The notes under the pieces: generated by a model
Told to the model about the DNA's origin: nothing
Seen by the model: the letters and a program-made list of their open reading frames with translations, nothing else
Database searches by the model: none
Shown here: positions 1 through 64,000 of the stretch, piece by piece
Numbering within the stretch: position 1 is the first letter of the stretch
Layout: the number at the start of each line of letters is the position of its first letter
Origin: a virus
IMG/VR virus record: IMGVR_UViG_3300044739_000018
Coordinates: 32,001-96,000 of that record
DNA length: 64,000 nt
Reading direction: 5' to 3' (one strand)
Position numbers and translations under genes: made by a program

Positions 1-67
1 TTCAAGGAGTGGACGCACTTCCAAGCCTCGCCGTCACCTGGCCGCTTCATCGACAGCCTCAACAGGT

Positions 68-769
68 ATGACAACCACGCCGCTTAAGCTGGAGGTCCGA
101 GAGCAGGTCATCACCTGCACCTCGTGTGACCTCCACGAACGTTGTAGCGCGCCCGTGCCGTGGTCCGGGCCGGTCCCAGCGCAGGTTGCGGTGCTGGGTG
201 AGGCCCCGGGCAGGCAGGAGGACGAGCAGGGTGCGCCCTTCGTCGGTCCCGCAGGGAAGCTCCTGCGTGATGGGCTAACGAACGTTGGCCTGGACCCCTC
301 GAAGCTCGCCTTCATCAACACCGCCTCGTGCTGGCCGCGTAACGAGGATGGAAAGGGCAGGGCACCACTGCCGAAGGAGGTCCAAGCCTGCGCCAAGAAC
401 CGGGAGGACCAACTCGACCTGGTGGCTGCCAAGTTCGTGCTGCTGACGGGCAACGTGCCGCTCCAGGCGTACCGCTGGGACTTGAAGATCACCAAGGCCC
501 GGGGACACACCTTCATGCGGAACCATCGCATCCATTTCCCCATCTTCCATCCCGCAGCAATCCTTCGAAACCCCGGGTGGAAGCGCGACTTTGAAGCTGA
601 CCTCCAGACCTTCGCCAAGCTTGTCGAGGACCCCGAGGTTGACATTCCTCTAACGTGTGTTTACTGCGCCCGAGACGACTCCCAGGTGGAGTGGTGGCGG
701 TTCGATGACGAGGGCATGGAGTACTGCGAGAAGTGCTACGTGCTCAGTCCGCAGGGCAGGCGGGAGTGA
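68..769 (+). CDS. udg: Uracil-DNA glycosylase family 4 (Fe-S, SPO1 polymerase-related type)
   Basis: CxxC-x4-C start, GEAPG-x2-ED-x2-G-x-PFVG-x-AG motif, N..C.P, FHPAAILR. Confidence 0.93.
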   Translation: MTTTPLKLEVREQVITCTSCDLHERCSAPVPWSGPVPAQVAVLGEAPGRQEDEQGAPFVGPAGKLLRDGLTNVGLDPSKLAFINTASCWPRNEDGKGRAPLPKEVQACAKNREDQLDLVAAKFVLLTGNVPLQAYRWDLKITKARGHTFMRNHRIHFPIFHPAAILRNPGWKRDFEADLQTFAKLVEDPEVDIPLTCVYCARDDSQVEWWRFDDEGMEYCEKCYVLSPQGRRE

Positions 770-981
770 GCGGCCACTGCAAGTTCTGCTACGCAGTCAT
801 GGAGAACGTGGACCATGATAAGTGGTGGTGCCCTGAGTGCCTCAAGAGGAAGGTCAAGCAGGCGCGGCTGGGCGAGTGCCGGTGCGGGCAGGTTGAGGGC
901 GTACACGAGCACACGGCCCCGCCAGAGCTAACGGCGACCGAGATTCAAGAACGACGAGCGCGAGAAAATCTTGACAAGTAA
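766..981 (+). CDS. Small Cys-rich hypothetical protein
   Basis: GTG overlaps udg stop (GTGA); two CxxC pairs. Confidence 0.55.
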   Translation: MSGHCKFCYAVMENVDHDKWWCPECLKRKVKQARLGECRCGQVEGVHEHTAPPELTATEIQERRARENLDK

Positions 982-1162
982 CGCCCACTTCTCCCTGTCC
1001 GTATGGAATGCAGAAGGCGAGCAGATCGACCGACAGTCGAAGCTCACGGTGTGGGACGCGGTGGCGCAGGCGCAGGCAGCGCAAGACCGCGGATGGATGG
1101 CGAAGGTGACACCCATGGTGCCCGAGAAGGTGCAACTACGGACGCGCCGTAGGAAAATTTAG
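971..1162 (+). CDS. Hypothetical protein
   Basis: Overlaps the preceding ORF end, co-oriented. Confidence 0.45.
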   Translation: MTSNAHFSLSVWNAEGEQIDRQSKLTVWDAVAQAQAAQDRGWMAKVTPMVPEKVQLRTRRRKI

Positions 1163-1476
1163 CCCCCGGGAACTTGGGACTTTGAGTGTTGATTCAACGC
1201 CCGTTCAAGTTCCAGGCACCGAAGGCGCAAGAACTCCTTCTCCGCATCACTTTCTTCAAGCTTGCGCGTGATTATGGCGAGCGAACGCGTGATCATTTCC
1301 AGGCGGTGGATCATTTCGACCTCGATGTTGGTCGGTCTGTCGTTCGCACGGATCACCGGGTCCCGCTTGCCGTACTCGTAGATGTCATGGTCCCAGGACC
1401 CGTAGTCGTAGGAGGGCGCGTTGCTGCGCTTGAACGGGTTGTTCGACCCAGGCGCGGGCGGGTCAACTATCGGCAT
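1159..1476 (-). CDS. Hypothetical protein with C-terminal coiled coil
   Basis: GGAGG RBS upstream of ATG. Confidence 0.55.
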   Translation of the reverse strand: MPIVDPPAPGSNNPFKRSNAPSYDYGSWDHDIYEYGKRDPVIRANDRPTNIEVEMIHRLEMITRSLAIITRKLEESDAEKEFLRLRCLELERALNQHSKSQVPGG

Positions 1477-1735
1477 GAGCTTCCTCCGGGAGCCAGCACA
1501 GTTCGCAGACGTTGTAGGCGCGGTGGAACTTCTGGAAATCATGAGGCTCTACGCGCGCGTGCTCAACCATCGTTGACTGCAACACGCCGAGCAAACCCCA
1601 GGGATTGTCGAGACGAATGAACAGTCGTTCTCCGTCATCAGGCCAGTGCCATAGGCCGACGACCTTGCCCCCTTCCACCATCACGTCAAGTCGATTGCCT
1701 GTGGTGATATGGGTGCCCGCGCCGGTCGTCGTCAC
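1463..1735 (-). CDS. Hypothetical protein
   Basis: GAGGT RBS; packed against next ORF. Confidence 0.5.
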   Translation of the reverse strand: MTTTGAGTHITTGNRLDVMVEGGKVVGLWHWPDDGERLFIRLDNPWGLLGVLQSTMVEHARVEPHDFQKFHRAYNVCELCWLPEEAHADS

Positions 1736-1771
1736 ACTTGAATCCTACCTCTCCACTAGCCGATAGCAAGA

Positions 1772-2260
1772 GTGACAATGGCCGTCAGCAGAGTCCGATG
1801 CGCCGCATGCCGCGAGTACGTTTCGCCGGACGGTGCAATCTCAATCGGGATCAGTCGTGTCTGCTCCGAGGAGTGCATGAGAGACCTCTCCCGGCGCAAG
1901 CGGCGGACTAAGCCGGACCCGCGCAGGAGTAGGCAACAGGGGCCTGGTCGCCTGGACGCTGTGATACGTGCTGAAATCCGTAAGCGCGACGGAGAACGGT
2001 GCCGGTGGTGCGGGAGAAACGGATCTTCTGGCCTACAGATCCACCACATTCTCTACCGCAGCCAAGGAGGACCGGACCACCACTCCAACCTGATCCTGCT
2101 GTGTGCTGACCACCACGCCCTCGTTCACAGCAACAAGAGACACTGGCAGCCGGTCCTCCTTGGCACCCTCTGGATCGGCTACGTGCGCCAACGGATGTTG
2201 ACGGTGCCAGAGGTAGAGCGATGGTTGATTAAGGACGGGCTGTTGGAGCCGTTGGAGTAA
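1772..2260 (+). CDS. HNH endonuclease
   Basis: RDGERCRWCG...LQIHHILYRSQGG...NLILLCADHH. Confidence 0.9.
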   Translation: MTMAVSRVRCAACREYVSPDGAISIGISRVCSEECMRDLSRRKRRTKPDPRRSRQQGPGRLDAVIRAEIRKRDGERCRWCGRNGSSGLQIHHILYRSQGGPDHHSNLILLCADHHALVHSNKRHWQPVLLGTLWIGYVRQRMLTVPEVERWLIKDGLLEPLE

Positions 2261-2400
2261 CGGAGCCTGCGGTGGTGCCGAAACTTGCAGCACCCTCGTC
2301 GCCGCCACTTCCGTCGTCACCCTGCTCATCCTTGACCCTGCGCCCGGACTTCAACCGCTCCCACTCGATGGTGGACTGGTGCTTGTTCGGTGCGCCCTGG

Positions 2401-2955
2401 TCAGGGTCGCCGGACTCCCGAATCGTCTGGGGTCCGTCCGAGTCGTACTTCGTCTTGTCCGTCATGCTTCTCCTCCTGCTTGGCTACAGGAGTGTTATCG
2501 GCACCCTGCATGATCCTTTGCAGGTCATGGGAGCAGATCTGAACGGGCGTTGCGATGCGCAGGCGGGCAGCAACGTCCTTGCGGTCCAGTTTCCAGCCAC
2601 CAGCCTCAGCTTCCCAAAGCCAGCAGTGCAGGCCGTCAGGGTCTACGGTCAGCTTGAAGTCCACGGACGTGTTGCCGCGTCCGAACGTTTCGATGAGGGC
2701 GACGGACATTTCACCCTTCCAGAACACGTCACACAGATAGTTCTCGACCCACTTTGGCATCAGCTCCTGCGCAGCGTCACCGAACCGCAGGGAGAGAAGC
2801 TGGTCGTCATCGACTGTTCCATAGACGTGATACAACAGCGGGCCGATGGTACGGCGAACCTTCGTCAGAGACAGCCCACACTCTTTGCCGAGGACAGCCG
2901 CGTGGCACTTGCCATCGTCGTGCAGGGCCTCGTGTCCTGCCTCGCAGCGGTACAT
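2401..2955 (-). CDS. Hypothetical protein
   Basis: TGATG overlap with upstream ORF, GGAGG RBS. Confidence 0.6.
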   Translation of the reverse strand: MYRCEAGHEALHDDGKCHAAVLGKECGLSLTKVRRTIGPLLYHVYGTVDDDQLLSLRFGDAAQELMPKWVENYLCDVFWKGEMSVALIETFGRGNTSVDFKLTVDPDGLHCWLWEAEAGGWKLDRKDVAARLRIATPVQICSHDLQRIMQGADNTPVAKQEEKHDGQDEVRLGRTPDDSGVRRP

Positions 2956-3272
2956 CAGTACCCCTCCAGTTCTTTCATGGCCTCCAGTAGAGGCGTTGTG
3001 GGTGGGTTCTTGGGCACGTAGATATGGCAGTCGCATTGGTACCAATCCTCAGCGTCCTTGTCCCACCACTCCTTGCGGCAGACGCCCTTGCCGCTGTTGT
3101 GGAACGACTGAGCGTGGTCGCAGGTGCAGACGCCCATCGGCACAACATCTAGCGCCGGGCGCGCCACGGGGGGGAGCATGTTGCTGCGAGACCGATACCC
3201 GATGCCGTAGCCAAGGGCCATCATGCCTCCGCCGAGCACCATGCCCAGCAAAATGCCCAGGATCAGGGTCAT
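2955..3272 (-). CDS. Membrane-anchored Cys/His-rich protein
   Basis: N-terminal hydrophobic helix; C-x-C-x-H and C-x-C motifs. Confidence 0.6.
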   Translation of the reverse strand: MTLILGILLGMVLGGGMMALGYGIGYRSRSNMLPPVARPALDVVPMGVCTCDHAQSFHNSGKGVCRKEWWDKDAEDWYQCDCHIYVPKNPPTTPLLEAMKELEGY

Positions 3273-4273
3273 CGGCGCTCCCGTACCTCCGGCACAACGT
3301 TCGTTGAGATACCAGGCTGTAGCTCGGCAGCGAATTCCTTACGGCCTTTGAGCGAAGCCTTGATGTAGTCAAGCCGATCCGTGGAGCTGGACACAAGGTC
3401 ATCCACGGCGCTGTCGGAGGACCGGGTGAGGCTCTCAATCTCATCCACGAGATCGTCCCGCCCTTCCCTCAACGCCATCACCTTCGGGTCGTGGCCGTGC
3501 CCGCGCAGACGCTCGATGTCCCGGTCGATCTCGCGGACCAGGGCCATCTCACTTGCGTAGCACTCTGCGACACGCTGGTGGAACTTGCGTCGACGCGCCG
3601 CCCGCCATGCGAAGTAGGGAACGAAGAACCCTGGGGCCAGCATGACGAGTGTGATCTTGTGCCCGTCAGCCTTGCCGTTCAGGTTCCAGTTCAGGTCTCC
3701 GAATTGGCGCACATCGTAGTCGTTCTGTCGATCAGCCATGGCACGTCGATGTCCCAGGGCGAGGGCCAGTGGTCCACCAAAGAACCACGCCAAGCCCGCA
3801 GCCGTGGGCACACTGAGGCCGAACGGCGTTGCCGAAAAGCCACTGGTGTCCACAGTGTGGACCTCCCGAGCGAGAACTCGGTCGAGCTGGCCGTTCTTGA
3901 CCTGCTCAACGTTCGTTCTGAACTCGGGAGTGAGAGCGCCACACTCTTGGCACCCTTCGGAGACGAACGGGTCCTCTCCGATGGCGTCAGCGATGCCGCC
4001 GTAGGTGTTGCTGTGCCCACGGAAGTCCCGCAGGTCTGTTGCGTTACGCAGGTCTGTTGCGAGCTGGTTGTCCACCGTTGGACCGCCATCAGATTCCTCG
4101 CCCGCGATGACGCGGTAGAAGTGAGCCTTGGTGGCCTGCTGCTCGGCAATGTCCTGGTTGATGTTGTGGGTGAGGGCCTGGCTCCCCACGCTGCCCCCGA
4201 CCGCACAAGCGATCAGGAACAGCATGATGACGAGCGGCCGGATGACGTTGTAAAGCAGGATCTTGTGTCTCAT
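3269..4273 (-). CDS. Membrane protein
   Basis: Three hydrophobic segments and C-terminal coiled coil; start at MRHKILL. Confidence 0.65.
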   Translation of the reverse strand: MRHKILLYNVIRPLVIMLFLIACAVGGSVGSQALTHNINQDIAEQQATKAHFYRVIAGEESDGGPTVDNQLATDLRNATDLRDFRGHSNTYGGIADAIGEDPFVSEGCQECGALTPEFRTNVEQVKNGQLDRVLAREVHTVDTSGFSATPFGLSVPTAAGLAWFFGGPLALALGHRRAMADRQNDYDVRQFGDLNWNLNGKADGHKITLVMLAPGFFVPYFAWRAARRRKFHQRVAECYASEMALVREIDRDIERLRGHGHDPKVMALREGRDDLVDEIESLTRSSDSAVDDLVSSSTDRLDYIKASLKGRKEFAAELQPGISTNVVPEVRERR

Positions 4274-4274
4274 G

Positions 4275-4481
4275 TCAGTACCCCACGAAGTAGCCGGACG
4301 AAAAGAGCCGGTACCCCACACCAACGATGGCGAGGGCAACCACTGTGCCCCCGACCAACGCTGGCAGGTTCTTCGTGTCGAGGGCGCGCTTGGCGACCGC
4401 CGCTCCAATGGCGACGATCACCGTTGCGCACACCATCGACAGGCACCGCAAGACAAAGCTGCTTGCGGGAGGCCAGTCCAT
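4275..4481 (-). CDS. Small two-TM membrane protein
   Basis: Two hydrophobic helices; TAATG overlap. Confidence 0.55.
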   Translation of the reverse strand: MDWPPASSFVLRCLSMVCATVIVAIGAAVAKRALDTKNLPALVGGTVVALAIVGVGYRLFSSGYFVGY

Positions 4482-5518
4482 TAGCCCGCGGGCTGCCCGT
4501 TGATGTAGACGGGAGCACGCTTGCCTTCGCAGTCAAGCCCGTGCTGGGCAAGCTGGCGGCACTTGGCCGTGTCCTTCTTGGCCTGCAACTCAGCCGTGTT
4601 GGCTTCCTCCGCCAGAAGCTGAGCCTTGGCCTTCTCGGCGGCGATGAGAGCCTGCTGCTGCGCGCCCTGCAACTCACCTTGGAGGCGGGCAGTCTCCAGC
4701 TTCTGCTTGGTCTGCTCGACCTGCTCCCGATCCTTCACGAGAGACGAGTCGTTGCCAGGACCGGCGTAGGTCACCTGGAACCTCATGGTCGGGCACTTGG
4801 CGTCACCGCCGCCAGCATCGGAGTCGATGCCACAGAAGTAGTCGCCGCCCAGGTTGGCCTTCAACCGCTCCGTGAAGGCAGCACCCAATTCGCTGCCCAG
4901 CCTGGTGCGTGTGGCTTCCTGCGCTTCCTGTCCGGCAGGCAGGATGCCTGCCTCGCTGGCGTTGCCCGGGAAGTTGTAGTGCAAGAACGCCCAGTCGTAG
5001 TGGTTCATGGTCTCACCGACAACTTCCTTCATGGTGATGCCGAAGTTCTCGTTGAGGAACCGGAACCATCCCTGCTGCGCTACCTCCGCCGGGTTGCCAC
5101 GAGCGTTGAAGCCGAGGTCTCCGTCGTCGCCAGCGTTGCGCCGACCATGCTTGGAGAACCACTCGCATGCCTTGGACAGATTGAAGCGGAACCTCACCTG
5201 TCCCTCGACATGCACCGGGGTACCACCACGAGCGTTGCCCTCGTAGAAGGCAGGGGCACCGGGGTCAGCCACGTTGCGGTCGGAGTTCGCCATGTAGAAC
5301 CTGTTGCTGGCAGGGATCTTCACGACCTGATCGTTGTCGTCGATCTTCTTGCTGTCTGCGCCGGGCGGGATCTGGAACTTCAACTTCTGCCCACCCCGTT
5401 CACTGCCATCGAACACACAGATGTGCGTGTCGGAGGTTGCGGTGGCGTATCTGCTACATGCAGCTAGGGCGGTGACCGCGATGGCAGCAAGTACAGCCAC
5501 GATGATTGTGCGCTTCAT
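4481..5518 (-). CDS. SPFH/band-7-like lipoprotein
   Basis: Signal peptide with lipobox LAAC; C-terminal Ala/Glu/Gln coiled coil as in phage SPFH proteins. Confidence 0.6.
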   Translation of the reverse strand: MKRTIIVAVLAAIAVTALAACSRYATATSDTHICVFDGSERGGQKLKFQIPPGADSKKIDDNDQVVKIPASNRFYMANSDRNVADPGAPAFYEGNARGGTPVHVEGQVRFRFNLSKACEWFSKHGRRNAGDDGDLGFNARGNPAEVAQQGWFRFLNENFGITMKEVVGETMNHYDWAFLHYNFPGNASEAGILPAGQEAQEATRTRLGSELGAAFTERLKANLGGDYFCGIDSDAGGGDAKCPTMRFQVTYAGPGNDSSLVKDREQVEQTKQKLETARLQGELQGAQQQALIAAEKAKAQLLAEEANTAELQAKKDTAKCRQLAQHGLDCEGKRAPVYINGQPAG

Positions 5519-5536
5519 CTTCTCTCTTTCGGTTCG

Positions 5537-5773
5537 TTACTTGACGGACGGGATGAACTGGAACACGAGCACGTCGGTCTCGGGAGAGCCGGTGCGCAGG
5601 GTGAAGCCGTGCCGAGTGGCGTGGATCTTCAAGACCGACCGCATCGAGCCGACCTTCACGTCGAAGTCCTCGCCGCGCTTGATCTGCCAGATGTCGCCAT
5701 CCGTCCACTGGTCCCACGGGTACTTGTTGGTCCCGCGCGACTTGAAGTCGTAGTCGTTGAGCTTTGTTGCCAT
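5537..5773 (-). CDS. Hypothetical protein (KYPW motif, possible DNA-binding)
   Basis: GGAGG RBS; KYPWDQWTDG. Confidence 0.6.
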   Translation of the reverse strand: MATKLNDYDFKSRGTNKYPWDQWTDGDIWQIKRGEDFDVKVGSMRSVLKIHATRHGFTLRTGSPETDVLVFQFIPSVK

Positions 5774-5807
5774 GCTTCCTCCTGTTTACGGTGCTGTGAC
5801 AGTACTG

Positions 5808-6305
5808 CTAGCCGGAGACGCTGACAAGAGACCAAAGGGCCTCATCAGCAACGCACTCGTTGTCGTCGCAGTTCTCGCCACAAATATGGTCTCGGTGCGC
5901 TGCGATGGCAGCGATGAGGCGGTTCCTCTCACGCACGGCGAACACAACTTCCTGTCCGTCGCGGGTTCCTTCCCGAAGCAGTCTCGCTTCGAGAAGCTGG
6001 TTCTCTACGCCTGCCTTGAACCGCAAGGCACCTGCGCGCCAGCGTTCGTAGCCTGCCTGATCGCGCTTGGCTACGTTGCCGGTGGCCTTTGCCGCCGCAT
6101 ACTCGGCCTTCTTCGCCGCAAGCTGGCCCTCCACCGACTTCTTCATCGAGACGAGGGTGAAGTACCAGCGAGTGACAGCGTCGGGATGACGCAGCAAGGA
6201 AGCCCGGCCATCATCCGGGTTCCTCACTGCATCATCCACGACAGACTTGAAGTCCTCGTCGGACAGGGCCATCAGCAACTCGGGGGTGCTGGTGGCCGTC
6301 GTCAT
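5808..6305 (-). CDS. Hypothetical helical protein
   Basis: TAATG overlap. Confidence 0.6.
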   Translation of the reverse strand: MTTATSTPELLMALSDEDFKSVVDDAVRNPDDGRASLLRHPDAVTRWYFTLVSMKKSVEGQLAAKKAEYAAAKATGNVAKRDQAGYERWRAGALRFKAGVENQLLEARLLREGTRDGQEVVFAVRERNRLIAAIAAHRDHICGENCDDNECVADEALWSLVSVSG

Positions 6306-7192
6306 TAGGACGACGGGCCGGTTGCGCCGAGCAGGTGCTCCGTGGCCTGGACCCACTCGTTCAGAGCGGTGACCGCAGCCAGGTTGCCCGGGATGCCCTT
6401 GGGAAAGAGCAGCCCGATGAGGGTGTCCAACGTGTCGTCATCGAGGTGGATGCCCTCGACCACGAGCGCGGCACGGACGGGGGCAGAAGCCTCGGTGCGG
6501 TCCTTCTGGATCGCACGCTCCCGCTGAGCACGCCGCTCGGCCATGACAGCCCGCGTGGTGCCCTTGGGACGGCCACGAGGACGCTTGGTCGCCTTGACCT
6601 TCGGCTCGGCCTCGACCGGGGCAGTCTCAGCCGCCAGCTTCTGGGCCAGCTTGCCGTCCGGCTTGCGGATCACGCACCACTTCTCATGCGGCGCACGAGC
6701 AGGCTCGCTCATGGTCTTGTTGCAGTTGCGGCACTTCACCATGTTGTGGCTGCGCTGGTGAACGCGCACCGACTTGAGGTTGTCGAACTCCTTGCCACAC
6801 CCATCCTCGGGGCACTTGAACGTGACCGATTGGACGGGAGCAGTGGACTTCGCCTCAGCGGGCGGGTCCAGCACCGCAACATTGCTGCCAGTATCAACGA
6901 CGCCCAGAGGCTCCGCGATCTTGGCTTCGGATGCAGACATCACCTTCTCCTTTGTAGGACCTCGCATGAAGTCCTGTACGGGTACTCCGAGCACGGCCGC
7001 AGCCTTTCGGAGTGCCTTCCAAGGCGTGGGAGTGTTTCTCCCAACCGCCGTCAGTTGCACTCTGTGATCGCGGTATGCGAGCACAGTATGACCGCCGTTG
7101 CCGCCTATCTCCTCAAAACCCCACGACTTCAAGAGTGCGAGGGCATTTCGATTGGAGATAGGAGCGGCAGCGGCCGAGCGTCTACGCGCCAC
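6305..7192 (-). CDS. HicA-like N-terminal domain plus C2H2 zinc-finger protein
   Basis: LLKSWGFEEIGGNGGHTVL resembles the HicA fold; CPEDGC..F.....HQRSH finger; second Cys/His finger; RPRGRP AT-hook-like motif. Confidence 0.6.
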   Translation of the reverse strand: MARRRSAAAAPISNRNALALLKSWGFEEIGGNGGHTVLAYRDHRVQLTAVGRNTPTPWKALRKAAAVLGVPVQDFMRGPTKEKVMSASEAKIAEPLGVVDTGSNVAVLDPPAEAKSTAPVQSVTFKCPEDGCGKEFDNLKSVRVHQRSHNMVKCRNCNKTMSEPARAPHEKWCVIRKPDGKLAQKLAAETAPVEAEPKVKATKRPRGRPKGTTRAVMAERRAQRERAIQKDRTEASAPVRAALVVEGIHLDDDTLDTLIGLLFPKGIPGNLAAVTALNEWVQATEHLLGATGPSS

Positions 7193-8090
7193 CCTTCTTG
7201 CTCCTTTCCTTCAGGAACTGGTGTCCCTTGCGGGTGATGACCCGACCGCGGTCAGTCAGTTCCACGTAGCTGCTGTTGAGGAGGAGTCGTTCCAGATCAA
7301 CGACAACACTCTCGTTCAGCCGCAGCAGGTTGCTCAGGGTCTTGACGCCTGCCTTTCCACCGAGCCGGTTAAGCGTCTCGATGTAACGAACATGCTGCAC
7401 CGAAAGACCGCTCTCGTCAACCCGGCACAGTTCGAATACCTCTTGGGCAGTCGGTGTGCGCTTGTTCACAGCAGTGAGGTCCCTTGCGGTAAGCACGAGC
7501 TGGCGTGCGTTACGCGGAGTGCCTGCCGCAGCCCGACCGAACTGGATGCAAGTTTCCTCGTCCAATTCGACGCCAGCCTTGACAGCCATGCCCCTGACGA
7601 TGCTCCCCATGTCCTCGTCCGAATAGTCGTCGAACTCGGGACGGATGAGAAAGCGGTCGAACAAGGGACGAATGAGGGACTGCCGTTCCGTGGTGGCTCC
7701 CACGATCATGAGCAGTCCCGCGTGGATGCGTCGGCCACTGGAGTCCTGTATGTAGTTGAACTCCAGCAGCGGAAGCAGTTCCTCCTGTTGCTTCTTGGAG
7801 GCACGATGGATCTCGTCCAGCAGCAGCACACCATCGAACTGCCGGACGATGTTCGTCAGGGTGGCAGTGTTGATCGGCATGGTGAAGGACTCGAAGTCAG
7901 CAAACATTCCGTCGCCAATGATACGGGCGAGGCTTGTCTTTCCAAATCCAGCAGGCCCGTGTAGTAGGACGGGATCGAGAGCCGTGCCAAGCTCTACGGC
8001 GGCTGCCATGCGCACCTGTAGCTCGGCCTTCAGCGGTTCTTGCCCGATGAAGTCGTCCCACGTGTCAGGGCGAAGGGTATCTTCGCTCAT
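7182..8090 (-). CDS. ruvB: Holliday junction branch-migration helicase RuvB-like
   Basis: LRP.TWDDFIGQ, GPAGFGKT, LLLDEIHR, VGATT, DRF, GTPR. Confidence 0.93.
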   Translation of the reverse strand: MSEDTLRPDTWDDFIGQEPLKAELQVRMAAAVELGTALDPVLLHGPAGFGKTSLARIIGDGMFADFESFTMPINTATLTNIVRQFDGVLLLDEIHRASKKQQEELLPLLEFNYIQDSSGRRIHAGLLMIVGATTERQSLIRPLFDRFLIRPEFDDYSDEDMGSIVRGMAVKAGVELDEETCIQFGRAAAGTPRNARQLVLTARDLTAVNKRTPTAQEVFELCRVDESGLSVQHVRYIETLNRLGGKAGVKTLSNLLRLNESVVVDLERLLLNSSYVELTDRGRVITRKGHQFLKERSKKGGA

Positions 8091-8118
8091 TGCACTCCTT
8101 TACGTTTCGGTTAGGCCA

Positions 8119-8148
8119 AGCATACGCACTGGCTTGGCTCAGTGTCAA
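8119..8148 (-). promoter_or_regulatory. Sigma70-type promoter upstream of ruvB
   Basis: TTGACA-N18-TATGCT, then AAGGAG RBS. Confidence 0.7.
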
Positions 8149-8152
8149 TACG

Positions 8153-8518
8153 TTACGCCATGCCCCGTCGTCGCATCTCCAGCATGTATGCCGTGCGCTG
8201 ACTGTGCATTTCGCGGCCCGTGTCCGTCTTTGGGTCGATCATTTCGCCGCGGGCAAGAAGATCCTGCCGCACCTTGTTGAACCTGCTGGACAGTTCGACC
8301 TCGGTGAGCAGCGACACGTCCTCAACGTTGATTGGGGCTTCAAGTTCGAGGCCCTCCATCAGTCGCTTGAACTCGTCGTCCGCATCAGGCGGCTCCATCG
8401 TGCTCATCGGCTGTGTCAACCTCCTCTCGTAGTCCCGCAGCTCGCGGGTCCAGGCATTCTCGGAGCGGGGCAAGCCAATCGGCTTCCACTTCTTCCGCTT
8501 CTTCTTCCGCTTTCCCAT
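8153..8518 (-). CDS. Hypothetical protein, basic N-terminus
   Basis: Packed ORF. Confidence 0.55.
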   Translation of the reverse strand: MGKRKKKRKKWKPIGLPRSENAWTRELRDYERRLTQPMSTMEPPDADDEFKRLMEGLELEAPINVEDVSLLTEVELSSRFNKVRQDLLARGEMIDPKTDTGREMHSQRTAYMLEMRRRGMA

Positions 8519-8520
8519 GG

Positions 8521-8835
8521 TCAGGCGCTGGCACGCCGCCTCCCTTCGATGATGAGCCGTTCGACCTCTGTGATGAAGTTCTCAACCTGCTCGTTCCGCT
8601 TGACCGCGGCAGACCACACGTTGAAACACTGCCCGCAGTAGACCGAGGGCGGGTTGGTGGCAGGACGCCACGGACGATGCGGCGTGATTGCGTGGACCTT
8701 CCACCGCCCGCACCATGCGTGGTCCTGGTTGACGCGGACAGCATGGATCTTGCTGGCCCGCTGGCTCTCGGAAAGTCCTTCAACCAGCGGGCCAAGCTCG
8801 GCCAGGTATTCGCGGATTCGTTCTGATTCGCTCAC
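8521..8835 (-). CDS. Hypothetical protein
   Basis: GTGA overlap, GGAGG RBS. Confidence 0.55.
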   Translation of the reverse strand: MSESERIREYLAELGPLVEGLSESQRASKIHAVRVNQDHAWCGRWKVHAITPHRPWRPATNPPSVYCGQCFNVWSAAVKRNEQVENFITEVERLIIEGRRRASA

Positions 8836-9023
8836 GCAGTTGAACCCTCCGCCGAGTCTCCCGTGACCTTGAACACCAGCGTGTTGCCTTCGTGTCCATA
8901 GATCTCGAAGTTGAAGCCCTGGATCTCCCCGACACCTGCCCGCTCCTGTACGAGAGCGGCAAAGTCGGGGGCATCACACTTCAGCAATTCGTCCAGGTCC
9001 ACGCGGACCATCTTGACGATCAT
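8832..9023 (-). CDS. Hypothetical protein
   Basis: ATGA overlap. Confidence 0.55.
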   Translation of the reverse strand: MIVKMVRVDLDELLKCDAPDFAALVQERAGVGEIQGFNFEIYGHEGNTLVFKVTGDSAEGSTA

Positions 9024-9583
9024 GCCTTCTCCTTTTCCATGTCCTTCACCATCCGTGTTGCACGCTGGACGGCGCGAGCCAACTTGGTCTCGTCAGACAA
9101 TGCACGGGACTTGATCTTCTCTCCGGCAAAGGCTGCCCGCAGCGCCTTGCCCGCCTCGATGCCGATGAAACGGTCAACGAGCCGAATGTAATGCCGGACG
9201 AACTCGGGGCCATGGTGAGCCACGTGCTCGTCCGTGAGCTTGTGTGCCAGCGCGTGCAGTACGGAAAGGTGGTTGCGATCCTGCAAGCTCAGGCAGTCGT
9301 AGCCCGGCTTCCAGTCGTTGCGCACCAGGTCGCAGTACTTAACCTTCCAGTCCACCACGGCTGGGTTCAGGTAGAGACCAGCGGGAGCGTGCTGCTTCCA
9401 CCAACGGGAGTTGATGACCTCCCGGACGAAGATGTCGGTGTCCCACATGCGCAGGGCTGGGAACAACAGCATGCTGTTCGGAGCGTTCTTCTTCGCCTTG
9501 CTCGCACGAAGACGGGCGCCCAGGATGAGTGCTTCCTCGGCCCGCCACACCTTGGCCCGCTGGCTGTCGCGGGGCCGGGTCAT
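9020..9583 (-). CDS. Zincin-like metallohydrolase (Rv0185-like)
   Basis: RDSQRAKVWRAE start; VLHALAH (HExxH with E changed to A) and HHGPEF. Confidence 0.7.
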   Translation of the reverse strand: MTRPRDSQRAKVWRAEEALILGARLRASKAKKNAPNSMLLFPALRMWDTDIFVREVINSRWWKQHAPAGLYLNPAVVDWKVKYCDLVRNDWKPGYDCLSLQDRNHLSVLHALAHKLTDEHVAHHGPEFVRHYIRLVDRFIGIEAGKALRAAFAGEKIKSRALSDETKLARAVQRATRMVKDMEKEKA

Positions 9584-9774
9584 TCGTGGATCTCTACGGT
9601 GACCTCAAACTCCGACTCGTCGAAGTCAAAGCCCTCGATCACCACGTCGGCCCCGCCGTGCTGGCCGTTCAGGGTGACCGTGACGGTGTGGATGATGTCT
9701 GTGTCCGCCTCTTGAAGCACGGACTCCACGGCGTCCGCCGCGGTGTGCATGACGCCGCTGTCGAGGGTGTCCAT
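9580..9774 (-). CDS. Small acidic hypothetical protein
   Basis: Overlapping start/stop at both ends. Confidence 0.5.
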   Translation of the reverse strand: MDTLDSGVMHTAADAVESVLQEADTDIIHTVTVTLNGQHGGADVVIEGFDFDESEFEVTVEIHE

Positions 9775-10154
9775 CAGCCCTCCTTGCTACCAAGCTCGGC
9801 AGCCATGGCCTCCAGGGCGTCGAGCACCTTGCGCTCCTCGTCCTCGGTTGCCTGCTTGGCTTCCTTGCCCTCCAGATCGGCTGCCATCAACAGCAGCTTC
9901 TCCTTCACTCCAGCCACGCTCTCCTTCTGAGCAGGAGCGGACGGAGCAGCGCCGCCAAGCTGGCGGTCGAGTTCACGGATGTGCTTGCACTCGAACTTCA
10001 CACCCATGCCGCCAGCCTTGTTCCGGCCGATGGCGTAGGCCGTGCAGTTGCAGGACCAGAAGTCACCCTCGGAACCCCACGTCACGACGTAGTTGCGAGA
10101 GCTGGACTCGGAGCTGACCTCGTAGAAGTCATCGCCCCTCTTAGTTACTTGCAT
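9774..10154 (-). CDS. SWIM zinc-finger protein
   Basis: WSCNCTAY...CKHI. Confidence 0.8.
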   Translation of the reverse strand: MQVTKRGDDFYEVSSESSSRNYVVTWGSEGDFWSCNCTAYAIGRNKAGGMGVKFECKHIRELDRQLGGAAPSAPAQKESVAGVKEKLLLMAADLEGKEAKQATEDEERKVLDALEAMAAELGSKEG

Positions 10155-10191
10155 CGGTACCTCCCTGTTACGGTTTGGTTTGGTTTGTTAT

Positions 10192-10271
10192 GCGGGGCCG
10201 AGAAACGTGTAGCGCCACAGGCCCCCGAAGGAACCTGCGATCCCGTTCTCGGGAACGCCTCCCGACCCCGC
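10192..10271 (-). ncRNA. Structured 5' leader RNA (three-way junction)
   Basis: Long closing stem with G-U pairs enclosing TCCCG-AGAA-CGGGA and a TTCG-loop hairpin; begins just after a promoter. Confidence 0.55.
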
Positions 10272-10276
10272 AGTTC

Positions 10277-10305
10277 AGTTTGCACGAGGATTCCACGCTT
10301 CGCAA
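10277..10305 (-). promoter_or_regulatory. Putative sigma70-type promoter
   Basis: TTGCGA-N17-CAAACT. Confidence 0.45.
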
Positions 10306-10356
10306 GCTGGCAAACGAAAATTTGCCACCCCGAAGCTCGGGAGTCCCAGTGTTGAC

Positions 10357-10560
10357 TTACGGAGCGGGCGGCTCCAGGATGGCCCGGATCAGTTCTTCTG
10401 TGAGGAAGTCCAGACCTGTCGCATCTTGGTTGACCAGCTTGTCGTTGCGCTCCAGCACGGCACGCACGTTGATGCGCAGCATGGGGGCGATGGCTTGGAA
10501 CAACTGCTGTTGCATGTTGCTCAGCATGTTCAGGAAGTCGGGCGGTAGGTCAGGTTCCAT
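10357..10560 (-). CDS. Hypothetical protein
   Basis: AAGGAG RBS. Confidence 0.5.
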   Translation of the reverse strand: MEPDLPPDFLNMLSNMQQQLFQAIAPMLRINVRAVLERNDKLVNQDATGLDFLTEELIRAILEPPAP

Positions 10561-10916
10561 GCTTCTCCTTCAAGTTACGGATGTACTCCTCGACGTGCTT
10601 ATCCTCCAGGAACTCCTCGACTATATCCATCACGAGGTTCGTGACGTGGGAGTACTCGTTCCCATAAGTCGGTGAGGCGTAGGCTCCGCCGCCCTTGGTG
10701 CAGGTCTTACAGAGGTAGCTGCTGTCGGTGTCCTGTGACATGGTGTCCAGGCGGACACTGTGGTGCCTGACAACATCAGCGATGGCCGCTCGCAGGTCCT
10801 TCATTGCTTCGGCAGACATCTGTAATGAAAGAAGCGCCCGCACTCCAACTCCATGCAGTCGTCGTACTTGTGGATCAGCTCGGAGCACCCTTCGCAGGTG
10901 CGTGTGGTGTGGGCCA

Positions 10917-11243
10917 TCAGTCCATGTCGATGGCGTAGCGCGGGCCTTCGCTGGCACGTGACCGCCAGTCTCGGGCAGCACGACGGACGTTCTCCAGTTC
11001 GTCCTGCCGACGCCGATGATTGTGGCTGTCGTAGGAGAGCGTGGGGTTGTGGTCGGTGTTCTCGTACACAGAGACGGACGATGAGCCAAGGACGGCGGTC
11101 ACCCAAATGACCACACCGTCTGGCCCCTTGACGAGCACGCTCTCGAAGTCCTTGAGAACGTGGTCACAATGCTGGTCGTCTCCGAACTCTCCCTCACAGA
11201 CCTTGCACTTGCCTTCCTGGCCTTCGTACTTGTGGTCAGCCAT
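10917..11243 (-). CDS. Hypothetical protein
   Basis: TGATG overlap. Confidence 0.5.
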   Translation of the reverse strand: MADHKYEGQEGKCKVCEGEFGDDQHCDHVLKDFESVLVKGPDGVVIWVTAVLGSSSVSVYENTDHNPTLSYDSHNHRRRQDELENVRRAARDWRSRASEGPRYAIDMD

Positions 11244-11543
11244 CAGATCAGGATGGCAACAGCGATGAGAACGGCTGCGATGAGGATGAAAAGGCGCGTA
11301 ACCCACACGACGCCCTTGTTCAGCGGTTCGTTGCTCATGATTCCTCCATGTCGTTGACCGGGCGAAAGCCGTGGCAGTGGTCGACCCACGTGCGCCGCCA
11401 TCTTGACCAGCGCATGCCTCCTACTTCGTTGGCCCCGTAGGTCAGGCACTCTCCGTAGAAGGCGCCGCCGTCTCGGGCGATACTCGTGTGATGCCTCGTG
11501 GCAGTGCAGCCGCACTCGCAGAGAGCAACGGGGCTGTTGGCCC

Positions 11544-11903
11544 TCATCGGTTCCTCTCCACGTATGCGGCTGTTGCTGCGTCCATAGCAGCAATGAGTCC
11601 GTGGTCCTCGTAGGTGAAGGCGAACCGCCGGATGTCATTCCACCGGTGGCGTTCGCTCACCAGCAGCTTGCGGAGCGACTCTACCTGCCTGGCCTGCTCC
11701 CCAAGGGCCACCTCGCGCTCCACAACGTCGGCGTAGAGCACGCTGGCCTCCTGGTTCAGCTCCTGGATCACGGGCCAGATGGCATTGGTGCAGAGCGTGA
11801 CGACTTTGAGTTTCATGGGATGGTCCCACCAGTCGGGGACCTTGGCGTCTACGGCGTAGGAGAGCAGCCGCTCGATGTTGTCCCTGTCCATGGACTCAGC
11901 CAT
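11544..11903 (-). CDS. Hypothetical coiled-coil protein
   Basis: Packed ORF. Confidence 0.5.
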   Translation of the reverse strand: MAESMDRDNIERLLSYAVDAKVPDWWDHPMKLKVVTLCTNAIWPVIQELNQEASVLYADVVEREVALGEQARQVESLRKLLVSERHRWNDIRRFAFTYEDHGLIAAMDAATAAYVERNR

Positions 11904-12288
11904 TGATCGGCACCACCTTGTGCTCCTTGTGGATGGAGCAGAAGTATGGGATGTGCTCCGTCGTGTTTGGGTTGCGGGCCAGGTACCTGCATTGGCAGAA
12001 CCTCTCCAAGTACCCGCGGGTGAACCCCATGATCCTGAACAGAGCGACGGCCTCGGACTCATGCTTGACCTGCTCGATGGCTGGTGCCGTGATGCCATCC
12101 TTGATGAACTCGAACACCCATTCCTCGGCGTTCTCGTCGCGTCCTTCCTGCGCAGCACGGGCAACGTCGGCCAACGAACGTGGCCCACCTTCTTCACCCA
12201 AGAAAAGCAGGCACTGACGGATGCCCTTTGCAACTTCCTGGACGAGCCGGTCCATCACCGGGTCGTCAAACAGCAGGTCATCGGACAC
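11896..12288 (-). CDS. Hypothetical protein
   Basis: GGAG RBS, packed ORF. Confidence 0.55.
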   Translation of the reverse strand: MSDDLLFDDPVMDRLVQEVAKGIRQCLLFLGEEGGPRSLADVARAAQEGRDENAEEWVFEFIKDGITAPAIEQVKHESEAVALFRIMGFTRGYLERFCQCRYLARNPNTTEHIPYFCSIHKEHKVVPING

Positions 12289-12936
12289 GGAGGTACTCCT
12301 GGATGGCCGCGCTGATGGCCGGGGGACGAATGCGATCCTTGTGGATGCGCTCGGCCACGTTGATGGCTGCCTCTAGGGCGGCAGGGTTCAGTTCTGAGTA
12401 GGTCTTGTGCGGGCGCACGGCTGACCGGAACCAACGCCGCTTCTCCCGCAGGCCGGGTGGTGTGGGCGGGCACTGATCCATGCCCGAGTGCATGCCGTTC
12501 GTGCCATGGCAGTTCGGGCAGATGTAATCGTCATTCCACTTTGCCACGTCGCCTCCTTTCCTCTGAGTAGGCACGAACCTCGTCGTACCAGGCTTGGTTG
12601 TGCGGTTCGTCCTTGCCGCGGTGGCAGGGGCAGATACAAAAACCACCCCCAGCAACGCCGCGAGCACGCTCGGACGCCGTGGGGGTGTTCTCGTACCTTT
12701 CGCACTCCCCATGGTCCTCGTCCATACAGGAGTCGGACACAAAGGGGTAGGCCACTACGCCGCTCTGTCGTGCCTGCTGCCGCGCTTGAGCAGACCACGC
12801 GTGGTTGCCCACAGCACGGTGCCCAGGCCGATGATGAGCACCGGCACGCCGAAGATGCGGAAGCGGTACAGAACCGCAGCAGCGAACCACGTTGCCGCGA
12901 TGCACGCGATGAGGGAGAACCAGTCGCCCTTGTCCA

Positions 12937-13308
12937 TTAGAAATCACCTCCGCCGCCACCACCGGAGTCGAAGCTGCCTCCGCCCGAGTCGTATGAGGAC
13001 CCCGAGTCGTAGCTGCTCCCACCACTGTCGTAAGACGAGCCGCCCCCGTCGTAACCGGACGAGCCGCTGTCGCCGCTGGAGGACTCGGAGCTGGTCTCGG
13101 CCGGGGCACACTCGGTGCTGGCCTCAGAGGCCGTCTCCGTGGCCTCAGGGGCACAATCAGCGTCCCGAGGCTCCTGGTCGGTCCTGTTGGAGTTGTCGAT
13201 GTAGAGCGGGTTCACGTACCCCGGGTGGAGCATGGTGTTGGTGGTCGTCTGCTGCACGAAGGGCCTACTCGCGGGCCGGTTACGCCGACGCCGAAACCAG
13301 TTTCTCAT
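12937..13308 (-). CDS. Protein with Gly/Ser/Tyr/Asp low-complexity tail
   Basis: GGAGG RBS; repeated SSYDSG(GG) units at C-terminus. Confidence 0.65.
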   Translation of the reverse strand: MRNWFRRRRNRPASRPFVQQTTTNTMLHPGYVNPLYIDNSNRTDQEPRDADCAPEATETASEASTECAPAETSSESSSGDSGSSGYDGGGSSYDSGGSSYDSGSSYDSGGGSFDSGGGGGGDF

Positions 13309-14605
13309 TGCCTTCCTCCTTGAAGAATGAACGTTGAAGTACTCGTGTCTCGTGGGCTGTCGGTCCATAGGATGTCAGGACCACGGGCCTGCTCAGGTGA
13401 TGCTCGATCATGTCAAGGTACGCCGACTTCGACACGTTCGTCAGGACCGGCAGGAAGTCCTTCATCAGCAGCGTGGTGTCACGCCCGCCGAGGTAGTAGT
13501 CACCCGGCACGACGCCACTCGGAGCGTCGTAGCTGGTGCAGATCGGCATGCCTTCGTCGGGCACGCGGTCCATGTGGGTGACAGCGAGGCCGTCAACGTC
13601 GCTGGCTGTGATGGCGTACTGCAACACGGGTAGGTCCAGGTGGCCGTTGCGCCATGCTCCCTGCCAAACGCCCGCCCCGTTGTGCAGCTCGGGAATGTCT
13701 CGCGTCATGTGGAAGTCCTCGGTCACCATCGGACCCGGGCCATGCCTCGTGGTGTAGGAGCGGATCACACCAAGGACGGTGACGTTGCGCCGCGTTCCGG
13801 TACCACTCAGCAACTCCAGGGCGTTGTGTCGTGTGGTCTTGGACCACGTGGTGTAGGGGTGGAAGCCGAACTGTTCATCCAGCAGCACGCCCTGTGCCCC
13901 CTCGAACACGATGTTCTCGTAGTTGCGAAGCGGATTGCCTGCCTCGATCTGAACGACGTTGCCGAAGTCAGCGTAGGCGTCCAGCCATTCCTTCATCTTC
14001 GGGTAGAGAATGTTCTCCATGGCCTGGCCCCACATGTCCTTGTCCACCGTGCGGGGCACTTCGAACTCGCCCACCGCATCCTTGGCGTACCGGAGGAATC
14101 GTTCCAGCATGACCTGAGAAAGCACTCGGTCAGTCAGGTGTCCGACGCGCAGGACTGATTCCCACCCGGAATGCGACTGGTGGATGCGTCCTTCTCCGAC
14201 ACCCTCACCCGTGGACCCATGCCGGTCAATCCCTCGGCTCAGTTCCCGCAGTCGATTGAGCGACTTGTGGGCGGGCGTGAGGACCATGGCTCGCGTGTCG
14301 ACGTGCAGCATGGAGAACGGGTCCTTCACGCCTACCGAACGCAGGTGCTCGGCTTCCTTGAAGGCGTTGAGGGGGTTCACCATCATGAACTTCGACAGGT
14401 AGGTCGAGGACCCGGCAAGTGTGCCCGCACCGAACTGCGAGAAGGTGTGGTGCTTGCCATCCCACGTCACCACGTTGTGAGCGGCTTGTGGCCCGCCGCA
14501 ATAGCGGACCACAAGCGCGCCTCTCTGCTGACGACAGAGGAAGTCAACAACCTTCCCCTTGCCAGCGTCACCAAAGCCAAGGTCAACAACGACCGTTGCC
14601 TTCAT
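13280..14605 (-). CDS. purA: Adenylosuccinate synthetase-like protein (PurA family, not PurZ)
   Basis: DLGFGDAGKG, GGPQAAHNV, HGSTGEG.G, FEGAQGVLLD..FG.HPYTT.S, YTTRHG.GP. Confidence 0.9.
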   Translation of the reverse strand: MKATVVVDLGFGDAGKGKVVDFLCRQQRGALVVRYCGGPQAAHNVVTWDGKHHTFSQFGAGTLAGSSTYLSKFMMVNPLNAFKEAEHLRSVGVKDPFSMLHVDTRAMVLTPAHKSLNRLRELSRGIDRHGSTGEGVGEGRIHQSHSGWESVLRVGHLTDRVLSQVMLERFLRYAKDAVGEFEVPRTVDKDMWGQAMENILYPKMKEWLDAYADFGNVVQIEAGNPLRNYENIVFEGAQGVLLDEQFGFHPYTTWSKTTRHNALELLSGTGTRRNVTVLGVIRSYTTRHGPGPMVTEDFHMTRDIPELHNGAGVWQGAWRNGHLDLPVLQYAITASDVDGLAVTHMDRVPDEGMPICTSYDAPSGVVPGDYYLGGRDTTLLMKDFLPVLTNVSKSAYLDMIEHHLSRPVVLTSYGPTAHETRVLQRSFFKEEGNEKLVSASA

Positions 14606-15540
14606 CGGGTCAGAGCAGCCTCGACGGCCTTGATGGTCACGTCCTCGGTCTCGTGCTCACGCAGGTGCTCCAGTCCCTCGGAAAGCTCGATGGCCTCCTC
14701 GGCAAGCCCCACGGTCACAGCGATGACCTCGGCCACGCTCTCACCGCGGTCGTCCAGCAGGATGACGTTCTGCCCGAGCAGACCCTGCCATGCCTTGATG
14801 ATGGCGTCCTGGCTGCCGCTGTCGGTCGCAGGGATGAGGACGTAGACCTCGTACTTCTCCTGCAACTCGGCAAGGATGTCGGTGGTCGGGATGTTGTCGG
14901 TGATCTCGTCACCGATGACACGCCGGACCTCGCGAGCCTTGACCTGCGGGTAGGGAGCCTCGTCACCGATGATGAAGGCGTAGCCCTTGTGCTGACGCTT
15001 CTCGAAGCACTCGATGTAGGTCTTGCGGGCGAGGTAGTACATGCCCAGCTCGTAGGACTCGTAGCCCCAGCCGCCGCCGTTGCCCTCGATGAAGATGTTC
15101 TTCAGGTGCTCGTCCATGCGGTTGTCCGCCTCGAACTGCGCCATCTGGAGCGGCACGCGGTCAGACGTGGCGTCACCGACAGCCCCGAACATGATCTGCG
15201 GGTCCTCGACGTAGCCCTTCATCTGCACCAGCCCCAGCAGGGCGGGCAGCTTCTTCAACAGCGTCTCCGGGATCTCGCCCATGCTGCCGGTCACGTCGAA
15301 CAGCACGGCCACAGCCACGCTCTTGGGATGCTCCGGCAGGTCCATGGACTCGCGGATGTTGTCGCCAGCGTGAACGCCGTTGTTGTTCACGCTCTTGGGA
15401 TCGAGCGTCTCGTGCGCCTTCCACTCTGTCATGCCACGGCTGCGAGTCGTGTCGGTGTACTCGAAGCCGCTCTTGCCGGAACGCAACGTCGCACCAGTGG
15501 TGCTGGCGTAAACGTCCGTTGACCAGTTTCCTCCGCCCAT
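14602..15540 (-). CDS. VWA (MIDAS) domain protein
   Basis: FDVTGSMG MIDAS motif, EGNGGG...ESYEL, IIGDE; ATGA-coupled to purA. Confidence 0.85.
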   Translation of the reverse strand: MGGGNWSTDVYASTTGATLRSGKSGFEYTDTTRSRGMTEWKAHETLDPKSVNNNGVHAGDNIRESMDLPEHPKSVAVAVLFDVTGSMGEIPETLLKKLPALLGLVQMKGYVEDPQIMFGAVGDATSDRVPLQMAQFEADNRMDEHLKNIFIEGNGGGWGYESYELGMYYLARKTYIECFEKRQHKGYAFIIGDEAPYPQVKAREVRRVIGDEITDNIPTTDILAELQEKYEVYVLIPATDSGSQDAIIKAWQGLLGQNVILLDDRGESVAEVIAVTVGLAEEAIELSEGLEHLREHETEDVTIKAVEAALTR

Positions 15541-15811
15541 CAGCTTTCTCCTTGGTTGTGTTCGAAATTTCGCCCCACCGGGGGTTGAGAGTCTGAGTGT
15601 TGACTCTCGTTGATGAGGGTCCGTTGCTGCCGAAGAAGCAGCCAGAAGTACAGCCACCCAAACGGGACCATGAATAGGCCCATCACGAAGGCGTCAGCCC
15701 AGCCGATGTCCGCGGCCCACCCGCTAAAGGCGATGTTCACCAAGCCGGTGAGTGTGCAGGCACCGATGCTGCCAAGCAGTCCGTGAAGGACTGGTCGTTC
15801 GTGGAGCAAGC

Positions 15812-16597
15812 TCATGCCATCGAGAAGGGTCGGAACCGGCGCGGCCCATACAGGCGCTCCAGAAGGTCGTCGAAATGCTCCTTGATCTGCCAAGGGTGGG
15901 CAGCCATCGTCGGCATCAGCATGGCGTTGAAGAAGGCGCGGTACTCCTTCGGGATGCCGTCAGGAATGGAGCCGTACTTCGGATCACCGCCCATCACATA
16001 GAGCATGGTGCGGGCAGCCATGGCGAGGTCCATCTGGTGGTACGCCTCGTGGCCGAGCACGGTCTTGGGGTACCAGTCCAGGTACTCCTGGCTCCAGAGG
16101 GTCTGGGGCATTTCCTCCATAGTGGAGTAGCACCAGTCCACGAGGACCAGCCCGTGCATTTCCGGGTGGATCATCACGTGGTCGGGCACGATGGCTCCGT
16201 GAACGAACTGCTGTTCATACGCGAAGCCGAGGACTACCAAGAGACGCCGAAACATCCAGGCCATATCCCTTGGGTCGATACCTCCAGGATACCGCGTCAG
16301 CACCTGCTTTAGCGAGTAGAAACCGTCCAGGTGAGTGAAAGCGTTCACCCACTTGCCGCCATCTGTGACGAAAGTCTCATGGAACTCGGGCAAGTAAGGC
16401 ACAAGCCTCGGGTCCGGTTCGTCCAGCAGCATCGAGAGGATCGACGCTTCCTTCGCGACGTGGCCTTCCTTGCCATCGTCGGACACCTTCAAGGCGTAGT
16501 AGTCGCCGTCCTTTAACGCACGGTAGATGGTGGCTTCCTCACCTTGCGCCGTCTCGTCGAGCAGCAGGTAGCTGCCCACCTGGTCACCGGGTTGCAT
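15812..16597 (-). CDS. Atypical Ser/Thr protein kinase-like protein
   Basis: YALKVS lysine, alphaC Glu, catalytic loop HGAIVPDHV, DWC at DFG position. Confidence 0.75.
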   Translation of the reverse strand: MQPGDQVGSYLLLDETAQGEEATIYRALKDGDYYALKVSDDGKEGHVAKEASILSMLLDEPDPRLVPYLPEFHETFVTDGGKWVNAFTHLDGFYSLKQVLTRYPGGIDPRDMAWMFRRLLVVLGFAYEQQFVHGAIVPDHVMIHPEMHGLVLVDWCYSTMEEMPQTLWSQEYLDWYPKTVLGHEAYHQMDLAMAARTMLYVMGGDPKYGSIPDGIPKEYRAFFNAMLMPTMAAHPWQIKEHFDDLLERLYGPRRFRPFSMA

Positions 16598-16926
16598 TGG
16601 TCCAACCTCCCCTTGGCATTCCGCATCGGTAACAGTGGTCCGAGCGATAGATGAGACCACCGACCGACTTGATGAACTTGTGGCCGTTCAGTTTGCCCCA
16701 CAGCCCGATGCAATGGACGTTGGGCGGGGCCTTGGTAGTGGGCTGTCTGCCCACTAGTCGTCCAGGTGGCTACGGATGGCCCTGTAGGCGTCCTCGCGGG
16801 TCTTGGTCCGACCACGGTGGTAACCGCGGCCGGGGATCTTGTAGTCGAAGGCGAACCAGCCCGCTTCCTCGTCAATCAGCCGGTCCAGGGCCTCGTCGGT
16901 TGTGTCGAAGCGCAGCACCTTCTCAC

Positions 16927-17175
16927 TCATGCGTTGGCCGGTTCCTTGACCTTGGTGTAGCCGTAGATGACGCCGTTGCCGAACTCCCAGAGGATGCGAC
17001 CGTAGTTGCGGGTCACGTATCCCTGGGCGTTGCGCTGCGAGCCAAAGGCGTGGTACTCGGTGATCCTCCGGTTCGGGCCGTGAATCTCCACGAGGTGAGC
17101 ATCGTTCTCTTTGGTGATCGTGGCAAGCCACATGTATCCCCGCGGGATCGGCGTAGTGCGAGGAGTGTGGGACAT
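16927..17175 (-). CDS. Hypothetical protein
   Basis: GGAGAGG RBS; overlaps at both ends. Confidence 0.55.
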   Translation of the reverse strand: MSHTPRTTPIPRGYMWLATITKENDAHLVEIHGPNRRITEYHAFGSQRNAQGYVTRNYGRILWEFGNGVIYGYTKVKEPANA

Positions 17176-17390
17176 CAGCCTCTCCTTGTGATCTTGTTCT
17201 TGACCAGTGCTAGGGCGTAGAGCGCCGATCCGATGGCCGCGATGACGCCAGCTATCAGCGCCATCGCAAGGCCAAAGGAAAGGAACGCCACAATGATTGG
17301 GATGAACAGGAGGATGAACGGGACAGCGTGGAAGCCAGTGAGCCTGACTGTCGTGGTGCCGTCGTCGTTGCGAATCCTCTGGACTGCCAT
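17175..17390 (-). CDS. Small membrane protein
   Basis: Long hydrophobic stretch; TGATG overlap. Confidence 0.55.
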   Translation of the reverse strand: MAVQRIRNDDGTTTVRLTGFHAVPFILLFIPIIVAFLSFGLAMALIAGVIAAIGSALYALALVKNKITRRG

Positions 17391-18328
17391 CAGTGCTTCA
17401 CCAGTCCGAGCATCTGCACGACGCTGCTCTCGAAGATCTGGAGACGGCTGTGCGTGTTGTCGAGCGTCTGCTCCAACAGGTTGCCGTACTCCTTCGTCTT
17501 GCCGGTGAGGGCGTGGTACTTGTTGAGGTACTCCTGGTACGCCTTCTCCGTGATCTTCTGCCCGCTGGTCTGGATCTCCTGCATCTTGACGAGCAGGCTG
17601 TCGATCTCGTCCGCGGTCTCGGCCTCGAAGGCACGCTGGAGCATTTCCCTCTGCTTGGTGTCGTCCACCAGCGGGAACTCCGAGCACGAGGACCCGTTGC
17701 CGAGTCCGTTCACGAACTCCTCGACGGCCTGGACCTCAGCAGCGAATTCCTCCGGCACGAAGTAAAGGCCGTTGCGAACGACGGTGGCACCGAGTCGGAT
17801 GATGAAGTGGCGCACCCACTCCCGCACCGTGTACCCCGTGACGCTGCCGCGCTGGCTGTTGTACTTCTGCTGCATTTCGGCGGCGATCACGTCGGCCATC
17901 GGGTTGCGGTAACCCGGCAGAGCGAGAGCCTCGAACTTGCCGCCAGCCTTCTCGAACGTCACGTCGTATGCCTGGTCGTAGGTGAGCCTGCGCCCGCCAC
18001 CGTCGACCTGCTCCACGACGATGCGGCGAACGATCTTGCCGTTGCCCTCAGGCACGTCGCGGACGAGGAAGTTCTCGTAGACGTTGGGGTTGCTGGTCGG
18101 CTCCTTCTTGCGCTCGCACTCCTTGGTGACACGCCGGAACGTGTCGGAGTCCTTCGGCATGAGAGGCAGGCTCTTGTCGATGCCTGCGGCCACCAGCCTG
18201 CGCACCACTTCGCTGTGGTCCATGCGCAGGTCGTTGACGGTGTAGTACACCAAGCGGCCGAGGAACATCTGCTTTCCGGCATTGGCCGCGTTGATGAGAC
18301 GCGTCTGCAAGTCGCTGTATGCGCTCAC
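17390..18328 (-). CDS. Hypothetical helical protein (DUF6744-like, tentative)
   Basis: 312-aa ORF with RBS and own promoter; LGRLVYYTV, DTFRRVT, GLYFVP motifs. Confidence 0.65.
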   Translation of the reverse strand: MSAYSDLQTRLINAANAGKQMFLGRLVYYTVNDLRMDHSEVVRRLVAAGIDKSLPLMPKDSDTFRRVTKECERKKEPTSNPNVYENFLVRDVPEGNGKIVRRIVVEQVDGGGRRLTYDQAYDVTFEKAGGKFEALALPGYRNPMADVIAAEMQQKYNSQRGSVTGYTVREWVRHFIIRLGATVVRNGLYFVPEEFAAEVQAVEEFVNGLGNGSSCSEFPLVDDTKQREMLQRAFEAETADEIDSLLVKMQEIQTSGQKITEKAYQEYLNKYHALTGKTKEYGNLLEQTLDNTHSRLQIFESSVVQMLGLVKH

Positions 18329-18397
18329 TGGTATCTCCTGTTCGGTTTGGTTATGTTGGTTATGTTGACGGCTGGCCCCCAGGGATCATGCCTGGGA

Positions 18398-18427
18398 ACG
18401 GTACCGTCAGCAGGTGTTGCTTGTCAA
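18398..18427 (-). promoter_or_regulatory. Sigma70-type promoter
   Basis: TTGACA-N18-TACCGT. Confidence 0.6.
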
Positions 18428-18565
18428 GCGATCATGCCCGAGAAGGGCAGGATCAGGTGCGGTGCGTGTCTTTGAGAATGCAGCACACGGCACAGCAAAA
18501 GCGTTGACGCTCAGCCATCAGGCGCTTGCACTCGGATTCCGTGGCCCCACACTCGGAGCACTTCA

Positions 18566-18802
18566 TCAGTTCAGGCCGTGGACCAGCACGTGGCGCACGT
18601 CGATGAGCAGCGTCTGGAGTTCCCGAATGTCCTTCGGCTCCAAAACGGTGCGGACGGCGCTGGCCTGGAGCCAGGTCTCCACATCCTTGACCAGCCCCTC
18701 GACGGTGACCTCGGGGACCGTGACCTCGACCTCGACAGCGGTGTCTGTCTCCACGCCTTCTGTATCGGCAGGGACAGCCTCGTCAACCAAGCCCTCGGTC
18801 AT
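18566..18802 (-). CDS. Hypothetical acidic protein
   Basis: ATGA overlap. Confidence 0.55.
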   Translation of the reverse strand: MTEGLVDEAVPADTEGVETDTAVEVEVTVPEVTVEGLVKDVETWLQASAVRTVLEPKDIRELQTLLIDVRHVLVHGLN

Positions 18803-19038
18803 ACGGTGTGCCCGAACCCGTCACGGAGCAGCCGACGAGCTGCCTCTGCCAAACGAGCATTGAGCCGGAAGGCATCGCCGGACGGGTGTCCGTTCTCGAT
18901 GTCAACCTTCAACCGACGCAACTTCCCGTGAAGCTCCACTGACCGCTTCGCCTTCTGCTGTGTGCCCAGCATCGAGAGGCTCGACAACTCCTGCTCCAGT
19001 GCCGCCAGGCTCAGCTCGATCTCCGCTGTTGTTGCCAT
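18799..19038 (-). CDS. Stand-alone paralogue of the MoxR ATPase C-terminal helical domain
   Basis: KAKRSVELHGKLRRLKVDIE matches the ATPase tail. Confidence 0.65.
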   Translation of the reverse strand: MATTAEIELSLAALEQELSSLSMLGTQQKAKRSVELHGKLRRLKVDIENGHPSGDAFRLNARLAEAARRLLRDGFGHTV

Positions 19039-19774
19039 CTGCTTCCTCCATGTTCGGTAGTTGGAACGCCTTCATTGCTTCCTTCCGTCCACACTCAGAG
19101 CATAGACGGACACCCTTCTCGTAACGGCTGATTGCGTGCCTGTGTCTCGGGGCTTCCGAGCCACAGTGTCCGCAGACGTAGCTCTTGGGGTGAAACACTG
19201 GCTCCAGGACGAACTCCGAGTAAGCCTCGGTGCCCGACCAGTAGTCGCTGCCCTCGTGGTGCTCGGAGAGCTTGACCGTGAACTCGCCTGTCACGTACTG
19301 CTGAATGAGGTCCCACCGATCCTCTATGTCCACGCAGGCACCAAGAACGTAGCTGTCTCGGCTCTGCTCGGGACCGCTGATGTACTCAGCGGTGCAGTTC
19401 TCTCCTGCCTCGCACGGGTCCTTGCAGTGCAGGTACAGCCGACCTTCCTCGATGGTTACGCCCCACTTGTGGTCCTGCGCCTTGCATGGCCGCTTGTCCT
19501 TCTTGGACCAGGGCTGGACCCAAAGGGGCCAGTACACGCACTCCGGGTAGGTCTCACGCTCCCAGGCGAGAGCGTCAACTACGTCGGCGTTCGACCAAAC
19601 CGGCGCTTCGATCCACTTGTGCTCAGGCCCGCGGCGGTGCCGTGAAAGAGCACCAATCCAGGTGGTCTCGTCGCGTCGCTTCTGATCCCACACCTTGGGT
19701 CCCCACCTGAGGGTCATGCGTTCTGCCCATGCCAGGACGACAGCATGCGGGTCGTCGTAGTTCTCGTCACTCAC
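18902..19774 (-). CDS. Hypothetical Cys-rich protein
   Basis: Long ORF with CxxC pairs; start uncertain. Confidence 0.5.
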   Translation of the reverse strand: MSDENYDDPHAVVLAWAERMTLRWGPKVWDQKRRDETTWIGALSRHRRGPEHKWIEAPVWSNADVVDALAWERETYPECVYWPLWVQPWSKKDKRPCKAQDHKWGVTIEEGRLYLHCKDPCEAGENCTAEYISGPEQSRDSYVLGACVDIEDRWDLIQQYVTGEFTVKLSEHHEGSDYWSGTEAYSEFVLEPVFHPKSYVCGHCGSEAPRHRHAISRYEKGVRLCSECGRKEAMKAFQLPNMEEADGNNSGDRAEPGGTGAGVVEPLDAGHTAEGEAVSGASREVASVEG

Positions 19775-20174
19775 CGCCTCGACCTCCCATTGGATCCGAC
19801 TCTTGAACTTCTGCCGCGGCAAGTTCAGCCTCCATCTTCACGAGCTTGGCAGCGGCGGTCTCGACCTCGCGCATCGTTGGCGCGGGCGCTGCGTGTAGCT
19901 CATCGTGCAGGATCGACTCGGTTTGGTTCTCGGTCTGGAAGTTGCACTCTTGGCACACCCAGGCCCGCGTGGGCGGTGGTCCCATCAGGAGCGGCCGCTT
20001 GCCACAGGTTGCTGCGTGGTGGGTGCCCATGCGAATGTCGTTGAACCCCTTACCACAGCCAGGACACGTGTACTTCTGCGGCTGCTGCGGGTGGAGGGCG
20101 TAGACCACATGGCGCGTCAGTTCGGCATTGTTCCTAAATGCCTGGCCGCAATACACGCAGTCATACGTTGGCAT
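19767..20174 (-). CDS. Tandem C2H2-type zinc-finger protein
   Basis: Three CxxC..F....H..H/C units. Confidence 0.7.
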   Translation of the reverse strand: MPTYDCVYCGQAFRNNAELTRHVVYALHPQQPQKYTCPGCGKGFNDIRMGTHHAATCGKRPLLMGPPPTRAWVCQECNFQTENQTESILHDELHAAPAPTMREVETAAAKLVKMEAELAAAEVQESDPMGGRGGE

Positions 20175-20961
20175 CGGAATTTTGCCCCACCGAGAGTTGG
20201 GAGGTTGAGTGTTGATTCAACATCCCCTTCACGACCTCGGTCTTGCGGGCCTCCAGGTCGATCACTCGCTGTTCCAGAACGGGCGTTAGCGAGAGCACTT
20301 GTGTGACTTCCGCCAGTACGGCCTCGACCTCGGGCAAGTTGCCCGTCTCCACCGTCTCGTCGATGCGAGACAGCAGGGAGGCAAAAGACGACTCGGGGTT
20401 GAGCGCGACAGGAAGCGCGTCATCCATCATGTCGTTGACCTTGTGTCCGTCGTCGGCCTCGCGCTGCATGAGCAGGCGGGCCTTGGCGACCGCGTCCTGC
20501 TTCGTGCGGGCAAGAGTGTGGAGCGAGTAGCCCAGGTGATTGCCCTTGCTGCTCACGCGTCGGACACCCACGGCGTAGTGCTGCATGTTGTACCACTGCG
20601 CGTGGTTCCCGGCCGCCCCCAACAGCCATCCCTTGTAGCGGGTGCCCTTCACGAAATCTTCCGCGCCTGCGTAAGAGCGTGAGAACACGTAGATCTGCCA
20701 CTCGACTCGCGGCTTGCGGACTACGCCAACGGGGATGATCTCGTCGTCAGGCAGGTCCAACGAATCCAGGTGCTGCCGCCAATAGCGGCTTGTGGCCTTG
20801 CCGATCTGGCCGTCCCTCTTGTAGCGGGTGTAGAACTGCGCTCCACAGTCGCAGACCCAGTAGACGTTGTACTGGTTGATCTGCGTCTCAGTCAGACTGT
20901 GCCCTGGCCTGCCAGGGGCGAATCCAACCTCTGCGGCGGTCTTGCCGGTGAGTGTCGCCAT
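20161..20961 (-). CDS. Hypothetical protein
   Basis: 266-aa ORF; TGATG overlap. Confidence 0.6.
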   Translation of the reverse strand: MATLTGKTAAEVGFAPGRPGHSLTETQINQYNVYWVCDCGAQFYTRYKRDGQIGKATSRYWRQHLDSLDLPDDEIIPVGVVRKPRVEWQIYVFSRSYAGAEDFVKGTRYKGWLLGAAGNHAQWYNMQHYAVGVRRVSSKGNHLGYSLHTLARTKQDAVAKARLLMQREADDGHKVNDMMDDALPVALNPESSFASLLSRIDETVETGNLPEVEAVLAEVTQVLSLTPVLEQRVIDLEARKTEVVKGMLNQHSTSQLSVGQNSDANV

Positions 20962-21284
20962 CAGCCGGGCCTCACCAGCGGCTTGACGTTGCTGAACTTC
21001 AAGAAGTCGAAGCTGGGGTCACCCATCTTCTCCGCAGACGGCTCGTCCACAAACTTGAAGAAGGCGGTGGTGATGCCGAGTGCGTCAGCGACCTGGGACA
21101 CAAGGTCTACGCCACCTGAGTCGTAGTCGCCCCAGGTGATGATCTTGTCGTCCAGGTAGAGGTACTGCATCTCGCCCACGTAGTCGTAGTCGAGAACGAT
21201 GTTGATGGTTGCCACGTTGGCCTCCGTTCGGTTTGGTTGGTTGTGAGAGGGGCCGGGGCTTCCCCGCACCGACCCCTCTCACGA

Positions 21285-21563
21285 TCATTTCAGCGGCGGA
21301 TCAGGCGGATACGCGATCTGGAAGATCTCGCTCAAAAGGATCCTCGCCACTCGGGTGAGTTCCTCCTGCTCGGCGTCTACATCAACGCCTGTTTTCGCAA
21401 GCTCGTCCAGATCACGCTTCGCATCCTCCAGCTTCTGGTGAATGCTGATGCCGTGCTTGTTCCTGATCTGCTTGTTGACCTGGCCTGCGTTGAAACGGCG
21501 AAGCAAGTCATCCAGGTCCAGGCCCGCCTGCTCGACGCGAGCGGCGATCTCGGAGACGCTCAT
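21285..21563 (-). CDS. Stand-alone paralogue of the MoxR ATPase C-terminal domain
   Basis: NKQIRNKHGISIHQKLEDAKRDLD...LLSEIF; ATGA-coupled to the VWA gene. Confidence 0.7.
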   Translation of the reverse strand: MSVSEIAARVEQAGLDLDDLLRRFNAGQVNKQIRNKHGISIHQKLEDAKRDLDELAKTGVDVDAEQEELTRVARILLSEIFQIAYPPDPPLK

Positions 21564-23176
21564 GCGCCACCGATTCCGCCGAAGATATCCCGGATATCCT
21601 CGCCGCCCTTCAAGTCCTTGATGGTGAGCACCCGCTTGTCGCAGATGGTTGCCAGAGGCTCGTCGGAGTAGCCGCCGCCGATCATGATGCCCCACACCGT
21701 GAAGCCCATGCGCTCCTGCTCCTTCTTGAACTCCGTCATCCACTGGTCGTTGACGCCGCAGGCACCGTCAGTGGCGAACACAATGTCGCCCTTGACGAAG
21801 CCGTTCTCGTCGAACTCTGCCCGCAGGTGGTCCAGCGAGCGGGACAGCGGCGTCATGAAGTCGGTGCCTCCCATGAAGGAGAACTCCGCCATGTCGATGA
21901 TCTTCTGCGTGTTGTAATCCTCCGGCTTGGAGAAGTCGAACTCCGCGATCTGATGCGTCGACCCGAAGGTGATGGCACGGAACGACCGCTTCTGAGCACG
22001 AGCCAGGTTGAGCAGGCAGAGGCCCACGGCCTTCGCCCACATTTCCGGCTCACCGCTCATGGACCCTGACGAGTCGTCGCAGTAGATGATGCCGCCCTTG
22101 CCGACCTTTTCCTCACCGCGCATCTCGTACTGGAGCAGGTTGCCCTCGATGAACTCCCGGTAGAAGTCCAGCTTCATGAGCGGGTTGCGCAGCTTCGAGA
22201 ACTGGACGGGCAGGACGCGAGCAAGGTCGTTGCCCTTGCCAATGTCGAACACTTCGTCCCTCGCGTGGTTGACCTTCCGACGCTGCTCGGTGAACATGAG
22301 CCGCTTCATCGGGCCGAAAAGCTCCGCGATCTTCTTCAACCGCGGGTTGTTGAGCTTGGCTGCCAGTTCCATGCGCTCCTTGGCGGGCATGCGCTGGAGT
22401 GTTCCCGGCTCCAGGCCCCACGCGTCGCCCTGCGCAGCCATTTCCTGCGCTTCCTTGACGGCGGCACCGAGAGCCTTCTTCATGGTCTGACGGACGGCAG
22501 GCGTCGCGTTCTTCATCGCCTGCTGGAAGTCCTTCGCGTTCTGCATGGCCTGGGCCTTCAACGCCTCCATCTGCTTGTTCAGCAGGGCGCGCTGCTTGTT
22601 CCAGTCCTGTGCCTTCTTCGCGTCCTCCGGGTCGTCCAGATCGAGGTCGTCGATCATTTCGTCCAAGGACCGAAGCTGCTCCTGCTGGTCGTGCAAGTCC
22701 TGGAGCTGCTTCTGCAACTCCTTGGCCTTCTCCTGCTCAGTCTTGAGCCGGTCGTGCAGGGTTTCGAGGTCGGGCCGCATCGCCATGGTGCCCATGGCCG
22801 CGGCAACCTCGTCGCCCACCGTGCCGAGGGAGCGAAGCTCGTCCCATTCCTTCAATTCCATGGCCTCGGAAGTGATGGTGTGGTCGATGACGTACTGCGG
22901 CTGCATGTCGCCCACGTCCTCGTGCTTCGGCTCGACCTTGACCAGTGACCAGTACGTGTCTGACCACAGGGCGTTGCCGGTGTCCACGGTGTCGCAGAAG
23001 CGATCCGCCTCGTTGGCGTACTCCTGCATCTGATCGCGGAGCCGTTCCTCATCCTCCACGTCGTACTTGTCGTGCTGGATCGAGTGCTTCGACAGCTTGC
23101 TCGGGTCGGGTGCGTTACCCGACTTCAAGAACTCGTCGAGGAAGCCCTTCTTCTTGCGCTTGCGCCAGTCTGCCAT
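21560..23176 (-). CDS. VWA domain protein (ViaA/CoxE-like)
   Basis: GNDLARVLP, CDDSSGSMSG, GGTDF, DIVFATDG. Confidence 0.88.
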   Translation of the reverse strand: MADWRKRKKKGFLDEFLKSGNAPDPSKLSKHSIQHDKYDVEDEERLRDQMQEYANEADRFCDTVDTGNALWSDTYWSLVKVEPKHEDVGDMQPQYVIDHTITSEAMELKEWDELRSLGTVGDEVAAAMGTMAMRPDLETLHDRLKTEQEKAKELQKQLQDLHDQQEQLRSLDEMIDDLDLDDPEDAKKAQDWNKQRALLNKQMEALKAQAMQNAKDFQQAMKNATPAVRQTMKKALGAAVKEAQEMAAQGDAWGLEPGTLQRMPAKERMELAAKLNNPRLKKIAELFGPMKRLMFTEQRRKVNHARDEVFDIGKGNDLARVLPVQFSKLRNPLMKLDFYREFIEGNLLQYEMRGEEKVGKGGIIYCDDSSGSMSGEPEMWAKAVGLCLLNLARAQKRSFRAITFGSTHQIAEFDFSKPEDYNTQKIIDMAEFSFMGGTDFMTPLSRSLDHLRAEFDENGFVKGDIVFATDGACGVNDQWMTEFKKEQERMGFTVWGIMIGGGYSDEPLATICDKRVLTIKDLKGGEDIRDIFGGIGGA

Positions 23177-23285
23177 TCAGACCATCCTTCCTATGCGCTT
23201 GGTGTTCGGTTCGGTTGGGGCATCGGAGACGGTGCGCCCATCGGTGCATGGATAAACGCACCGTCTCCGAAGGTCTTGCAGGTTA

Positions 23286-24491
23286 CTACTGGACCTGCGA
23301 GGCGTCGATGCCGAAGATCTCCTTCAGCAGCGTGCGGGTGACGCCCAGCAGACGGGTGTTCAGCTCCGACATGGTGTCGGACTTGCGACCCGTCTTGACG
23401 GCCCGCTTCTCCAGTCCGTCCAGGTCGGCCTTCGCCCGCTCCAGCTTCCCGTGAAGCTCGATGCCCTTCTTGTTCTTGATCTGCTTGTTGTCCGAGTTCT
23501 TGATGACCTCGTCCAGATCGACAGCGAGCTTCTCGACCGTCTCCAGCAGATCCATGGCCTCCTTGTCCAGCGGGTTCGCCAGCTCCAGGACGGCCTTCTC
23601 GACGATGGCCTGCTCGTCGGGACGGGTCCAGAGGACGTGCCGCAGGAGACGCATGTCGTCGATATCCGCGACGGGCCGCTGGCTCATCCAGGCCGTGGCC
23701 TTGATGATCTTCAAGCACTCCGCGAAGCGACGGTCGGTCGGCTCGATGCCCTCCTTGCGCAAGTTGTTGCGCAGGGTGTTCATCGCGTCGAGCACGTCGT
23801 CGTTGACGTTGACCGCCTGGGACTCGACCTGAGCCTGGACGATCTCGTCCCACGTCACGATGGCCTGGGGCGCACCGGCGACCTGGAGCTTCAACATCTG
23901 GAGGAAGTTGCCCGCCTCCTGGATGGGACGCACGATGTGACGGAAGTGGACCCGGTCGTACATCGCTTCGAGTTCCTCACCCTGCGGCAGCTCGTTGCTG
24001 GCGCAGAACAGGGTCGAGAGCGGCACGTTGATCGGCACGTCGTTGTAGAAGATCCGCTCGTTCATGATGGTCAGGAGCGAGTTGAGGATCGACGAGTTGG
24101 CCTTGAAGATCTCGTCCACGAAGGCCAGCTTCGCCGTGGGCAGCATGCCCTTGACGTTGCGCCGGTACTCGTCGTTCTCCAGGGCCGTGAGGCTCGGGGG
24201 ACCGAACAGTTCCTCGGGGGTCGAGAAGCGGGTGACCAGACGCTCGAAGTACTCGTCCGGGCCGATCCCGCCGATGTGCGCCTTCATCGTGCGCACGAGC
24301 CGCGACTTCGCCGTTCCGGGCGAGCCGAGCTGGAAGTGGTGCACGCCGCCGATGACGGCGATGGTGCCCGTCATCGTCTCCTTCGACCGCTCGACCAACT
24401 CGCTGTTCAGCGTGTCGATCAGCAGTTCGAACTTGGCCTGGAGCGGCGCAGGGGCCGCGGCAGGAGCGGGCGTGGTGGTGGTGTCGCTCAA
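23286..24491 (-). CDS. MoxR/RavA-family AAA+ ATPase
   Basis: GSPGTAKS, STPEELFGP, FVDEIFKANSSILNSLL, ASNELP, YDR; TTG start with GGAGG RBS. Confidence 0.92.
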   Translation of the reverse strand: MSDTTTTPAPAAAPAPLQAKFELLIDTLNSELVERSKETMTGTIAVIGGVHHFQLGSPGTAKSRLVRTMKAHIGGIGPDEYFERLVTRFSTPEELFGPPSLTALENDEYRRNVKGMLPTAKLAFVDEIFKANSSILNSLLTIMNERIFYNDVPINVPLSTLFCASNELPQGEELEAMYDRVHFRHIVRPIQEAGNFLQMLKLQVAGAPQAIVTWDEIVQAQVESQAVNVNDDVLDAMNTLRNNLRKEGIEPTDRRFAECLKIIKATAWMSQRPVADIDDMRLLRHVLWTRPDEQAIVEKAVLELANPLDKEAMDLLETVEKLAVDLDEVIKNSDNKQIKNKKGIELHGKLERAKADLDGLEKRAVKTGRKSDTMSELNTRLLGVTRTLLKEIFGIDASQVQ

Positions 24492-24537
24492 TTTTCCTCC
24501 ATGGGTGTTGGTTTGGTTGGGTGGTTGGACTGCTTGG

Positions 24538-24566
24538 ACCCTACGGGTCTGTGCAGGTTGAGTCAA
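24538..24566 (-). promoter_or_regulatory. Sigma70-type promoter of the MoxR-VWA operon
   Basis: TTGACT-N17-TAGGGT. Confidence 0.6.
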
Positions 24567-24645
24567 GCATTTCGTGAGGAGAAAGCCGATTTCCACAGGC
24601 CGCGGCAGGTTATCCACAGCCGTTGGTGCTTTCGCTCAACGAACG

Positions 24646-25173
24646 TTACTCCGTGTCGCTGTCCTCGACGACTGGCAGGACAGGCGTCCTGTTGAACAGC
24701 CGTTGGGTGAGGTAGGGGATGAAAAGGTCCAGGAAGACTTCCGCCGAAGTTGCCGGGACGTGGATGGCCCAGGTTCGCGGCGGGGTGCCATAACCAGGGT
24801 TGACGTTGACATCCTCGACGCCGTGAAGTTGCAACAGGTCGTGGAGACGGGTCCAGGGTTCCGCGGCCTTTTCGGCTGCTTGCTGGTTGAGCTTGGCCTG
24901 GATGTCCTTCTTTGCCTGCTCGAACCGCTTTTCCTCGACACCTTCCTCTACTTGCTCCCATGGCTTGATCTTGCGGCTGGAGCACTTGATCGTCGAGGGG
25001 TTGCCCTGGCCGTCCTTGATGGGACTCCAGTCGTCATCCATCAATGTCAGCGTGTGTAGGGCGTCGTAGCCGTCGCTGCTGTCGATGTACTTGACCTGCG
25101 CCTTGCGAGCAGCGGAGTGTTTACGCGGGACGTATGCGACTCTCATTCCGTACCGCATCTGTCGTCGGTTCAC
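24646..25173 (-). CDS. Hypothetical protein
   Basis: GTGA overlap. Confidence 0.55.
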   Translation of the reverse strand: MNRRQMRYGMRVAYVPRKHSAARKAQVKYIDSSDGYDALHTLTLMDDDWSPIKDGQGNPSTIKCSSRKIKPWEQVEEGVEEKRFEQAKKDIQAKLNQQAAEKAAEPWTRLHDLLQLHGVEDVNVNPGYGTPPRTWAIHVPATSAEVFLDLFIPYLTQRLFNRTPVLPVVEDSDTE

Positions 25174-25469
25174 GGCAGGGTTGGCTCCACGTCTGCTTCC
25201 TCCTCTGTTGTTCCGTCGCGCAGCTTGCTGCGCATTTCGTAGTCGGCGGGAAGGTCGAACCTCTTGCTACAGATCCCACACATGAGGATCTCGCCCTGGA
25301 TGTTGCTGTCGAACGCCTTCTTGTCGTGAGCCAGGAACTTGCCGTTGTCCTCCACGTGGTAGAAGAACTCGTTGTTCCTGACGAGCACGAAGCTGCCCGC
25401 ATGGCCCTCGGGGCAACGCAGCACCGGAATTGATGCCAGCAGCCTGCTGATTTCGTCTTGCTCGCTCAC
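25170..25469 (-). CDS. Hypothetical Zn-ribbon protein
   Basis: CPEGH...CGIC; GGAGG RBS. Confidence 0.55.
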   Translation of the reverse strand: MSEQDEISRLLASIPVLRCPEGHAGSFVLVRNNEFFYHVEDNGKFLAHDKKAFDSNIQGEILMCGICSKRFDLPADYEMRSKLRDGTTEEEADVEPTLP

Positions 25470-25855
25470 TCAGTACCTCCTTCCAGGCTCTCGTGAAGCT
25501 CCATGAGCTTCTCCACTGTGCCATCAATGTCATCGGGCGTCACCTTGATGGCGACGATGTTCTCGACGTTGAGGATCGTGCGCAGCCGTGCCCTGCCACT
25601 CTTGGTCTTTTGCCAGGAGTACGCCTTCTTGGGCGCGCCATCAGGTGTGACCTCAGTAAGCGTGACCGAGCAGGATGGCTTCCCGCTGCGCATGATCGGC
25701 TTGCCCTCTGAGTTATTGCGGTTGATGCGCTCCACGATGCCGAACCGCAGGTCAGCGGAGCTTCCGGACACGGCGGCGTAGGCCACAAGATCACCGGGGC
25801 CATACGCTGTCCCCAAAGGATCACTCCAGCCCGGCCATTCCTCTTTCTTAGGCAA
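25466..25855 (-). CDS. Hypothetical SH3-like protein
   Basis: D.LG....PGDLVAY motif. Confidence 0.55.
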   Translation of the reverse strand: MPKKEEWPGWSDPLGTAYGPGDLVAYAAVSGSSADLRFGIVERINRNNSEGKPIMRSGKPSCSVTLTEVTPDGAPKKAYSWQKTKSGRARLRTILNVENIVAIKVTPDDIDGTVEKLMELHESLEGGTE

Positions 25856-26168
25856 GATCAGCCTCCAGCTTTCGTAGCGAGTTCACGACTTCCGCGATGT
25901 CAGCGTCGGTCGTGGAGACCGGATAGACCATCGCTACACCCTTGTGGTCTGGGCCAAGCCCGCTGGCCGTTGGGTGGTTTTCGATGCCAGCGTCACGCCG
26001 CCAGTTGTAGACCTCCTTGCACGAGGCACAAGTGGAGTTGTGCTGGCCCCACCAGTGCTCTCGCTTGCCGTGTTGGCCCCGGCATCCTGCCTCCTTGGAG
26101 CACAACTCGGGGCACACTGTCACTTCCTCGCCGCCCCACAGTGATCTGCGTTCGGTGGGATACTTCAC
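25848..26168 (-). CDS. Hypothetical protein
   Basis: Packed ORF. Confidence 0.5.
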   Translation of the reverse strand: MKYPTERRSLWGGEEVTVCPELCSKEAGCRGQHGKREHWWGQHNSTCASCKEVYNWRRDAGIENHPTASGLGPDHKGVAMVYPVSTTDADIAEVVNSLRKLEADLA

Positions 26169-26410
26169 GCCAGGTCCTTCTCCATGGAGAGCAGCTTGTT
26201 GATGGCAGCCTGCACTTCGTTGTCGGTGGGCAGAGTGCCTACCTCCGCGACGCTCAGCTCTTGCACGGCCTCCAGGATTTCCTCCTGGGTGACACCTTCG
26301 GATTGCAAGCGGAGGATGTACTCCGGGTCCCGAAGGCCGACAATGATCTCGTCAGTCGTGCAGTCGTACACACGCCAGCGGTCAACGTCGAACGCAATGC
26401 GGGAGTTCAT
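26165..26410 (-). CDS. Hypothetical protein
   Basis: ATGA overlap with ligase. Confidence 0.55.
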   Translation of the reverse strand: MNSRIAFDVDRWRVYDCTTDEIIVGLRDPEYILRLQSEGVTQEEILEAVQELSVAEVGTLPTDNEVQAAINKLLSMEKDLA

Positions 26411-27228
26411 ACTGCTACCTGCTTGTTGGTGAAGGTGCCGTCAAGCTGGGCGATCATGCACTCCAGCGGCGACTTGTCGGTGCGCTGCCGGATCAGGCGG
26501 GGCTGCACGAGCCGAGGCTTGTCGGGGTTGACGCAGTAGAGGAACTTGACCTCAATTACGTCGCCAACTTTCAGGTCATTACCGCGCTTTCCGATGATCG
26601 AGGACTTGCCTATTTCGACAATTTTTCCGTCCTTGAACACGCCATAGGCGCAATTGTCCTTGCCGTCAACGTGCATTCTGGTGACGATGGCGTCCACCGT
26701 CTTGACGAACTTGTGTTTGCGCATGATGTCCACGCGTCTGCCGGGACGGTAGGTGCCATCGAGCTTCTTGAACATGACACCTTCGCAGTCCTTCGCGAGC
26801 ATTTCGTCCAGGAGGGCACGCTTGTCAGCCTCATCCTTGGCGCAGACCGAGAGCTGGATGCAGTCGGATGGTGCCCACTTGGCAAAGAACACTTCCAGAG
26901 CCTTACGCCTGGTCCTGTACGGCGTGTTCAGGCCGATGTGCGTGCCAGCGACGGGAAGGTCGAACACAACCAGGGTGTCCCCGATCATTTCTCCGTCCCA
27001 GACCCAGGTGCCGGTGGTGAAGGCGCGGAACTCGGCGGCCAGTCTCGGCGGCAGGATGGTGCGGCTGGAGTCCCGGCCGCGGAGAGCGGTGATCTCACCA
27101 TCTTCGATGTGGACCATGTAGCGCACGCCGTCGTACTTGCGCTCCGCCCACCACTCGTCAGACGTGAGGTAGAACTCGGAACGATTTGACTCGGCGTTGT
27201 TCGCCATCATGGGGCTAAGCAAATCCAT
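26407..27228 (-). CDS. Minimal ATP-dependent DNA ligase
   Basis: ERKYDGVR (motif I), WDGE, VFD, EGVMFK, OB-fold with QPR. Confidence 0.92.
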   Translation of the reverse strand: MDLLSPMMANNAESNRSEFYLTSDEWWAERKYDGVRYMVHIEDGEITALRGRDSSRTILPPRLAAEFRAFTTGTWVWDGEMIGDTLVVFDLPVAGTHIGLNTPYRTRRKALEVFFAKWAPSDCIQLSVCAKDEADKRALLDEMLAKDCEGVMFKKLDGTYRPGRRVDIMRKHKFVKTVDAIVTRMHVDGKDNCAYGVFKDGKIVEIGKSSIIGKRGNDLKVGDVIEVKFLYCVNPDKPRLVQPRLIRQRTDKSPLECMIAQLDGTFTNKQVAV

Positions 27229-27509
27229 GTTGCTCCCTTCGGTTCAGTTCGTTCGCCATGTCTGCCAGCTTCATGGCGACATGGGCCAGTTGTTCCTCGG
27301 TGATGACCTCGGTGACTACGCTGTCGAGGTGACAGGAGCACACACACGGCGGGCTACCTGCCCTTTTGATGATGCCGTCGCACTTCCCGTGCGAGCTGAC
27401 CTGTGAGCAATTGCCCTGTGCCTGGTTGTGCCAGTGTTCACACGCCGCCTTGCCGAGCCTCTGATACTCGGTAAGCCACGTGCCACAGACCGTGCAGTGG
27501 TAGTGGTCG

Positions 27510-27962
27510 TTAGAACTCAAGACCAAACGCCTTCCGCTCTCGGCGCTTCTGTCGCCACTTCCTCATGTACTCGCGTCGTTCCTCGGTACAAGAAGGCGTG
27601 GACGGGCAGTCGGCCTTGCTGCGGCAGCCGTAGGTGTAGCCGGTGACGGTGCCGTGGGGAATCTGCTCCGCCGTGTGGTTGTGCTCACCGTTGACGCAGT
27701 TCTCATGCGAGGCACCGTGCTTTCGGTAGTCGCGTGGTGCGGGCTTGGCGAAGAACGGCTTGACCAGGTGTGAGTCGGGATCGTTGAGGATCTGGAACAC
27801 ACGTTGACGTGAGACGCCGTAAATCTTGCCGATGGCCTCCAACGTCCAGTGCTTGTCCCGCAGCAACTTCATGTGCTGGTTCCGCTCGGCTAGTTCGCGC
27901 CGTACCGCCATGACGGCATCGAACTTTGCCTGCGAAGCCAGCTCGCGATCCCGCCGATTCAC
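27510..27962 (-). CDS. HTH (sigma region-4-like) DNA-binding protein
   Basis: WTLEAIGKIYGVSRQRVFQIL; HGTVTGYTYGCR motif. Confidence 0.75.
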   Translation of the reverse strand: MNRRDRELASQAKFDAVMAVRRELAERNQHMKLLRDKHWTLEAIGKIYGVSRQRVFQILNDPDSHLVKPFFAKPAPRDYRKHGASHENCVNGEHNHTAEQIPHGTVTGYTYGCRSKADCPSTPSCTEERREYMRKWRQKRRERKAFGLEF

Positions 27963-28272
27963 TGGCCCCGAGTTACGTCACGCCAGCGGGCATCGACCTC
28001 TTTGGCCGACCCGCCGTACCGCCTGCGACGCGTTGTCTCGCCCCACCCAAAGCAAGCTGCTCCGACGCCAGCGCAGGCCCAGAAGATGATGCCGCCCACC
28101 GCGCTGGCACAGAAGATGCGGACGAGGCCGAAAGCGATCCGGCCTGCGTCAGTGGGGTTGGCCTTGGCTCCGTCCACGACGGCAACGATGCCGCCAATGA
28201 ACAGGATGTAGAAGCCCACGTAGAAGCCGAGGACGACTCCTGCGAGGATGAACAGAACTCCGAGGATGTACT

Positions 28273-28572
28273 TCACATTCTCTCCTGTCGCATGGTGGGG
28301 TCGCTCTCCATCCACCTGGGGGTCTTGGGATCTTTGGCGACGCGGGACTCCAACTCCAGCTTCGCCTGTTCGAGCCGTCGTCCGAGCGCCACGTAGTCGG
28401 TCTGCTCCTGCAACTCGCGCAGGGACTTGTCGAGGTAGTCAGACTTCTCGCGCTCCAGTGCCCACCGCTTGCGGTCCAACTCCAACTTGCGTTCCTTGGG
28501 ATGGACGATGCCGCTGTACGCGGCAGCGATGAGGGCGAGAGCGATGATGGTCAGACAGATCGTGAGAATCAT
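28273..28572 (-). CDS. Membrane-anchored coiled-coil protein
   Basis: N-terminal TM segment. Confidence 0.55.
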   Translation of the reverse strand: MILTICLTIIALALIAAAYSGIVHPKERKLELDRKRWALEREKSDYLDKSLRELQEQTDYVALGRRLEQAKLELESRVAKDPKTPRWMESDPTMRQERM

Positions 28573-28732
28573 CAGACCTCCGTGGTGTCCGCCACGAGCA
28601 GCACGGCGGGGATGATGTCGTCGATGCCGGGGTCAAGGCCGCACTCGGTGACGGGATACACGTCCAGGGCCTCCACCCAAACGGGCAGGTTTCCGTCGTG
28701 CTCCTGGAGTGCTGCGATCAGTTCGCTGACAG

Positions 28733-29113
28733 TCATGATGCCTCCTGCTCCGGGTTGGTGTCGGGAAGCTGTCCCTTCATGAGATCCTGCGCCATGCGCA
28801 GAGCCGAAGCGGCAGCGTCGTCCACTTTCTTTTCTTCCTCGGACTTCTGCTGGCCCTTCATCATTTCCTCGAACGCGGCGTTGACCTCGTCCGCGTCATC
28901 GAGGCGCTCGTGCTCAGGCGTCTGCTCCCGAGTTGCCTCGGCAGCCACCGCCTTCTGGGCGTCCTCGTCGAAGATGAACATGGCTTGGACCATGTGCGGG
29001 CCGTTGTCCATGTTCGGGAGTACTGCGAAGGTGTGCAGTTCCAGACCGGCTTCCTTTGCGACCTTCTCCAGATGCTCACAGAGCTTCTTGATCGGGTCCA
29101 TCGGGTCTGCCAA
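28733..29113 (-). CDS. Hypothetical acidic protein
   Basis: Packed ORF. Confidence 0.55.
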   Translation of the reverse strand: MADPMDPIKKLCEHLEKVAKEAGLELHTFAVLPNMDNGPHMVQAMFIFDEDAQKAVAAEATREQTPEHERLDDADEVNAAFEEMMKGQQKSEEEKKVDDAAASALRMAQDLMKGQLPDTNPEQEAS

Positions 29114-29611
29114 TTACTTCACCGCCTTTCGGGTACGGGCCTTGGGGGCCGCCTTGGGTGTGGGTGTGGGCGGAGTTTCGTCCAGCGTCGACATGTTGAT
29201 GCCGAAGATCCCAGCCAGCAATGCCGAGGTCACGGTGTGGAGCAGCTCAGCGGCGAGGCGCACCTGGGGCACATCCCTGGAGTGGTCACCGATGGCCCTC
29301 TCGATGCGGTCCAAGTCGGACTTGGCACGCTCGATCTTGCCGTGAAGCTCGATGCCCCGCTTGTTCTTCATCTGCTTGTTCTCGCTGCCGTTGATGCACT
29401 CGTCCAGAGCGACGGCAAGGTGCTGGACCGTCGTGACGAGTTCCTGAGCCTCGACGTAGGCGTTGGCGGTCGTAGTCAGCGGCGGTGGCTGGGCGATGTT
29501 GACCAGGCGGGCGAGTGCGTCAGCGAAGTCGATGGGCTTTGCGGGCGGTGTTGCGGTCGTGTCGAGGACGCCTTCGACTGCGACGACTTGTACGTCGAGA
29601 ATGACCTTCAT
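29114..29611 (-). CDS. Stand-alone paralogue of the MoxR ATPase C-terminal domain
   Basis: LDECINGSENKQMKNKRGIELHGKIERAKSDLD...LLAGIFGI nearly identical to the ATPase tail. Confidence 0.8.
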   Translation of the reverse strand: MKVILDVQVVAVEGVLDTTATPPAKPIDFADALARLVNIAQPPPLTTTANAYVEAQELVTTVQHLAVALDECINGSENKQMKNKRGIELHGKIERAKSDLDRIERAIGDHSRDVPQVRLAAELLHTVTSALLAGIFGINMSTLDETPPTPTPKAAPKARTRKAVK

Positions 29612-29991
29612 GACTGCTCCTTGTTTTTCAGTTCGGTTGCCAGGGCTTGTAGGGACAGGCTGGTGGCGAGGACACTCTCGAAGGGAAGCCCGTCGTAGAG
29701 CACGCCACCATTCTGCTTGTTGTTGTATTCGATGCGGTCGATCTTGTCGGTTTCGAGCACCATGAATCCGCTGCTGTTGCGGGTGCCGGTGTAGATGCCC
29801 GGGCTGTAGAGCTTGCCGTTGGGCACGGTGATGGCACCGAACCTGCCGCGGTGCTCCGTGCCATCGTCCATTGTGATCTTCATGATCGGCTTCGGGTCCT
29901 GCTTCTTGGCCCACATGAACACGTCGATCACGTCTTTGGGTGTGGCATCAGGAAAGACGATGCCACCCGAGCTGCCTTGCACGATGGGCAT
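29608..29991 (-). CDS. Hypothetical protein
   Basis: Overlapping start/stop. Confidence 0.55.
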   Translation of the reverse strand: MPIVQGSSGGIVFPDATPKDVIDVFMWAKKQDPKPIMKITMDDGTEHRGRFGAITVPNGKLYSPGIYTGTRNSSGFMVLETDKIDRIEYNNKQNGGVLYDGLPFESVLATSLSLQALATELKNKEQS

Positions 29992-30480
29992 TACGGTTCC
30001 ACGACTTCGTAGCCGGGGATGTAGCCGACTTCCACCAGCCACTTCGCAACTGCCTCGGGACCGTTGGCGGCGATCTTGGCAAGTTCATGGTTCATGGCGT
30101 CCTGCGCCAAGTCCCAGAGGTCGCCTTCATCCAGAATCTCGTCGGGATCGTCGGTTACGTGGATCTTCACGTGTACTTCTCCTTGATCTTGGTGATCTCA
30201 TGCTCGTCCAGGCGTGCTTCGATCTCCTTCACGCGGGCGGCGAGGCAGATGATGCACTGGTCGTTCAGGACCCCATGAGGACAAGCCGCTGCTGGCTTTG
30301 AGGACACCCGACGCCTGGGAACGGACGTTGGTACTTGTCCGGTTGCCTGCAACATGCGCTGGTGCTCGGCCTGGTCAATGAGGGCAGCCAAAGCCGAGGA
30401 ACCCTCGACCGTTTCCCCTGCGGCTTCCAGTTCTTTGCGCCGCTCTTGTGCCCGCCTGAGCAGGCGCTCAGGAATCTCGG

Positions 30481-30729
30481 TCACCGGATCTGTTCACACC
30501 TGTTGAGCGGGAAGTTGCTCAGCAGGTCTGGGTAGCCATCACCCGAGACGTGATCGTCGTAAACGTCCCTTGGCACCCAATAGATCGAAGCGCCGGGCAC
30601 GTAGCGTGCCAGCGTCTCGATATCGAGGTAGTCGGGCTTGGCCTGGTCGTGAACCCGTCCGTCCACGTACACAGCGTTGTAGCTATCGCTCTGCACGAGG
30701 ACGGTACGGGTGCCATTGGGCAGGTCCAC
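30481..30729 (-). CDS. Hypothetical protein
   Basis: TAGTG overlap with Ku. Confidence 0.55.
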   Translation of the reverse strand: MDLPNGTRTVLVQSDSYNAVYVDGRVHDQAKPDYLDIETLARYVPGASIYWVPRDVYDDHVSGDGYPDLLSNFPLNRCEQIR

Positions 30730-31529
30730 TAGCTGACAGCCTCGATGCTGGCAGCGAGCAGCGCCTCGAAGTCCTGCTCCGGCGAACGCTTGGGAGTGGA
30801 CGGCGTGCTGGAAGCGGGCACCGGAGCACCCATCTTGGCAGCGACCAACTCAGCGATGCGCTGGCGGGTCTTGCTGGCGTAGTCGCCCGGATCGAACGCC
30901 TCGGCCAGCGTCTCGATGAACTGGAGCGCCTTCTGGACGGTCTTGTCCTCGACCGTGGCCGAGTCGGTGCTGATCCCGTTCACGTCCTCGGGCCGGAGAA
31001 GCTCGGTGACGACGAGGTTGCCGTTCCATGCCCGCAGCCGCACCAGCTTGGTGCCACCCCGGCTCATCGCGATCTCACCCAGGAAGGCGTACTCGGCGTC
31101 CGGGTCCTGCAAGATGGCGAGGAGAACAGCGTGAAGCTGGTTCTTGGCCGAGGGGATGAAGGCGTACGAGTTACCCAGCGGGTAGGTGTACGGCTCCACT
31201 TCCTCGATTTTGTGCGGGACGAGGACGAGCATGCCCTTGTCCAACTCCGACTTCTTGGCCTCCGCGACCTCGTCGGCGTCGACCAGCACGTAGTTGTCCT
31301 TGCTGGTCTCACGCATCCGGCCACACTCGCCGGTCTTGCCGATGACGCCGTGCTGCTCACAGATGTAGGTCTGCGAGACACCGTGGGCGTCAGCGACGGT
31401 GGAGTGAGGACAGGCCAGCTTGAAGCCTTCCTCCTTGTCTGCACCCGACCGCTTGATCGGGTAGAAGTCGCCCTGCATCTGCATCAGCGGACCCAGGGAG
31501 ATTGTTACGTTGCTCTGCGCCTTGCGCAT
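30729..31529 (-). CDS. ku: Ku-like DNA end-binding protein
   Basis: N-terminal TISLGPL, YVLVDADEV, FDPGDY..KTRQRIAELV..K, C-terminal DFEALL.AS. Confidence 0.8.
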   Translation of the reverse strand: MRKAQSNVTISLGPLMQMQGDFYPIKRSGADKEEGFKLACPHSTVADAHGVSQTYICEQHGVIGKTGECGRMRETSKDNYVLVDADEVAEAKKSELDKGMLVLVPHKIEEVEPYTYPLGNSYAFIPSAKNQLHAVLLAILQDPDAEYAFLGEIAMSRGGTKLVRLRAWNGNLVVTELLRPEDVNGISTDSATVEDKTVQKALQFIETLAEAFDPGDYASKTRQRIAELVAAKMGAPVPASSTPSTPKRSPEQDFEALLAASIEAVS

Positions 31530-31562
31530 ACCGCAACCCCTTTCGTTTCGTTTGGCGCTGGC

Positions 31563-31591
31563 ACTTTGCCAGCAAGTTTGGTGCGTGTCAA
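31563..31591 (-). promoter_or_regulatory. Sigma70-type promoter upstream of ku
   Basis: TTGACA-N17-CAAAGT. Confidence 0.5.
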
Positions 31592-31602
31592 GGCCCGGTT
31601 TC

Positions 31603-32142
31603 TCACCAGGCCATGTATTTCGGTCGTGTCTCGTCGGTGAGCCACTCCAGGCTGACTGGCTTGCCGCTCAACACTCGTTGGCAGATTTGGTTGTCGCAGC
31701 GGTGGGCTTCCTCGGCCATGCGAGTTGCCCAGCGTGCCAGGCTGGCATCATCGCCACCACGGCTTGTATTGCAGCGGTGGCAGGCAATGACGAGGTTCGC
31801 GTTGTCGTTGCCACCACCGTTGCGCCGCGAGACAAGGTGCTCGATGGTCCGCATGTTGCGCTTCGTGATGCCCGCTGTGGAGGGAAGCGGTGGCCTCAGG
31901 ACGTGTGTCTCCACGCCACACCAATGGCAGTTCGGGCCGTCACGAGCAACGAGCTTCTCGGCCTTGCGGCCCGCCCAGCCCATGCTGTTCGTGCCACCGA
32001 CTGTGCGCTCGTTCTTGAGCTTCTTGCGGCTTACAAGGCCGCAGTTGCCACAGTAGTACCGGCTGCTGCCCCGGAGGATGGTGTGATCGGGATGACCGCG
32101 GCAGGGCTGGTCGTCGAAAATGCCGCGGTACTCATTCGCCAT
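31603..32142 (-). CDS. HNH endonuclease
   Basis: RDGPNCHWCG...TIEHLVSRRNGG....NLVIACHRCN. Confidence 0.9.
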   Translation of the reverse strand: MANEYRGIFDDQPCRGHPDHTILRGSSRYYCGNCGLVSRKKLKNERTVGGTNSMGWAGRKAEKLVARDGPNCHWCGVETHVLRPPLPSTAGITKRNMRTIEHLVSRRNGGGNDNANLVIACHRCNTSRGGDDASLARWATRMAEEAHRCDNQICQRVLSGKPVSLEWLTDETRPKYMAW

Positions 32143-32145
32143 CGC

Positions 32146-32394
32146 TCACTTCGCAAACTCCGTAAAGCCCCCCAAGAACCGGGATTCTGTAGAGTTGACT
32201 TCGTAGTCCCTACAGAGTCCATGCCTGTTGATGCTCAGCTCGCGTGAGGGGCCTGTGTGCTTTTCGTGCTCGTACCTGTGGAACGTACAGGTACCCCAAT
32301 CGACCTTCGGCTCAATTCTGGCGTAAACACACGTGCCACAAGCCCGGATCTTGTAGTCGATCTCGATGAGCTTGCTACGTTTGTTTGCGTCCAC
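32146..32394 (-). CDS. Cys-rich hypothetical protein
   Basis: CGTC...WGTC...C. Confidence 0.55.
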   Translation of the reverse strand: MDANKRSKLIEIDYKIRACGTCVYARIEPKVDWGTCTFHRYEHEKHTGPSRELSINRHGLCRDYEVNSTESRFLGGFTEFAK

Positions 32395-32959
32395 GTTCCT
32401 TGATCTTTGCTACCTGCTGCGCCGTGAATTCCTCCAACTCCAACAGCAGCGCCTCGACCTGTTCCTCGGTCCTGCCCGTCTTGACCAAACTCTGCCGCAA
32501 TTCCTCTCGCAGCAGGTCAGTGATATCAGGCTTTACGAACTTGGGTTCATGCTTGCAGGGCGTGATGACGTGCTCGGTCTTGGGGCCAGGACACCGGCAT
32601 TGACGCAGCGTGATGCCGCACTCGCAAACGTCGATGAAGTGACTCATTCGGTCTCCTTGGTCAGCCTGTCGACCTCGGCCAGCAGCAGACGACGGTCCCA
32701 CTGCGCCTGGTAGTGCTCAGGCAACTTCGGTCCATACGCCGTGTCGCGGGCACGGATGGCTTCCAACTGCTTCGGAGTCATTCTGCCCCCTTGGTCAGTG
32801 CCTGCGTGAGCTTTTCGGCATCGGCCTGGCTCAACATCAGTTCGAGCACAGAGCCAGGAGCTTCCTTGTACTCGTTCACGGAGACGAAGGCGGTGATGCC
32901 GACGCTGCGCAGGGCTGCCATCAAGTCACTAGAAGCCTTGCGTTCTCTGGCGTTACTCA

Positions 32960-33538
32960 TCAGCGCCGTTCGTCGTGATGGTCTATTGGCTTCCACTTCT
33001 TCTTCTCCATCCTGCGCACGGCCGCATCGAAGCTGATCGGCGCGTACTCCTGAGCGTCCACGCCCACGTCGAAGCTGCGCCTGTCGACGCGCTCTGCCAG
33101 CGTTCCGTGGCTGTGACCGTACAGGTGGAAGGCGCCTTTGTGGCTGCCGTTCCAGACCTCCATGCTGTAGTGACACAGCACGATCTTCTGCTTGCCGACG
33201 CTGATCTCATGCACGCCCGGGTGGATCTCGTCGAAACCCTCGGGGAACTCTGGGCTGCGCCGGAAGGCACTGGACTTGCGGGCGATGGTGCGGGCGTCGT
33301 GATTGCCGAGGATGATGACCTTGATGCCTTTGAGCTGGCGCAGGATATGACGAATCTCGTCATCCTTGATCTTCATGGCAAAGTCACCAAGGTGGTACAC
33401 CACGTCATCATCGTCTACGCGGTCGTTCCAGTTGTCGATCAGCGCCTTGTTCATCTGCGGGACGCCGGAGTAGGGACGGTCGCAGAAGTCGATGATGTTG
33501 GCGTGACCGTAGTGCGTGTCACTAGTGAACCAAATCAT
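32960..33538 (-). CDS. Calcineurin-like metallophosphoesterase
   Basis: SDTHYGH, LGDF, GNHD, LCHY, GHSH, DVGVD. Confidence 0.92.
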   Translation of the reverse strand: MIWFTSDTHYGHANIIDFCDRPYSGVPQMNKALIDNWNDRVDDDDVVYHLGDFAMKIKDDEIRHILRQLKGIKVIILGNHDARTIARKSSAFRRSPEFPEGFDEIHPGVHEISVGKQKIVLCHYSMEVWNGSHKGAFHLYGHSHGTLAERVDRRSFDVGVDAQEYAPISFDAAVRRMEKKKWKPIDHHDERR

Positions 33539-33730
33539 CCGTTCGCTTCCTCTTGAGGGCGGGGCCGATAACAGCGTCGAGCCGCCCGTCATGACCGACG
33601 AAGGAACGCATCCACCAATAGCCCTCGATGGAGGCGGCGAGACGCTTGCCCAGGTCATGTTGCTTGGCTCCGGGCCTCGGCACCAGCGACATGTGGACGA
33701 TGCGCCAGCCGCTCGTCCATTTTCTGCGGC

Positions 33731-34885
33731 TCAACCCGTGCCCTTGTAGTTCAGCACCTGATGGAGCGTGTGCTCGATCTTGACGAGATCCTTCTGATCC
33801 TCCATCACCTTGTCGATGTCCTTATACGCACCGGGCGACTCGTCGATGAGCGAGCCAGCATCCCGCGACTGCCAGGTCTTGCCCTTCATGGCAGCCTTCA
33901 AGTCGTCCCTCGTGAACATCTCCTTCGCCCTCTTGCGGGAGAACCTGCGTCCTGCTCCATGCGAGCAGGAGTTCCACGACAACGGGTTGCCGAGACCGCT
34001 CACGATGTAGCTGCGGGTGCCCATGGAGCCAGGGATGACGCCGAGCCTGCCAGTGTCAGCCTGGATGGCTCCCTTGCGGGTGATCCAAAGCTCCTGGCCG
34101 TCGTGCGTCTCCTGCTGCGTGAAGTTGTGGTGGCAGTTGATCCGCTGCCGCTCCTGGCCGGTGCCGACGAAGCTGAGCACTTCCTTCAACGCTGCTTCCA
34201 TCATCTGCTGACGGTTCGCCATGGCGTACTCCTGCGCCCACAGCATGTCAGCGATGTAGAAGCTGAACTCGGGGGTTCCCTGTGTGAAGTACGCCAGGTC
34301 GGGATCTTCGAGCTTCTCGCCCATGGCCTTCGCCATCTGCTTCGCGATCTTGATATGGCCGGAGGCAAGCTGGTTGCCGATGCCACGGCTACCGCTGTGC
34401 AGCACGACCCACACGGTGCCGCGCTCGTCGATGCACAACTCGAAGAAGTGGTTGCCCGAGCCAAGCGAGCCGAACTGCACGTGGGCCTTCTTGGCCTGGT
34501 CGCCGGTGAGCGGGTGCTTGTGGGCACCCATCCAGGCGTCCGCTGCCCGCGTGGAGTCAGCGTGCCACTTGCCCAGACCAGCAGGAACAACTTTCTCGAT
34601 CCTGCTCAGCAGCGGCTCCAAGTTGTCGGGAAGCTGGCCCTCGGTGAGCTTCAACTCAGATGCAATCATGCCGCACCCAATGTCCACGCCCACCGCTGCG
34701 GGCATGACGGCGTTCTTGGTGGGGATGACAGACCCGACTGTGGCCCCGATGCCGACGTGTGCGTCAGGCATGAGGGCGACATGGCCCTCCACAATCTTCA
34801 TGCGCGATGCCTTCTGCGCCTGGATGACGGTGCCTTCGTCGATATCCGACGCCCAGTTCAGGAGTCGGTCGTTGATCTTCTGCAT
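33731..34885 (-). CDS. rtcB: RtcB-family RNA ligase
   Basis: MPDAHVG, VGVDIGCG, GSLGSGNHF, HSGSRG, HHN, RKGA, PGSMG, HGAGR. Confidence 0.96.
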   Translation of the reverse strand: MQKINDRLLNWASDIDEGTVIQAQKASRMKIVEGHVALMPDAHVGIGATVGSVIPTKNAVMPAAVGVDIGCGMIASELKLTEGQLPDNLEPLLSRIEKVVPAGLGKWHADSTRAADAWMGAHKHPLTGDQAKKAHVQFGSLGSGNHFFELCIDERGTVWVVLHSGSRGIGNQLASGHIKIAKQMAKAMGEKLEDPDLAYFTQGTPEFSFYIADMLWAQEYAMANRQQMMEAALKEVLSFVGTGQERQRINCHHNFTQQETHDGQELWITRKGAIQADTGRLGVIPGSMGTRSYIVSGLGNPLSWNSCSHGAGRRFSRKRAKEMFTRDDLKAAMKGKTWQSRDAGSLIDESPGAYKDIDKVMEDQKDLVKIEHTLHQVLNYKGTG

Positions 34886-35095
34886 TCGTCCCTTTCGGTT
34901 TCGTTTTCGTAGCGTCCCGGTCCCCCGAAACGTCCGTTGCGGGCGGCGATCTCTTTCGCTGCCTCGATATCGCCACGCAAGATGGCGTCCACTTCCTCAC
35001 GAAGTTCGTCGTTGCTCAGATGCTTCACGTTGCCTCCGACAGTAGCCAGCGAAGGGCTGAAAGCGCCATTGGTTTCAGCCCAACGCTCGTTACTG

Positions 35096-35806
35096 CTACA
35101 GGTCGCCGTAGGGCCGGTTCGCAGCAGCCTTGCGGCGGGCGTTGACCAGCAAAACGATTCCGGCGATGACAGCAGCGATGATGAGCAGCCAGATCAGCAG
35201 GGCAAACCACGGGAATCCCGAGGACGACTTGCCGATCAACTGTCCGTTCTGCACCGAGTAGCCCACCGGCGTCGGGTGCTGGTACCACGGCGAACCCACG
35301 GTGAAGTAGTTCGGGTAGTAGAACGGATCGTTCCACAGCAGCCAGTACGTCGGAGAGCCGAGGGGCGGGTAGTACCCCAGGTAACCACCGCGATAGGTGC
35401 TGTAGTAGTTGTTGTAGGTGGTGCGGCTGTAGGTGTAGGTCTTGTTGGTACCCGGCACCTTGTAGCTCTTGCCACCGGCAACGGTGTTCTTGGAAATGTT
35501 GATCTTGCCCTTGGTGGGCTGCACGGTGTTGCGAGCCGTCGAAGCCTGGACCTTGGTGCCCGTCTTGGTGGGGGCGTGCGTGGCACGTCCACCCGTCTTG
35601 GCGGGCGGCTTGGCAGCAGGCGGCTTGGTCGCACGTCCGCTGGATGAACTGCCACCGCTTGAACGACTGCCACCGGATGAGCGGCCACCGGATGAGCCGC
35701 CGGATGAGCGTCCACCGCTGGAACCCTTCGCGTCAGCAACGCTCGCCATCGAGAACGTCAGGGCGAACAATGCGCTGAACACGGCGACGAGTAGCTTGCG
35801 TGTCAC
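35096..35806 (-). CDS. Secreted/membrane Gly-Ser-Tyr-rich protein
   Basis: Signal peptide, SSGGRSSGG repeats, Tyr-rich middle, C-terminal TM. Confidence 0.7.
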   Translation of the reverse strand: MTRKLLVAVFSALFALTFSMASVADAKGSSGGRSSGGSSGGRSSGGSRSSGGSSSSGRATKPPAAKPPAKTGGRATHAPTKTGTKVQASTARNTVQPTKGKINISKNTVAGGKSYKVPGTNKTYTYSRTTYNNYYSTYRGGYLGYYPPLGSPTYWLLWNDPFYYPNYFTVGSPWYQHPTPVGYSVQNGQLIGKSSSGFPWFALLIWLLIIAAVIAGIVLLVNARRKAAANRPYGDL

Positions 35807-36447
35807 CAGGAATACCTCTTTCGTTGGTAGGGATCGGGATTGCGCTTCTTGTGGACGAGGTTCTGCTCTCTGATGGACTTGAAGATCGCGTCGTCCACAA
35901 ACGAATCCTCCGCCATGTTGTCTACGTGATCTGCCAGCCACAACCCACAGTAAAGCGGGTCGTCGTGCTTCTTGACCGGGTAGATGTAGATGGCACCATC
36001 CTCAGGCCAGTTGCCCTGACCCATGATGGTGCGGATTGCAAAGTTGATGGCGTCAACGGGCAGGTCCGGGCCGTAAGGCACGATGTACCCGAGAGCCACG
36101 GTTGGCTCGGCTCCAGGGACGTTGGCCCAGCAGGGCTGGTCAACCAGGAAGGTGCCAGCCTCGGCGTTCGCCATGTCGTTGGCCTGGAGTGTGTCCCAAA
36201 ACATTTCGGCAGCCTCACGGTCGGACAAACGGTCGTTCCGTGGTGTGAGAAGGTAACCGATCGGCCCCTTCATGTCGCGGATCGTGGTGATCCACGGCAG
36301 GGTGAGCGTGGCCTGGTAGTACGACCCGAGAGCGGCGTTCAGGTCATCCAGCGGGAACTCGGCCTCGACAGGCTCGTCAAAGGCGAGGATGGCCTGCTGT
36401 ATGCAGTCGAGATCGCCCACAGAGAACATCAAGTCAAGCTGCGCCAT
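35803..36447 (-). CDS. Hypothetical protein
   Basis: Overlapping start/stop. Confidence 0.55.
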   Translation of the reverse strand: MAQLDLMFSVGDLDCIQQAILAFDEPVEAEFPLDDLNAALGSYYQATLTLPWITTIRDMKGPIGYLLTPRNDRLSDREAAEMFWDTLQANDMANAEAGTFLVDQPCWANVPGAEPTVALGYIVPYGPDLPVDAINFAIRTIMGQGNWPEDGAIYIYPVKKHDDPLYCGLWLADHVDNMAEDSFVDDAIFKSIREQNLVHKKRNPDPYQRKRYSW

Positions 36448-36839
36448 GACGCCTTCGCAGTCCGAGGTCAGACCAGAAGGTCTGGTGCCATTGCACGTTG
36501 TCGGGTCGGTCTGTGCTGCTGAGTCGCCTGGATACGAACCGCCGACCGCACTCGCAGCGCCAGACGGTGCCGTGCGGCTCGGAGGCATGGTAGCCATCGC
36601 CCCGCACCGGCGGAGCGCACTGATGCAGCGGCTTCGCGCCACGCTTCACGATGGTCCCCATGGGTTACCGCCTCCCTGTGCAGTCAGTGACGCCACAGTG
36701 CTGCCAGCGCGTGTCGAAGAACAGGCCCGGCGTGTCATCGTCGATCCTGTTTCCCTGGACGAAGGCCCAGCCACAGCCGCATGACGTGATAATGAAGTTC
36801 GTGATGCGCGGGAATGGTCCACGCGGCTCCGGCGTCTTG

Positions 36840-37217
36840 TCACGTGCCATCGTCCACCTCATCCAGTATCTGCGTGTTGGTCTCCAGCACCTGGCGCAGA
36901 AGGACTTTGAGTTCCTCCTGCTCCTCGTGGGTGAAGGCGTCCCGGTTCACGATCAGCGTTGATGCGATGCTGGCCGTCACCATGGGCACAAAGAACACGA
37001 CCATGCTGGTGACCAGGCCAATGGCAACAAGGCGTCCCAGAAACGTCACGGGGTACGCGTCGCCGTAGCCAACGGTCGTTGCGGTGATCCACGCCCACCA
37101 CAGCGAGTCCCACAGGTTCTTGCCCTCTGCGATGTTGTACGTGATGCTGCTCACCACGAGCAGGACCACGGCCATCACCAGCAGCAGCCGCGGACTGTTT
37201 GCGATCTTGGCGATCAT
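36840..37217 (-). CDS. Two-TM potassium channel (KcsA-like)
   Basis: DSLWWAWITATTVGYGD..P.T..GR filter between two TM helices. Confidence 0.93.
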   Translation of the reverse strand: MIAKIANSPRLLLVMAVVLLVVSSITYNIAEGKNLWDSLWWAWITATTVGYGDAYPVTFLGRLVAIGLVTSMVVFFVPMVTASIASTLIVNRDAFTHEEQEELKVLLRQVLETNTQILDEVDDGT

Positions 37218-37407
37218 GACTTCCCCCAGCACACATCCATGACGAGAGCGACCAACAAGCACGTGCCGCCCATCCACACCGTCGCGCGGAACATTTCTCC
37301 GTAGTCCACGCTCACGTGATCGAAGCCCTCAACGAACCCCACGCCTACGTGAAACCAGGCGGTGATGAGCCAAATGGCAGCACAAACGCCCAGTACCGCG
37401 AGTGACC

Positions 37408-37695
37408 TCACCGCACCATCCCCTTGATCCGAGAAGCGGCCTCGTCGGCCAACCGCATGGCATGAGCCACGTCCTCGCTGTCAAGCTTCTCCAGCGCCAT
37501 GTTGGCCTGCGTGAGTCCGCAGTTGCAGCGTCCGTCTAGCTCGGGGAAGCCCGAGTCGTGCGCGGCAGCCGGGCAGTCGTTGAATCCCTCGTAGCCCTCC
37601 TGGAAGTGACCCCGGGCGACGTTGATGGCGAGCGCCAGGAGCACGTCGGTGTACTGGTCCTGCGTCAGTGTCGTGTACGGCTTGTCGATGTTCAT
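37408..37695 (-). CDS. Hypothetical protein
   Basis: ATGA overlap. Confidence 0.55.
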   Translation of the reverse strand: MNIDKPYTTLTQDQYTDVLLALAINVARGHFQEGYEGFNDCPAAAHDSGFPELDGRCNCGLTQANMALEKLDSEDVAHAMRLADEAASRIKGMVR

Positions 37696-38030
37696 GACGG
37701 GTAAATGTCGTCCACTTCGATCTCGTCGAAATCGGTCAGCGTGCCTAGGGCGTCGGTGACCCGCTTGGCGATCTCGTCAGACATCTTGTTCACGTCGACC
37801 TCGAACGCTTCCATGCCATGGATGTAGATGATGACCTCGAACTCGTTGGGAAGGTCCAACTCGTCGAGCAGGCGCGCTCGGAGGCGCACGTCCTCCACGT
37901 AGTCGTTGATGACCTGTGCCGCGTGCTTCTTGAACTGATGGACGACCTCTGCTTGGCGTGGCACCTGTGCCGGTGCCCGCTTCTTGGCGACCTTCTTGAC
38001 GGGTTTGGTTGCTTTACGGGGTACTGCCAT
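37692..38030 (-). CDS. Hypothetical protein
   Basis: GGAGG RBS. Confidence 0.55.
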   Translation of the reverse strand: MAVPRKATKPVKKVAKKRAPAQVPRQAEVVHQFKKHAAQVINDYVEDVRLRARLLDELDLPNEFEVIIYIHGMEAFEVDVNKMSDEIAKRVTDALGTLTDFDEIEVDDIYPS

Positions 38031-38559
38031 TTGCGTTCCTCCATGCAAGGATGCTGTCGTCGGGCTGGCCGTAGAAGGACCGGACCTCGGCCTCCCACTT
38101 CCAGATGCGCATTTCGGTTTCGTAGATCATGCTTTTGTGCGTGGGGTCCATGCCGAGCACGTCTGTTGTCTTGGGGTTCGGCGTGGTGATGGCACAGAGT
38201 TTCGTCGCGTAGACCTCCATGGCCTTCAACATCCGGCGCGGATCCTCCAGGTGTTCGATGAGTTCGATGGCAACGATGAACTCGGCTTTGCGGGGTGGCG
38301 TCCAGAACTCCAGGTCGGTGCCGTCCAGACCACCGTCAATTGGCAGGTAACGACCACGCCAACCAAGCTCCCGCAGGTACACGTCGAACTCGGTCCACCC
38401 TGCGCCAATGTCGATCACCATGTCGTCGTTACAGAGGCCAGCGTCGATCATCTTCTCGGCCACGGCGGAGTAACGCTGGCAGCGCCACTCGTACTTGCCG
38501 GTGCGAGCCTTCAAGTACTGGTCACACGTATCAATCCACGGTGCCGTCTGTGTCGTCAT
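38014..38559 (-). CDS. Class I SAM-dependent methyltransferase
   Basis: VIDIGAG, ELIEHLEDP, ITTPN. Confidence 0.85.
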   Translation of the reverse strand: MTTQTAPWIDTCDQYLKARTGKYEWRCQRYSAVAEKMIDAGLCNDDMVIDIGAGWTEFDVYLRELGWRGRYLPIDGGLDGTDLEFWTPPRKAEFIVAIELIEHLEDPRRMLKAMEVYATKLCAITTPNPKTTDVLGMDPTHKSMIYETEMRIWKWEAEVRSFYGQPDDSILAWRNANGSTP

Positions 38560-38944
38560 CGCGCCACCCCCAATCCTCGTTGAATGACTCGTCATCAGGG
38601 TAGAGCGAACGGGCCTGGTCCTCGGTGATGGGCAGATATGCAGCAGGCGTGCCGTTGCACCAGCCAAGCACGCTGTTCCAGGTGCCATAGCCGTAACCGC
38701 TGTCGCGCACCCAGCGCAAAGGGGCACGATCCCAGGCGGCGATCCAAACGCTCTCGATGAGCGCCTTGAACACGTTCTGATTGGTTGCCGTGATGGCAAA
38801 GCCCCACAGGCTGTCGGACAGCCCCAGAATGCGGCTGTTCCAGTTGCTGCGGGTGACGAACTCGCTCTTGTCGAAGTTCGTCTCGTGCGGATTCGGGTCG
38901 GCGGTGGTGAACTTTGTCATCTTGATCTCGTGGAACTCCGTCAC
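38531..38944 (-). CDS. Hypothetical protein
   Basis: GTGA overlap. Confidence 0.5.
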   Translation of the reverse strand: MTEFHEIKMTKFTTADPNPHETNFDKSEFVTRSNWNSRILGLSDSLWGFAITATNQNVFKALIESVWIAAWDRAPLRWVRDSGYGYGTWNSVLGWCNGTPAAYLPITEDQARSLYPDDESFNEDWGWRDDDTDGTVD

Positions 38945-39268
38945 TTTGTCTCCAGGTCTTTGGCGAGCTTGGTCAAGCTCTTGGCTGCTGCCCGCATCTG
39001 TATGGCCTGTCTGTGATCGAAGTCGCGCCGACAGAATTGGACGTGCTTGAAAATGTCAGTCTCGATGGGGTCGTGGCACCAACCACAGTTGCCGCCCGAG
39101 TGGACGGGTAAAGGTTTACGCCCTCGCCCGCCCATGATCTCATAGACGAGGTAGTCGGCGCGTCCGATCTCGTTCTCTGCGGTCGTAACGTCACCCCCAC
39201 GTGCCGCTACCGCTGCATTGCCTAGTACCTCGCGTATCTCGTGCAGGTCACGAACGTCGACGAGCATG

Positions 39269-39859
39269 TCAGTCCCAGAGGTCGAAGTACCAGGCGTGGA
39301 ACAGCTTGAACCCCTCGTCGAACTTGGTCTCCAGCGCAACGCGCTCGTCAGGCTCGGGGAACTCGTTGCCGAGAACCTTGGCGGCCTCGAAGCCCTCGAT
39401 GATCTTGGTCAGCACGGCGTTCCACGCCTCGCTGCCCGTCTCGGTGTCACTCGGCTCGCCCTCACCGTGCAGGCTGGCGGGGTAGCCGTGCTCCGTGGCG
39501 CGCAGGTGGGTGACGGTGCCGATGATTACGTCGTTGAGGTAATCGAACAGGCTCCACACGTCACGGTAGGACCAGCCACGCTCGGCCCGCTGGCGCAGGT
39601 GCTTGTACCTGGCGCGGATGTGACGTGGAGTCAGGTGCTTGTGCTCGATGATGCGGGCGACGCGCAGGTAAAGCGGCCGCGGTGTCAGTTTGTCGAAGAT
39701 GGCGTGCTGTTCCTTCCAGAGTGGGGAGTCAGGCTCCCAGCGGTAGGTGCCGTGCTCCGTGCGAAGCAGGTTGTCGATCTCCAGGTAACGCTCGTTCTGG
39801 AGCGCACGACGCTTGCCCTTGTCATACCAGCGATTGTGCAGCTTCTCGTAGACGCTCAT
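39269..39859 (-). CDS. Phage hypothetical protein
   Basis: RGWSYRDVWS...HGYP...LF..W..LWD pattern. Confidence 0.6.
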   Translation of the reverse strand: MSVYEKLHNRWYDKGKRRALQNERYLEIDNLLRTEHGTYRWEPDSPLWKEQHAIFDKLTPRPLYLRVARIIEHKHLTPRHIRARYKHLRQRAERGWSYRDVWSLFDYLNDVIIGTVTHLRATEHGYPASLHGEGEPSDTETGSEAWNAVLTKIIEGFEAAKVLGNEFPEPDERVALETKFDEGFKLFHAWYFDLWD

Positions 39860-40245
39860 GTTCCGAACGTTCCCCCACAGGAGGGGCACGTCTCGCCACG
39901 CATGACGCCGGGGTGCGGGCAGGTGAGCCGGTTCGAGTCGTTCAGGAGAGAGCGAAGCTTGGCCTCGGACTCGGTGTCCTCCTGGTGCCAGATATCGGCA
40001 TGGTGCCCGAACACGTAGTTCGAGAGAAGCTGGCCGAGACGCTGATCCGGGTTGGCGTACCAAACAGAGCGAAGCATGTTGATGATGGTCTCGATGCGCT
40101 CGGGAGCACGCGGGGTGGACAGCCATGGAGCACCGACGCCCTCGGGGAAGTCGGTAGCCATGACGGCCTTGTGTGCCTCACGCACGGTGTCGCGGTTGAA
40201 CCCGTCGTTGGGGTCCTTCTCGGGGTCGTATGGCTCGTTAGGCAT
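39856..40245 (-). CDS. Hypothetical protein with YihD/DUF1040-like motif
   Basis: R.PERI......W...PDQRLGQLL. Confidence 0.6.
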   Translation of the reverse strand: MPNEPYDPEKDPNDGFNRDTVREAHKAVMATDFPEGVGAPWLSTPRAPERIETIINMLRSVWYANPDQRLGQLLSNYVFGHHADIWHQEDTESEAKLRSLLNDSNRLTCPHPGVMRGETCPSCGGTFGT

Positions 40246-40648
40246 TGGCGGGTTCTGCTCCTGGTATCTCGGGTGTGATGCGGGCCTGCGGGCATGCAGC
40301 AACGAGAGCCTCGAACTGGTCTTTGCTCCAACGCTTGCCAGACACGTCGAACTCGAAGGTGTCCCATCCGTCCTTGACGTGCTTGCCAAAGCCGTAGATT
40401 CCGACGCCCGCTTCTTCCTCCAGGTACTCGTGCAGGAACACCATGGGCCGCTCGTATTCCTCGTGGCCCCTCTCCATGCCTGCTGCTGCGTACTCGTCGG
40501 GGTACTCGCGGATGAGACCAGCCAGGTCGATGGTCAGATCGACTTGGTATTCGATGCTGCCCTTGATCTCGAAAGGCTCGGGATAGGGCGGGCCGTGGAC
40601 TGGCAGCACGAGGTCGGGCATGCCGGGGAGTCCAAGCTGGTCAGTCAT
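40238..40648 (-). CDS. Hypothetical protein
   Basis: GGAGG RBS. Confidence 0.55.
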   Translation of the reverse strand: MTDQLGLPGMPDLVLPVHGPPYPEPFEIKGSIEYQVDLTIDLAGLIREYPDEYAAAGMERGHEEYERPMVFLHEYLEEEAGVGIYGFGKHVKDGWDTFEFDVSGKRWSKDQFEALVAACPQARITPEIPGAEPANA

Positions 40649-40782
40649 CGCCGCCTCCCATGGCGAGCAGAAACAGGAACACCAACGCGAGGATGAACAG
40701 GCCGAGGCCGAACAGCACAAATGCCTCCGGCCAGGTCACGCCATCCTGCACGATCCGGTCCCAAATCTGTGTAGCGAGAATC

Positions 40783-41370
40783 TCAGGCGTCATCGTCGTC
40801 ATCCTCGTCGTCGTCGGTGCCCGCACTCACGCCGACGCCATGGACCTGCTCCATGTGGTAGCGCAGCAACTCCTTGTCATCGTCGAAGCTGATCGGGCAA
40901 AGCTGGCACTGTCCAGGATCGGGGTCCTCGCCGCCCTGGAAGCGCATGTCGGGGAAGAAGTCGTCACCCAAGGACTCACGGTAGGTTCGCTTCTTGCGAT
41001 CCTCCATTTCCTTCTCGCGCTTCTCCTGCAAGACCTTGAACCGCTCGATGATGGCAGGATTGCTCGGGGCGTATGGGTTGGGTCCAGTGTTGGGACCACC
41101 GGGCACGATGCCTGCCTGCGCCCCTGTCTGTGCCTTCGCGACGATCTGCGTGCTGCCACACTCGGGGCAGATCTGCTCACCGAACTCGGGACCGATCCAG
41201 TTGTGCTCGGGTGTCCCGTCGCTGCACAGGTCGGGCACGTGCGGCTGACCCTGGATGGCGTTGCCGTTCTCGTCGATGCACTCAGGTGAGTCGTACTCGG
41301 TGTCGGCCCAGGTTCCTCCGGGGTTGGCCTGGTAAAGCTCTGAGCCGCATTCTCCACAGCTTGTGTTCAT
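40783..41370 (-). CDS. Zn-finger-containing hypothetical protein
   Basis: CxxC pairs and C-terminal C2H2 finger. Confidence 0.55.
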   Translation of the reverse strand: MNTSCGECGSELYQANPGGTWADTEYDSPECIDENGNAIQGQPHVPDLCSDGTPEHNWIGPEFGEQICPECGSTQIVAKAQTGAQAGIVPGGPNTGPNPYAPSNPAIIERFKVLQEKREKEMEDRKKRTYRESLGDDFFPDMRFQGGEDPDPGQCQLCPISFDDDKELLRYHMEQVHGVGVSAGTDDDEDDDDDA

Positions 41371-41377
41371 GGATCTC

Positions 41378-41947
41378 CTAGAGGTTCGGTTGTGCGTTGA
41401 CGCCCTGGATGCGCGCTCGAAGAACGGGTTCGAGAACGTCCGCATACAGCACGTTGCCGGGTAGCTGGTCTGCCGTCAAGGCCGAATGCCTTTCAAGCAT
41501 GAGGTCCATCACGTCGTCGGGAACCCGCTGATTGTGCTCCCGACGCCATTCGGTGTCATTCAGGTACCGGGCGGTGGCGTCGTCAACCCTGAACAGGATG
41601 CTCACGATGGGCACCTGATTGAGCAGAGCAGCCTCCATGACCTCCTTGCGCCAGCCCGAACGAATGTTGGTGCTGTCGAAGTAGACAGGCAGGTGGCGCT
41701 GCATGCGCTCCCGAACGATGCGGTGGGAGATCCCGAACACGAGGTCGTTGGCTGACTGATCGGCTCGGTTGCCAGTGATGACGTGGCGGAAGTGATCGGG
41801 CGACACGATGGCGTGGTGGTCGATGATGCCAGCCTGGATCAGCAACTGGCCCAGGGTGCTCTTGCCCGCGCCAGGAGGACCGACAGGAAGGAACAGCCTT
41901 CCTCCGCTCAGGTCGAGCAGCCCGCCCGTTCCCGTGCCTCCGCCCAT
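41378..41947 (-). CDS. P-loop polynucleotide kinase-like protein (AAA_33)
   Basis: VGPPGAGKST, VSPD..R, FDSTN, RVPDDVM. Confidence 0.85.
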   Translation of the reverse strand: MGGGTGTGGLLDLSGGRLFLPVGPPGAGKSTLGQLLIQAGIIDHHAIVSPDHFRHVITGNRADQSANDLVFGISHRIVRERMQRHLPVYFDSTNIRSGWRKEVMEAALLNQVPIVSILFRVDDATARYLNDTEWRREHNQRVPDDVMDLMLERHSALTADQLPGNVLYADVLEPVLRARIQGVNAQPNL

Positions 41948-42839
41948 CAGATCACGTCCTCGTCCACGTCGAGCCACGCTACGTCCTCGTCGTCGCTGTC
42001 GCTGTCTTGCCTCGCCAGCCATGCTTCGGCTTCGTCCCGCGTGTCGAAGCTGCGGATCACGCCGTCCACTTCATACAGGTCCACCAACTGGTGGCCCGTA
42101 TCCTGACCAGGACCGTCGAGGATGCCCTTCTCCACGCCCTCGTTGTGCGGGACGTAATAGGCGACGATCACAGTTGCTTCTCGCGGGTCGGGATCTTGTG
42201 GATATCCAGCATGGTCTTGGTGACCTCCACGGCGTCGAACCCGCACATCTTGAACACGATGCCATCCACGATGATGGGCGTGGTGCCAAGCTGATTGCAC
42301 AGCGGGCACTTGTCGGGGTCGTTGCTCGGGTCGCCCTCCTGGTCGTAAGGCTCGACAGGCGGTGCAGTACTCATCGGGTGTCTCCCTTTTTGCTGTGGTT
42401 GTGGCTCCAGTCGGAGCGGTTGGCGTGCATTTCGTTGTGTGTTCGGTTCGCATTCACCCAATCGCCGGGTGCAAGCTCACGCTCGTGGTCCATTTCGATA
42501 TGGTCCGCGATCTCCATGAGCTTCTCGATGCGCTTCTGATCCTTCTCGGTCGGCCCGCGCTCGGGATCGGGGAAGGCACCACCCGTGTAGACGAGGCTCG
42601 TCATGCGGGCATCCGGAAGGATCGAGAGGAAGCGTCCCACTCCAGGTCGATGATGCCATCGTCGTCCTTGTCCAAGAGCAGGTCATCAGGGTCATCGTCT
42701 GGGTCGTAGTCGTCGAAGTCACCCTCGTTGTCGAAGTAGACATCGTCCGGGTCGTATGGGTCGTTCGACGACTCGTCGGACCAGCCAAGAGGTTCACCAG
42801 CCTCGTTGACATAGACGGTTGCACCCGCAGTCGGGAACA

Positions 42840-43100
42840 TCAGCACTCCACCTTTACGTGTTCGGCCAGGACGCGCTTGGCGTCGTATGCCTTCTTGCAC
42901 CTGGCGATGGTCTTGCAGGCGATCTTGTCGATCTTCTTGATCTTGCGCTTGGGCACGCTGTAGGGCTGAGTCTCGCCCTTGAACAGCGCGTACTCGGTGA
43001 GTTGGCCCCACTTGTTGCCCTCGGGGTCATACACAAAGAACTCGATGTGCCCATCCCCGAACAGCGTTGTGTCTGCGTACCAGCCCTCGAACACGGTCAT
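42840..43100 (-). CDS. Hypothetical protein
   Basis: GGAGG RBS, ATGA overlap. Confidence 0.55.
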   Translation of the reverse strand: MTVFEGWYADTTLFGDGHIEFFVYDPEGNKWGQLTEYALFKGETQPYSVPKRKIKKIDKIACKTIARCKKAYDAKRVLAEHVKVEC

Positions 43101-43336
43101 CGGTAAACCTCCACCTGCGGCGCCTGGCCCTCGTAGAAGTAGAAGATGAACGGGTGGATGAAGCCATCGAGGAAGATGTCGATGGTGGTCGTACCTGGCG
43201 GCGTGTTACACGACATGCAGCCATGCTTGTCCGCGTCAGAGCTGACGCCCTTGACCTTCTCGGACAGGCCAATGGCGTAGACCATCGTGTCACCGAGAAC
43301 GACCTCAGTCACCGGCACCTTGATGAAGTTAGGCAT
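43097..43336 (-). CDS. Hypothetical protein
   Basis: Packed ORF. Confidence 0.5.
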   Translation of the reverse strand: MPNFIKVPVTEVVLGDTMVYAIGLSEKVKGVSSDADKHGCMSCNTPPGTTTIDIFLDGFIHPFIFYFYEGQAPQVEVYR

Positions 43337-43815
43337 CGGCCAGCACCTTCTCGGCCAGCTTCTCTGCCCGCATGGCGAGGATGGTGTGGTACCGAGCGAT
43401 GCGGTACTCGTTCACCTGGCTGCGGCCAATGGCCTGGGCCACGGTGCGGACGAGTTCGCGGTGCTGATGCACCCACTCGACGTATGCCTTGATGGCCTCG
43501 ATGCCAGTCACATGCACCCTCGGCAGGAAGTCCTTCTTGAAGATGAGCATGATGGCTCGCCGTTCAGAGCGAGCCAGTTTGCTCGGGTCCACGTCGGGGA
43601 AGCGGTGCTGTGCGTGTTCGCAGAATTCGTCGATGGTCACGGTGTCTCCCTTGTGTTGGCGAGTGATGCAGCCAGAAGGTCCAGTTGCATCATGAAGCTG
43701 TCGAGCAGGCCACCGTCGAGCGGTGTGCCATGGATGAGCGGGTGGAACAGGTTGAGCAGGGCCACGGTCCCGCATACGACGCAGCGGAACAGTGAGAAGT
43801 GCCGGATCAGGTGTT

Positions 43816-44103
43816 TCATGCGACTCCGTACATGATGGCGATGCCGTTAAGCACGCGCTCGTTGATTGTGAGCAGGTCCTTCTGAACCTCCACGGCGTTG
43901 CGGGCTTCCTCGACCTGACGCGCAGCACGGTCCCCCACGTCACGGAGCAGGGCAGTTACGGCCTCGCCAGGAGTGAAAGCCTCGTGCTCTGAGTGGAAGC
44001 AGCGGGCCACCCAACGTCCGTTGTCGGCACGGACAGTCAGTTGGAAGCTCGTGCCCGTGGACTGCGCCAGCGCAGCCATGAGCTTGATGAGTTCGTCGTT
44101 CAT
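43816..44103 (-). CDS. Hypothetical protein
   Basis: ATGA overlap. Confidence 0.55.
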   Translation of the reverse strand: MNDELIKLMAALAQSTGTSFQLTVRADNGRWVARCFHSEHEAFTPGEAVTALLRDVGDRAARQVEEARNAVEVQKDLLTINERVLNGIAIMYGVA

Positions 44104-44438
44104 ACCTTCTCCGTGGTAGGCACCTTGGGGTCACGGAAGTTGGCCTGGTCGAGCGTGTCTCGTGCCAGCAGCGTGAGGTACGTGCGTGGCGCTTTGAGCG
44201 CAGCAGGAATGTCCTTGGGATCACCCAGGACCACGGCGTTACGCCTGTCGATCTCGCCGTCGTTGATGCTTCGACCCACGGTCTCGACCACGTAAACGTC
44301 CGTTGACGTGCGGTAGATGCGATGCTCGGTCCACCTGCGCTGCCCAGGCGTGTCGTGCTCGCTGGTCAGATCGGCAAGAACCTCGCCGTCGAACTCCAGA
44401 GGTATGTCATTGGTGCGCTCGATGCGGTAGTGCCTCAC
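44100..44438 (-). CDS. Hypothetical protein
   Basis: L.F.GE.L...RWTE.RIYRT pattern. Confidence 0.6.
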   Translation of the reverse strand: MRHYRIERTNDIPLEFDGEVLADLTSEHDTPGQRRWTEHRIYRTSTDVYVVETVGRSINDGEIDRRNAVVLGDPKDIPAALKAPRTYLTLLARDTLDQANFRDPKVPTTEKV

Positions 44439-44901
44439 TTGCTCGCGAGCAAGGCGTATTCAGCACTCGCCTTCTCGCCGCGGGCAGCTAGCTGCTCCAG
44501 CTTCTCGTTCTTGGTGAGTCCGTCCCAATGGACCTGGCGGATCTCGGCACGTTCGCGACGCTCGGCGCGTCGGCTTCTGCTGTTGTTACGGGGCATGCTG
44601 TCTCCTTGTCTCGGGGATGAGTGTTGAGTATGAGGGAGGATGGACGCCATTGTCCACCCTCCCTCACCGGGGAACTAGCCCAGGCCGACGTGAACGGTGC
44701 GGCCCGAGTTGAAGCTGACGGTGACGACGTTGCCGTCGAGGACGGACTGGAGGTCAGCGCCGGTCATGCCACCAAAGACCCACGAACGAGCTTTGCCGCG
44801 AGCGGCCTTCGGCTTGGCTCGGCGGGCGATCTCGTCTGTGATGCCCTTGCGCTTGAACGTCTTGGTGGTGACAGGGTGCAGTTGCGTGATGGTCAGTTGA
44901 A

Positions 44902-45450
44902 TCACCTCCCTTCCAGAATGTGTAGTGCGTTGTTCTCCGCGTAGTCCATCCACTTGAACTCACCATCGGCTGTCTCACCGATGTTGCCATGGTGGGTGTC
45001 TGACACGTAGAGATCGGGATGGATCTTCGCCAGGGCAGCGAGAGCTTGGTTGACGTGAGCGTTCGCTCGGTCCCTGATTACTGGATTCTGGGTGTAGGGC
45101 GGAGGATCGGCCAGGTCATGCAGGTCGTTGTACGTGTGCTTGACACGCGTCATTACGATCCACTGGCCGCTCGGACTCAGGGCGTGGATGGGAGCGAAGA
45201 AGCGGGCCGCATCCGTGTCCTCGACTGCTGCCCATAGTGCAGCTTCGGCCAAGTTGATCTCGTGGTGGTGCGTCAAACGAGCAACTTTGAGCACGAAGTC
45301 GTCACTCAGTCCGTAGGCGAAACGTGACACGCCTTGGCCGAGTCGCTGCTCGCTGGCCTCCAGGTCTTGCGCCAGGAGCGGCACAGTCTCGTCATTGACG
45401 ACGATCTTGGTGCGCGGCAGCTTGAAGGTGTTCGGTACGTTTGGTTTCAT
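44902..45450 (-). CDS. Protein kinase-like protein
   Basis: LGQGVSRFAY, VLKVA, N..E, DTHHGNIG, MDY. Confidence 0.75.
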   Translation of the reverse strand: MKPNVPNTFKLPRTKIVVNDETVPLLAQDLEASEQRLGQGVSRFAYGLSDDFVLKVARLTHHHEINLAEAALWAAVEDTDAARFFAPIHALSPSGQWIVMTRVKHTYNDLHDLADPPPYTQNPVIRDRANAHVNQALAALAKIHPDLYVSDTHHGNIGETADGEFKWMDYAENNALHILEGR

Positions 45451-45482
45451 TGTCTCCCTGTCTCGGGTTGTAACGGTTATAG

Positions 45483-45553
45483 CAGCCCATGGGGGATTCG
45501 AACTCCCGACGCTTGGCTGAGAACCAAGTGTTTTGCCACTAAACTAATGGGCC
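45483..45553 (-). tRNA. tRNA-Glu (CUC), no encoded CCA
   Basis: Acceptor GGCCCAT/ATGGGCT; anticodon arm CTTGG-TTCTCAG-CCAAG; TTCGAAT T-loop. Confidence 0.85.
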
Positions 45554-45554
45554 T

Positions 45555-45629
45555 TGGGGTGACCACGGAGACTCGAACTCCGCCCTCGGGGACCACAACC
45601 CCGTGTGCTACCGCTAACACTATGGTCAC
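45555..45629 (-). tRNA. tRNA-His (GUG), encoded CCA
   Basis: Acceptor GTGACCA/TGGTCAC, C73, CCA; anticodon arm CGGGG-TTGTGGT-CCCCG. Confidence 0.92.
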
Positions 45630-45635
45630 GCTTAA

Positions 45636-45770
45636 TTGAGGGACGGGATCACCACTCGCTTCCCATCCACGGCTTCGCGACGCCCGCTGTGGTCAAAGCG
45701 GTCAGATGACCTCCCACACGCACGGGCGTCGCGTCACGGGCCTAAGCCTTGTCCGTGTCCCGTCCCTCAA
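45636..45770 (-). ncRNA. Putative structured ncRNA upstream of the tRNAs
   Basis: 13-bp perfect terminal stem TTGAGGGACGGGA/TCCCGTCCCTCAA and internal 10-bp stem GCGACGCCCG/CGGGCGTCGC. Confidence 0.55.
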
Positions 45771-45773
45771 ATC

Positions 45774-46691
45774 TCAGGCAGCGCCAGCCTCGGGCATGCT
45801 GCCACAGGTATTGCACTCGATGACCGTGCCACCCTCCTTCTCAACGAACGTGGTGGTGTCGCCCAGGTCGATCCAGTCGCCACAGTCGGCCACCATCCAG
45901 TCGGCGTAGAGGCTGTCCTTGCCGCCCGGAGCGTACTCCAGCAGGGTATCGGCATTGGCTCGGTGGAACTTCTCGAAGCGGGCCACCATCTTGAACGTGT
46001 CCTCCAGCCACGCATGCGAGCGAGGCGAGTGGTACTCCTGGTAGCCAACGCCCCAGTTGAAGCCAGCCACGCCCAGGTGGTCGAGATCGGCAATGTCCGA
46101 GTACGACCCGATGCCAACCTTGGCCGTGGACTTCTCGACCAGATCAGTCAGCTCGTCGGTTTCGTACTGGTACATCACCACGTCCGTGCCACCACGGTCG
46201 AACTCGATCATCCAGTTGTACTGCTTGTCCGTGTCGAAGTCTCGGCCAGTGGACTGGCCCATCTCCTCGTCGGTGGTCAGCAGAATGTCACACTGGATGC
46301 CGATGGCGGGCAAGAGTTCGAGGATCGTGTACACGCCAAGCCTGTCATCGAGCGCACCCGACGTGACCAGCAGGCCACCGGCTGTCTCGGTGATGGTGGC
46401 GGTGCCATCGCTCTGCACGCTGTCCAGGTGGGCGACAGCGAGCACAGGTGACCCGTTGTCCTTGTACCAGTAGAAGCGGTCGCCGCTACTCCGCCAGCCG
46501 TTGCTGTCCAGTTGCACCTTGTCCGCATAGGCTGAGAAGTCCCATGTGGTGCAAAGATGCGCCAGCTTGTCAGCGTCAAAGGCGTCGCGCACCCGCTGCT
46601 TGGCGGCTGCGCTGGGCTGCTTGCCCTTGGGCTTTGTCATGAGGCGAGTGCCCCATGCTTGGTTGTCGAGGCTGTTGCCAAACGTTGTCAT
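45774..46691 (-). CDS. M28-like Zn peptidase/hydrolase
   Basis: VAHLDSV, LDDRLG, TTDEE.G, EFDR, GSYSDI, GYQEYHS. Confidence 0.8.
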   Translation of the reverse strand: MTTFGNSLDNQAWGTRLMTKPKGKQPSAAAKQRVRDAFDADKLAHLCTTWDFSAYADKVQLDSNGWRSSGDRFYWYKDNGSPVLAVAHLDSVQSDGTATITETAGGLLVTSGALDDRLGVYTILELLPAIGIQCDILLTTDEEMGQSTGRDFDTDKQYNWMIEFDRGGTDVVMYQYETDELTDLVEKSTAKVGIGSYSDIADLDHLGVAGFNWGVGYQEYHSPRSHAWLEDTFKMVARFEKFHRANADTLLEYAPGGKDSLYADWMVADCGDWIDLGDTTTFVEKEGGTVIECNTCGSMPEAGAA

Positions 46692-48025
46692 CACGCTGCT
46701 GCTTTCAGGTTGAAGGTATGGGCGTCCTGCTTGTCGTGTTCCTTGTATGCGAAGTACAGGCTCTCGGTGGCAGCACACGTGGCCTCATCAGCCACGAGGT
46801 AGCCAGCGTTGGAGTTGATGTACTGGTAGTCGGTGGACAGTTCGATCTTGCGGTACGTCTTGCCCGTCAGGTGTGCGACGATGCGGGCAGCGGCATAACC
46901 GCTCAGGTCCCCGTAGGCGTTGAACACCACATAGGCGTCGGTGCTGGTGTGATGCGTGGGCACCAGGCGGTTGGGATAGTCCGCGGCCCAGATGCGGAGC
47001 GGCTGCACCCACACTCGGCCCGTGGGCCAGGCATGAGCAGCGTTCTCGCCCTCGAAGCTCCGCAATCCCATGCCACCCCAGCTTTTGAGAGCGCACCGTG
47101 AGGTTGAGTGGCTGCCCCACCAGCAGGAGCCGTCGTTGCTGAACGCCTCGGCGGACTGGTTGAGGTCACGAGTGAACTCGACGTGCCACGTTGCCTCCGA
47201 ACTGGAGTGCTGTCGAGCCATGTTGCCGATCTCGGAGATCAACTCAGGGTCGAGCTTGACCTTGTGCTGCTTGAACAGCTCGCTGGACAGGCGCTTGGTG
47301 AAGTTGCCTCGCTTGCCCTGCCACAGCGTCCCGACCTCGGTGACTGCCTTCTCCACATCGGTGTAGCTGAGCAGAGGCGTGGCGTCGTAGGCGCACAGGG
47401 TGTCGTAGAGCCTCGACTTGATGCGGTTGATGCCCGCTTCGTCGATGGTGCCCTTCGGCAGATTGACGGTGAGTCGCTCGTCCTGGGTGACCACGCCATC
47501 CCCGTTGGCCGGGAACTCGAACTCAGGATGCGGAGGATCGCACTCACAGCCGATGTGGTTGTGCTCGGCGGCGAAGTCGTTGTCATAGTGCTCGTCGCAA
47601 TCCTCGCAGTACGAGAAGTTGTTGTCGTAGCACGATTCGCAGTAATCAGCGCCTGCGGCATACGTGACGTTGTCCTCAGACACGTAGTCGTCACACCTGG
47701 CGCACTGGATGTAATGACCGAAGCAGTTGTCATCACAGACCTTGCGGTCCCTGTCCACCGTGCTCATGTCGCAGTCCCAGGTGAGCGCGGAGCAGTCGGC
47801 GCAGAACCGGCATTCCTCGCCGGTGAGGTCCTGCACCAGCTTGACGAACTCCTGCTCGGTCTGCTTGGGGTACTGCTGGTACCACCGTGACCACGCCACG
47901 TAGGCTTCGGTCAGGTTCTCATCGCTCGCGTCGTCCACGAGGGTGAGCATGGCGGCGATGACTGGTGCGGTATGGCCTGCGTTCAGGCAGGCGTCGAGTA
48001 CTTCGAGGTATTCCTCGCTGGTCAT
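46691..48025 (-). CDS. Protein with tandem CxxC zinc-ribbon repeats
   Basis: CADC, CDDNC, CARC, CESC, CEDC repeats; C-terminal SCWW domain. Confidence 0.7.
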   Translation of the reverse strand: MTSEEYLEVLDACLNAGHTAPVIAAMLTLVDDASDENLTEAYVAWSRWYQQYPKQTEQEFVKLVQDLTGEECRFCADCSALTWDCDMSTVDRDRKVCDDNCFGHYIQCARCDDYVSEDNVTYAAGADYCESCYDNNFSYCEDCDEHYDNDFAAEHNHIGCECDPPHPEFEFPANGDGVVTQDERLTVNLPKGTIDEAGINRIKSRLYDTLCAYDATPLLSYTDVEKAVTEVGTLWQGKRGNFTKRLSSELFKQHKVKLDPELISEIGNMARQHSSSEATWHVEFTRDLNQSAEAFSNDGSCWWGSHSTSRCALKSWGGMGLRSFEGENAAHAWPTGRVWVQPLRIWAADYPNRLVPTHHTSTDAYVVFNAYGDLSGYAAARIVAHLTGKTYRKIELSTDYQYINSNAGYLVADEATCAATESLYFAYKEHDKQDAHTFNLKAAA

Positions 48026-48415
48026 TGGCTGTCTCGCCTTCTGTTGTTCGGTTTAGTTGTGTTGTTGGGCCTTCATCCATCTAGTCCCAACTCAGCTAGC
48101 GCCCTCATCCTTACCGTCACTAGCCTTCCCCATTTGCTACATGCAGAGCAGAGTCTCGATGGGCATGTGGTATCGCCCAGCCATCCACTGTGCAGCGATG
48201 AGCAGAGCATCCTGCTCATCTATCGCCTCGATGCTGAGTGTGGTCACGAGGACCATGCAGCTACAGCGTCCAGGCAAGAAGGTGTGCGGGCCACCATTGC
48301 AGCCCGGGTCCTTCTGATGGTCATGCGTGGAGCCAGCAGTCATGACCCTGAATCGCTGGGTCGGGCCGGTGCGCACGAAGTCCAGGTCATTCAGGTCATC
48401 ATCCACTGTTCCTCC

Positions 48416-49186
48416 TTACGACTTCAGTGTGGGTTCGAGCCAGAGCTTCTTGCTGAACATCTCGCGCTCCAGGTACGGGAACATCGAGAGCAGGTGCAGG
48501 GTCTTGAGCGTGTCGTGCTTGAACGCCTTGTGGAGTTCCTCGCGGACACGTTCCTCACTCACACCACCCAGCAGGCTCGCAACCTCGGCGTCTTGGAGCA
48601 CGTCCACGACCGTTGGGTCGAGGTTGAAGCTCTTGGTTACGGCGAATCTGATCGCACGCAGAGCACGCAGCCCATCCTCACGCAGTCGCGTCATGGGATC
48701 ACCCACGAAACGAATGTGCTGATGGGACAGGTCCACGCGTCCACCATGCGGGTCGATCACCTTCTGGCCCGTGTGCCACATGCCCCAGCCATTGGTCACG
48801 CTGTAGGCAAGGTTCGCCATGGCGTTCATGGTGAAGTCACGGCGAGCCAGGTCATCCTCGATGGTGCCAGGCTCCACGAAGTCGGGCCTGCGTCCGTCCG
48901 TGCTTGGCCCATCCTTGCGGCAGAGCACGAAGTCAGCAGTCATCCCACGCCACTCGGCAGGGACCTCGTGCTTCTCCGTGTCACGCGGGAAGCGGGCACG
49001 GATGGTGAGGTACTCCTCGGTGCTGAGGAAAATCTCGAAGCCCTCGTTGAGCAGCCACATGGTCATGGCCTCGAAGCTCGGAGCCTCCACAGCGTAGTCG
49101 ATGTCGTTGCTGCGCAGACCGAGAAGCTTGTCACGCACGCAGCCACCGACCTCGTAGGCGGTGATGTCAATGTCCGTTTGGCCCAC
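48416..49186 (-). CDS. cca: tRNA nucleotidyltransferase (class II CCA-adding/poly(A) polymerase family)
   Basis: VGGCVRD.LLG....DID, DLARRDFTMNAMA, EDGLRALRAIRF, VSEERVREEL. Confidence 0.93.
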   Translation of the reverse strand: MGQTDIDITAYEVGGCVRDKLLGLRSNDIDYAVEAPSFEAMTMWLLNEGFEIFLSTEEYLTIRARFPRDTEKHEVPAEWRGMTADFVLCRKDGPSTDGRRPDFVEPGTIEDDLARRDFTMNAMANLAYSVTNGWGMWHTGQKVIDPHGGRVDLSHQHIRFVGDPMTRLREDGLRALRAIRFAVTKSFNLDPTVVDVLQDAEVASLLGGVSEERVREELHKAFKHDTLKTLHLLSMFPYLEREMFSKKLWLEPTLKS

Positions 49187-50130
49187 GGTGCGCCTCCTTC
49201 TGCTTGTTCTCCAGGTAGATCGCCAGTGTCCAGCACCCGAGGCCAAAGGCCACGATGCCAGCGAACGGCGCGCCACCCGTGAGGAAGGACAGGGCACAGA
49301 ACCAGAGGAAGAATGTCCAGAACCTCATGGTGACTCGCTTTCGTTGCAGGGACGGTTGGTGTTGCAGTTGGAACACAGGTGATGCTCGGTGCGACACGAG
49401 ATACCGATGAGCGGGCACTTGTGCTCAGGAACGGAGGGCAGGTGTGCGTACTCGGGGCACATGAAATCCTCGATGAGAGCGATGAGCACTTCCTCGTCTA
49501 CCGGGTCCATGTCCTGGTCGTAGCTGATCTCGACGTACCGCACGCGATGGCTCATCCGCAGGTCCGCCAATCACAGCATGTCATCCCGTCGAGTTCCTCG
49601 ATGATCTCGTCGAGCAGGGCATTGCGAGCGCGTCCGCAGGCGTCATCGGGGTGATTCGTGCGCTCGGACTCGGGCGGGCGGTACGACTCCAGCAGCGCAA
49701 GGATTTGCTCGTACGTCATCCGTGGTGCCGGTTCGGGTTGACGACGATCTCACGCCAGGTGCCTGTCTCGGCAGTCCAGAGCATGAGCGGCTGTGCGTTG
49801 GGGATGGGCTTCCGCCTGCGGACGTTGGTCTGGACCATCGTGCGCAGGGCGTACCAGTAGAGCTTCATGCTGTCTCGCTTTCTTCTTCGATGAGCTGGGC
49901 CAGTTCGTCCGGCGTGAGCGGGAACTGTTCGGTGGCGGCATTGAGTCGGCGGGCCATGCGGTGAAGCTCACGGCGTCCGACGTGCTCCAGGATGATGCTT
50001 GTGAAGCCGCTGTCGGTCCTGACTCGAACCTTCACGTCGAACTCGTCAGGGTCGTAGTCGTCGCTGACTGCTGGCCGACGCTCGACTTCGATGGGTACCG
50101 CCCGCCATGCGTAGAAGTAGTGGGTGCTCA

Positions 50131-50868
50131 TCAGTACGCACTCACTGTGCGGAACCTGTCGAACAGGTCGTTGCGCACCCTGTCACAACAAGCGGAAATG
50201 TCATCGCACTCGTTGTTCATGATGGCCTCGTACCGGGCAAGGTGGACGGAGATACCACAATCCGTCTGCTTGCCGTTGCCTCCACAGCGGAAGCATGGGC
50301 CACCAGGGCCAGTGGGCTTGCCGTTGAGCATGCCCGTGATGAACATGCCCGTCCCGACGCAGCGTCGGCATCGACCGATCTCGTCTGTTTCGGGATTCTT
50401 GCCGTCGTAGGTGCCAGGCTCACAGCCCGCACGGAACTTGCGCCGTCCGTTGGGCTGGATGGTGGAGCGTGGAGCAGGCTTGTCGATGCCAGCAGCCTGC
50501 GCCGCACGCTTGCGTCGACGCAGGTCTGTGGTCTGAGCAGCCTCGCTGTTGGCCCGGATCTCGGGCGTCTCCACGTAGTCGGGGTGCGTGGTCTTGGGGT
50601 GCTTGTCGCAGCAAAGCACCTGCTTGCCCTTGACCACCCGGTACTCAATGTCCGTTGAGGAACATGCCCAGCAGGTGGGCTTCTCGGGTGTGTGCCTGCG
50701 CAGGGTCTGACCGAAGGTCTCGCGTGGCTGGAACTTGCGGGGAGAGGCCACCCTGTCAACTTTCACAACTTCGCGGGCCTCAGCCAGCCCACGCTTGGCA
50801 GCGAAGCAGGCGCGCACGCCATGCCTGTCCTCGTGGTAGCCGTCGCAGCTACCGCATTTGACGCTCAT
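50131..50868 (-). CDS. Protein with DnaJ-type CxxCxGxG zinc motifs
   Basis: CRRCVGTG and CFRCGGNG; ATGA overlap. Confidence 0.65.
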   Translation of the reverse strand: MSVKCGSCDGYHEDRHGVRACFAAKRGLAEAREVVKVDRVASPRKFQPRETFGQTLRRHTPEKPTCWACSSTDIEYRVVKGKQVLCCDKHPKTTHPDYVETPEIRANSEAAQTTDLRRRKRAAQAAGIDKPAPRSTIQPNGRRKFRAGCEPGTYDGKNPETDEIGRCRRCVGTGMFITGMLNGKPTGPGGPCFRCGGNGKQTDCGISVHLARYEAIMNNECDDISACCDRVRNDLFDRFRTVSAY

Positions 50869-51152
50869 GATCCCGCCGCCTCGTCCAGCTTGGAGCACCA
50901 GTGCCCCACGAACTCGCCGGGATTGGTCATGTCGTAGACGGGCAGCTTCACGCCACACACGCAGGCACCAGCTTCCTCCTGCGTGATGGGCGACCACATG
51001 CCCGGATCTCCACCGATGCGATGCGGAGTGTACGCATCCCACTGGTAGAAGTTGCCCGTGTCCTGGTAGTGGATGATCTGGCCGTGTGCGGGCGGCCATT
51101 CGAGGACCAGGCTCACGGACGTGGTGGTCGTGGGGACCTGGATGATCTCCAC
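50865..51152 (-). CDS. Hypothetical protein
   Basis: TAGTG overlap. Confidence 0.5.
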   Translation of the reverse strand: MEIIQVPTTTTSVSLVLEWPPAHGQIIHYQDTGNFYQWDAYTPHRIGGDPGMWSPITQEEAGACVCGVKLPVYDMTNPGEFVGHWCSKLDEAAGS

Positions 51153-51370
51153 TAGAAGCGCACCTTGATGCGCTCGACCTCGACCTTGGCGGCGAGGGGC
51201 CGCTTGTTCGGGGGGAACAGGGCGACGGCCTTGGTGTAGGCGTGGCCCTTGCTGGTCGCGAAGACCCGGATGGGCCGCTTGGCGTCCTCGTGGCCCACGA
51301 GGGTGACGAGGAACCAGTTGGCCTTCGCCACGACTCGCATGGGCCGGGCGTTGGGCTTGTTCTTGCGCAC
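51152..51370 (-). CDS. Small basic protein
   Basis: GGAGG RBS; strongly G/C-ending codons. Confidence 0.6.
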   Translation of the reverse strand: MRKNKPNARPMRVVAKANWFLVTLVGHEDAKRPIRVFATSKGHAYTKAVALFPPNKRPLAAKVEVERIKVRF

Positions 51371-53413
51371 GATGCGCCTCCTTGTCTCAGGAAGGTGACC
51401 GGATGCCACCTAAACCCGCTCAACGTGTGTTGAGAAGGTCTAGGAGCGGTCCCAACGCCCACGTGCCTGCGAACAGACACGGCAGCGTGCAGAGGTTGTC
51501 GGGACCTGCCTCCGCTCTTGTCGGGGTGCGAAACTTGCCTGCTGTCGCAATTGGACGCAGCGCCATGGCGCACCCTCACACGCTCCACTAGAAGCGTTTA
51601 ATCCCGCTCGAAGCGGGCACCAGGATGGTTGACCCGTTACCGGGCTAATTCGATAGTCGCATTAAGACCTCCCTCGTTCACAGGAACCACCAAACGTGTT
51701 GGGGATTCTTGTGAACGTGCCCCTCGCGGGGCACGGTCAGGTCAGTCGTGGACCACTGGCATGTCGCCAATCCACGTGACCATGTGGGCGTCGAAAAGGA
51801 GGCCGAAGTCGGCCACTTCCTCGACAGGCACCACAGGGAGCGGCTTGGCATTGACGACAGCGGCCTCGTGTTCAGCGAGGCGGGCGTCGATGCGCTCCAA
51901 AAGCTCCTTCGTGGTCATCGGGTGTCTCCCCTTTCGTTGTTGAGCTTGCGGGTGCGTGCGCCCAGTTGCCCAGGCGTCAGGAAGGGCTGGCTGCAAGGGC
52001 CAAACATGCAACGGTTCGGCACCTTGGGTGCCCACGGCTGGACCTCGTGGTCGTGGCCGTTGGGGCAGGAGAAAAAGCGGACGGTATCGCTCATGCGGGC
52101 ACCTCGATGAACTGGATGGTCCCGAAAACCACTCGGGCTGGACGTGCGTTGAAGAACGCTGCCAAACGCACCACGTTGGCGAGCGTGGGTCCGGCAAAAA
52201 CGATCTTGCCGTTGGCGTTGACGAGGACGAACATCAGTTGTCCGCCACGTCGTAACCGGCGCAAGAAGGGCAGTTCCCGCATGCGGGATTGCCCGTGCCG
52301 ATGACGCCCTGGCGCAGCACGATCTCGCGGTCCTCGACGATCTCGTCGAAAAGGTCGTGACCACGCCACGACTCCACGTCCTCACGCACGATGGCAGCGA
52401 TGGCTACCAAAAGGTCCAGCATGTTGTCCTCCCTGTCTCGGGGATATGCACGTTCACAAAAACCTCCGCGATCATCCCGGATCAGGCGCACAGCTTGTCG
52501 CCCTTGGGGCCAACCTCGTCAGGAAGGCTTGCGCCGGTACGCGGAGGTTTTTGTGAAAGTGGGAGCTAAGACCTTCACGCCAAAAGCGTGGTTTGGACGG
52601 TGCTCCACGTCCCCGCGGCTAGCGACTGGGATCGCTGCCCAAACTCCCGTTATCACGCAGCCGGATTAGGGCTGGCCCAAAGACTTGTGGCTGGTACGGG
52701 TGGAACCTCCCGCTACCCACTTACGGCCTGCCTACCATCGTCGCTCGGGTCTCCAGCCAAAAGGCTGTCCGTGCCCGACAGGCACCACTCAAAACTCAGT
52801 CCTGGTGTTGCGAGCTGGGTGCCCGCATCAAGGACTCGAACTCGCGAAACTCACGCTCACGAGCGGTCAAACCTCTCCGAACTTGGAGCGGCTTGCGGTT
52901 GGGCCGCCGTTTGCCTTTCGGCGGCTTCATGCGCGGCGTCTTGTCGGTCGGGGCGAAAAGCATCTCAACCCCGCAACGTTCGTTTCGCGTCCTCGGGTGT
53001 GGGTCGGCGGCTGGCAGAAGGTGCCTGACCAACTCGCTTGCCGGGGCGTGAGGACAAAGTCCCCGACTGGACCATCTGCGGCTTGGGACCACCCTCGTCG
53101 TGAAAACCGACGATTGAGGCCCAACCTGTGGGCTTGACGCTCTGGCGTGCGACCAAACGCACGTCCACAACGGTGATCCACGACTGGCTGCGCAGCATGT
53201 TCGGGCTGTGCGGCCTGTCGTCAGGCTGGTGGGACTTGATCGACACGATTGTCGGCTCATCACCCAAAAGGGCCTTGCGCCGAGAGCGTGCCTCTCGTTG
53301 TGCCCGCGCCTGCCTACGACGCTCGGTCTTTGTCAAAAGCACCTGCCTTTCATGGTCGGTTGGGGAGCGCACCTAAAAGCCGCCGCTTCTAGGTGCTGCC
53401 CCAACCGACCGTG

Positions 53414-53779
53414 CTAGGCGGCCTGCTTCTCGGCGGCCTTGACGAAAACCGCCTTGTAGGCGGCCCGTCCGGCCTTGTTCTTCTGGCCCGGCTCGGCCTT
53501 GGCGTGGGCGCGCTTGAAAGCGGCCTGGGCCTTGACCTTGAGGAGCGCGTCCTCACGGCTGGAGCCGGTGGTGATGCGGGCGACCGTCTTGCCCTTGACG
53601 ATGACCTCGACGCCAGCGGCGGCACGAAGGTCGTCGCCGGAAGCGTTGAGGGCCAGGGTGCGCTGGACTGCGGAGATCCTGACGAAAAGCTTGTGCCCCT
53701 TGCGTGCGGGGCGCGGCTTCGCCAAGTTCCGGTAGCCCAGCTCGGCCACGGCCGCGGCCTTGCTGATCTTGGTTGCCAT
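53414..53779 (-). CDS. Very basic Lys/Ala-rich protein (possible nucleic-acid binding)
   Basis: AAGGAG RBS; strongly biased codons. Confidence 0.65.
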   Translation of the reverse strand: MATKISKAAAVAELGYRNLAKPRPARKGHKLFVRISAVQRTLALNASGDDLRAAAGVEVIVKGKTVARITTGSSREDALLKVKAQAAFKRAHAKAEPGQKNKAGRAAYKAVFVKAAEKQAA

Positions 53780-53832
53780 GACGGTAAAACTCCTTGCTGT
53801 CTCGCTACTGCGCGTCCTGTCTTGGAAGCGCA

Positions 53833-53902
53833 TGGTGGCTGCACGGGAATCGAACCCGTCACCCTTGAAAGAGCCGCATGGGCGGTGGCACCGAGCACAG
53901 CC
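53833..53902 (-). ncRNA. tRNA-like element with non-canonical arms
   Basis: Perfect T-arm ACGGG-TTCGATT-CCCGT, acceptor-like GGCTGT/GCAGCC followed by ACCA; no canonical D or anticodon arm. Confidence 0.55.
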
Positions 53903-54606
53903 GGTAAAAAGTCCGTGTATATAGATGGGGGGCAGTAATACTCCCGCGTTGGGAGAGGTAATCCCGGGCATGTTTCGCCCTACGCCTCTCGGGAGCGTTT
54001 CCCGGCATCATGCTTCCCGCCTAGCGCAACCCAAGCGGGCCATGACATAGCCCATCCGTTCAACGGATGTTCCGGATGACTCAAACCATGGACCTATCCC
54101 GGCTAAAAGCTGCCAAACGGTCCACGGACCACACTTCGTGCCCCGTACCTCGGGCTAGAAGCAGTCCATATGGGATCACACGAACCCGGCCGTACTGCTC
54201 ATGGCGCAGCACCATCGGAGAGCCTTGGTGGCGTGCCCGATCCCGCATTGCGGCAGGAAAGGTGCTACCCGAGATCCGGTTTCCCGGCCATAGGCCAACC
54301 CGGAAAAAGGGCACCAAGGATCGCGATGGATCTATGCGTGGACACGCTTGTCCAGCACAGGTTCGCGAACGTGGAGGGTGATTCAATCTGTAGGCGTCTG
54401 TACCCGCCCTCATTGTGCCGTGTACCGTCAGCACCCGAGGATGCGTCAAGCCACTGGTGGAGCGCCCCCCAACGAAGGGCACCCCTACGCACGAGGTGAG
54501 CAGCACGCTCACCCTCCTGTTATGTCCAGGGGCGATCCTGGGCCAAAAGCGCCCGAACCCCTAGTCGTCATGCATGCACCCCAGTCGCTACCCTGTGTGC
54601 ATGCGG

Positions 54607-54842
54607 GCGTCCTATCCCGGCCGTAGGCCAACGGACGTACCCGTGCATGAGCGTGGATGGTTGTCTGTCCATCCCCCAGCGTGCCCTGTGAGGCATGCTG
54701 GGGCATGTACCCAACCGTGCTAGGTGGTGGCATGTGCCATCCAGGGGGCAGGAGTCGAACCATGCCCGACCGTGCCAGTGCAGTGCTCACCCATGGTGTG
54801 GCCTGCTGGCGCGTCCTATCCCGGCTCTAGGCCAACGGACGT
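54607..54842. repeat. 32-bp direct repeat pair (54607-54638, 54811-54842)
   Basis: gcgtcctatcccggc(cg/tc)taggccaacggacgt, two mismatches. Confidence 0.85.
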
Positions 54843-55953
54843 TGTGCGGTCCCACCCTTCTTCATGCAGCATCCCGAGCTGTACTCGGGGTAGGTGCAAG
54901 GGGACGCTACCGATCCCTGAAGGGCACGTGGCACCACCTAGCGGGGACCTATGTACGGGCGCGCCGAAGCCGGGCGCTAGGCCCGGTTCCGGACGGCCGC
55001 CTACTCTCCTTCGGCGCGACTCCACATGGAGCCGTTGTACGTGCGCACCTGTCCACCCCAGACGCGTCCCCACCGCTCGCGCGGCCCGAGTGACGTGCTC
55101 TTTCGGGTAGCCATGAAGTCGAGGTCGGCCTTCGTGCTCAGCCGCGTTGCTGCCTTGGACTCACCGGCGAACGAGTTGCGTGGCGCGAACCGCAATGCCA
55201 GGGGCTGAGCGTTCACGCGTGCCTTCATGGCGCTAACCATGATGCGCACGTAGAACGAGCAGGCTGGATCAGGGCATACGCCACCCGTCCCGTGCCGGTG
55301 CGGCGCAAGGCCGCGCGGAATGAGAGCGAGGGACATAAGATCCTCCTCTTGTTTGGCCGCGTTGAACTAAGGGGACCATCCCCGACCACGGAGCGCGGTC
55401 GTTCAAAGCAGCGGCGGTTGTCTCTCCGCCTCCCGGCGTCGCAGCCGGGCACAGCCCTAGCTTAACCCAGGGCATACGGTAGTGCCAAGGATTCCCAGAT
55501 TTCGCATAAGTGCAGGTCAGAGGCCCGGGGGGGGTCCGGTATGGGCGGAATGTCCGGTTTGAATTGCTTCGCCTGGTATCCCCGTACGCAGCGAAGAAAG
55601 TCAAAAGTCTAGAGTTGACTCTAGGGTTGGCGAGTCTGAGGTCTCGTGAACGGACGTTTTGAGATCTGTTGCCAAGCACCGCAACAGGGCTGACCTGCCC
55701 GGACGCGTTCCGACAGACGCGGCTGAACAGATTTCACAAGCTCACAATCGCCAACGGACGTTCTGTGGAAATCGAACGAGAAATCAGCTAATGGCGATTT
55801 GACAGCCGCGAAGGCGCAGGTCAGGGGTTGTCAAGACCAACAAACTAGTTGGATTTGTCGTTCGATCCTATGCCAACGGACGTTGAAATGGTTTTGTCCA
55901 CTTCTCCTGGAGGAATGCTGGCGTCAGGGAGACCCGGGCTGTATTCTGCTGGG

Positions 55954-56529
55954 ATGTTCGAACGGTTCACTGACAAGGCGCGAAGGATCCTCGTTGTATC
56001 CCAGGAGGAGGCTCGCGAACTCGACCACAACTTCCTCGGAACCGAGCACATCATGTTGGCGATGCTGCACGAGGAAGACACCATCCCTCATGACGTGCTG
56101 GTCACCATGGGTGCCGACTACGAGCAGGCACAGAAGCTCGTCCGAGCAGCCGTGCCCGCGACAGGCGCGAGCGGCCAGGCTCCGTTCACGCCTCGGGCCA
56201 AGAAGGTCTTGGAACTCTCGCTGCGGGAAGCCCTCCAGCTTGGGCATAACTGGATTGGTCCCGAGCACATGATTCTCGCCTTGGTTCGTGAGGGTGACGG
56301 CATCGGTGTTGCCGTGCTGGAGCAGATGGGTCTCGACTGGGGAGTCATTCGCCAGGGCGTGATCGAGGAAGTGGGCAAGAAGCTCCCTCGTATGCCCGCA
56401 GCAAGGACTGTTACGCTGCCCCACGATGAGGCCAAGGAGCTGCGTGAATGGATTCTGCGGTTCGGCGGCTTGGTAAACCCGCTTCCCCATGCTCTGGACG
56501 CTGTATTGCGGCGCCTCAACAACCTTTAA
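55954..56529 (+). CDS. Stand-alone Clp N-terminal repeat-domain protein (ClpC N-domain-like)
   Basis: MFERFTDKARR...LGTEH and PFTPRAKKVLELSLREALQLGHNWIGPEH; no AAA domain. Confidence 0.9.
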   Translation: MFERFTDKARRILVVSQEEARELDHNFLGTEHIMLAMLHEEDTIPHDVLVTMGADYEQAQKLVRAAVPATGASGQAPFTPRAKKVLELSLREALQLGHNWIGPEHMILALVREGDGIGVAVLEQMGLDWGVIRQGVIEEVGKKLPRMPAARTVTLPHDEAKELREWILRFGGLVNPLPHALDAVLRRLNNL

Positions 56530-56631
56530 GTCAACGCAACTGGGTGTTAAGTCAACGCATCTAGCTGATACCCGGAGCATTGACTACTGTTTCACCTTAA
56601 GTCAATCCATGCCTAAAGTAGAGTCAATGCA
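56526..56631. repeat. Cluster of AGTCAA(C/T)(G/C)CA repeats
   Basis: Copies at about 56526, 56547, 56597, 56622 plus one inverted at about 56577. Confidence 0.7.
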
Positions 56632-57137
56632 TGCCTGAGTAGGCGCATTGGTATGAGTTCAGACGCTGGCATGACGTAGGCACCTTTGAAGGTGCCCTCT
56701 GTTGAGATGTGCTTGATGTCGAAGCCGTATGCCCACCCCACGAACACCACTTTGATGGGTGGAGTCAATGTCTCGACCAATGCCAGGATGTAGATGCTCT
56801 CATCATGCCGTTCTCGGGGCCGAACGGCGAGGCGATACAACTCGTGCGGCTTGCTCCTGCGCATCAACGATGTCTTCACGTCGATGCAGCCGAAGTCCGA
56901 CCCGCCATCACCGACCAACGGGTTCTTGTCGATCTCGGCGCGCCGTTGGAAGTACATCTCCTCGGCTCCCATGTACCGATGCAGTGCAAGTTCCCCGAGC
57001 TGCCCAACGAGCTGATCTTCGATCAACGAGGATTGACGGTCGTCTCCTCGGACCCAGCTCACTCCGCCAATGCAAGCGTTCTCAACGTGCGTTTGAATCC
57101 GGTCGAGCGTCTGCTTGTTGATCAGCGTGTGTATCAC
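56613..57137 (-). CDS. Putative PD-(D/E)XK nuclease-fold protein
   Basis: GQLGE helix, DGGSD...IDVKT, VGW. Confidence 0.6.
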   Translation of the reverse strand: MIHTLINKQTLDRIQTHVENACIGGVSWVRGDDRQSSLIEDQLVGQLGELALHRYMGAEEMYFQRRAEIDKNPLVGDGGSDFGCIDVKTSLMRRSKPHELYRLAVRPRERHDESIYILALVETLTPPIKVVFVGWAYGFDIKHISTEGTFKGAYVMPASELIPMRLLRHALTLL

Positions 57138-57543
57138 GGCGGATCCTCTCGATCTCTAGCTGCACGGCGAGGTCGTCAAGTTTCTCGTTGGTCTTGCGCA
57201 GCTCGATCAAGATGTTCGCGAGCAACTGCGCCGTTCCGTGGTCAGAAGTTCCCTTCGACGTGATCTCGTGGACGGCGCAGTAGTAGGAGCCGGGCGCACT
57301 GTTCGGCTCGCGGCAGAGCTTCTCCTGGCATTCGGTCGGCGGCTGCGGCACCGGGGCTGGCAGGCTCGACCGGAGCGTGTGGATCTTCGTCAGGATTTCC
57401 GGACGGGCCAGCGTCATCTTCTCGTGGGCGTACACGATGTCGAGTTCGTCGTCGTATAGCTCGGGGAGCAAGGGCAGGATCTCCGACACCCGCATGTCGT
57501 CGTAGTCCTCGATCACTATGTCCATCTTCAGTTCATCAGTCAT
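57082..57543 (-). CDS. Hypothetical protein
   Basis: IEDYDDMRVSEILPLL...E...R..IL motif; GAGG RBS abuts the array. Confidence 0.6.
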   Translation of the reverse strand: MTDELKMDIVIEDYDDMRVSEILPLLPELYDDELDIVYAHEKMTLARPEILTKIHTLRSSLPAPVPQPPTECQEKLCREPNSAPGSYYCAVHEITSKGTSDHGTAQLLANILIELRKTNEKLDDLAVQLEIERIRRDTHADQQADARPDSNAR

Positions 57544-57549
57544 CGTGCC

Positions 57550-59590
57550 TCGGATAGTCGGCGTGGGCCGGAGAGTTCCGGGTGGACCAGTCGGATGGGA
57601 GGGGTCGAGGCTAGTTGGGTCGGGGTGGGACGGGAAGTCGGTTGGCTCGGTGTGGGGCGAACTGGTTCGTCGGGCGGGGTGGGGCGGGGATGACCAGGCA
57701 TGTCAGGTGGTCCGACGCGGGGAGAAGGGGGCAGGCTGGGTTAGTCGGTAGGGCTGCTGTGGGACGGGGCGGGTAGTCGGCTGGGGACGGGTTGACTGGC
57801 ATAGGCTCGGGAAGTCGGGCAGGCCCGGGTCGGGATGGCGAGGGACGCGACGGGCTGGGGAGCGATGGGTAGGCGGGGGCAGTCGGGATGGGAGCGGGGG
57901 GACGACTCGGCTTGTCGGACAGGTGCGGAAGGGTGCGGTCTGTCGAAGCGAGTGGGGTGCGGGTCGGTGCGACAAGGTTCGTCGTAAGGGGTCGGGCCGC
58001 GCGGGGTCGGGCGGGGAGGGTTGGGTAGTCGGAGCGGGACGAGAGGGTTGGGGGCGCACCGGGGAGGGGCGGGCAGGAACGTCAGTTGGGGCGTGTTGAT
58101 GTGGCTGGGCTTGGATGGTCGGCTTGGATCGAGACGGACGGGGCGGGCAGGGGTCGGCGGGGGTAGTCGTTTGATCAGGGTCGGGTTGCGCTGGGCCGGG
58201 TAGTCGGCTTGGGTCGGGAAGGGTCGGGCGATCTTGGGTCGGCTTGTCACGTGGGAAGCGAAGGCAAGGGGTGGGTAGTCGGAATGGGATGGACAGGACT
58301 GGCCGGAATAAGGTTAGTCACTTGGACAGAGTTGTCCTGGCGAGGGGAGACAAGTCGTATGGGTTGAGACGGCTTGGGATGCAGTCGGCCAGGGACGGGT
58401 CGTCATTCGGGCAGGGGGGATTTGGCATGGCTCGGGCAGTCATGCGTCTTGGGGCGGGTGGCTTCGGGGTGGCATGTCAGATGGGGCGAAAAGGGAGGGA
58501 CGGGTGAGGTCCGGATAGTCGCGCTGGGGCGTGCGGGCACGGGACGGCATGAGTAGTCGCGTAGGTGTGAGACGGGTGGGATAGGCATGGCGTGTCATGC
58601 GGGATGGGTGGACCCGGATGGACGGGGGAGGGGGCGGGTGGGGTTGTCGTAAGGGTCGGCTCGGGAAGGCTTGCCGGGTGATCGGGCGGGCTTGGCTCGG
58701 GAAGTCGTTAGGGCCGGGAGGAGTCGGGGTGGCGAGGGTAGTCGGCCAGGATTGGTCGAGGCCGTGCCGGTATGGACCGGATAGTCGCTCGGGGCGAGAC
58801 GGAGAGCGCCGGGGTGGCATGGGTTGTCGGGGTGGGACGGCTCGGGCGGGGCAGGGTGGGGCCGGATCGGGGGGAGCCGGGCGGTGACGACTCGGGCCGG
58901 GACGGGACGTCGATGCGTGCAGGGACGCGATGGAACGGGGAGGGTAGTCAGGAGGGGATGCGAAGGGTCGGGTTGGGTAGTCGCCAGGGAGGGGGCGTCG
59001 GGGGCAGGGTCGGACGGGGTTGGGTGGTCGAGCAGGGATGCGTTGGATCGGGGAGACCTGGGAAGTCGACCGGACAGGGGCGGGCCGAGGCGCGAAGGGC
59101 TGGGGTCGGGTAGTCGAGAGGGCGGTGACGAGGTGGCTAGGGCGGGATAGTCGCGTGGCGTGGGCCGAGGCGGTACGGGTGGACCCGGGTAGTCAGACGA
59201 CTTGGGGCGGGTGGGACCGGTAAGTCGAAAGAATAGGTCTGACTAGGGAGGGGTAGTCGGATTGATTAGGAGGGCCGCGGCTGGGGGTGGTAAGGGAAGT
59301 CGGTGAGCGCGGGGTTGGGTCGACCAGGGAAGTCAGATGGTAGGGCCAGGGAAGCCGTGACTCGGGACGGGTAGTCGTGCGGGGTGGGTTGAGCTGAGGA
59401 GGCGGGGGTGGGATTGGTTGGTCAGATGGGGCAGGGGATGAAGCGCCGATGGGCTGGGCTGGGCAGGGAAGTCAGATGGGGCGGGTTGGGATGTTGAGAC
59501 GAGACGGGGGCAGGCGGGGGATGTCGGCGGGGGCAGGAGCGGGACGGCGTGGGCAGCGTTGCGACGGATTGGGGAGGGACGGGTAGTCGT
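57550..59590 (-). repeat. Non-coding pentamer-periodic array (about 48 units), candidate guide-RNA array
   Basis: G-G-S-N-N pentamers on + punctuated by about 49 GTC delimiters (mostly GGGTAGTCG/GGGAAGTCG); spacings almost all 5n+2 or 5n+3; strong G skew; no credible ORF. Confidence 0.9.
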
Positions 59591-59593
59591 GTA

Positions 59594-59669
59594 CCGGGAG
59601 TAACCCGGGTCCAAGTTGCCAAGTTCGTTGTTGCAGAACGAACGAGACCGGCTACCCCGAAGGGTAGCC
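59594..59669 (-). promoter_or_regulatory. Array leader hairpins
   Basis: GGCTACCC-TTCG-GGGTAGCC (59650-59669) and CCGGG-TTACT-CCCGG (59594-59608). Confidence 0.6.
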
Positions 59670-59705
59670 CGTCACGTTCAGCCTTTCAAGAGCAAGTTCT
59701 TTTCC

Positions 59706-59912
59706 TCAACGTTTGTTGAGAAGGCGGTGCAAGGCCCGAATGCTCTCAGGCCACTCGTCGTTGGGGAACACGTCGGACAGCGGCTCGCATGACAGCACAC
59801 GGAAGCACGCCTTCTGGCAGCGGTGATGGCACCAGCCGTCGTCCGGGCAGTGCCAGATGGTGTGCATGTCGTCGGTCGGGTCCCGGCCTACCTGCGGCGC
59901 TTCCGTTGCCAT
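59706..59912 (-). CDS. Small Cys/His-rich protein
   Basis: CPDDGWCHHRC...CFRV..CEPLS; overlaps upstream ORF. Confidence 0.55.
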   Translation of the reverse strand: MATEAPQVGRDPTDDMHTIWHCPDDGWCHHRCQKACFRVLSCEPLSDVFPNDEWPESIRALHRLLNKR

Positions 59913-60100
59913 TCTTCCCTTGCCTTCTCCAGCGTCTGGCCCTCCGACTTGCTGCCGAACCTGCGGGCAGGGTCATCGGGATCGGGGAAGACCCCGCAAC
60001 GACCACACCGCCCGGACCCATGGAATCGCACGATGGGCCAGACGGTGCAGTCGCACGCGATGAAGTCGATCCCGAAATCATCGAGCGGGTACTCGGCCAT
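59888..60100 (-). CDS. Small Cys-rich protein
   Basis: TAATG coupling to the Cas7-like stop; CDC...CGRC. Confidence 0.55.
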   Translation of the reverse strand: MAEYPLDDFGIDFIACDCTVWPIVRFHGSGRCGRCGVFPDPDDPARRFGSKSEGQTLEKAREEWQRKRRR

Positions 60101-60756
60101 TACAGCTTGGCCCACTCCACGACGGCGTACCGTCCGTAGCTCTGGCTGCGGGTGGCACCAATGCCCTGCTGCTCGCCGGTGGTCCAGAGATCGGCCCACT
60201 CGTCGTCGGAGAAGTCGAAGTCGCTTCGCACCGAGAACGGCACCTTCGCGTCCTCGACGTACTCCTCGTACTGAATGCCCGTTCCACGGAAGGTGGAGAC
60301 GAACCGCTGCTGGATGCCGGACGGCTCGGTGACGCCCAGGTGCAGGCGATCCTCGATGACGAAGATGTGCTCCGCCACGAATGCCTTCGTGCCCTTGCGG
60401 GTGGGACCCCAGCGGCGGTCAGGCCAGCGGATCGAAGCCGCCTCCTTCAACGCCGCCTTGAGCTGACGGCCCTCGATGTAGAGGCCCTCGTCGTCTCTTT
60501 TGAACCCATTGAGCTTGGTGGTCTTGACGACCTCGTCGATGGCGTCGTCCTTGACCACGCCGCGCTCCAGCATGGTCTTGGTGACCAGCTCAGAGATCAG
60601 CGCCTGGTTGTCGGCACCGAGGGTCTTCTTGATCCAGCCCTCGGCCACCTTGGGGTCGGACGGGATGCCGCCGACCAGGTGATCGACCTGGAGCACGCCG
60701 CCGAAGCGGTTCTTGTAGAGGGCGTCGCGATGCTTCTCGAACACACTGTTTGCCAT
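60100..60756 (-). CDS. Stand-alone Cas7/RAMP-superfamily protein
   Basis: GLYIEGRQLKAALKEAA aligns with the RAMP IPGxxLKGxLR motif; C-terminal Gly-rich loop GIGATRSQSYGRYAV; AAGGAG RBS. Confidence 0.82.
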   Translation of the reverse strand: MANSVFEKHRDALYKNRFGGVLQVDHLVGGIPSDPKVAEGWIKKTLGADNQALISELVTKTMLERGVVKDDAIDEVVKTTKLNGFKRDDEGLYIEGRQLKAALKEAASIRWPDRRWGPTRKGTKAFVAEHIFVIEDRLHLGVTEPSGIQQRFVSTFRGTGIQYEEYVEDAKVPFSVRSDFDFSDDEWADLWTTGEQQGIGATRSQSYGRYAVVEWAKL

Positions 60757-60777
60757 GATGTTCTCCTTACGGTTCGG

Positions 60778-61299
60778 TTAGACGGATTCCTGCGTGATGC
60801 TTTGGTACAGCCGGGTGAACTCCTCGTCGGAGATCACGTCCTTGACGGTCTTGCCGGTCGGGACCTGCTTGGCAAGCTGCTTGAAGAACATGGCCTCCAT
60901 CGAGAGCCTCGCGGCCTGGCTGCCATAGCTCGTGGCGACATAGCTCAGATCGGCGTTCGTCATGTCGCCCACCTGCCGCCTGGTGTTGCTGTCGTCGATG
61001 ACATACATCTGCGACAGCGGGTTCTCGCCCGCCCTGACCGCGGCCACGAAGTTGTCAAACTTCTCGGCACGCATGAGCTGGCGGGCCTCGGCCCGACGCT
61101 TCGCCAAGGTGTGGCTGGCGACCTCACGGAGCTGACCGAGGGCCAGGTCGTGCTGCCACTCCGACAGATGCTCCGGTGCATGCTCCTCCAGCCAAGCGAG
61201 GGCCTTCTCGGCAACCTCTCGGCTGGTGAAGTCACCATGCTCGGGGATGGCCTGCTCCACCGCGTTCTTCACGATGATCGCTGGCCGAATGTCGTCCAT
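60778..61299 (-). CDS. Helical hypothetical protein, first gene of the Cas7-like operon
   Basis: GGAGGAGG RBS; stop 21 nt upstream of the Cas7-like start. Confidence 0.7.
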   Translation of the reverse strand: MDDIRPAIIVKNAVEQAIPEHGDFTSREVAEKALAWLEEHAPEHLSEWQHDLALGQLREVASHTLAKRRAEARQLMRAEKFDNFVAAVRAGENPLSQMYVIDDSNTRRQVGDMTNADLSYVATSYGSQAARLSMEAMFFKQLAKQVPTGKTVKDVISDEEFTRLYQSITQESV

Positions 61300-61342
61300 G
61301 GTCCTCCTCCTAATTACGGTGTGGTTGGTGCTGCGGAGAGGC

Positions 61343-61371
61343 AAGGTACATCCATAAGGAGTAGAAGTCAA
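61343..61371 (-). promoter_or_regulatory. Sigma70-type promoter of the Cas7-like operon
   Basis: TTGACT-N17-TACCTT in an AT-rich patch. Confidence 0.65.
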
Positions 61372-61395
61372 GAGGCAATATGTCCAGAGACGCGA

Positions 61396-61423
61396 AGAAG
61401 GGGCCGGTTTCCCGACCCCTTCT
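61396..61423 (-). terminator. Hairpin terminator after the ParB-like gene
   Basis: AGAAGGGGTCGG-GAAA-CCGGCCCCTTCT followed by T. Confidence 0.6.
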
Positions 61424-61449
61424 AGCGCATCCTCCCGTAGAAAGGGAGA

Positions 61450-62289
61450 TCAGGTGGTCACCGGCTTGGCAACCTTGCTTGCCTTGACGATGGCCTTCTT
61501 CGTGGGCTTGGCACCGCGGAGCCGACCGTGCCGAGTGAAGGGGTCGCGCAGACGGCGACCGGAGTGCTTGTTGATGATCTTGATGAAGCTCCTCGCAAGC
61601 TCGATGTGATTGTTCGATCCGGTGACCGAACGGGTCCGAGCCTGGCTGTCCATCAAGAGGGCGCGCGGGGACTCGTTGCGCAGCGCGTCCGCGACCATGG
61701 ACGTGTCCAGGTCGGGGAAGGCGATGAGCGTCAGGGACAGGCCCTTGAGCACCCGGTCATCGAAGGCAGAGGCGAGGTTCGCCCACGCCGACGTGACGAC
61801 GTTCATCGTGCGCCGGACGGCAGTTGCGCCGCCCCGCTCGTACATCCAGTACATGGCCCGCACGGCACGGATGTTCTTGGCACCCGCGTCATTGCTGAGC
61901 TTGTAGCCGAACGACGTGATGATCTCGTCGATCTCCTTGGCCTTGGCCTCGCCAGCGAACAACTGCGCCCGGTGCCGAGCGGCGGGCGTGATGTTCTTGC
62001 GGCCCTCCTGAGCACGGACGAACAGGCTGGCCTGGTCCTGCGGGGTGTCGGGGCTGATCTGCGCCCAAGCTGTCGTGAAACCGAGGCGACGGAGCGCCTC
62101 CAGCCGGTGCTGACCGTCCCACACCCATGTCGGGGCCGAGTGGTCGTCGTGGGCGATCATCAGAACGCCCAACAGACGCGGGTCGTACTCAGCGACGATC
62201 TTCATGACCCGGCCCTCATCCAGCTCCCGCTGGTAGCCCGGATGCACACGAAGACCGCTGAGCGGAATCTCCTTGTACTGCGTGGTCAT
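61450..62289 (-). CDS. ParB/Srx-like N-terminal domain protein (DUF6551-like)
   Basis: YQREL...RV..I...YDPRLLG, WDGQHRLEAL, QASLF. Confidence 0.8.
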   Translation of the reverse strand: MTTQYKEIPLSGLRVHPGYQRELDEGRVMKIVAEYDPRLLGVLMIAHDDHSAPTWVWDGQHRLEALRRLGFTTAWAQISPDTPQDQASLFVRAQEGRKNITPAARHRAQLFAGEAKAKEIDEIITSFGYKLSNDAGAKNIRAVRAMYWMYERGGATAVRRTMNVVTSAWANLASAFDDRVLKGLSLTLIAFPDLDTSMVADALRNESPRALLMDSQARTRSVTGSNNHIELARSFIKIINKHSGRRLRDPFTRHGRLRGAKPTKKAIVKASKVAKPVTT

Positions 62290-62527
62290 TGCCGTTTCCT
62301 CCATGTTGGCGTTGTGCGGACGAGAGTAGAGCACAGGTTGATCACCGGAGTCAATACCCCCGGACAAAGATTCTTTGCCCACCGATTACAGGCCGTCAGC
62401 GGGCCTAATTTTCCATCCGAACAGCGAACTACTTCGATGTTCTTCAAGCGGGCACGGCTGGTGACCTTATGGATGGTCTTCTCAACGGTCGTTGACAGCG
62501 TTTTGCGAGAACTGTTAGAGTGTCCCG

Positions 62528-62743
62528 GTGGGCAACCCCTTCATCACCAAGTGCGCCTTCAGGGACAAGTTCGGCTATCGGTTCAAGAGGCTGCACTGGG
62601 CCTGGCACCGGCAGTGGTGGCTGGCGTTTGCGGTGAAGGAGAAGGCCCGGCACGCGGCTCAGATGCTGGGCCAACCGTGCTTTGTCACCCAGGCCGACGT
62701 GGACTGGGGCAAGAGGATCGCGAAGGAGCGTGGCCTGATGTAA
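62528..62743 (+). CDS. Hypothetical protein
   Basis: First ORF of a divergent plus-strand unit. Confidence 0.45.
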   Translation: MGNPFITKCAFRDKFGYRFKRLHWAWHRQWWLAFAVKEKARHAAQMLGQPCFVTQADVDWGKRIAKERGLM

Positions 62744-63052
62744 CAGCCCTTTGTCACTCGACAAAGGAGGTTGGTCATGGTGACCATCATCTGCTACATC
62801 AGCACGCCCGGTCGGCGCTACCACACAACTGCCACGGTGACGAAGTTGTCGCTGACGGCGGCATGGGCGCACATTTCCCGGTGCCCGCATGGACACGCCT
62901 TGAAGATGAGGTAGAGTCTGCCCGCCCCGGCAGGCTCTGGAGGCAAGACCACGCCATGCCCCTTGAAAATCAGGCTGGCGCAGAGACATCCATAATCTCT
63001 GGTCTCAACGCCATCCTGCCGGGGCACCTCTCTTTGGTGTACGTTCCTCTCC

Positions 63053-63457
63053 ATGGAGGAAGTGAAGGTGGACGTTCGCCTTTGCGAGAGCGAACACGTC
63101 CCGCACCACGACTGGGGAGCCATCATCGGCGTCGTGTTCCAGTACGACGCTGCCCCGGACCAGTGGAAGAACAGAGACGAGCTTCACTTCACCTCCCCTG
63201 CCAGCGTGAAGGTCGGCGGCATGGAGTTCTGGATCGGCTGTAAGCAATTGGCCTTCATCGCGCTCTCTGACGACATCACCATTGCCTGCGCCACTACCTT
63301 GACTCTCCAGGCTGGTTCCATCATCCTGCGCGAAGGCAACACGGCCTTCATGTCGTTGGCAGCCACCTTGTCGGCCATCGAGGATTCTCAGGAGTTCGAG
63401 TTGCTCCGTCGTCAACTCATGGGTGCAGTCGAAGGGGGGAGTCTGTGGCTTCAATGA
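63053..63457 (+). CDS. Hypothetical protein
   Basis: Overlaps next ORF. Confidence 0.5.
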   Translation: MEEVKVDVRLCESEHVPHHDWGAIIGVVFQYDAAPDQWKNRDELHFTSPASVKVGGMEFWIGCKQLAFIALSDDITIACATTLTLQAGSIILREGNTAFMSLAATLSAIEDSQEFELLRRQLMGAVEGGSLWLQ

Positions 63458-63732
63458 AATGCCCCTGCTGTAAACATACGTTGACGACTCCTGCCCGCAT
63501 CAGCATCGCTGTCAACCACGAGGAGGAGGACCACCGACTGAATGTTGTGGTGACCGAAGCCGTGGATCTACTTGCAAACGAAGTCAAACGGATGTATCCA
63601 AAGGACATCGCACCACAGTGGAAGCGGCTCCAGGAAGCCCTGGAGGCGTTCACCCGCGTCGACATGGAAGCAGCAGAGCGCAACTATGTCGTCAACCAAC
63701 TCATGAGCATGGAGAAGGAGCTAGGAGCATGA
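63445..63732 (+). CDS. Hypothetical protein
   Basis: GGGGGAG RBS; ATGA overlap with next ORF. Confidence 0.55.
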   Translation: MASMKCPCCKHTLTTPARISIAVNHEEEDHRLNVVVTEAVDLLANEVKRMYPKDIAPQWKRLQEALEAFTRVDMEAAERNYVVNQLMSMEKELGA

Positions 63733-63920
63733 ACCAGAAGGAATTCGACGAGGCCATGGACGAGATGAAGAAGGGCTTCGAGTCCATGTGGAACGGCATC
63801 GGCAAGGCGTTCACCTCGATGTGGGACGACCTGAAGGACGACGCCAAGGCTGCCAGCACCAAGGCGGGCGAGAAGGTGACCGACATCAGGAAGACCACGA
63901 AGGCCGCGAAGAAGAAGTGA
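63729..63920 (+). CDS. Small hypothetical protein
   Basis: AGGAG RBS, ATGA overlap. Confidence 0.55.
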   Translation: MNQKEFDEAMDEMKKGFESMWNGIGKAFTSMWDDLKDDAKAASTKAGEKVTDIRKTTKAAKKK

Positions 63921-64000
63921 GTCCGGCCCGGCAGAAGGCCGAGGCAGTCACCCGTGAGTACAAGGTCGATTCCACGTGGGCCTACAACGGCGCGGTCTTC

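Follow-up and report, generated by a model that had tools for sequence, protein, structure and literature searches.

A soil phage with a 163-kb genome (163,481 bp) encodes a MoxR/RavA-like ATPase whose C-terminal domain occurs three more times, in small minus-strand genes at 29114-29611, 21285-21563 and 18799-19038 of the window, the 64,000-nucleotide stretch of DNA analyzed here. The recurring segment comprises the last ~85 residues of the ATPase. We favor, with a confidence that falls a little short of even, a model in which these free copies of the ATPase "leg" bind the ligand of the leg tip and act in trans on a MoxR-VWA(-DUF6744) machine. The features that bear on this model are as follows, with the supporting evidence in brackets.

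23286..24491, minus strand: MoxR/RavA-like AAA+ ATPase, 401 amino acids from its most likely start, a TTG (Pfam, NCBIfam, AlphaFold, Shine-Dalgarno)
23304..23573, minus strand: C-terminal three-helix tail of the ATPase, the source domain (P0001 residues ~349-438; HMM match at genome positions 55304-55558)
29114..29611, minus strand: copy 2, 165 amino acids, with an N-terminal extension of ~50 amino acids, the tail domain and a basic Pro/Lys/Ala tail (BLASTP)
21285..21563, minus strand: copy 3, a 92-amino-acid stand-alone tail-domain protein (BLASTP; AlphaFold)
18799..19038, minus strand: copy 4, a 79-amino-acid stand-alone tail-domain protein (BLASTP; own Shine-Dalgarno)
18902..19822, minus strand: zinc-ribbon ORF, 306 amino acids, whose last 137 nt run into copy 4 (comparison with contig L005)
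21560..23176, minus strand: predicted ViaA-like VWA partner, 538 amino acids (NCBIfam ViaA; phrog_24053; MIDAS)
17390..18328, minus strand: DUF6744 protein, the third conserved member of the module (Pfam PF20529, E 3.6e-46)
29608..30042, minus strand: 144-amino-acid ORF, translationally coupled upstream of copy 2 (ATGA overlap)

Four copies of the tail domain in one genome

An earlier note on this DNA had placed repeats of the ATPase tail at these three positions and had described the small genes as stand-alone copies of the ATPase C-terminal domain, and both statements hold. With the ATPase ORF as BLASTP query (P0001, 23286-24617, minus strand), copy 2 aligns at 54% identity over 89 amino acids (E 3e-23), copy 3 at 47% over 81 (E 9e-15) and copy 4 at 40% over 58 (E 6e-9); within copy 2, the domain occupies DNA positions 29198-29449. 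In the motif core, the DNA identity to the ATPase tail that is left in the three copies is 80% over 124 nt, 81% over 78 nt and 81% over 31 nt. We trained an HMM on 59 tail-domain members from other contigs, leaving out this genome and the two relatives closest to it. Run on all six reading frames of the full 163,481 bp, it matched exactly the ATPase ORF and the three small ORFs (E 7.5e-30, 4.5e-21, 1.7e-17 and 6.2e-13). Since the next best match in the genome had an E value of 3.2, we conclude that the genome contains four copies of the domain and no more. The significance of the divergent copies, which the earlier note had singled out for checking, is thus upheld down to the weakest of the four.

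That note had also proposed searching other phages with such a profile. The search revealed a domain family with at least 54 representatives (E<1e-3), which takes the form of ATPase tails, stand-alone proteins, tandem two-domain proteins (P0013, P0016 and P0022) and fusions to rIIB-like and Rv2632c-like proteins; in contigs L008 and L009, three or four domain genes are clustered in one locus. No model for the domain was found in Pfam, PHROG, NCBIfam or PADLOC.

The family signature, [RK]-N-[KR]-x-G-[IV]-E-x-H-x-K-L...L-L-x-E-[IV]-F, spans ~81 positions and three helices, and all four domains in the window carry it, as judged by the profile built without them. Copies and ATPase tails have in common the start of helix 2 (R-N-K-x-G-I-E-x-H-G-K-L-x-R), which is strongly basic, and the end of helix 3 (L-L-x-E-I-F-G-I-D). 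Across 40 sequences, the His, Leu-Leu and Phe hardly vary, and the His and Phe may serve in core packing rather than as a binding surface; copy 3 has Ser for Glu and copy 4 has G-F for I-F. One element separates the two kinds of domain. A G-R-K-S loop at the junction of helices 2 and 3 is kept only by ATPase tails, including that of this phage, and is absent from the copies, its conservation being 0.73-1.0 in 22 ATPase tails vs 0.12-0.40 in 44 stand-alone domains, whereas both sets keep the signature of helices 2 and 3.

A MoxR-class ATPase with a RavA-like leg

The ATPase belongs to the MoxR class of AAA+ proteins (RavA-like/bpMoxR). It matches Pfam bpMoxR (PF20030, E 6e-43, 146.7 bits with a cut-off of 27), AAA_5 (68.5 bits, cut-off 22) and AAA_lid_8 (57.1 bits, cut-off 22.8), and contains both a Walker A motif (GxxGxAKS; GSPGTAKS) and a Walker B motif (hhhDE; FVDEIF), with G56, P58, G59, K62, D126 and E127 invariant among 14 homologues. 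Its true start is most likely the TTG at 24491, which is preceded by GGAGGA and yields 401 amino acids, rather than the ORF start at 24617. In the AlphaFold model (pLDDT 88), for which the top PDB match is RavA (3nbx, Z 34.3), the tail forms helices at residues 307-332, 336-367 and 372-392, directly after the AAA+ lid. Alignment to RavA chain 6q7l_W (Z 29.9, rmsd 3.0) pairs model residues 14-378 with chain residues 3-481 and so reaches into the tail. On these models, the tail is the positional equivalent of the RavA triple-helical (3H) bundle, lacking the LARA insert.

A closer assignment to RavA was rejected. Although the ATPase matches the NCBIfam RavA model (NF010054, E 5e-52), its 177.5 bits compare with an equivalog cut-off of 681 and the match stops at profile position 339 of 498, so we do not regard it as a RavA orthologue. 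The LARA domain expected of such an orthologue is also missing from the model, which has only three helices after the lid and no beta domain.

Stand-alone copy 3 is predicted to fold as a closed, monomeric three-helix bundle (pLDDT 94.8, pTM 0.81). It superimposes on residues 299-497 of RavA 3nbx with a Z of 8.9 (rmsd 2.7, 79 residues aligned), a score in the range below about 13 that is not specific for helical bundles. Such bundles are generic, and the RavA 3H is equaled or exceeded in score by designed bundles and by BAG domains; the top scores went to BAG domains (4hwh and 4hwi; Z 11.0, rmsd 1.9, 78 aligned), at a sequence identity of only 13-15% and with no Pfam BAG match at E<=0.1, making this a likeness of fold only.

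The monomeric prediction bears on the idea that the domain is a self-association module, in which free copies would pack on the legs of the hexamer (3H-3H) and cap these legs, or bridge other proteins directly to the motor, with neither the VWA partner nor any shared third ligand involved. Helical bundles commonly oligomerize, the tandem proteins and the clusters of three or four genes suggest that the domains act as a group, and pairing of like with like would favor a near-identical copy of a phage's own ATPase tail, such as that borne by the rIIB-like fusion in L012. Against these points stand the closed monomer predicted for copy 3 and the legs of published RavA hexamers, which reportedly splay outward with no leg-leg contact described. 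We regard self-association as unlikely.

The small genes and the case against decay

All three small ORFs appear to be real genes. Their third-position GC is gene-typical (0.74-0.82). Copy 2 has a Shine-Dalgarno sequence (AAGGAG) and its start overlaps, as ATGA, the stop of the upstream ORF at 29608-30042; copy 3 overlaps the stop of the VWA gene in the same way; and copy 4 has GGAGGA five bases upstream of its ATG, with the third-position GC signal shifting into its frame near 19050. Compared with its orthologue in contig L014, copy 4 has a dN/dS of 0.135 overall and 0.016 in the part that does not overlap the neighboring zinc-ribbon ORF; within the overlap, the values are 0.22 in the copy 4 frame vs 2.7 in the other frame. 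As the L005 orthologue of the zinc-ribbon ORF is only 259 amino acids long, ending just past an EEAD motif, and the tail over copy 4 combines this dN/dS of 2.7 with low third-position GC, the extension to 306 amino acids is unselected read-through that the presence of copy 4 has created.

These data make it very improbable that illegitimate recombination within the phage genome left the copies behind as decaying by-products without a function. Such decay would fit the differing presence of copies between close relatives, the 137-nt overlap of copy 4 with its neighbor and the failure to call it as a gene in L014, and the lack of any relative of copy 3 closer than P0014 (about 33% identity). It is at odds with three intact frames that have proper starts and gene-typical composition, with purifying selection on copy 4, with preservation of the family signature in all three copies and with the persistence of stand-alone lineages across distantly related phages. 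Copy 2 evolves fast (dN/dS 0.52 against its L005 orthologue), which fits an arms race or a relaxed role as well as it fits a housekeeping adaptor.

Repeated copying and a variable gene set

The graded divergence of the copies had been taken in the earlier note as a sign of repeated duplication. Repeated copying is supported, by the groupings of the copies and by the L012 fusion, but simple serial duplication within this phage is not, the history being more complex. Copy 2 and its orthologue P0005, which occupies the syntenic place in L004, L005 and L006, group beside the ATPase tails of their own lineage (support 100/99 for the pair, 88/83 for the wider group). Copy 4 groups with P0048 (97/84) and copy 3 with P0014 (87/82), its nearest relative found. 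Copies 3 and 4 belong to older stand-alone lineages present in other phages, and copy 2 seems to be the youngest. Copying from the ATPase into other genes has also occurred independently elsewhere: the tail copy on the L012 rIIB-like protein is 86% identical to the same phage's ATPase tail. Stand-alone P0052 likewise pairs with ATPase P0008 (96/98).

Copy content varies among relatives at 80-91% nucleotide identity. Copy 2 is missing from L014; copy 3 is missing from L014, the closest relative, and from L005; and copy 4, although it has an orthologue in L014, is missing from L005. The homology break at copy 3 matches the ORF, since L014 aligns up to window position 21557 and resumes at 21286. 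As some related phages, such as L016, have the ATPase tail only, the core machine can do without stand-alone copies.

The VWA partner and the locus

The VWA gene begins 109 nt downstream of the ATPase stop, and its position and motifs point to a ViaA-like partner. The protein matches NCBIfam ViaA below the equivalog cut-off (E 2.8e-22, 79.6 bits vs 500), with residues 152-470 on profile positions 86-425, and phrog_24053 (E 5e-71). It has a complete MIDAS (DxSxS...T...D), of which D368, S370, S372, T438 and D470 are invariant in 25 homologues, and at least 298 homologues were found in metagenomes. MoxR, VWA and DUF6744 genes are co-located and co-oriented in the window (17390-24491), and DUF6744 lies downstream of MoxR-VWA in the same arrangement in L007, L009, L014, L015 and L017. 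We found no paper on a phage MoxR-VWA-DUF6744 module. The neighborhood is also rich in genes for DNA transactions, encoding a ligase, a Ku-like protein, an HNH protein and RtcB.

Could the domain work independently of MoxR? A portable module might bind another target, such as a host defense protein, the membrane, the nucleoid or DNA; the ATPase would merely use it to direct itself there, and the small proteins would act on that target themselves, for example as inhibitors. Copy 2, its orthologues and several fusions have basic tails rich in Lys, Ala and Pro, as DNA-binding extensions typically are, the start of helix 2 is strongly basic, and neither the rIIB-like nor the Rv2632c-like fusion partner is a chaperone component; the DNA-transaction neighbors, too, could be read in this way, and fast evolution and patchy presence resemble those of accessory or counter-defense genes. 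However, on all contigs of sufficient length for a judgment (L004/5, L007, L009, L012, L014, L015 and L017), the domain genes have a MoxR-VWA pair within 10 kb, in most cases with DUF6744 close by. Copy 3 is also translationally coupled to the VWA gene, and PADLOC and known DNA-binding families gave no match. On balance we doubt a MoxR-independent role.

How might the copies act?

In the trans-acting model that we favor, the three small genes each encode a free-standing triple-helical leg, the counterpart of the RavA 3H without LARA. The 3′ end of the ATPase gene has been copied out repeatedly in this phage group, and the copies come and go as single-gene cassettes. Since it has been copied so often in related phages, the domain probably allows other proteins to dock onto the motor's partner or to compete for it. 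Judging from helix order alone, the signature segments would be expected at the distal end of the bundle, away from the AAA+ ring and at the site of the LARA insert in RavA. Copies that keep the shared helix-2/helix-3 signature may bind the same ligand as the leg tip of the ATPase, while the G-R-K-S loop that they have lost presumably contacts the AAA+ body. Candidates for this ligand are a client of the machine and the ViaA-like VWA partner, in its middle region. Longer forms and fusions (copy 2, and the rIIB-like and Rv2632c-like proteins of relatives) might serve as adaptors or tethers, whereas copies 3 and 4, which are minimal forms, might tune the machine by competition.

It is less probable, though worth stating, that a single MoxR motor is re-targeted by a changeable set of adaptors that act in trans and descend from the leg of the motor itself. 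Each module, whether stand-alone, tandem or linked to an rIIB-like or Rv2632c-like protein, would bring its own client or location to one common VWA/ATPase docking site, and phages that swap cassettes would change what the machine remodels.

Comparison with known systems

Like E. coli RavA, the phage ATPase has an AAA+ core and AAA_lid_8 followed by a three-helix leg at the equal position, and its gene is paired with a ViaA-like VWA gene. Unlike the RavA 3H, which is discontinuous and carries LARA, the phage leg joins helices 1 and 2 by a short loop, and its helix 2 opens with the conserved basic motif. RavA is encoded by a cellular gene, and free-standing 3H paralogues are not known for it; nothing in the RavA-ViaA system resembles a competing free 3H domain. 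The match of the phage VWA protein covers both the ViaA middle domain (K192-H311) and the VWA domain with its intact MIDAS, although the homology is distant.

Since ViaA and its middle domain stimulate RavA and LARA-less RavA, but not the AAA+ domain alone, the RavA 3H bundle is implicated in ViaA action (PMC10585395), a contact deduced from ATPase stimulation assays rather than from a structure (PMC10585395; J Biol Chem 2023). By analogy, the middle domain of the phage VWA protein is a candidate ligand of the tail domain, and an adaptor or decoy role for the copies is plausible. Retention of the helix-2/helix-3 signature, together with loss of the G-R-K-S loop, lends this idea further indirect support, but we see nothing that specifically favors the dominant-negative effect suggested in the earlier note. 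BAG domains offer a likeness of shape without a sequence relationship: these small three-helix co-chaperones bind the ATPase domain of Hsp70, and the phage copies would act on an ATPase chaperone of another class.

MoxR-VWA pairs are widespread, and how they choose clients is poorly understood. Free copies of the leg domain, which vary in length, appendages and fusion partners even between close phages, would be natural reagents for finding the leg ligand. If they compete with or extend the docking site, they would represent an unusual form of AAA+ regulation, through paralogues of the enzyme's own domain; if the adaptor-set reading is true, an adaptor system would have been built by exapting a piece of an AAA+ enzyme. 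Some of the small "filler" genes around MoxR-VWA-DUF6744 are paralogues of the ATPase C-terminal domain and count as part of the system, and the unannotated family, with at least 54 representative clusters, is suitable for a Pfam or PHROG entry.

Finally, we note that the 144-amino-acid ORF coupled to copy 2, which had no Pfam or PHROG match, is kept in L014 at 85% nucleotide identity, though copy 2 is absent there.

The ATPase tail recurs in three stand-alone genes

The minus-strand ORF at 23286–24617 encodes a MoxR-class AAA+ ATPase that matches Pfam bpMoxR (E = 6e-43), AAA_5 and AAA_lid_8, with Pfam coverage of the ORF spanning residues 66–343. The ~100 residues past the lid, here called the tail or leg, matched nothing in Pfam, PHROG, NCBIfam or PADLOC. 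The earlier note had claimed that this tail recurs in three small ORFs, and BLASTP comparison with the ATPase bears this out:

29114–29611, minus strand, copy 2: 54% identity, E = 3e-23
21285–21563, minus strand, copy 3: 47% identity, E = 9e-15
18799–19038, minus strand, copy 4: 40% identity, E = 6e-9

DNA identity to the ATPase tail is ~80% over the motif core in every stand-alone copy. When a family profile built from foreign members, leaving out the present genome and the two relatives closest to it, was run against the six-frame translation of the genome, the ATPase ORF and the three copies were the only matches (E = 7.5e-30 to 6.2e-13; next best, 3.2).

The ATPase itself likely starts at TTG 24491, which has GGAGGA at −11 and gives a protein of 401 aa; the ORF reaches 42 codons further upstream (24491–24617, minus strand), with TTGACT inside this extension. 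A promoter may lie in the 155-nt gap between the ATPase and its upstream gene. A promoter and terminator scan gave counts not above those of shuffled sequence.

A distant RavA–ViaA analogue

An AlphaFold2 model of the ATPase (14-row alignment; mean pLDDT 88) has three helices past the lid, at residues 307–332, 336–367 and 372–392. Its best structural relatives are entries for E. coli RavA (3nbx, Z 34.3). Against RavA 6q7l_W (Z 29.9, rmsd 3.0), model residues 14–378 align with chain residues 3–481, so that the alignment reaches the C-terminal helices of RavA. The NCBIfam RavA model matches the ATPase with E = 5e-52, and the NCBIfam ViaA model matches the 538-aa VWA protein (21560–23176, minus strand) with E = 2.8e-22 over profile positions 86–425, each far under the equivalog cut-off. 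The MIDAS site of the VWA protein, which has at least 298 homologues, is invariant. Together, the NCBIfam matches, the structural likeness to RavA and the MIDAS site identify the pair as a distant RavA–ViaA analogue.

In RavA, the substrate-binding LARA domain is inserted between helices 1 and 2, at the far end of the bundle. The repeated phage tail is the counterpart of the RavA 3H bundle minus this insert. The correspondence matters because stimulation assays with ViaA point to the 3H bundle: in truncation assays, ViaA and its middle domain (K192–H311) stimulate RavA with or without LARA but have no such effect on the AAA+ domain by itself, from which the authors deduced that the 3H bundle mediates the action of the middle domain (PMC10585395).

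Copy 3 is modeled as a three-helix bundle (AlphaFold2, 40-row alignment; pLDDT 94.8, pTM 0.81) that superimposes on RavA residues 299–497, a discontinuous triple-helical bundle in which LARA is skipped (Z 8.9, rmsd 2.7, 79 aligned). As many unrelated bundles score as high or higher (BAG domains, Z 11.0), this superposition indicates compatibility rather than specificity. The VIA-wide listing for the model consists of generic bundles, with BAG first and RavA at rank 33; Foldseek found no match in PDB or BFVD at E ≤ 0.001, and in a search of PDB sequences with the domain-alignment profile all hits were to designed helical repeats or coiled coils.

Both genes of the pair have homologues that carry apparent inserts. 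One ATPase homologue (P0040, 741 aa) has an intein-like insert, and VWA homologues P0079, P0086, P0087, P0135 and P0140 (~875 aa, Pfam PF14528) seem to be split by intein/homing-endonuclease inserts, a pattern suggesting that selfish elements often target both genes in this group of phages.

Evidence that the small ORFs are genes

Third-position GC in the small ORFs is 0.74–0.82, like that of adjoining genes. The ATG of copy 2 is preceded by AAGGAG and forms an ATGA overlap with the stop of the ORF at 29608–30042, and copy 3 begins with an ATG that shares bases with the TGA stop of the VWA gene. Copy 4, with GGAGGA five bases 5′ of its ATG, has 137 nt in common with the end of a 306-aa zinc-ribbon ORF on the same strand (18902–19038, minus strand; 13943–14079 in contig L014, the closest relative). 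Near 19050, the third-position GC signal switches from the frame of the 306-aa ORF to that of copy 4, and third-position GC in the 306-aa frame is low inside the overlap. Compared with the orthologous region of L014, the overlap has a dN/dS of 0.22 in the copy 4 frame versus 2.7 in the other; for copy 4 the values are 0.016 in the non-overlapping part and 0.135 overall. In L005, a phage without copy 4, the orthologue of the 306-aa ORF ends 47 residues earlier. Given the selection in its frame, the GC switch and the shorter L005 orthologue, copy 4 is the selected gene and the extension of its neighbor is a by-product. We also considered copy 4 as a frameshifted C terminus of the 306-aa ORF and rejected this, since copy 4 comes with an ATG and a GGAGGA of its own, the orthologue in L005 stops where copy 4 starts, and only the copy 4 frame is under selection. 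That the copies are decay products is, in view of these selection data, very improbable.

Copy 2 evolves much faster (dN/dS 0.52 against its L005 orthologue) than the ATPase (0.06–0.23) or the VWA protein (0.04–0.19). In L014, copy 4 was overlooked by gene callers, which retained the long ORF; genes of this type are therefore probably under-annotated in databases.

A domain family around MoxR–VWA loci

Searched with a profile of the domain, a set of 1.84 billion representative proteins gave 54 matches at E < 1e-3. The domain occurs as the C-terminal tail of ~400-aa ATPases, in many stand-alone proteins of 83–175 aa, in two-domain tandem proteins (P0013, P0016, P0022), downstream of a rIIB-like part (P0037; P0043 looks similar) and combined with an Rv2632c-like domain (P0027, P0033). 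The family signature has two segments: helix 2 opens with [RK]-N-[KR]-x-G-[IV]-E-x-H-G-K-L-E-R, and helix 3 closes with L-L-x-E-[IV]-F-G-I-D. Near-invariant within it are the His, the Phe and, in L-L, the second Leu. Copy 2 (at 29114–29200), P0005, P0027, P0033 and P0043 carry a Lys/Ala/Pro-rich basic C terminus, resembling histone-like or Ku-type DNA-binding extensions, which copies 3 and 4 are without.

In every contig long enough to judge, a bpMoxR ATPase gene and a VWA gene are found no more than 10 kb from the domain genes; in most cases DUF6744 lies downstream and a DNA ligase upstream:

Domain genes in contigs of related phages
L004, L005, L006: copy 2 orthologue
L007: P0014, between ATPase and VWA gene
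L009, L010: tandem protein and weak third gene
L012: rIIB-like fusion
L015: Rv2632c-like fusion
L017: weak extra copy
L016: ATPase tail only

L008, too short a contig for the motor to be seen, has three domain genes within 3.9 kb. The MoxR–VWA–DUF6744 trio was seen at five loci, and some of the small genes around it are paralogues of the ATPase tail. None of the literature searched mentions DUF6744 or bpMoxR. At L012:7974–11730, a 676-aa gene, which may be an rIIA counterpart, is followed first by the rIIB-like protein fused to the tail domain and then by an Rv2632c-like gene; both partner families thus occur fused to the domain and adjoining it. A search for Rv2632c-like or rIIB-like genes in the phage's own genome gave no match, which is uninformative either way.

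Copy 2 had no match in GenBank phages by tblastn, and a pattern search of IMG/VR with it found nothing. In two IMG/VR relatives of the ATPase (38–39% identity) and Moorella phage MTATph1, stand-alone copies were not detected and the tail matched weakly at most (E 0.02–0.15).

Recurrent copying of the ATPase 3′ end

Built by maximum likelihood from 66 domains (85 columns), the family tree is poorly resolved, with some informative nodes. Copy 2 pairs with P0005 (100/99) beside the ATPase tails of its own lineage (88/83), copy 3 with P0014 (87/82) and stand-alone P0052 with ATPase P0008 (96/98), while copy 4 groups with its L014 orthologue and P0048 (97/84). The L012 rIIB-like fusion groups with L012's own ATPase tail, to which it is 86% identical over 91 columns. 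The repeated duplication proposed earlier is upheld by these pairings and the L012 match: the ATPase 3′ end has been copied into new genes recurrently, some of the stand-alone lineages being old.

Between close relatives, the copies come and go like cassettes. L014, with 80–91% nucleotide identity and a VWA protein that is 98% identical, carries copy 4 and lacks copies 2 and 3, the homology break for copy 3 coinciding with the ORF; L005 has copy 2 and lacks copies 3 and 4. The highest copy number seen is the four of this genome, equaled only by L009 (four domains in three genes).

Possible functions of the copies

The safest statement is that the copies are functional, mobile, free-standing leg domains of the motor. 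When 22 ATPase tails were compared with 44 domains that stand alone or are fused, the signature in helices 2 and 3 was conserved in both sets, whereas the G-R-K-S motif of the helix 2–3 loop was conserved in ATPase tails only (0.73–1.0 versus 0.12–0.40). From the helix order, we infer that this loop lies at the bundle end near the AAA+ ring and the shared signature at the far end. The likeliest mechanism, at somewhat less than an even chance, is that the copies bind, through the shared signature, whatever the ATPase leg binds, for which the middle region of the VWA partner or a client would be candidates; once bound, they might tether other proteins to the MoxR–VWA(–DUF6744) machine or compete with the motor. 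Modeled as a complex, copy 3 (alignment of 40 rows) and the VWA protein (25 rows) scored 0.00, a "no answer" that speaks neither way on binding. Direct leg-to-leg association is an unlikely alternative. A target unrelated to the machine, such as DNA or a host protein, that the copies share with the ATPase leg is favored by the basic tails and by the fusions to rIIB-like and Rv2632c-like proteins; this, too, we consider unlikely.

Genomic setting

The window covers bases 32001–96000 of the virus record, which is complete (163,481 bp, direct terminal repeats). The GC content is ~61%, and nearly all genes between 15 and 35 kb of the window are on the minus strand. Flanking the MoxR module are:

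26407–27228, minus strand, ATP-dependent DNA ligase
30729–31529, minus strand, Ku-like protein (weak match, PF02735, E = 1e-4)
31603–32142, minus strand, HNH-like protein
33731–34885, minus strand, RtcB

By megablast, the 12-kb region had no counterpart among GenBank phages. The order ligase-...-MoxR-VWA-...-DUF6744 is kept in L004/5, L009, L012, L014, L015, L016 and L017. A 135-aa protein (19767–20174, minus strand) contains a C2H2 zinc finger (PF00096, E = 2.5e-7) of the classical type, unusual in phage; its L005 counterpart is a 98-aa zf-C2H2_6 gene.

What the first reader, a model, noticed from the sequence alone, without database searches (positions are those of the whole stretch)
57550..61371. 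Candidate non-CRISPR RNA-guided system: lone Cas7/RAMP gene plus a 2-kb pentamer-coded array
Seen: a promoter (61343-61371) drives a helical protein, a 218-aa protein with RAMP/Cas7 hallmarks (YIEGRQLKAALKEA; GIGATRSQSYGRY), two tiny Cys-rich ORFs, a hairpin leader, and then about 2 kb of non-coding DNA with 5-nt periodicity. No cas1/2/3/5/6/8/10 and no repeat-spacer CRISPR array were recognised in the window. Established: Cas7 proteins polymerise along guide RNA with a fixed nucleotide step per subunit. Inference: each pentamer is one subunit footprint. The conserved positions would bind protein and the variable positions would jointly spell a gapped target, so each array unit is a guide, perhaps against competing phages or host defence genes. 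From memory, unverified: phage Cas7-like 'VIPR' systems with GGY/NN RNAs have been reported. This locus may be a relative, but its GTC-delimited units, GGG/GGC-dominated triplets and apparent C-rich transcript orientation look different.
Basis: partly seen in the sequence, partly recalled or inferred. Interest (0 to 1): 0.97.

Follow-up and report, generated by a model that had tools for sequence, protein, structure and literature searches.

The report
Phage VIPR system, C-rich 50-guide array
A 163-kb phage carries a VIPR system (a CRISPR-related RNA-guided gene silencer first described in 2026) with an unusually large, C-rich array of about 50 short guides, three of which decode to conserved motifs of rival elements' integrase genes and of a bacterial DNA-repair gene that accompanies methyltransferases.

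Summary
Observation confirmed. The 218-aa protein has a RAMP/Cas7 fold and is homologous to SUSP1 Vipr (HHalign 94.6%, E 7e-8). The 2-kb array has the strongest period-5 signal in a complete 163-kb phage. No Cas1, Cas3-HD, Cas5d or Pfam-RAMP match, and no integrase, was found in it. On the gene strand the array parses into about 50 units, GAC-NN-(NCC-NN)n, mostly 6-8 NN. Read with VIPR's one-base skip, two units spell the tyrosine-integrase catalytic motif (21/24 and 23/26 matches in Actinomycetota integrase genes, controls 0) and one spells the Vsr endonuclease motif (17/18). Relatives' guides hit rival vipr genes (16/16, own gene spared) and the ImmA/IrrE motif. So this is a VIPR system, a known kind. 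It differs from the characterised type II in its triplet (NCC, not GGY), short tail-less units, array size and accessory gene. The guide is probably the C-rich strand (about 75%, no RNA data). Non-canonical triplets are already reported (2026 preprint), and this scan noted the same clade on other phages. The decoded targets were not in the short notes returned. Verdict: new variant of a known kind.

The parts
61343..61371 (-). sigma70-like promoter of the vap-vipr operon
   Evidence: sequence; one of two strict matches in the genome, pattern drawn post hoc; conserved in L239
60778..61299 (-). 173-aa helical accessory protein (vap-like)
   Evidence: homologue in 20 of 26 related phages; helical model, pLDDT 68; no similarity to SUSP1 Vap1
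60100..60756 (-). Vipr: 218-aa RAMP/Cas7-fold protein
   Evidence: AF2 pLDDT 82; Csm3 Z 11.7, rmsd 3.2, 149 aligned; Foldseek E 5e-7; HHalign to SUSP1 Vipr family 94.6%
59888..60100 (-). 70-aa Cys-rich ORF, probably a passenger
   Evidence: a similar ORF follows vipr in the close relative L240; no Pfam or PHROG match
59706..59867 (-). 53-aa Cys-rich ORF, probably a passenger
   Evidence: phrog_13737 (unknown function), E 9e-7
59661..59689 (-). second promoter-like site pointing into the array on the C-rich strand
   Evidence: TTGAAA-17-TACCCT; 13 loose matches genome-wide, none on the + strand at the other end of the array
59650..59669 (-). hairpin with cUUCGg loop overlapping the -10 box; likely terminator of the upstream operon
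   Evidence: fold z -6.1 on - strand, -5.5 on + strand; function inferred
57541..59588 (-). guide array: about 50 GAC-started units, 41 of them clean with 6 or more NN
59526..59588 (-). first unit, 12 NN; decodes to the tyrosine-integrase catalytic motif
   Evidence: 21/24 at 7 sites in 6 of 401 genomes, control 0; all in the integrase motif; PF00589 in 3 of the 4 scanned
59377..59423 (-). unit with 9 NN; decodes to the Vsr endonuclease motif
   Evidence: 17/18 in 10 of 151 genomes, control 0; PF03852 in 6 of 6 scanned, C5 methyltransferase next door in 4
57817..57884 (-). unit with 13 NN; decodes to the tyrosine-integrase catalytic motif
   Evidence: 23/26 in 3 of 401 genomes, control 0, all PF00589; 16-nt core: 29 of 32 exact IMG/VR hits lie in the integrase motif
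58521..58558 (-). unit with 7 NN; decode resembles an AlpA-type helix-turn-helix
   Evidence: decode; recognised by eye only, no Pfam hit
57082..57543 (-). 153-aa ORF whose ribosome-binding site abuts the last partial unit
   Evidence: the same arrangement as array-end/vipr junctions in relatives

Best explanation
A phage VIPR system of a divergent, probably actinobacterial clade. The array is transcribed on the C-rich (gene) strand from its own promoter and cut at the GAC junctions into short guides of about 32-68 nt (inferred). One Vipr subunit clamps each NCC triplet and presents the next two bases (by analogy with the SUSP1 structures). The dinucleotides pair with double-stranded DNA while every third target base is skipped, which matches the codon wobble position (code shown computationally; DNA binding inferred). 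The bound filament, helped by the vap protein, silences the gene without cutting (inferred). This integrase-less phage aims guides at the catalytic motif of tyrosine integrases of resident prophages, satellites or ICEs and at vsr genes of methyltransferase cassettes. That would keep competitors locked in the chromosome and perhaps dampen host restriction-modification loci.
For: Fold and homology. Arrays beside most homologues, with the GG-periodic strand always opposite to vipr. Units stay in phase from each GAC; clade triplets are C 52/75/96% at positions 1/2/3. Code: own units match integrase and Vsr motifs, reversed-pattern controls 0. A relative's guide matches 16/16 in 33 of 270 Vipr proteins while its own gene has 14/16, and 0 of 30 shuffle rounds gave a multi-hit. 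Four phages converge on the ImmA/IrrE HExxH motif with drifting triplets. Strand: arrays lie between the vap stop codon and the vipr ribosome-binding site; a promoter-like site faces into this array; hairpins follow downstream arrays on the sense strand (L236 z -3.6; L231 weaker, z -1.6). SUSP1 position 3 is 93% pyrimidine: the C strand keeps that rule (98%), the G strand breaks it (66% purine). The guanine-reading residues R138, D177, W178 are replaced while the Y3-pocket R179 is invariant as R203. The G strand has 19 G-quadruplex motifs. SUSP1 VIPR is shown to silence a satellite recombinase (10.64898/2026.10.15.759431).
Against: The matches found are to homologous genes in other species, not the real targets, and only 3 of 41 clean units are assigned. 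Five exact IMG/VR scans of other units gave nothing or only chance hits. The three decodes were picked by eye from about 90 readings. The 59650-59669 hairpin also folds on the + strand and could end a G-rich transcript. The host is inferred from relatives only.
Confidence: 0.68

Rival explanations
1. Same VIPR system and same targets, but the guide is the G-rich antisense RNA (GGN/NN, ending in GTC). This would be the NNNGG or 'staggered array' form already listed in the discovery paper.
For: The paper names NNNGG/NNNNG consensus types and staggered arrays with 1-nt overlap; unit spacings here are 5n+2 and 5n+3. All characterised Viprs bind G-rich RNA. The hairpin could terminate a + strand transcript.
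Against: It needs an antisense promoter inside the downstream gene in dozens of loci; the loose pattern found none, but it also found none on the C strand of the relatives. It breaks the position-3 pyrimidine rule, the G-reading residues are lost, and a lower-GC relative has NAC triplets on the sense strand, in line with reported GAC/CAC motifs.
Confidence: 0.18
2. C-rich guides recognise mRNA rather than double-stranded DNA. Every target family recognised so far is complementary to the mRNA, and the nearest solved fold is the RNA-targeting Csm3.
For: Integrase (two units), Vsr, rival vipr and ImmA/IrrE targets are all antisense decodes; best structural hits are type III/VII Cas7.
Against: A composition mixture gives only 60% antisense in the clade (CI 0.55-0.70) and 40% in this array (CI 0.15-0.65). 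Recognition was by eye. No Vipr structure was in the fold libraries, so Csm3 ranks first by default. SUSP1 VIPR binds DNA on either strand.
Confidence: 0.1
3. The array mainly acts as a decoy that soaks up or redirects rival phages' Vipr proteins.
For: Orphan vrRNAs used as decoys are described.
Against: The cognate vipr and vap genes are intact and adjacent; the guides aim at conserved catalytic motifs, not at repeated host DNA.
Confidence: 0.03
4. Low-complexity or structural DNA, a repetitive coding region, or a degenerate CRISPR array.
For: Extreme G skew; overlapping Pro-rich open frames up to 169 aa.
Against: Period 5 is incompatible with codons; no repeat-spacer pattern; the variable positions spell conserved protein motifs, and linkage to vipr is conserved.
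Confidence: 0.01

Closest known systems
Type II VIPR of Escherichia phage SUSP1 and the Pseudomonas fulva prophage clade (bioRxiv 10.64898/2026.04.26.720920, 10.64898/2026.04.26.720927, 10.64898/2026.10.15.759431; PDB 36pp)
   Same: Homologous single RAMP protein, an accessory gene, no CRISPR array, phage-borne, pentamer guides, one-base skip at the wobble position, recombinase and rival-vipr targets, own genome spared.
   Different: NCC triplets on the gene strand instead of GGY; about 50 back-to-back GAC-started units of mostly 6-8 repeats without a structured tail, against four vrRNAs of 9-16 repeats with a pseudoknot tail; G-reading residues replaced; unrelated accessory protein; tyrosine rather than serine recombinase; a vsr target.
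Other VIPR types I, III-VII, including staggered arrays and NNNGG/NNNNG consensus (same discovery paper)
   Same: Relaxed triplet; back-to-back units with possible 1-nt overlap.
   Different: Could not be compared: figures and data S4 are not held. This clade may already be one of these types, read on the opposite strand.
Non-canonical VIPR arrays, e.g. GAC/NN and CAC/NN (bioRxiv 10.64898/2026.10.21.760802)
   Same: Non-GGY triplet ending in C beside a Vipr-like fold.
   Different: Here GAC is only the first triplet of each unit and NCC fills the rest; the passages read give no targets or strand for those clusters.
Class 1 CRISPR Cas7/Csm3 (types III, IV-B, VII)
   Same: RAMP fold with thumb and G-loop.
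   Different: No repeat-spacer array and no Cas1, Cas3-HD, Cas5d match in the genome; gapped rather than contiguous pairing.

Membership tests
VIPR | Small RAMP protein with RRM core, thumb and G-loop | tested here: met
VIPR | Homology to a characterised Vipr | tested here: met
   profile-profile 94.6%, E 6.8e-8, 131 columns; pairwise BLAST alone shows nothing
VIPR | Minimal, mostly viral locus without CRISPR array or cas operon | tested here: met
   complete 163-kb virus record
VIPR | Adjacent pentamer array, fixed triplet (GGY or related consensus) alternating with variable NN | tested here: met
   NN kept while triplets drift between phages
VIPR | One-base-skip code aligned to the codon wobble position | tested here: met
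   computational:
VIPR | vap accessory gene with a DNA-related function | tested here: inconclusive
   conserved partner in 20 of 26 phages; no link to SUSP1 Vap1; best fold Z 5.8 on a low-confidence model
VIPR | No self-targeting | tested here: met
   the three decoded guides reach only 18/26, 16/24 and 14/18 in the own genome; no own integrase; short 12-nt guides have chance-level 11/12 hits
VIPR | Guide RNA expressed and co-purifying with Vipr; dsDNA binding and silencing | not testable with these tools
VIPR type II (SUSP1) | GGY triplet on the RNA, co-oriented with vipr | tested here: not met
   gene strand NCC; opposite strand GGN with 66% purine at position 3
VIPR type II (SUSP1) | 9-16 repeats plus a conserved structured 3' tail | tested here: not met
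   mostly 6-8 repeats, units abut, no tail or fold signal; no Rfam match
VIPR types I, III-VII | Placement in the published phylogeny and array architecture | not testable with these tools
   only figure legends are held
Class 1 CRISPR-Cas | Repeat-spacer array with Cas5/Cas6/large subunit | tested here: not met
   Cas6 and Cas8/10 not searched separately

The most novel reading that the evidence does not exclude
A VIPR lineage that has switched from guanine- to cytosine-reading, processes one long tail-less transcript into about 50 GAC-started guides, and uses the repertoire not only against rival mobile elements but against host methyltransferase/Vsr cassettes, possibly by binding mRNA. The C-reading part is likely (about 0.75); the host-defence targeting together with mRNA binding is the speculative part scored here.
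Probability: 0.08. Interest if true: 0.85.

Novelty: new variant of a known kind. Interest (0 to 1): 0.5.

Why it matters
It extends a newly described RNA-guided system to a large clade (1,329 close homologues) with a different scaffold code and CRISPR-sized guide repertoires. Guides can be read directly as peptides, which exposes their targets without target genomes. The array makes three open questions testable: how vrRNA arrays are processed without tails or ribozymes, how new guides are acquired, and whether phages use VIPR against host defence loci. A C-rich 32-43-nt guide would also be a smaller programmable repressor for high-GC hosts.

Tried and rejected
Pfam, PHROG and PDB sequence searches miss the Vipr protein; Rfam finds nothing. 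Blind skip-rule tests against 1.6-4.9 Mb of fetched loci were at or near chance; the skip-3 excess most likely reflects unmasked array copies. Exact IMG/VR scans for units 59588 (18 nt), 58828, 58520, 59525 and 58083 gave nothing or unrelated hits with no flank extension; chance hits also tend to fall in wobble phase, so phase alone is no evidence. An 18/20 match of unit 58083 in L172 and a 14/14 match of an L048 guide in this genome are within chance. Vipr-vap complex prediction: no verdict. The vap fold search gave no clear match. The promoter test across relatives was blank on both strands. Supplementary VIPR tables were unavailable. Decoded peptides sent to Pfam had ambiguous residues chosen by me, so those E-values are leads; the DNA pattern searches have no such choice.
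Full report
Observation. The minus strand carries a promoter-like site (61371-61343), a 173-aa helical ORF, a 218-aa ORF, two small Cys-rich ORFs, a strong hairpin and 2 kb without a credible gene. The non-coding stretch has identity autocorrelation z 9.2 at lag 5 and 8.0 at lag 10, and holds the seven best period-5 windows of the genome. The genome is a complete 163,481-bp virus record with direct terminal repeats. It has no match to Cas1, RAMPs, Cas5d, Cas3-HD, tyrosine integrase or serine recombinase families.

Protein. Sequence libraries do not name it. The AlphaFold model (pLDDT 82) matches Cas7-group RAMPs: Csm3 Z 11.7, rmsd 3.2 over 149 residues, with CRISPR RAMPs filling ranks 1-24. 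A deep profile of the clade aligns to the SUSP1 Vipr family at 94.6% probability, E 6.8e-8. In that alignment the SUSP1 residues that read the two guanines (R138, D177, W178) correspond to E164, A201 and T/S202, while R179 of the pyrimidine pocket is the invariant R203. The upstream helical gene has homologues in 20 of 26 related phages and is the vap of this clade by position. It shows no similarity to SUSP1 Vap1, and its fold is unresolved.

Array anatomy. On the gene strand each unit starts with GAC and stays in phase as GAC-NN-(NCC-NN)n, ending in a 2- or 3-base stub before the next GAC. There are about 50 units, 41 of them clean, mostly 32-43 nt. In 554 units called from 67 loci (some are nested false starts) the triplet is C at 52, 75 and 96% of positions 1, 2 and 3, and the NN positions are nearly free, except the first, which favours TA and TT. 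In every homologous locus with a detectable array the GG-periodic strand is opposite to vipr. The array usually starts at the vap stop codon and ends at the vipr ribosome-binding site.

The code. Writing each NN as the first two bases of a codon turns units into peptides. Unit 59588 reads GHATVQFTLDTY and unit 57884 reads HPSIETTLDIYGH (one choice among two-way ambiguities); both are the His...Tyr catalytic motif of tyrosine integrases. As DNA patterns with up to three mismatches they hit 6 and 3 of 401 Actinomycetota genomes, against 0 for the reversed pattern. All ten sites lie in that motif, and six of the seven genes scanned reach PF00589. The 16-base core of unit 57884 gives 32 exact IMG/VR hits, 29 of them in this motif. 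The six genes scanned are Vsr endonucleases, four beside C5 methyltransferases. In relatives, one guide matches rival vipr genes 16/16 and its own gene 14/16, and guides of four phages converge on the ImmA/IrrE HExxH motif with the NN kept and the triplets drifting. These are homologues of the true targets, not the targets. Most units remain unassigned, and blind searches were at chance.

Which strand is the RNA. Not shown. For the C-rich strand: operon architecture makes that RNA unavoidable; a promoter-like site faces into this array (one of 13 loose matches genome-wide); hairpins follow downstream arrays on the sense strand in two relatives. SUSP1 triplets are least conserved at position 1 and 93% pyrimidine at position 3, a gradient that only the C strand reproduces. 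The G-reading residues are gone; a lower-GC relative has sense-strand NAC triplets; and the G strand holds 19 quadruplex motifs. Against: all characterised guides are G-rich, the discovery paper lists NNNGG types and staggered arrays, and the leader hairpin folds on both strands. I put the C strand at about 0.75.

Mechanism. Shown here: fold, homology, array grammar, conserved linkage, and a one-base-skip code on conserved coding motifs. From the literature on SUSP1: one protomer per repeat, dsDNA triplex recognition, silencing, and suppression of a satellite recombinase. Inferred for this locus: processing at GAC, cytosine reading, and silencing of resident integrases and vsr-methyltransferase cassettes by an integrase-less phage. 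The host is probably an actinobacterium, judged from genome-borne homologues in Streptomyces, Nocardiopsis and Streptosporangium. All recognised targets are complementary to the mRNA if the C strand is the guide, which leaves a small opening for RNA targeting, but composition suggests both orientations.

Comparison and verdict. It works like VIPR and is a VIPR by homology and code. It is not type II (triplet and tail tests not met), and its place among types I and III-VII could not be tested. Non-canonical triplets such as GAC/NN and CAC/NN are reported, and earlier agents of this scan noted C-rich arrays of this clade. New variant of a known kind; interest 0.5, carried by the array size, the probable C-reading switch and the decoded targets, including a host methyltransferase-linked gene.

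Noticed in passing
window 60100-60756 vs L014:5934-5976: The vipr-targeting guide of phage L014 matches this window's vipr gene at 15/16, so this phage could be a target of rival VIPR phages.
   Followed up: yes
window 61450-62289 (-): DUF6551/ParB-like gene directly upstream of the operon; the same order in two close relatives, L239 and L240.
   Followed up: partly
window 55849-56529 (+): Stand-alone ClpC/ClpB N-terminal-domain protein (Clp_N, E 6e-25); possibly modulates host proteolysis.
   Followed up: no
window 55250-55800: Second, weak peak in the period scan (z 3.6): an AT-richer, palindrome-rich non-coding stretch with no GAC units; could be an origin or operator region.
   Followed up: partly
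L231 (Microcystis phage Mae-JY09, PP395641, 37713-38976): A named phage with a 34%-identical Vipr, a co-oriented GAC-unit array directly downstream and a terminal hairpin; the genes are annotated only as hypothetical.
   Followed up: partly
L234:2075-3000: Distant homologue in a lower-GC phage with GAC-started units and NAC triplets on the sense strand; links this clade to reported GAC/CAC arrays.
   Followed up: partly
L023:4100-6000; L095:4166-5958; L009; L018: Other very large (about 1.8 kb) or multiple arrays in the clade.
   Followed up: no
L109:3845, L111:185, L002:5392, L061:354, L084:1626: Shared guides that decode by eye to a PD-(D/E)xK nuclease motif, a HigA/XRE helix-turn-helix and, in sense orientation, an integrase box-II-like motif; no Pfam support for the two tested.
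   Followed up: partly
all arrays, first NN after GAC: Strong bias to TA and TT, although this dinucleotide matches the target in the four verified guides; may reflect a processing or acquisition constraint. Unexplained.
   Followed up: no
genome position 10388-10410 (-), outside the window: One lone unit-like match; the control pattern also gives one per strand, so probably chance.
   Followed up: no

What the first reader, a model, noticed from the sequence alone, without database searches (positions are those of the whole stretch)
57550..59590. Array grammar: GTC delimiters with unit lengths quantised in steps of 5 nt
Counted by eye, 49 delimiters (GTC at 57557, 57590, 57637, 57669, 57702, 57744, 57776, 57814, 57882 ... 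59471, 59523, 59586) give 48 intervals: 28, 32, 33, 37, 38, 42, 43, 47, 48, 52, 53, 58, 63, 68, 83, plus three exceptions (39, 39, 50). So 45 of 48 are 5n+2 or 5n+3. Example from 57814: gtc gggca ggccc gggtc gggat ggcga gggac gcgac gggct gggga gcgat gggta ggcgg gggca gtc. Units share phase and delimiter but not sequence, unlike a slippage-derived VNTR. The delimiter (YGAC-WW-CCC on minus) could be a processing site or a filament cap. Delimiters were chosen manually, so the tally has some selection bias.
Basis: seen in the sequence. Interest (0 to 1): 0.9.

Follow-up and report, generated by a model that had tools for sequence, protein, structure and literature searches.

The report
Phage VIPR guide-RNA array, 47 units
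The 2-kb five-base-periodic array is real and is the guide-RNA array of a VIPR system, a phage-borne relative of CRISPR first described in 2026; this actinophage version is unusually large, has no long RNA tail, and seems to be read from the opposite (C-rich) strand.

Summary
Window 57557-59588 is a unique non-coding array, 52% G on the + strand, with a strong period-5 signal (lag-5 z 11.7). An objective delimiter rule (two non-G bases, then GTC) gives 47 delimiters, and 39 of 46 spacings are 5n+2 or 5n+3 (p 5e-10).

It is not a new kind of element. It is the vrRNA array of a VIPR system (bioRxiv 10.64898/2026.04.26.720920). In those systems a minimal Cas7-like protein, Vipr, polymerises one protomer per 5-nt repeat, and the two variable bases of each repeat specify a DNA target. 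The Vipr gene lies at 60100-60756(-); its predicted fold matches Csm3/Cas7 with Z about 10. A conserved accessory gene lies at 60778-61299(-).

About 60 related arrays in phages and Actinomycetes prophages share the grammar and abut a vipr homologue. This scan had already met VIPR on other DNA (e1-5347379, e1-5391671, e1-5391675).

Three things differ from the characterised SUSP1 type:
- Units are contiguous, punctuated only by a 3-nt GTC/GAC, with no 40-nt tail.
- The fixed triplet is GG(G/C), not GGY.
- Gene order, a terminator and a conserved TATACT-N6-GAC promoter-like motif indicate that the C-rich strand is transcribed. No RNA data exist to confirm this.

No targets were found.

The parts
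57557..59588 (-). vrRNA array. There are 47 GTC delimiters on the + strand (GAC on the - strand), bounding 46 units of 17-97 nt, mostly 32-53 nt. Each unit consists of 3-19 pentamers G-G/A-G/C-N-N on the + strand (N-N-S-Y-C on the - strand). The full delimiter consensus is GGG-WA-GTC-GG on the + strand, which is CC-GAC-UW-CCC on the - strand.
   Evidence: Pentamer composition by position: 1 G 84%; 2 G 70% and A 16%; 3 G 57% and C 19%; 4 and 5 near uniform. The strand is assigned from indirect evidence only.
60100..60756 (-). vipr: a 218-aa minimal Cas7-like RAMP protein, predicted to polymerise on the array RNA with one protomer per pentamer.
   Evidence: No Pfam or PHROG family. More than 1,329 homologues, all unnamed. 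AF2 model has pLDDT 75. The top 50 Foldseek PDB hits are all Cas7 family: Csm3, type VII Cas7, Cmr4 and Cas7-11, with E down to 6e-7. VIA-align gives Z 10.2-8.3 over about 150 residues spanning residues 12-218. Homologues abut arrays in loci that were found by DNA pattern alone.
60778..61299 (-). Candidate vap (vipr-accessory) gene. It encodes a roughly 173-aa mostly helical protein; the ORF could start as far up as 61371.
   Evidence: Homologues occur in 26 array loci, nearly always directly upstream on the same strand. AF2 pLDDT is 88. No convincing solved-structure match: Foldseek E >= 1.1, best VIA Z 5.3. No similarity to SUSP1 vap1.
59746..60081 (-). A 111-aa ORF between vipr and the array. 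It has no family and is not conserved in related loci.
   Evidence: tblastn hits only its own locus.
59643..59672 (-). GC-rich hairpin (GGGCUACCC-UUCG-GGGUAGCC) with a U-containing tail. It is terminator-like and separates vipr/p111 from the array.
   Evidence: fold z -3.1.
59661..59689 (-). Weak candidate promoter for the array transcript on the C-rich strand: TTGAAA-N17-TACCCT. The -10 hexamer overlaps the hairpin stem.
   Evidence: Read from the sequence. It was not reported by the consensus scan, so this is inference only.
57082..57543 (-). A 153-aa gene of unknown function. Its GAGG ribosome-binding site and ATG follow the last delimiter (CCGACTATCC-GAGGCACG-ATG), so it is probably co-transcribed with the array on the - strand.

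Best explanation
The array is the guide-RNA (vrRNA) array of a VIPR (Viral Interference Programmable Repeat) system carried by a 163-kb phage of Actinomycetes.

Shown here:
- A five-base repeat grammar with three constrained and two free positions.
- Strict phasing of the pentamers to a short delimiter.
- Tight, recurrent linkage of such arrays to a minimal Cas7-fold gene and one conserved accessory gene, across about 60 arrays.

Taken from the VIPR preprints:
- Vipr protomers bind one per pentamer and sequester the fixed triplet.
- The two variable bases are presented for pairing.
- Those bases pair with double-stranded DNA while skipping every third target base, which silences rival phages, prophages or satellites.

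Inferred for this locus:
- Each delimiter-bounded unit is one guide with n protomers and a target of 3n-1 bp.
- The precursor is the C-rich minus-strand RNA. It is either co-transcribed with vap and vipr or made from its own promoter.
- Each guide starts with 5'-GAC-UW, which acts as a short 5' handle in phase with the pentamers that follow. The 3-nt GAC breaks the register and so ends the upstream filament.
- Cutting at or near GAC, by an unknown enzyme, releases guides of 5n+2 to 5n+4 nt. Host RNase E is a candidate, because in mycobacteria it cuts RN|CNU in C-rich single strands.
For: Grammar and statistics.

Vipr fold. BFVD also returns small viral RAMP proteins of phages and archaeal viruses.

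Linkage:
- A DNA-pattern scan of IMG/VR, blind to proteins, returned 84 stretches. About 40 of them carry arrays of the same grammar.
- vipr homologues lie beside the arrays.
- Of 44 distinct arrays with a vipr in the locus, most abut the gene at 0 nt.
- Pooled relatives show G at -5 to -30 from the delimiter in 91 to 74% of units. Spacings are 5n+3 (296) or 5n+4 (185) out of 735.

Published description: 10.64898/2026.04.26.720920 describes Vipr plus vap plus GGY/NN pentamer vrRNAs, seven types, alternative motifs and 'staggered' tail-less arrays. 10.64898/2026.04.26.720927 shows one protomer per repeat. 10.64898/2026.10.21.760802 identifies period-5 arrays next to Vipr-like folds, including non-canonical triplets.

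Array evolution: two near-identical phages differ by exactly one 33-nt unit, so arrays change by whole units.

C-rich strand as the RNA:
- 40 of 44 arrays are C-rich on the vipr sense strand.
- The vap stop codon overlaps the first delimiter, and the last delimiter lies about 10 nt from the ribosome-binding site of the next gene.
- In L093, vipr ends in a 15-bp terminator immediately before an oppositely oriented array.
- TATACT occurs 8 times upstream of arrays on the C-rich strand, and never in the other three flank/strand classes of 62 arrays. In 7 of the 8 occurrences (6 distinct promoter regions; L051 and L080 are near-identical) it is followed by N6-GAC, which puts GAC at the predicted +1.
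- The isolated phage Mae-JY09 has vipr, then a C-rich array, then a hairpin, all on its coding strand.
- In SUSP1 the vrRNAs lie on the vipr strand.

RNase E motif: PMC10641625.
Against: - There is no RNA evidence of any kind: no transcript, no ends, no co-purification.
- Sequence similarity to the characterised SUSP1 Vipr is marginal (hhalign E 0.015, probability 3%, 52 columns around the G-loop). A profile search of the SUSP1 genome found nothing. Assignment therefore rests on fold plus context.
- The published code is GG-based with a 3' tail. On the G-rich strand, this array also looks like (GGS-NN)n followed by a 3' GTC, so motif analogy favours the opposite strand from the one I infer.
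- The SUSP1 residues that read G1 and G2 (D177, W178) align with A and S/T here. The base specificity therefore cannot be transferred.
- No natural target was found under the 1-nt-skip rule.
- Many units are short (5-7 pentamers) and contain imperfect pentamers.
Confidence: 0.85

Rival explanations
1. Same VIPR system, but with the canonical polarity. The G-rich plus strand is the vrRNA: (G-R-S-N-N)n ending in a minimal 3' handle ...GGG-WA-GUC. It would be transcribed antisense to vap and vipr.
For: The published code has GG at repeat positions 1-2 and an invariant element 3' of the repeat tract. On the + strand the phase is locked to the delimiter lying 3' of each tract and is loose at the 5' end, which mirrors that layout. 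The paper lists NNNGG-type variants.
Against: - 40 of 44 arrays would then be antisense to vipr, with no intergenic room for a promoter or terminator.
- In L093 a strong terminator blocks entry from vipr.
- The conserved TATACT-N6-GAC motif points into the array on the C-rich strand.
- Position 3 is G in 57% of pentamers, although the SUSP1 pocket excludes purines.
- GGG-N2 runs on an RNA would favour G-quadruplexes (my own inference).
Confidence: 0.3
2. The array RNA is not a set of targeting guides. It is instead a scaffold, decoy or sponge: for example it may titrate Vipr proteins of competing phages, or autoregulate vipr translation by filament growth over its ribosome-binding site.
For: No targets were found. 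Many units are short or degenerate. In most relatives the array ends about 10 nt before the vipr ribosome-binding site. Decoy and 'solo' vrRNAs that redirect a rival's Vipr are documented in E. coli (10.64898/2026.10.15.759431).
Against: All 46 units have distinct NN strings with near-uniform base use at the two free positions, as expected of a diverse guide set. A pure scaffold would not need that. In this window the array is not upstream of vipr.
Confidence: 0.1
3. The element is not RNA-based. It would be a DNA-level feature such as a G-quadruplex or R-loop-prone stretch, a Rho-loading (rut) region, or a centromere for the nearby ParB-like protein.
For: There is extreme strand asymmetry, with GGG every 5 nt. 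A ParB-like DUF6551 gene lies at 61450-62382(-). A C-rich, G-poor transcript resembles a rut site (established knowledge).
Against: None of these explains phase-locked delimiters, two free positions per pentamer, or the invariable linkage to a Cas7-fold gene in about 60 arrays. The ParB-like gene is not conserved next to arrays.
Confidence: 0.03

Closest known systems
Type II VIPR of Escherichia phage SUSP1: Vipr ALH47069.1 / YP_009199429.1, vap1 and four vrRNAs (bioRxiv 10.64898/2026.04.26.720920 and .720927)
   Same: A phage-borne locus with a roughly 200-aa single-RRM Cas7-like protein plus one small accessory gene. The flanking non-coding arrays are 5-nt repeats with three fixed and two free positions. 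There is no cas1/cas2 and no CRISPR repeats. I verified the SUSP1 layout directly.
   Different: - SUSP1 has 4 guides of 9-16 GGY-NN repeats, each with a roughly 40-nt pseudoknot tail, on the vipr strand. Here there are 46 contiguous units of 3-19 pentamers, separated only by GTC/GAC.
- The triplet here is GG(G>C), with GAC as a common alternative.
- The array is C-rich on the vipr strand.
- The G-loop residues that read the guanines are not conserved.
- The accessory protein is unrelated to vap1.
'Staggered vrRNA arrays' and non-GGY variants, mentioned but not characterised in the VIPR preprint (fig. S18; NNNGG, YNNNG, NNNNG) and in the Evo-PIN preprint (GAC/NN, CAC/NN and others)
   Same: [quoted passage not shown]
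   Different: I could read only the legends, not the figures or tables. I therefore cannot say whether this actinophage clade, its 3-nt punctuation or its strand polarity are among them. The preprint states that staggered arrays were not confirmed by sRNA-seq.
Class 1 CRISPR effector backbones (Csm3/Cmr4/Cas7) and type IV-B Csf complexes
   Same: The Cas7 fold of the protein, a filament on RNA with a fixed nucleotide step, and guide lengths quantised by the number of protomers. Type IV-B also lacks a CRISPR array and assembles on non-CRISPR RNA (PMC7937560).
   Different: The step is 5 nt, not 6. There is no 24-37-nt repeat and there are no spacers of foreign origin. There are no Cas5, Cas6, Cas10 or Cas11 genes and no adaptation genes. 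Recognition uses only 2 of every 5 guide bases.

Membership tests
VIPR system | A Vipr protein: a small stand-alone RAMP with one RRM core, a glycine-rich loop and a thumb. | tested here: met
   The 218-aa protein's AF2 model matches Csm3, type VII Cas7, Cmr4 and gRAMP over residues 12-218 (Foldseek E 6e-7; VIA Z 8.3-10.2). It has a C-terminal GxGxxRSxGxGR loop.
VIPR system | Sequence homology to a characterised Vipr (SUSP1). | tested here: inconclusive
   hhalign of the family profile against SUSP1 ALH47069.1 gives E 0.015, probability 3%, over 52 columns across the G-loop only. An HMM search of the SUSP1 genome found nothing. The preprint itself says RAMPs share little sequence similarity.
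VIPR system | Tandem 5-nt repeats with three conserved and two hypervariable positions, adjacent to vipr. | tested here: met
   for this window. for about 60 related arrays.
VIPR system | The canonical GGY triplet (pyrimidine at position 3). | tested here: not met
   Position 3 is G 57%, C 19%, T 12%, A 11%. The preprint allows 'a related consensus' in other types, so this argues against type II membership, not against VIPR membership.
VIPR system | An invariant structured 3' tail of about 40 nt after each repeat tract (SUSP1 clade). | tested here: not met
   Units are contiguous. The only shared element is the roughly 10-nt GGG-WA-GTC-GG. Rfam finds nothing, including no hammerhead.
VIPR system | A conserved vipr-accessory (vap) gene in the locus. 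| tested here: met
   The p197 family lies next to the array in 26 loci. Its identity with vap1-6 could not be tested, and it has no similarity to SUSP1 vap1.
VIPR system | A viral or proviral genomic context. | tested here: met
   The element sits in a 163-kb IMG/VR phage record with terminal repeats. Relatives occur in IMG/VR contigs and in Actinomycetes genomes.
VIPR system | vrRNAs are expressed, processed and bound by Vipr. | not testable with these tools
   This needs strand-specific small-RNA sequencing or a Vipr pull-down, which these tools cannot supply.
VIPR system | The NN dinucleotides match natural DNA targets under the 1-nt-skip rule. | tested here: inconclusive
   No match above shuffled guides in 1.1 Mb of held phage DNA, for 31 own guides and 135 pooled guides. 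Two exact 20-base patterns gave 0 hits in IMG/VR. The searches had very low power.
CRISPR-Cas | An array of identical 24-40-nt direct repeats separating unique spacers, with cas adaptation and effector genes. | tested here: not met
   There are no long direct repeats. Flanking genes have no Cas families in Pfam or PHROGs.

The most novel reading that the evidence does not exclude
This actinophage clade may be a mirror-polarity VIPR. Its guides would be C-rich RNAs that begin with a 5'-GAC-UW handle, set either by transcription initiation at GAC or by cleavage. They would be read as N-N-S-Y-C pentamers by a Vipr whose guanine-reading G-loop residues are replaced. A 3-nt frame break, rather than a folded tail, would end each filament, which allows about 47 guides to be packed head to tail in 2 kb. 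That would be a second RNA-recognition code and a new array architecture for the VIPR family.
Probability: 0.45. Interest if true: 0.7.

Novelty: new variant of a known kind. Interest (0 to 1): 0.5.

Why it matters
VIPR is a months-old discovery and has been characterised only in E. coli and Pseudomonas phages. This locus shows that a large clade uses the same five-base logic in a much denser format. The clade has more than 1,300 Vipr homologues, is common in soil phages and Actinomycetes prophages, and includes one isolated phage (Mae-JY09).

Three points would be of practical interest if confirmed:
- Dozens of guides are separated by three bases, with no folded tail.
- The transcribed strand would mean that Vipr proteins can be built to hold CC-type as well as GG-type repeats. 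That would widen the design space of this programmable DNA-binding system.
- It would bear on how guide ends are defined without Cas6-like enzymes or ribozymes.

For the scan itself, the finding should be filed as a VIPR array, not as an unknown element.

Tried and rejected
- Rfam search of 55000-62000 at E <= 1 found nothing.
- blastn of the locus against isolated phages gave only a short hit in the vipr gene of Mae-JY09.
- Pfam and PHROGs on nine flanking proteins found only a ParB-like DUF6551 at 61450-62382 and two PHROGs of unknown function.
- PDB sequence-profile search with the Vipr family gave no hit.
- A relative of p153 was sought in IMG/VR; none was found.
- p197 fold searches (Foldseek PDB and VIA wide) gave best E 1.1 and best Z 5.3, so there was no assignment.
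- Complex prediction for Vipr + p197 returned no verdict (score 0.13).
- Public sequencing runs: one DNA run, which is the probable source sample, and no RNA holder listed.
- Target search under skips 0-3, in the phage's own genome plus all held loci, found nothing above shuffled guides. The only perfect matches at skip 3 are the array matching itself.
- Two exact (xNN)10 scans of IMG/VR gave 0 hits.
- The consensus promoter scan found no sigma-70-type site around the array or in L093. The TATACT motif was found only by my own count.
- Before the VIPR lead I considered coding potential (period 5 is incompatible with codons), a TRAP-like or CsrA-like sponge, a Rho rut site, G-quadruplex DNA and a ParB centromere. 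I set these aside because of the Cas7-fold linkage.
- No supplementary tables of the VIPR preprint are held, so the VIPR type (I-VII) of this clade could not be assigned.
Full report
**The observation**

The window is bases 32001-96000 of a 163,481-bp IMG/VR phage record with terminal repeats. Between 57545 and 59600 the + strand is 52% G and 17% C. This is the only strongly GC-skewed stretch in the genome.

G positions autocorrelate at lags 5, 10 and 15 (+0.25, +0.21, +0.11). Against 500 dinucleotide-preserving shuffles, lag 5 has z = 11.7 and lag 10 has z = 9.8.

To remove selection bias I called delimiters by rule: two non-G bases followed by GTC. This gives 47 delimiters, against about 12 in shuffles. 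Of the 46 spacings, 39 are 5n+2 or 5n+3 and none is 5n+1 (binomial p = 5e-10).

A profile anchored on the delimiter shows how strict the register is. On the + strand, G occupies positions -5, -10, -15, -20 and -25 in 98, 96, 93, 89 and 83% of units. Downstream of GTC, two registers one base apart are superposed.

In-phase pentamers are G (84%), G/A (70/16%), G/C (57/19%), N, N. All units differ from one another.

**What it sits next to**

All genes around the array are on the minus strand. The 218-aa product of 60100-60756 has no Pfam or PHROG family but has more than 1,300 unnamed homologues.

Its AlphaFold model (pLDDT 75) matches only Cas7-family chains among the top 50 Foldseek PDB hits: Csm3, type VII Cas7, Cmr4 and Cas7-11. 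VIA-align gives Z up to 10.2 over about 150 residues covering the whole protein. BFVD returns a handful of small RAMP-like proteins of phages and archaeal viruses.

**Relatives**

Five IMG/VR relatives of this protein all carry a 0.5-0.9-kb array of the same grammar directly beside the gene.

A scan with a DNA pattern alone (two delimiters 20-50 nt apart) returned 84 stretches. About 40 of these hold such arrays, 0.4-2.1 kb long and about 50% G. tblastn then found the Cas7-like gene next to them. In four of five further records where the fetched piece had missed it, the gene was again flanked by arrays.

A second gene family, the homologue of 60778-61299, lies on the other side of the array in 26 loci.

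Pooled over the relatives, G at -5 to -30 from the delimiter holds in 91 to 74% of units. Spacings are mainly 5n+3 and 5n+4. The grammar is therefore a family trait, and the one-base wobble is lineage-specific.

Arrays of different phages do not align. Two near-identical phages differ by exactly one 33-nt unit, so arrays evolve by whole units.

Homologues in cellular genomes are almost all in Actinomycetes: Streptomyces, Nocardiopsis, Actinomadura and Streptosporangium.

**Identification**

Notes from earlier work in this scan pointed to VIPR systems, and I checked the papers.

The preprint 10.64898/2026.04.26.720920 describes phage-encoded loci with these features:
- A minimal RAMP (Vipr), an accessory gene (vap), and vrRNAs made of 9-16 GGY/NN pentamers followed by an invariant 3' tail.
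- NN bases that pair with double-stranded DNA while skipping every third base.
- Systems that silence rival phages and satellites.
- Seven types, with variants including alternative motifs (NNNGG, YNNNG, NNNNG), hammerhead-separated arrays and 'staggered' arrays in which one vrRNA ends where the next begins.

The structural preprint shows one Vipr protomer per repeat in a helical filament. A third preprint recovers period-5 arrays next to Vipr-like folds from sequence alone, including non-canonical triplets.

I located the SUSP1 locus myself. GGYNN tracts lie at 27618-27966 and 29164-29236, on the same strand as the two genes at 28031-29061.

The present locus has the defining parts: the protein fold, a pentamer array with 3+2 architecture, an accessory gene and a viral context. 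Sequence similarity to SUSP1 Vipr is marginal (E 0.015, G-loop only), which the preprint says is usual for RAMPs. I therefore file the array as a VIPR vrRNA array with confidence 0.85.

**How this one differs**

1. There is no tail. Units abut, and the shared element is GGG-WA-GTC-GG.
   - Read on the C-rich strand this is ...NNSCC-GAC-WWSCC-NNSCC...
   - In the 5n+3 case, this is a 3-nt GAC inserted between regular pentamers. It differs from a regular triplet (GCC, CCC, GTC) only by a purine at the middle position.
   - It is followed by U/A at the two 'free' positions.
2. The scale is large: 46 units in 2 kb, against four guides in SUSP1.
3. Position 3 is mostly G, although the SUSP1 pocket excludes purines.
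4. The accessory protein is helical. It has no solved-structure match and no similarity to vap1.

**Which strand is the RNA**

By motif analogy the G-rich strand should be the guide: GG first, with the invariant element 3' of the tract.

The genomic evidence points the other way:
- Of 44 distinct arrays with a vipr in the locus, 40 are C-rich on the vipr sense strand, and most abut the gene.
- In the common order vap-array-vipr, the vap stop codon TGA is part of the first delimiter (TGAC). The last delimiter lies about 10 nt before the vipr ribosome-binding site. This leaves no room for a promoter or terminator for an antisense transcript.
- In this window the last delimiter is likewise followed by GAGG-N4-ATG of the next gene.
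- In L093, one of the four exceptions, vipr ends in a 15-bp GC-rich hairpin plus U-run immediately before the array. The G-rich strand therefore cannot be read from vipr.
- The hexamer TATACT occurs eight times within 200 nt upstream of arrays on the C-rich strand. It never occurs in the other three flank/strand classes of 62 arrays, where about one per class is expected. In seven of the eight occurrences (six distinct promoter regions, L051 and L080 being near-identical) it reads TATACT-N6-GAC, placing GAC at the predicted transcription start.
- The isolated phage Mae-JY09 has vipr, then a C-rich array with CCGACTACCC delimiters, then a 12-bp hairpin, all on its coding strand.
- In SUSP1 the guides also share the vipr strand.
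- The SUSP1 residues that read the two guanines (D177, W178) align with Ala and Ser/Thr here.

I put about two to one on the C-rich strand. None of this is RNA data. The only public run holding the sequence is DNA.

**Mechanism, with status**

- Shown: the grammar, the phase lock and the gene linkage.
- Taken from the literature: one protomer per pentamer, a sequestered triplet, NN pairing with a one-base skip, and silencing of rival elements.
- Inferred: each unit is one guide. GAC both starts a guide and breaks the register of the filament upstream. Cleavage at GAC releases guides whose lengths step by 5 nt.
- Possible nuclease: mycobacterial RNase E cuts single-stranded C-rich RNA at RN|CNU (PMC10641625), and GA|CUW resembles that motif. 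This is a suggestion only.

**Targets**

With the NN strings of 31 units of this array and of 135 guides pooled from all held arrays, no site in the phage's own genome or in 1.1 Mb of related DNA matched better than shuffled guides at any skip. There is thus no sign of self-targeting, but also no target. Two exact 20-base patterns gave nothing in IMG/VR. The power of these searches was low.

**Verdict**

It is a VIPR guide array, a kind known since 2026 and already met by this scan on other DNA.

Its interest lies in the variant: tail-less 3-nt punctuation, very high guide density, a GG(S)/CC(S) triplet, a new accessory gene, and indirect but convergent evidence for reversed strand polarity.

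Noticed in passing
L093:3143-3157 and 660-674; also L047, L051/L080 and L067: A conserved promoter-like motif, TATACT-N6-GAC(T/C)CC, lies on the C-rich strand just upstream of stand-alone arrays. GAC falls at the predicted +1. It was found only on that flank and strand.
   Followed up: partly
L091:4742-5215 (Microcystis phage Mae-JY09, PP395641.1, 38460-38933): An isolated, publicly deposited phage carries a vipr homologue (34% identity) followed by an unannotated C-rich array with the same CCGACTACCC delimiters and a terminal hairpin. It is a ready experimental system. The DNA read at this locus looks C- and G-rich (composition not computed), which may be unexpected for a Microcystis phage.
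   Followed up: partly
L051:9500-10080 versus L080:3100-3730: Two near-identical phages differ in the array by a single 33-nt unit, which is a tandem duplicate of its neighbour. Arrays therefore grow or shrink by whole units.
   Followed up: yes
L093, L047 and L077 (one 90.8-kb contig); L067 and L080 (one 29-kb contig); L094; L040: Some phages carry two or more separate arrays around one vipr, in either orientation relative to the gene.
   Followed up: partly
window 61450-62382 (-): A ParB-like / DUF6551 protein (Pfam E 8e-12; PHROG 'ParB-like partition protein') is encoded just upstream of the vap-like gene. It is not conserved next to arrays elsewhere.
   Followed up: partly
window 45482-45629 (-): Adjacent tRNA-Glu(CUC) and tRNA-His(GUG) genes, separated by one base.
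   Followed up: no
window 59600-59700: Three consecutive hairpins lie between the 111-aa ORF and the array. The strongest is GGGCUACCC-UUCG-GGGUAGCC. They could act as a bidirectional terminator.
   Followed up: partly
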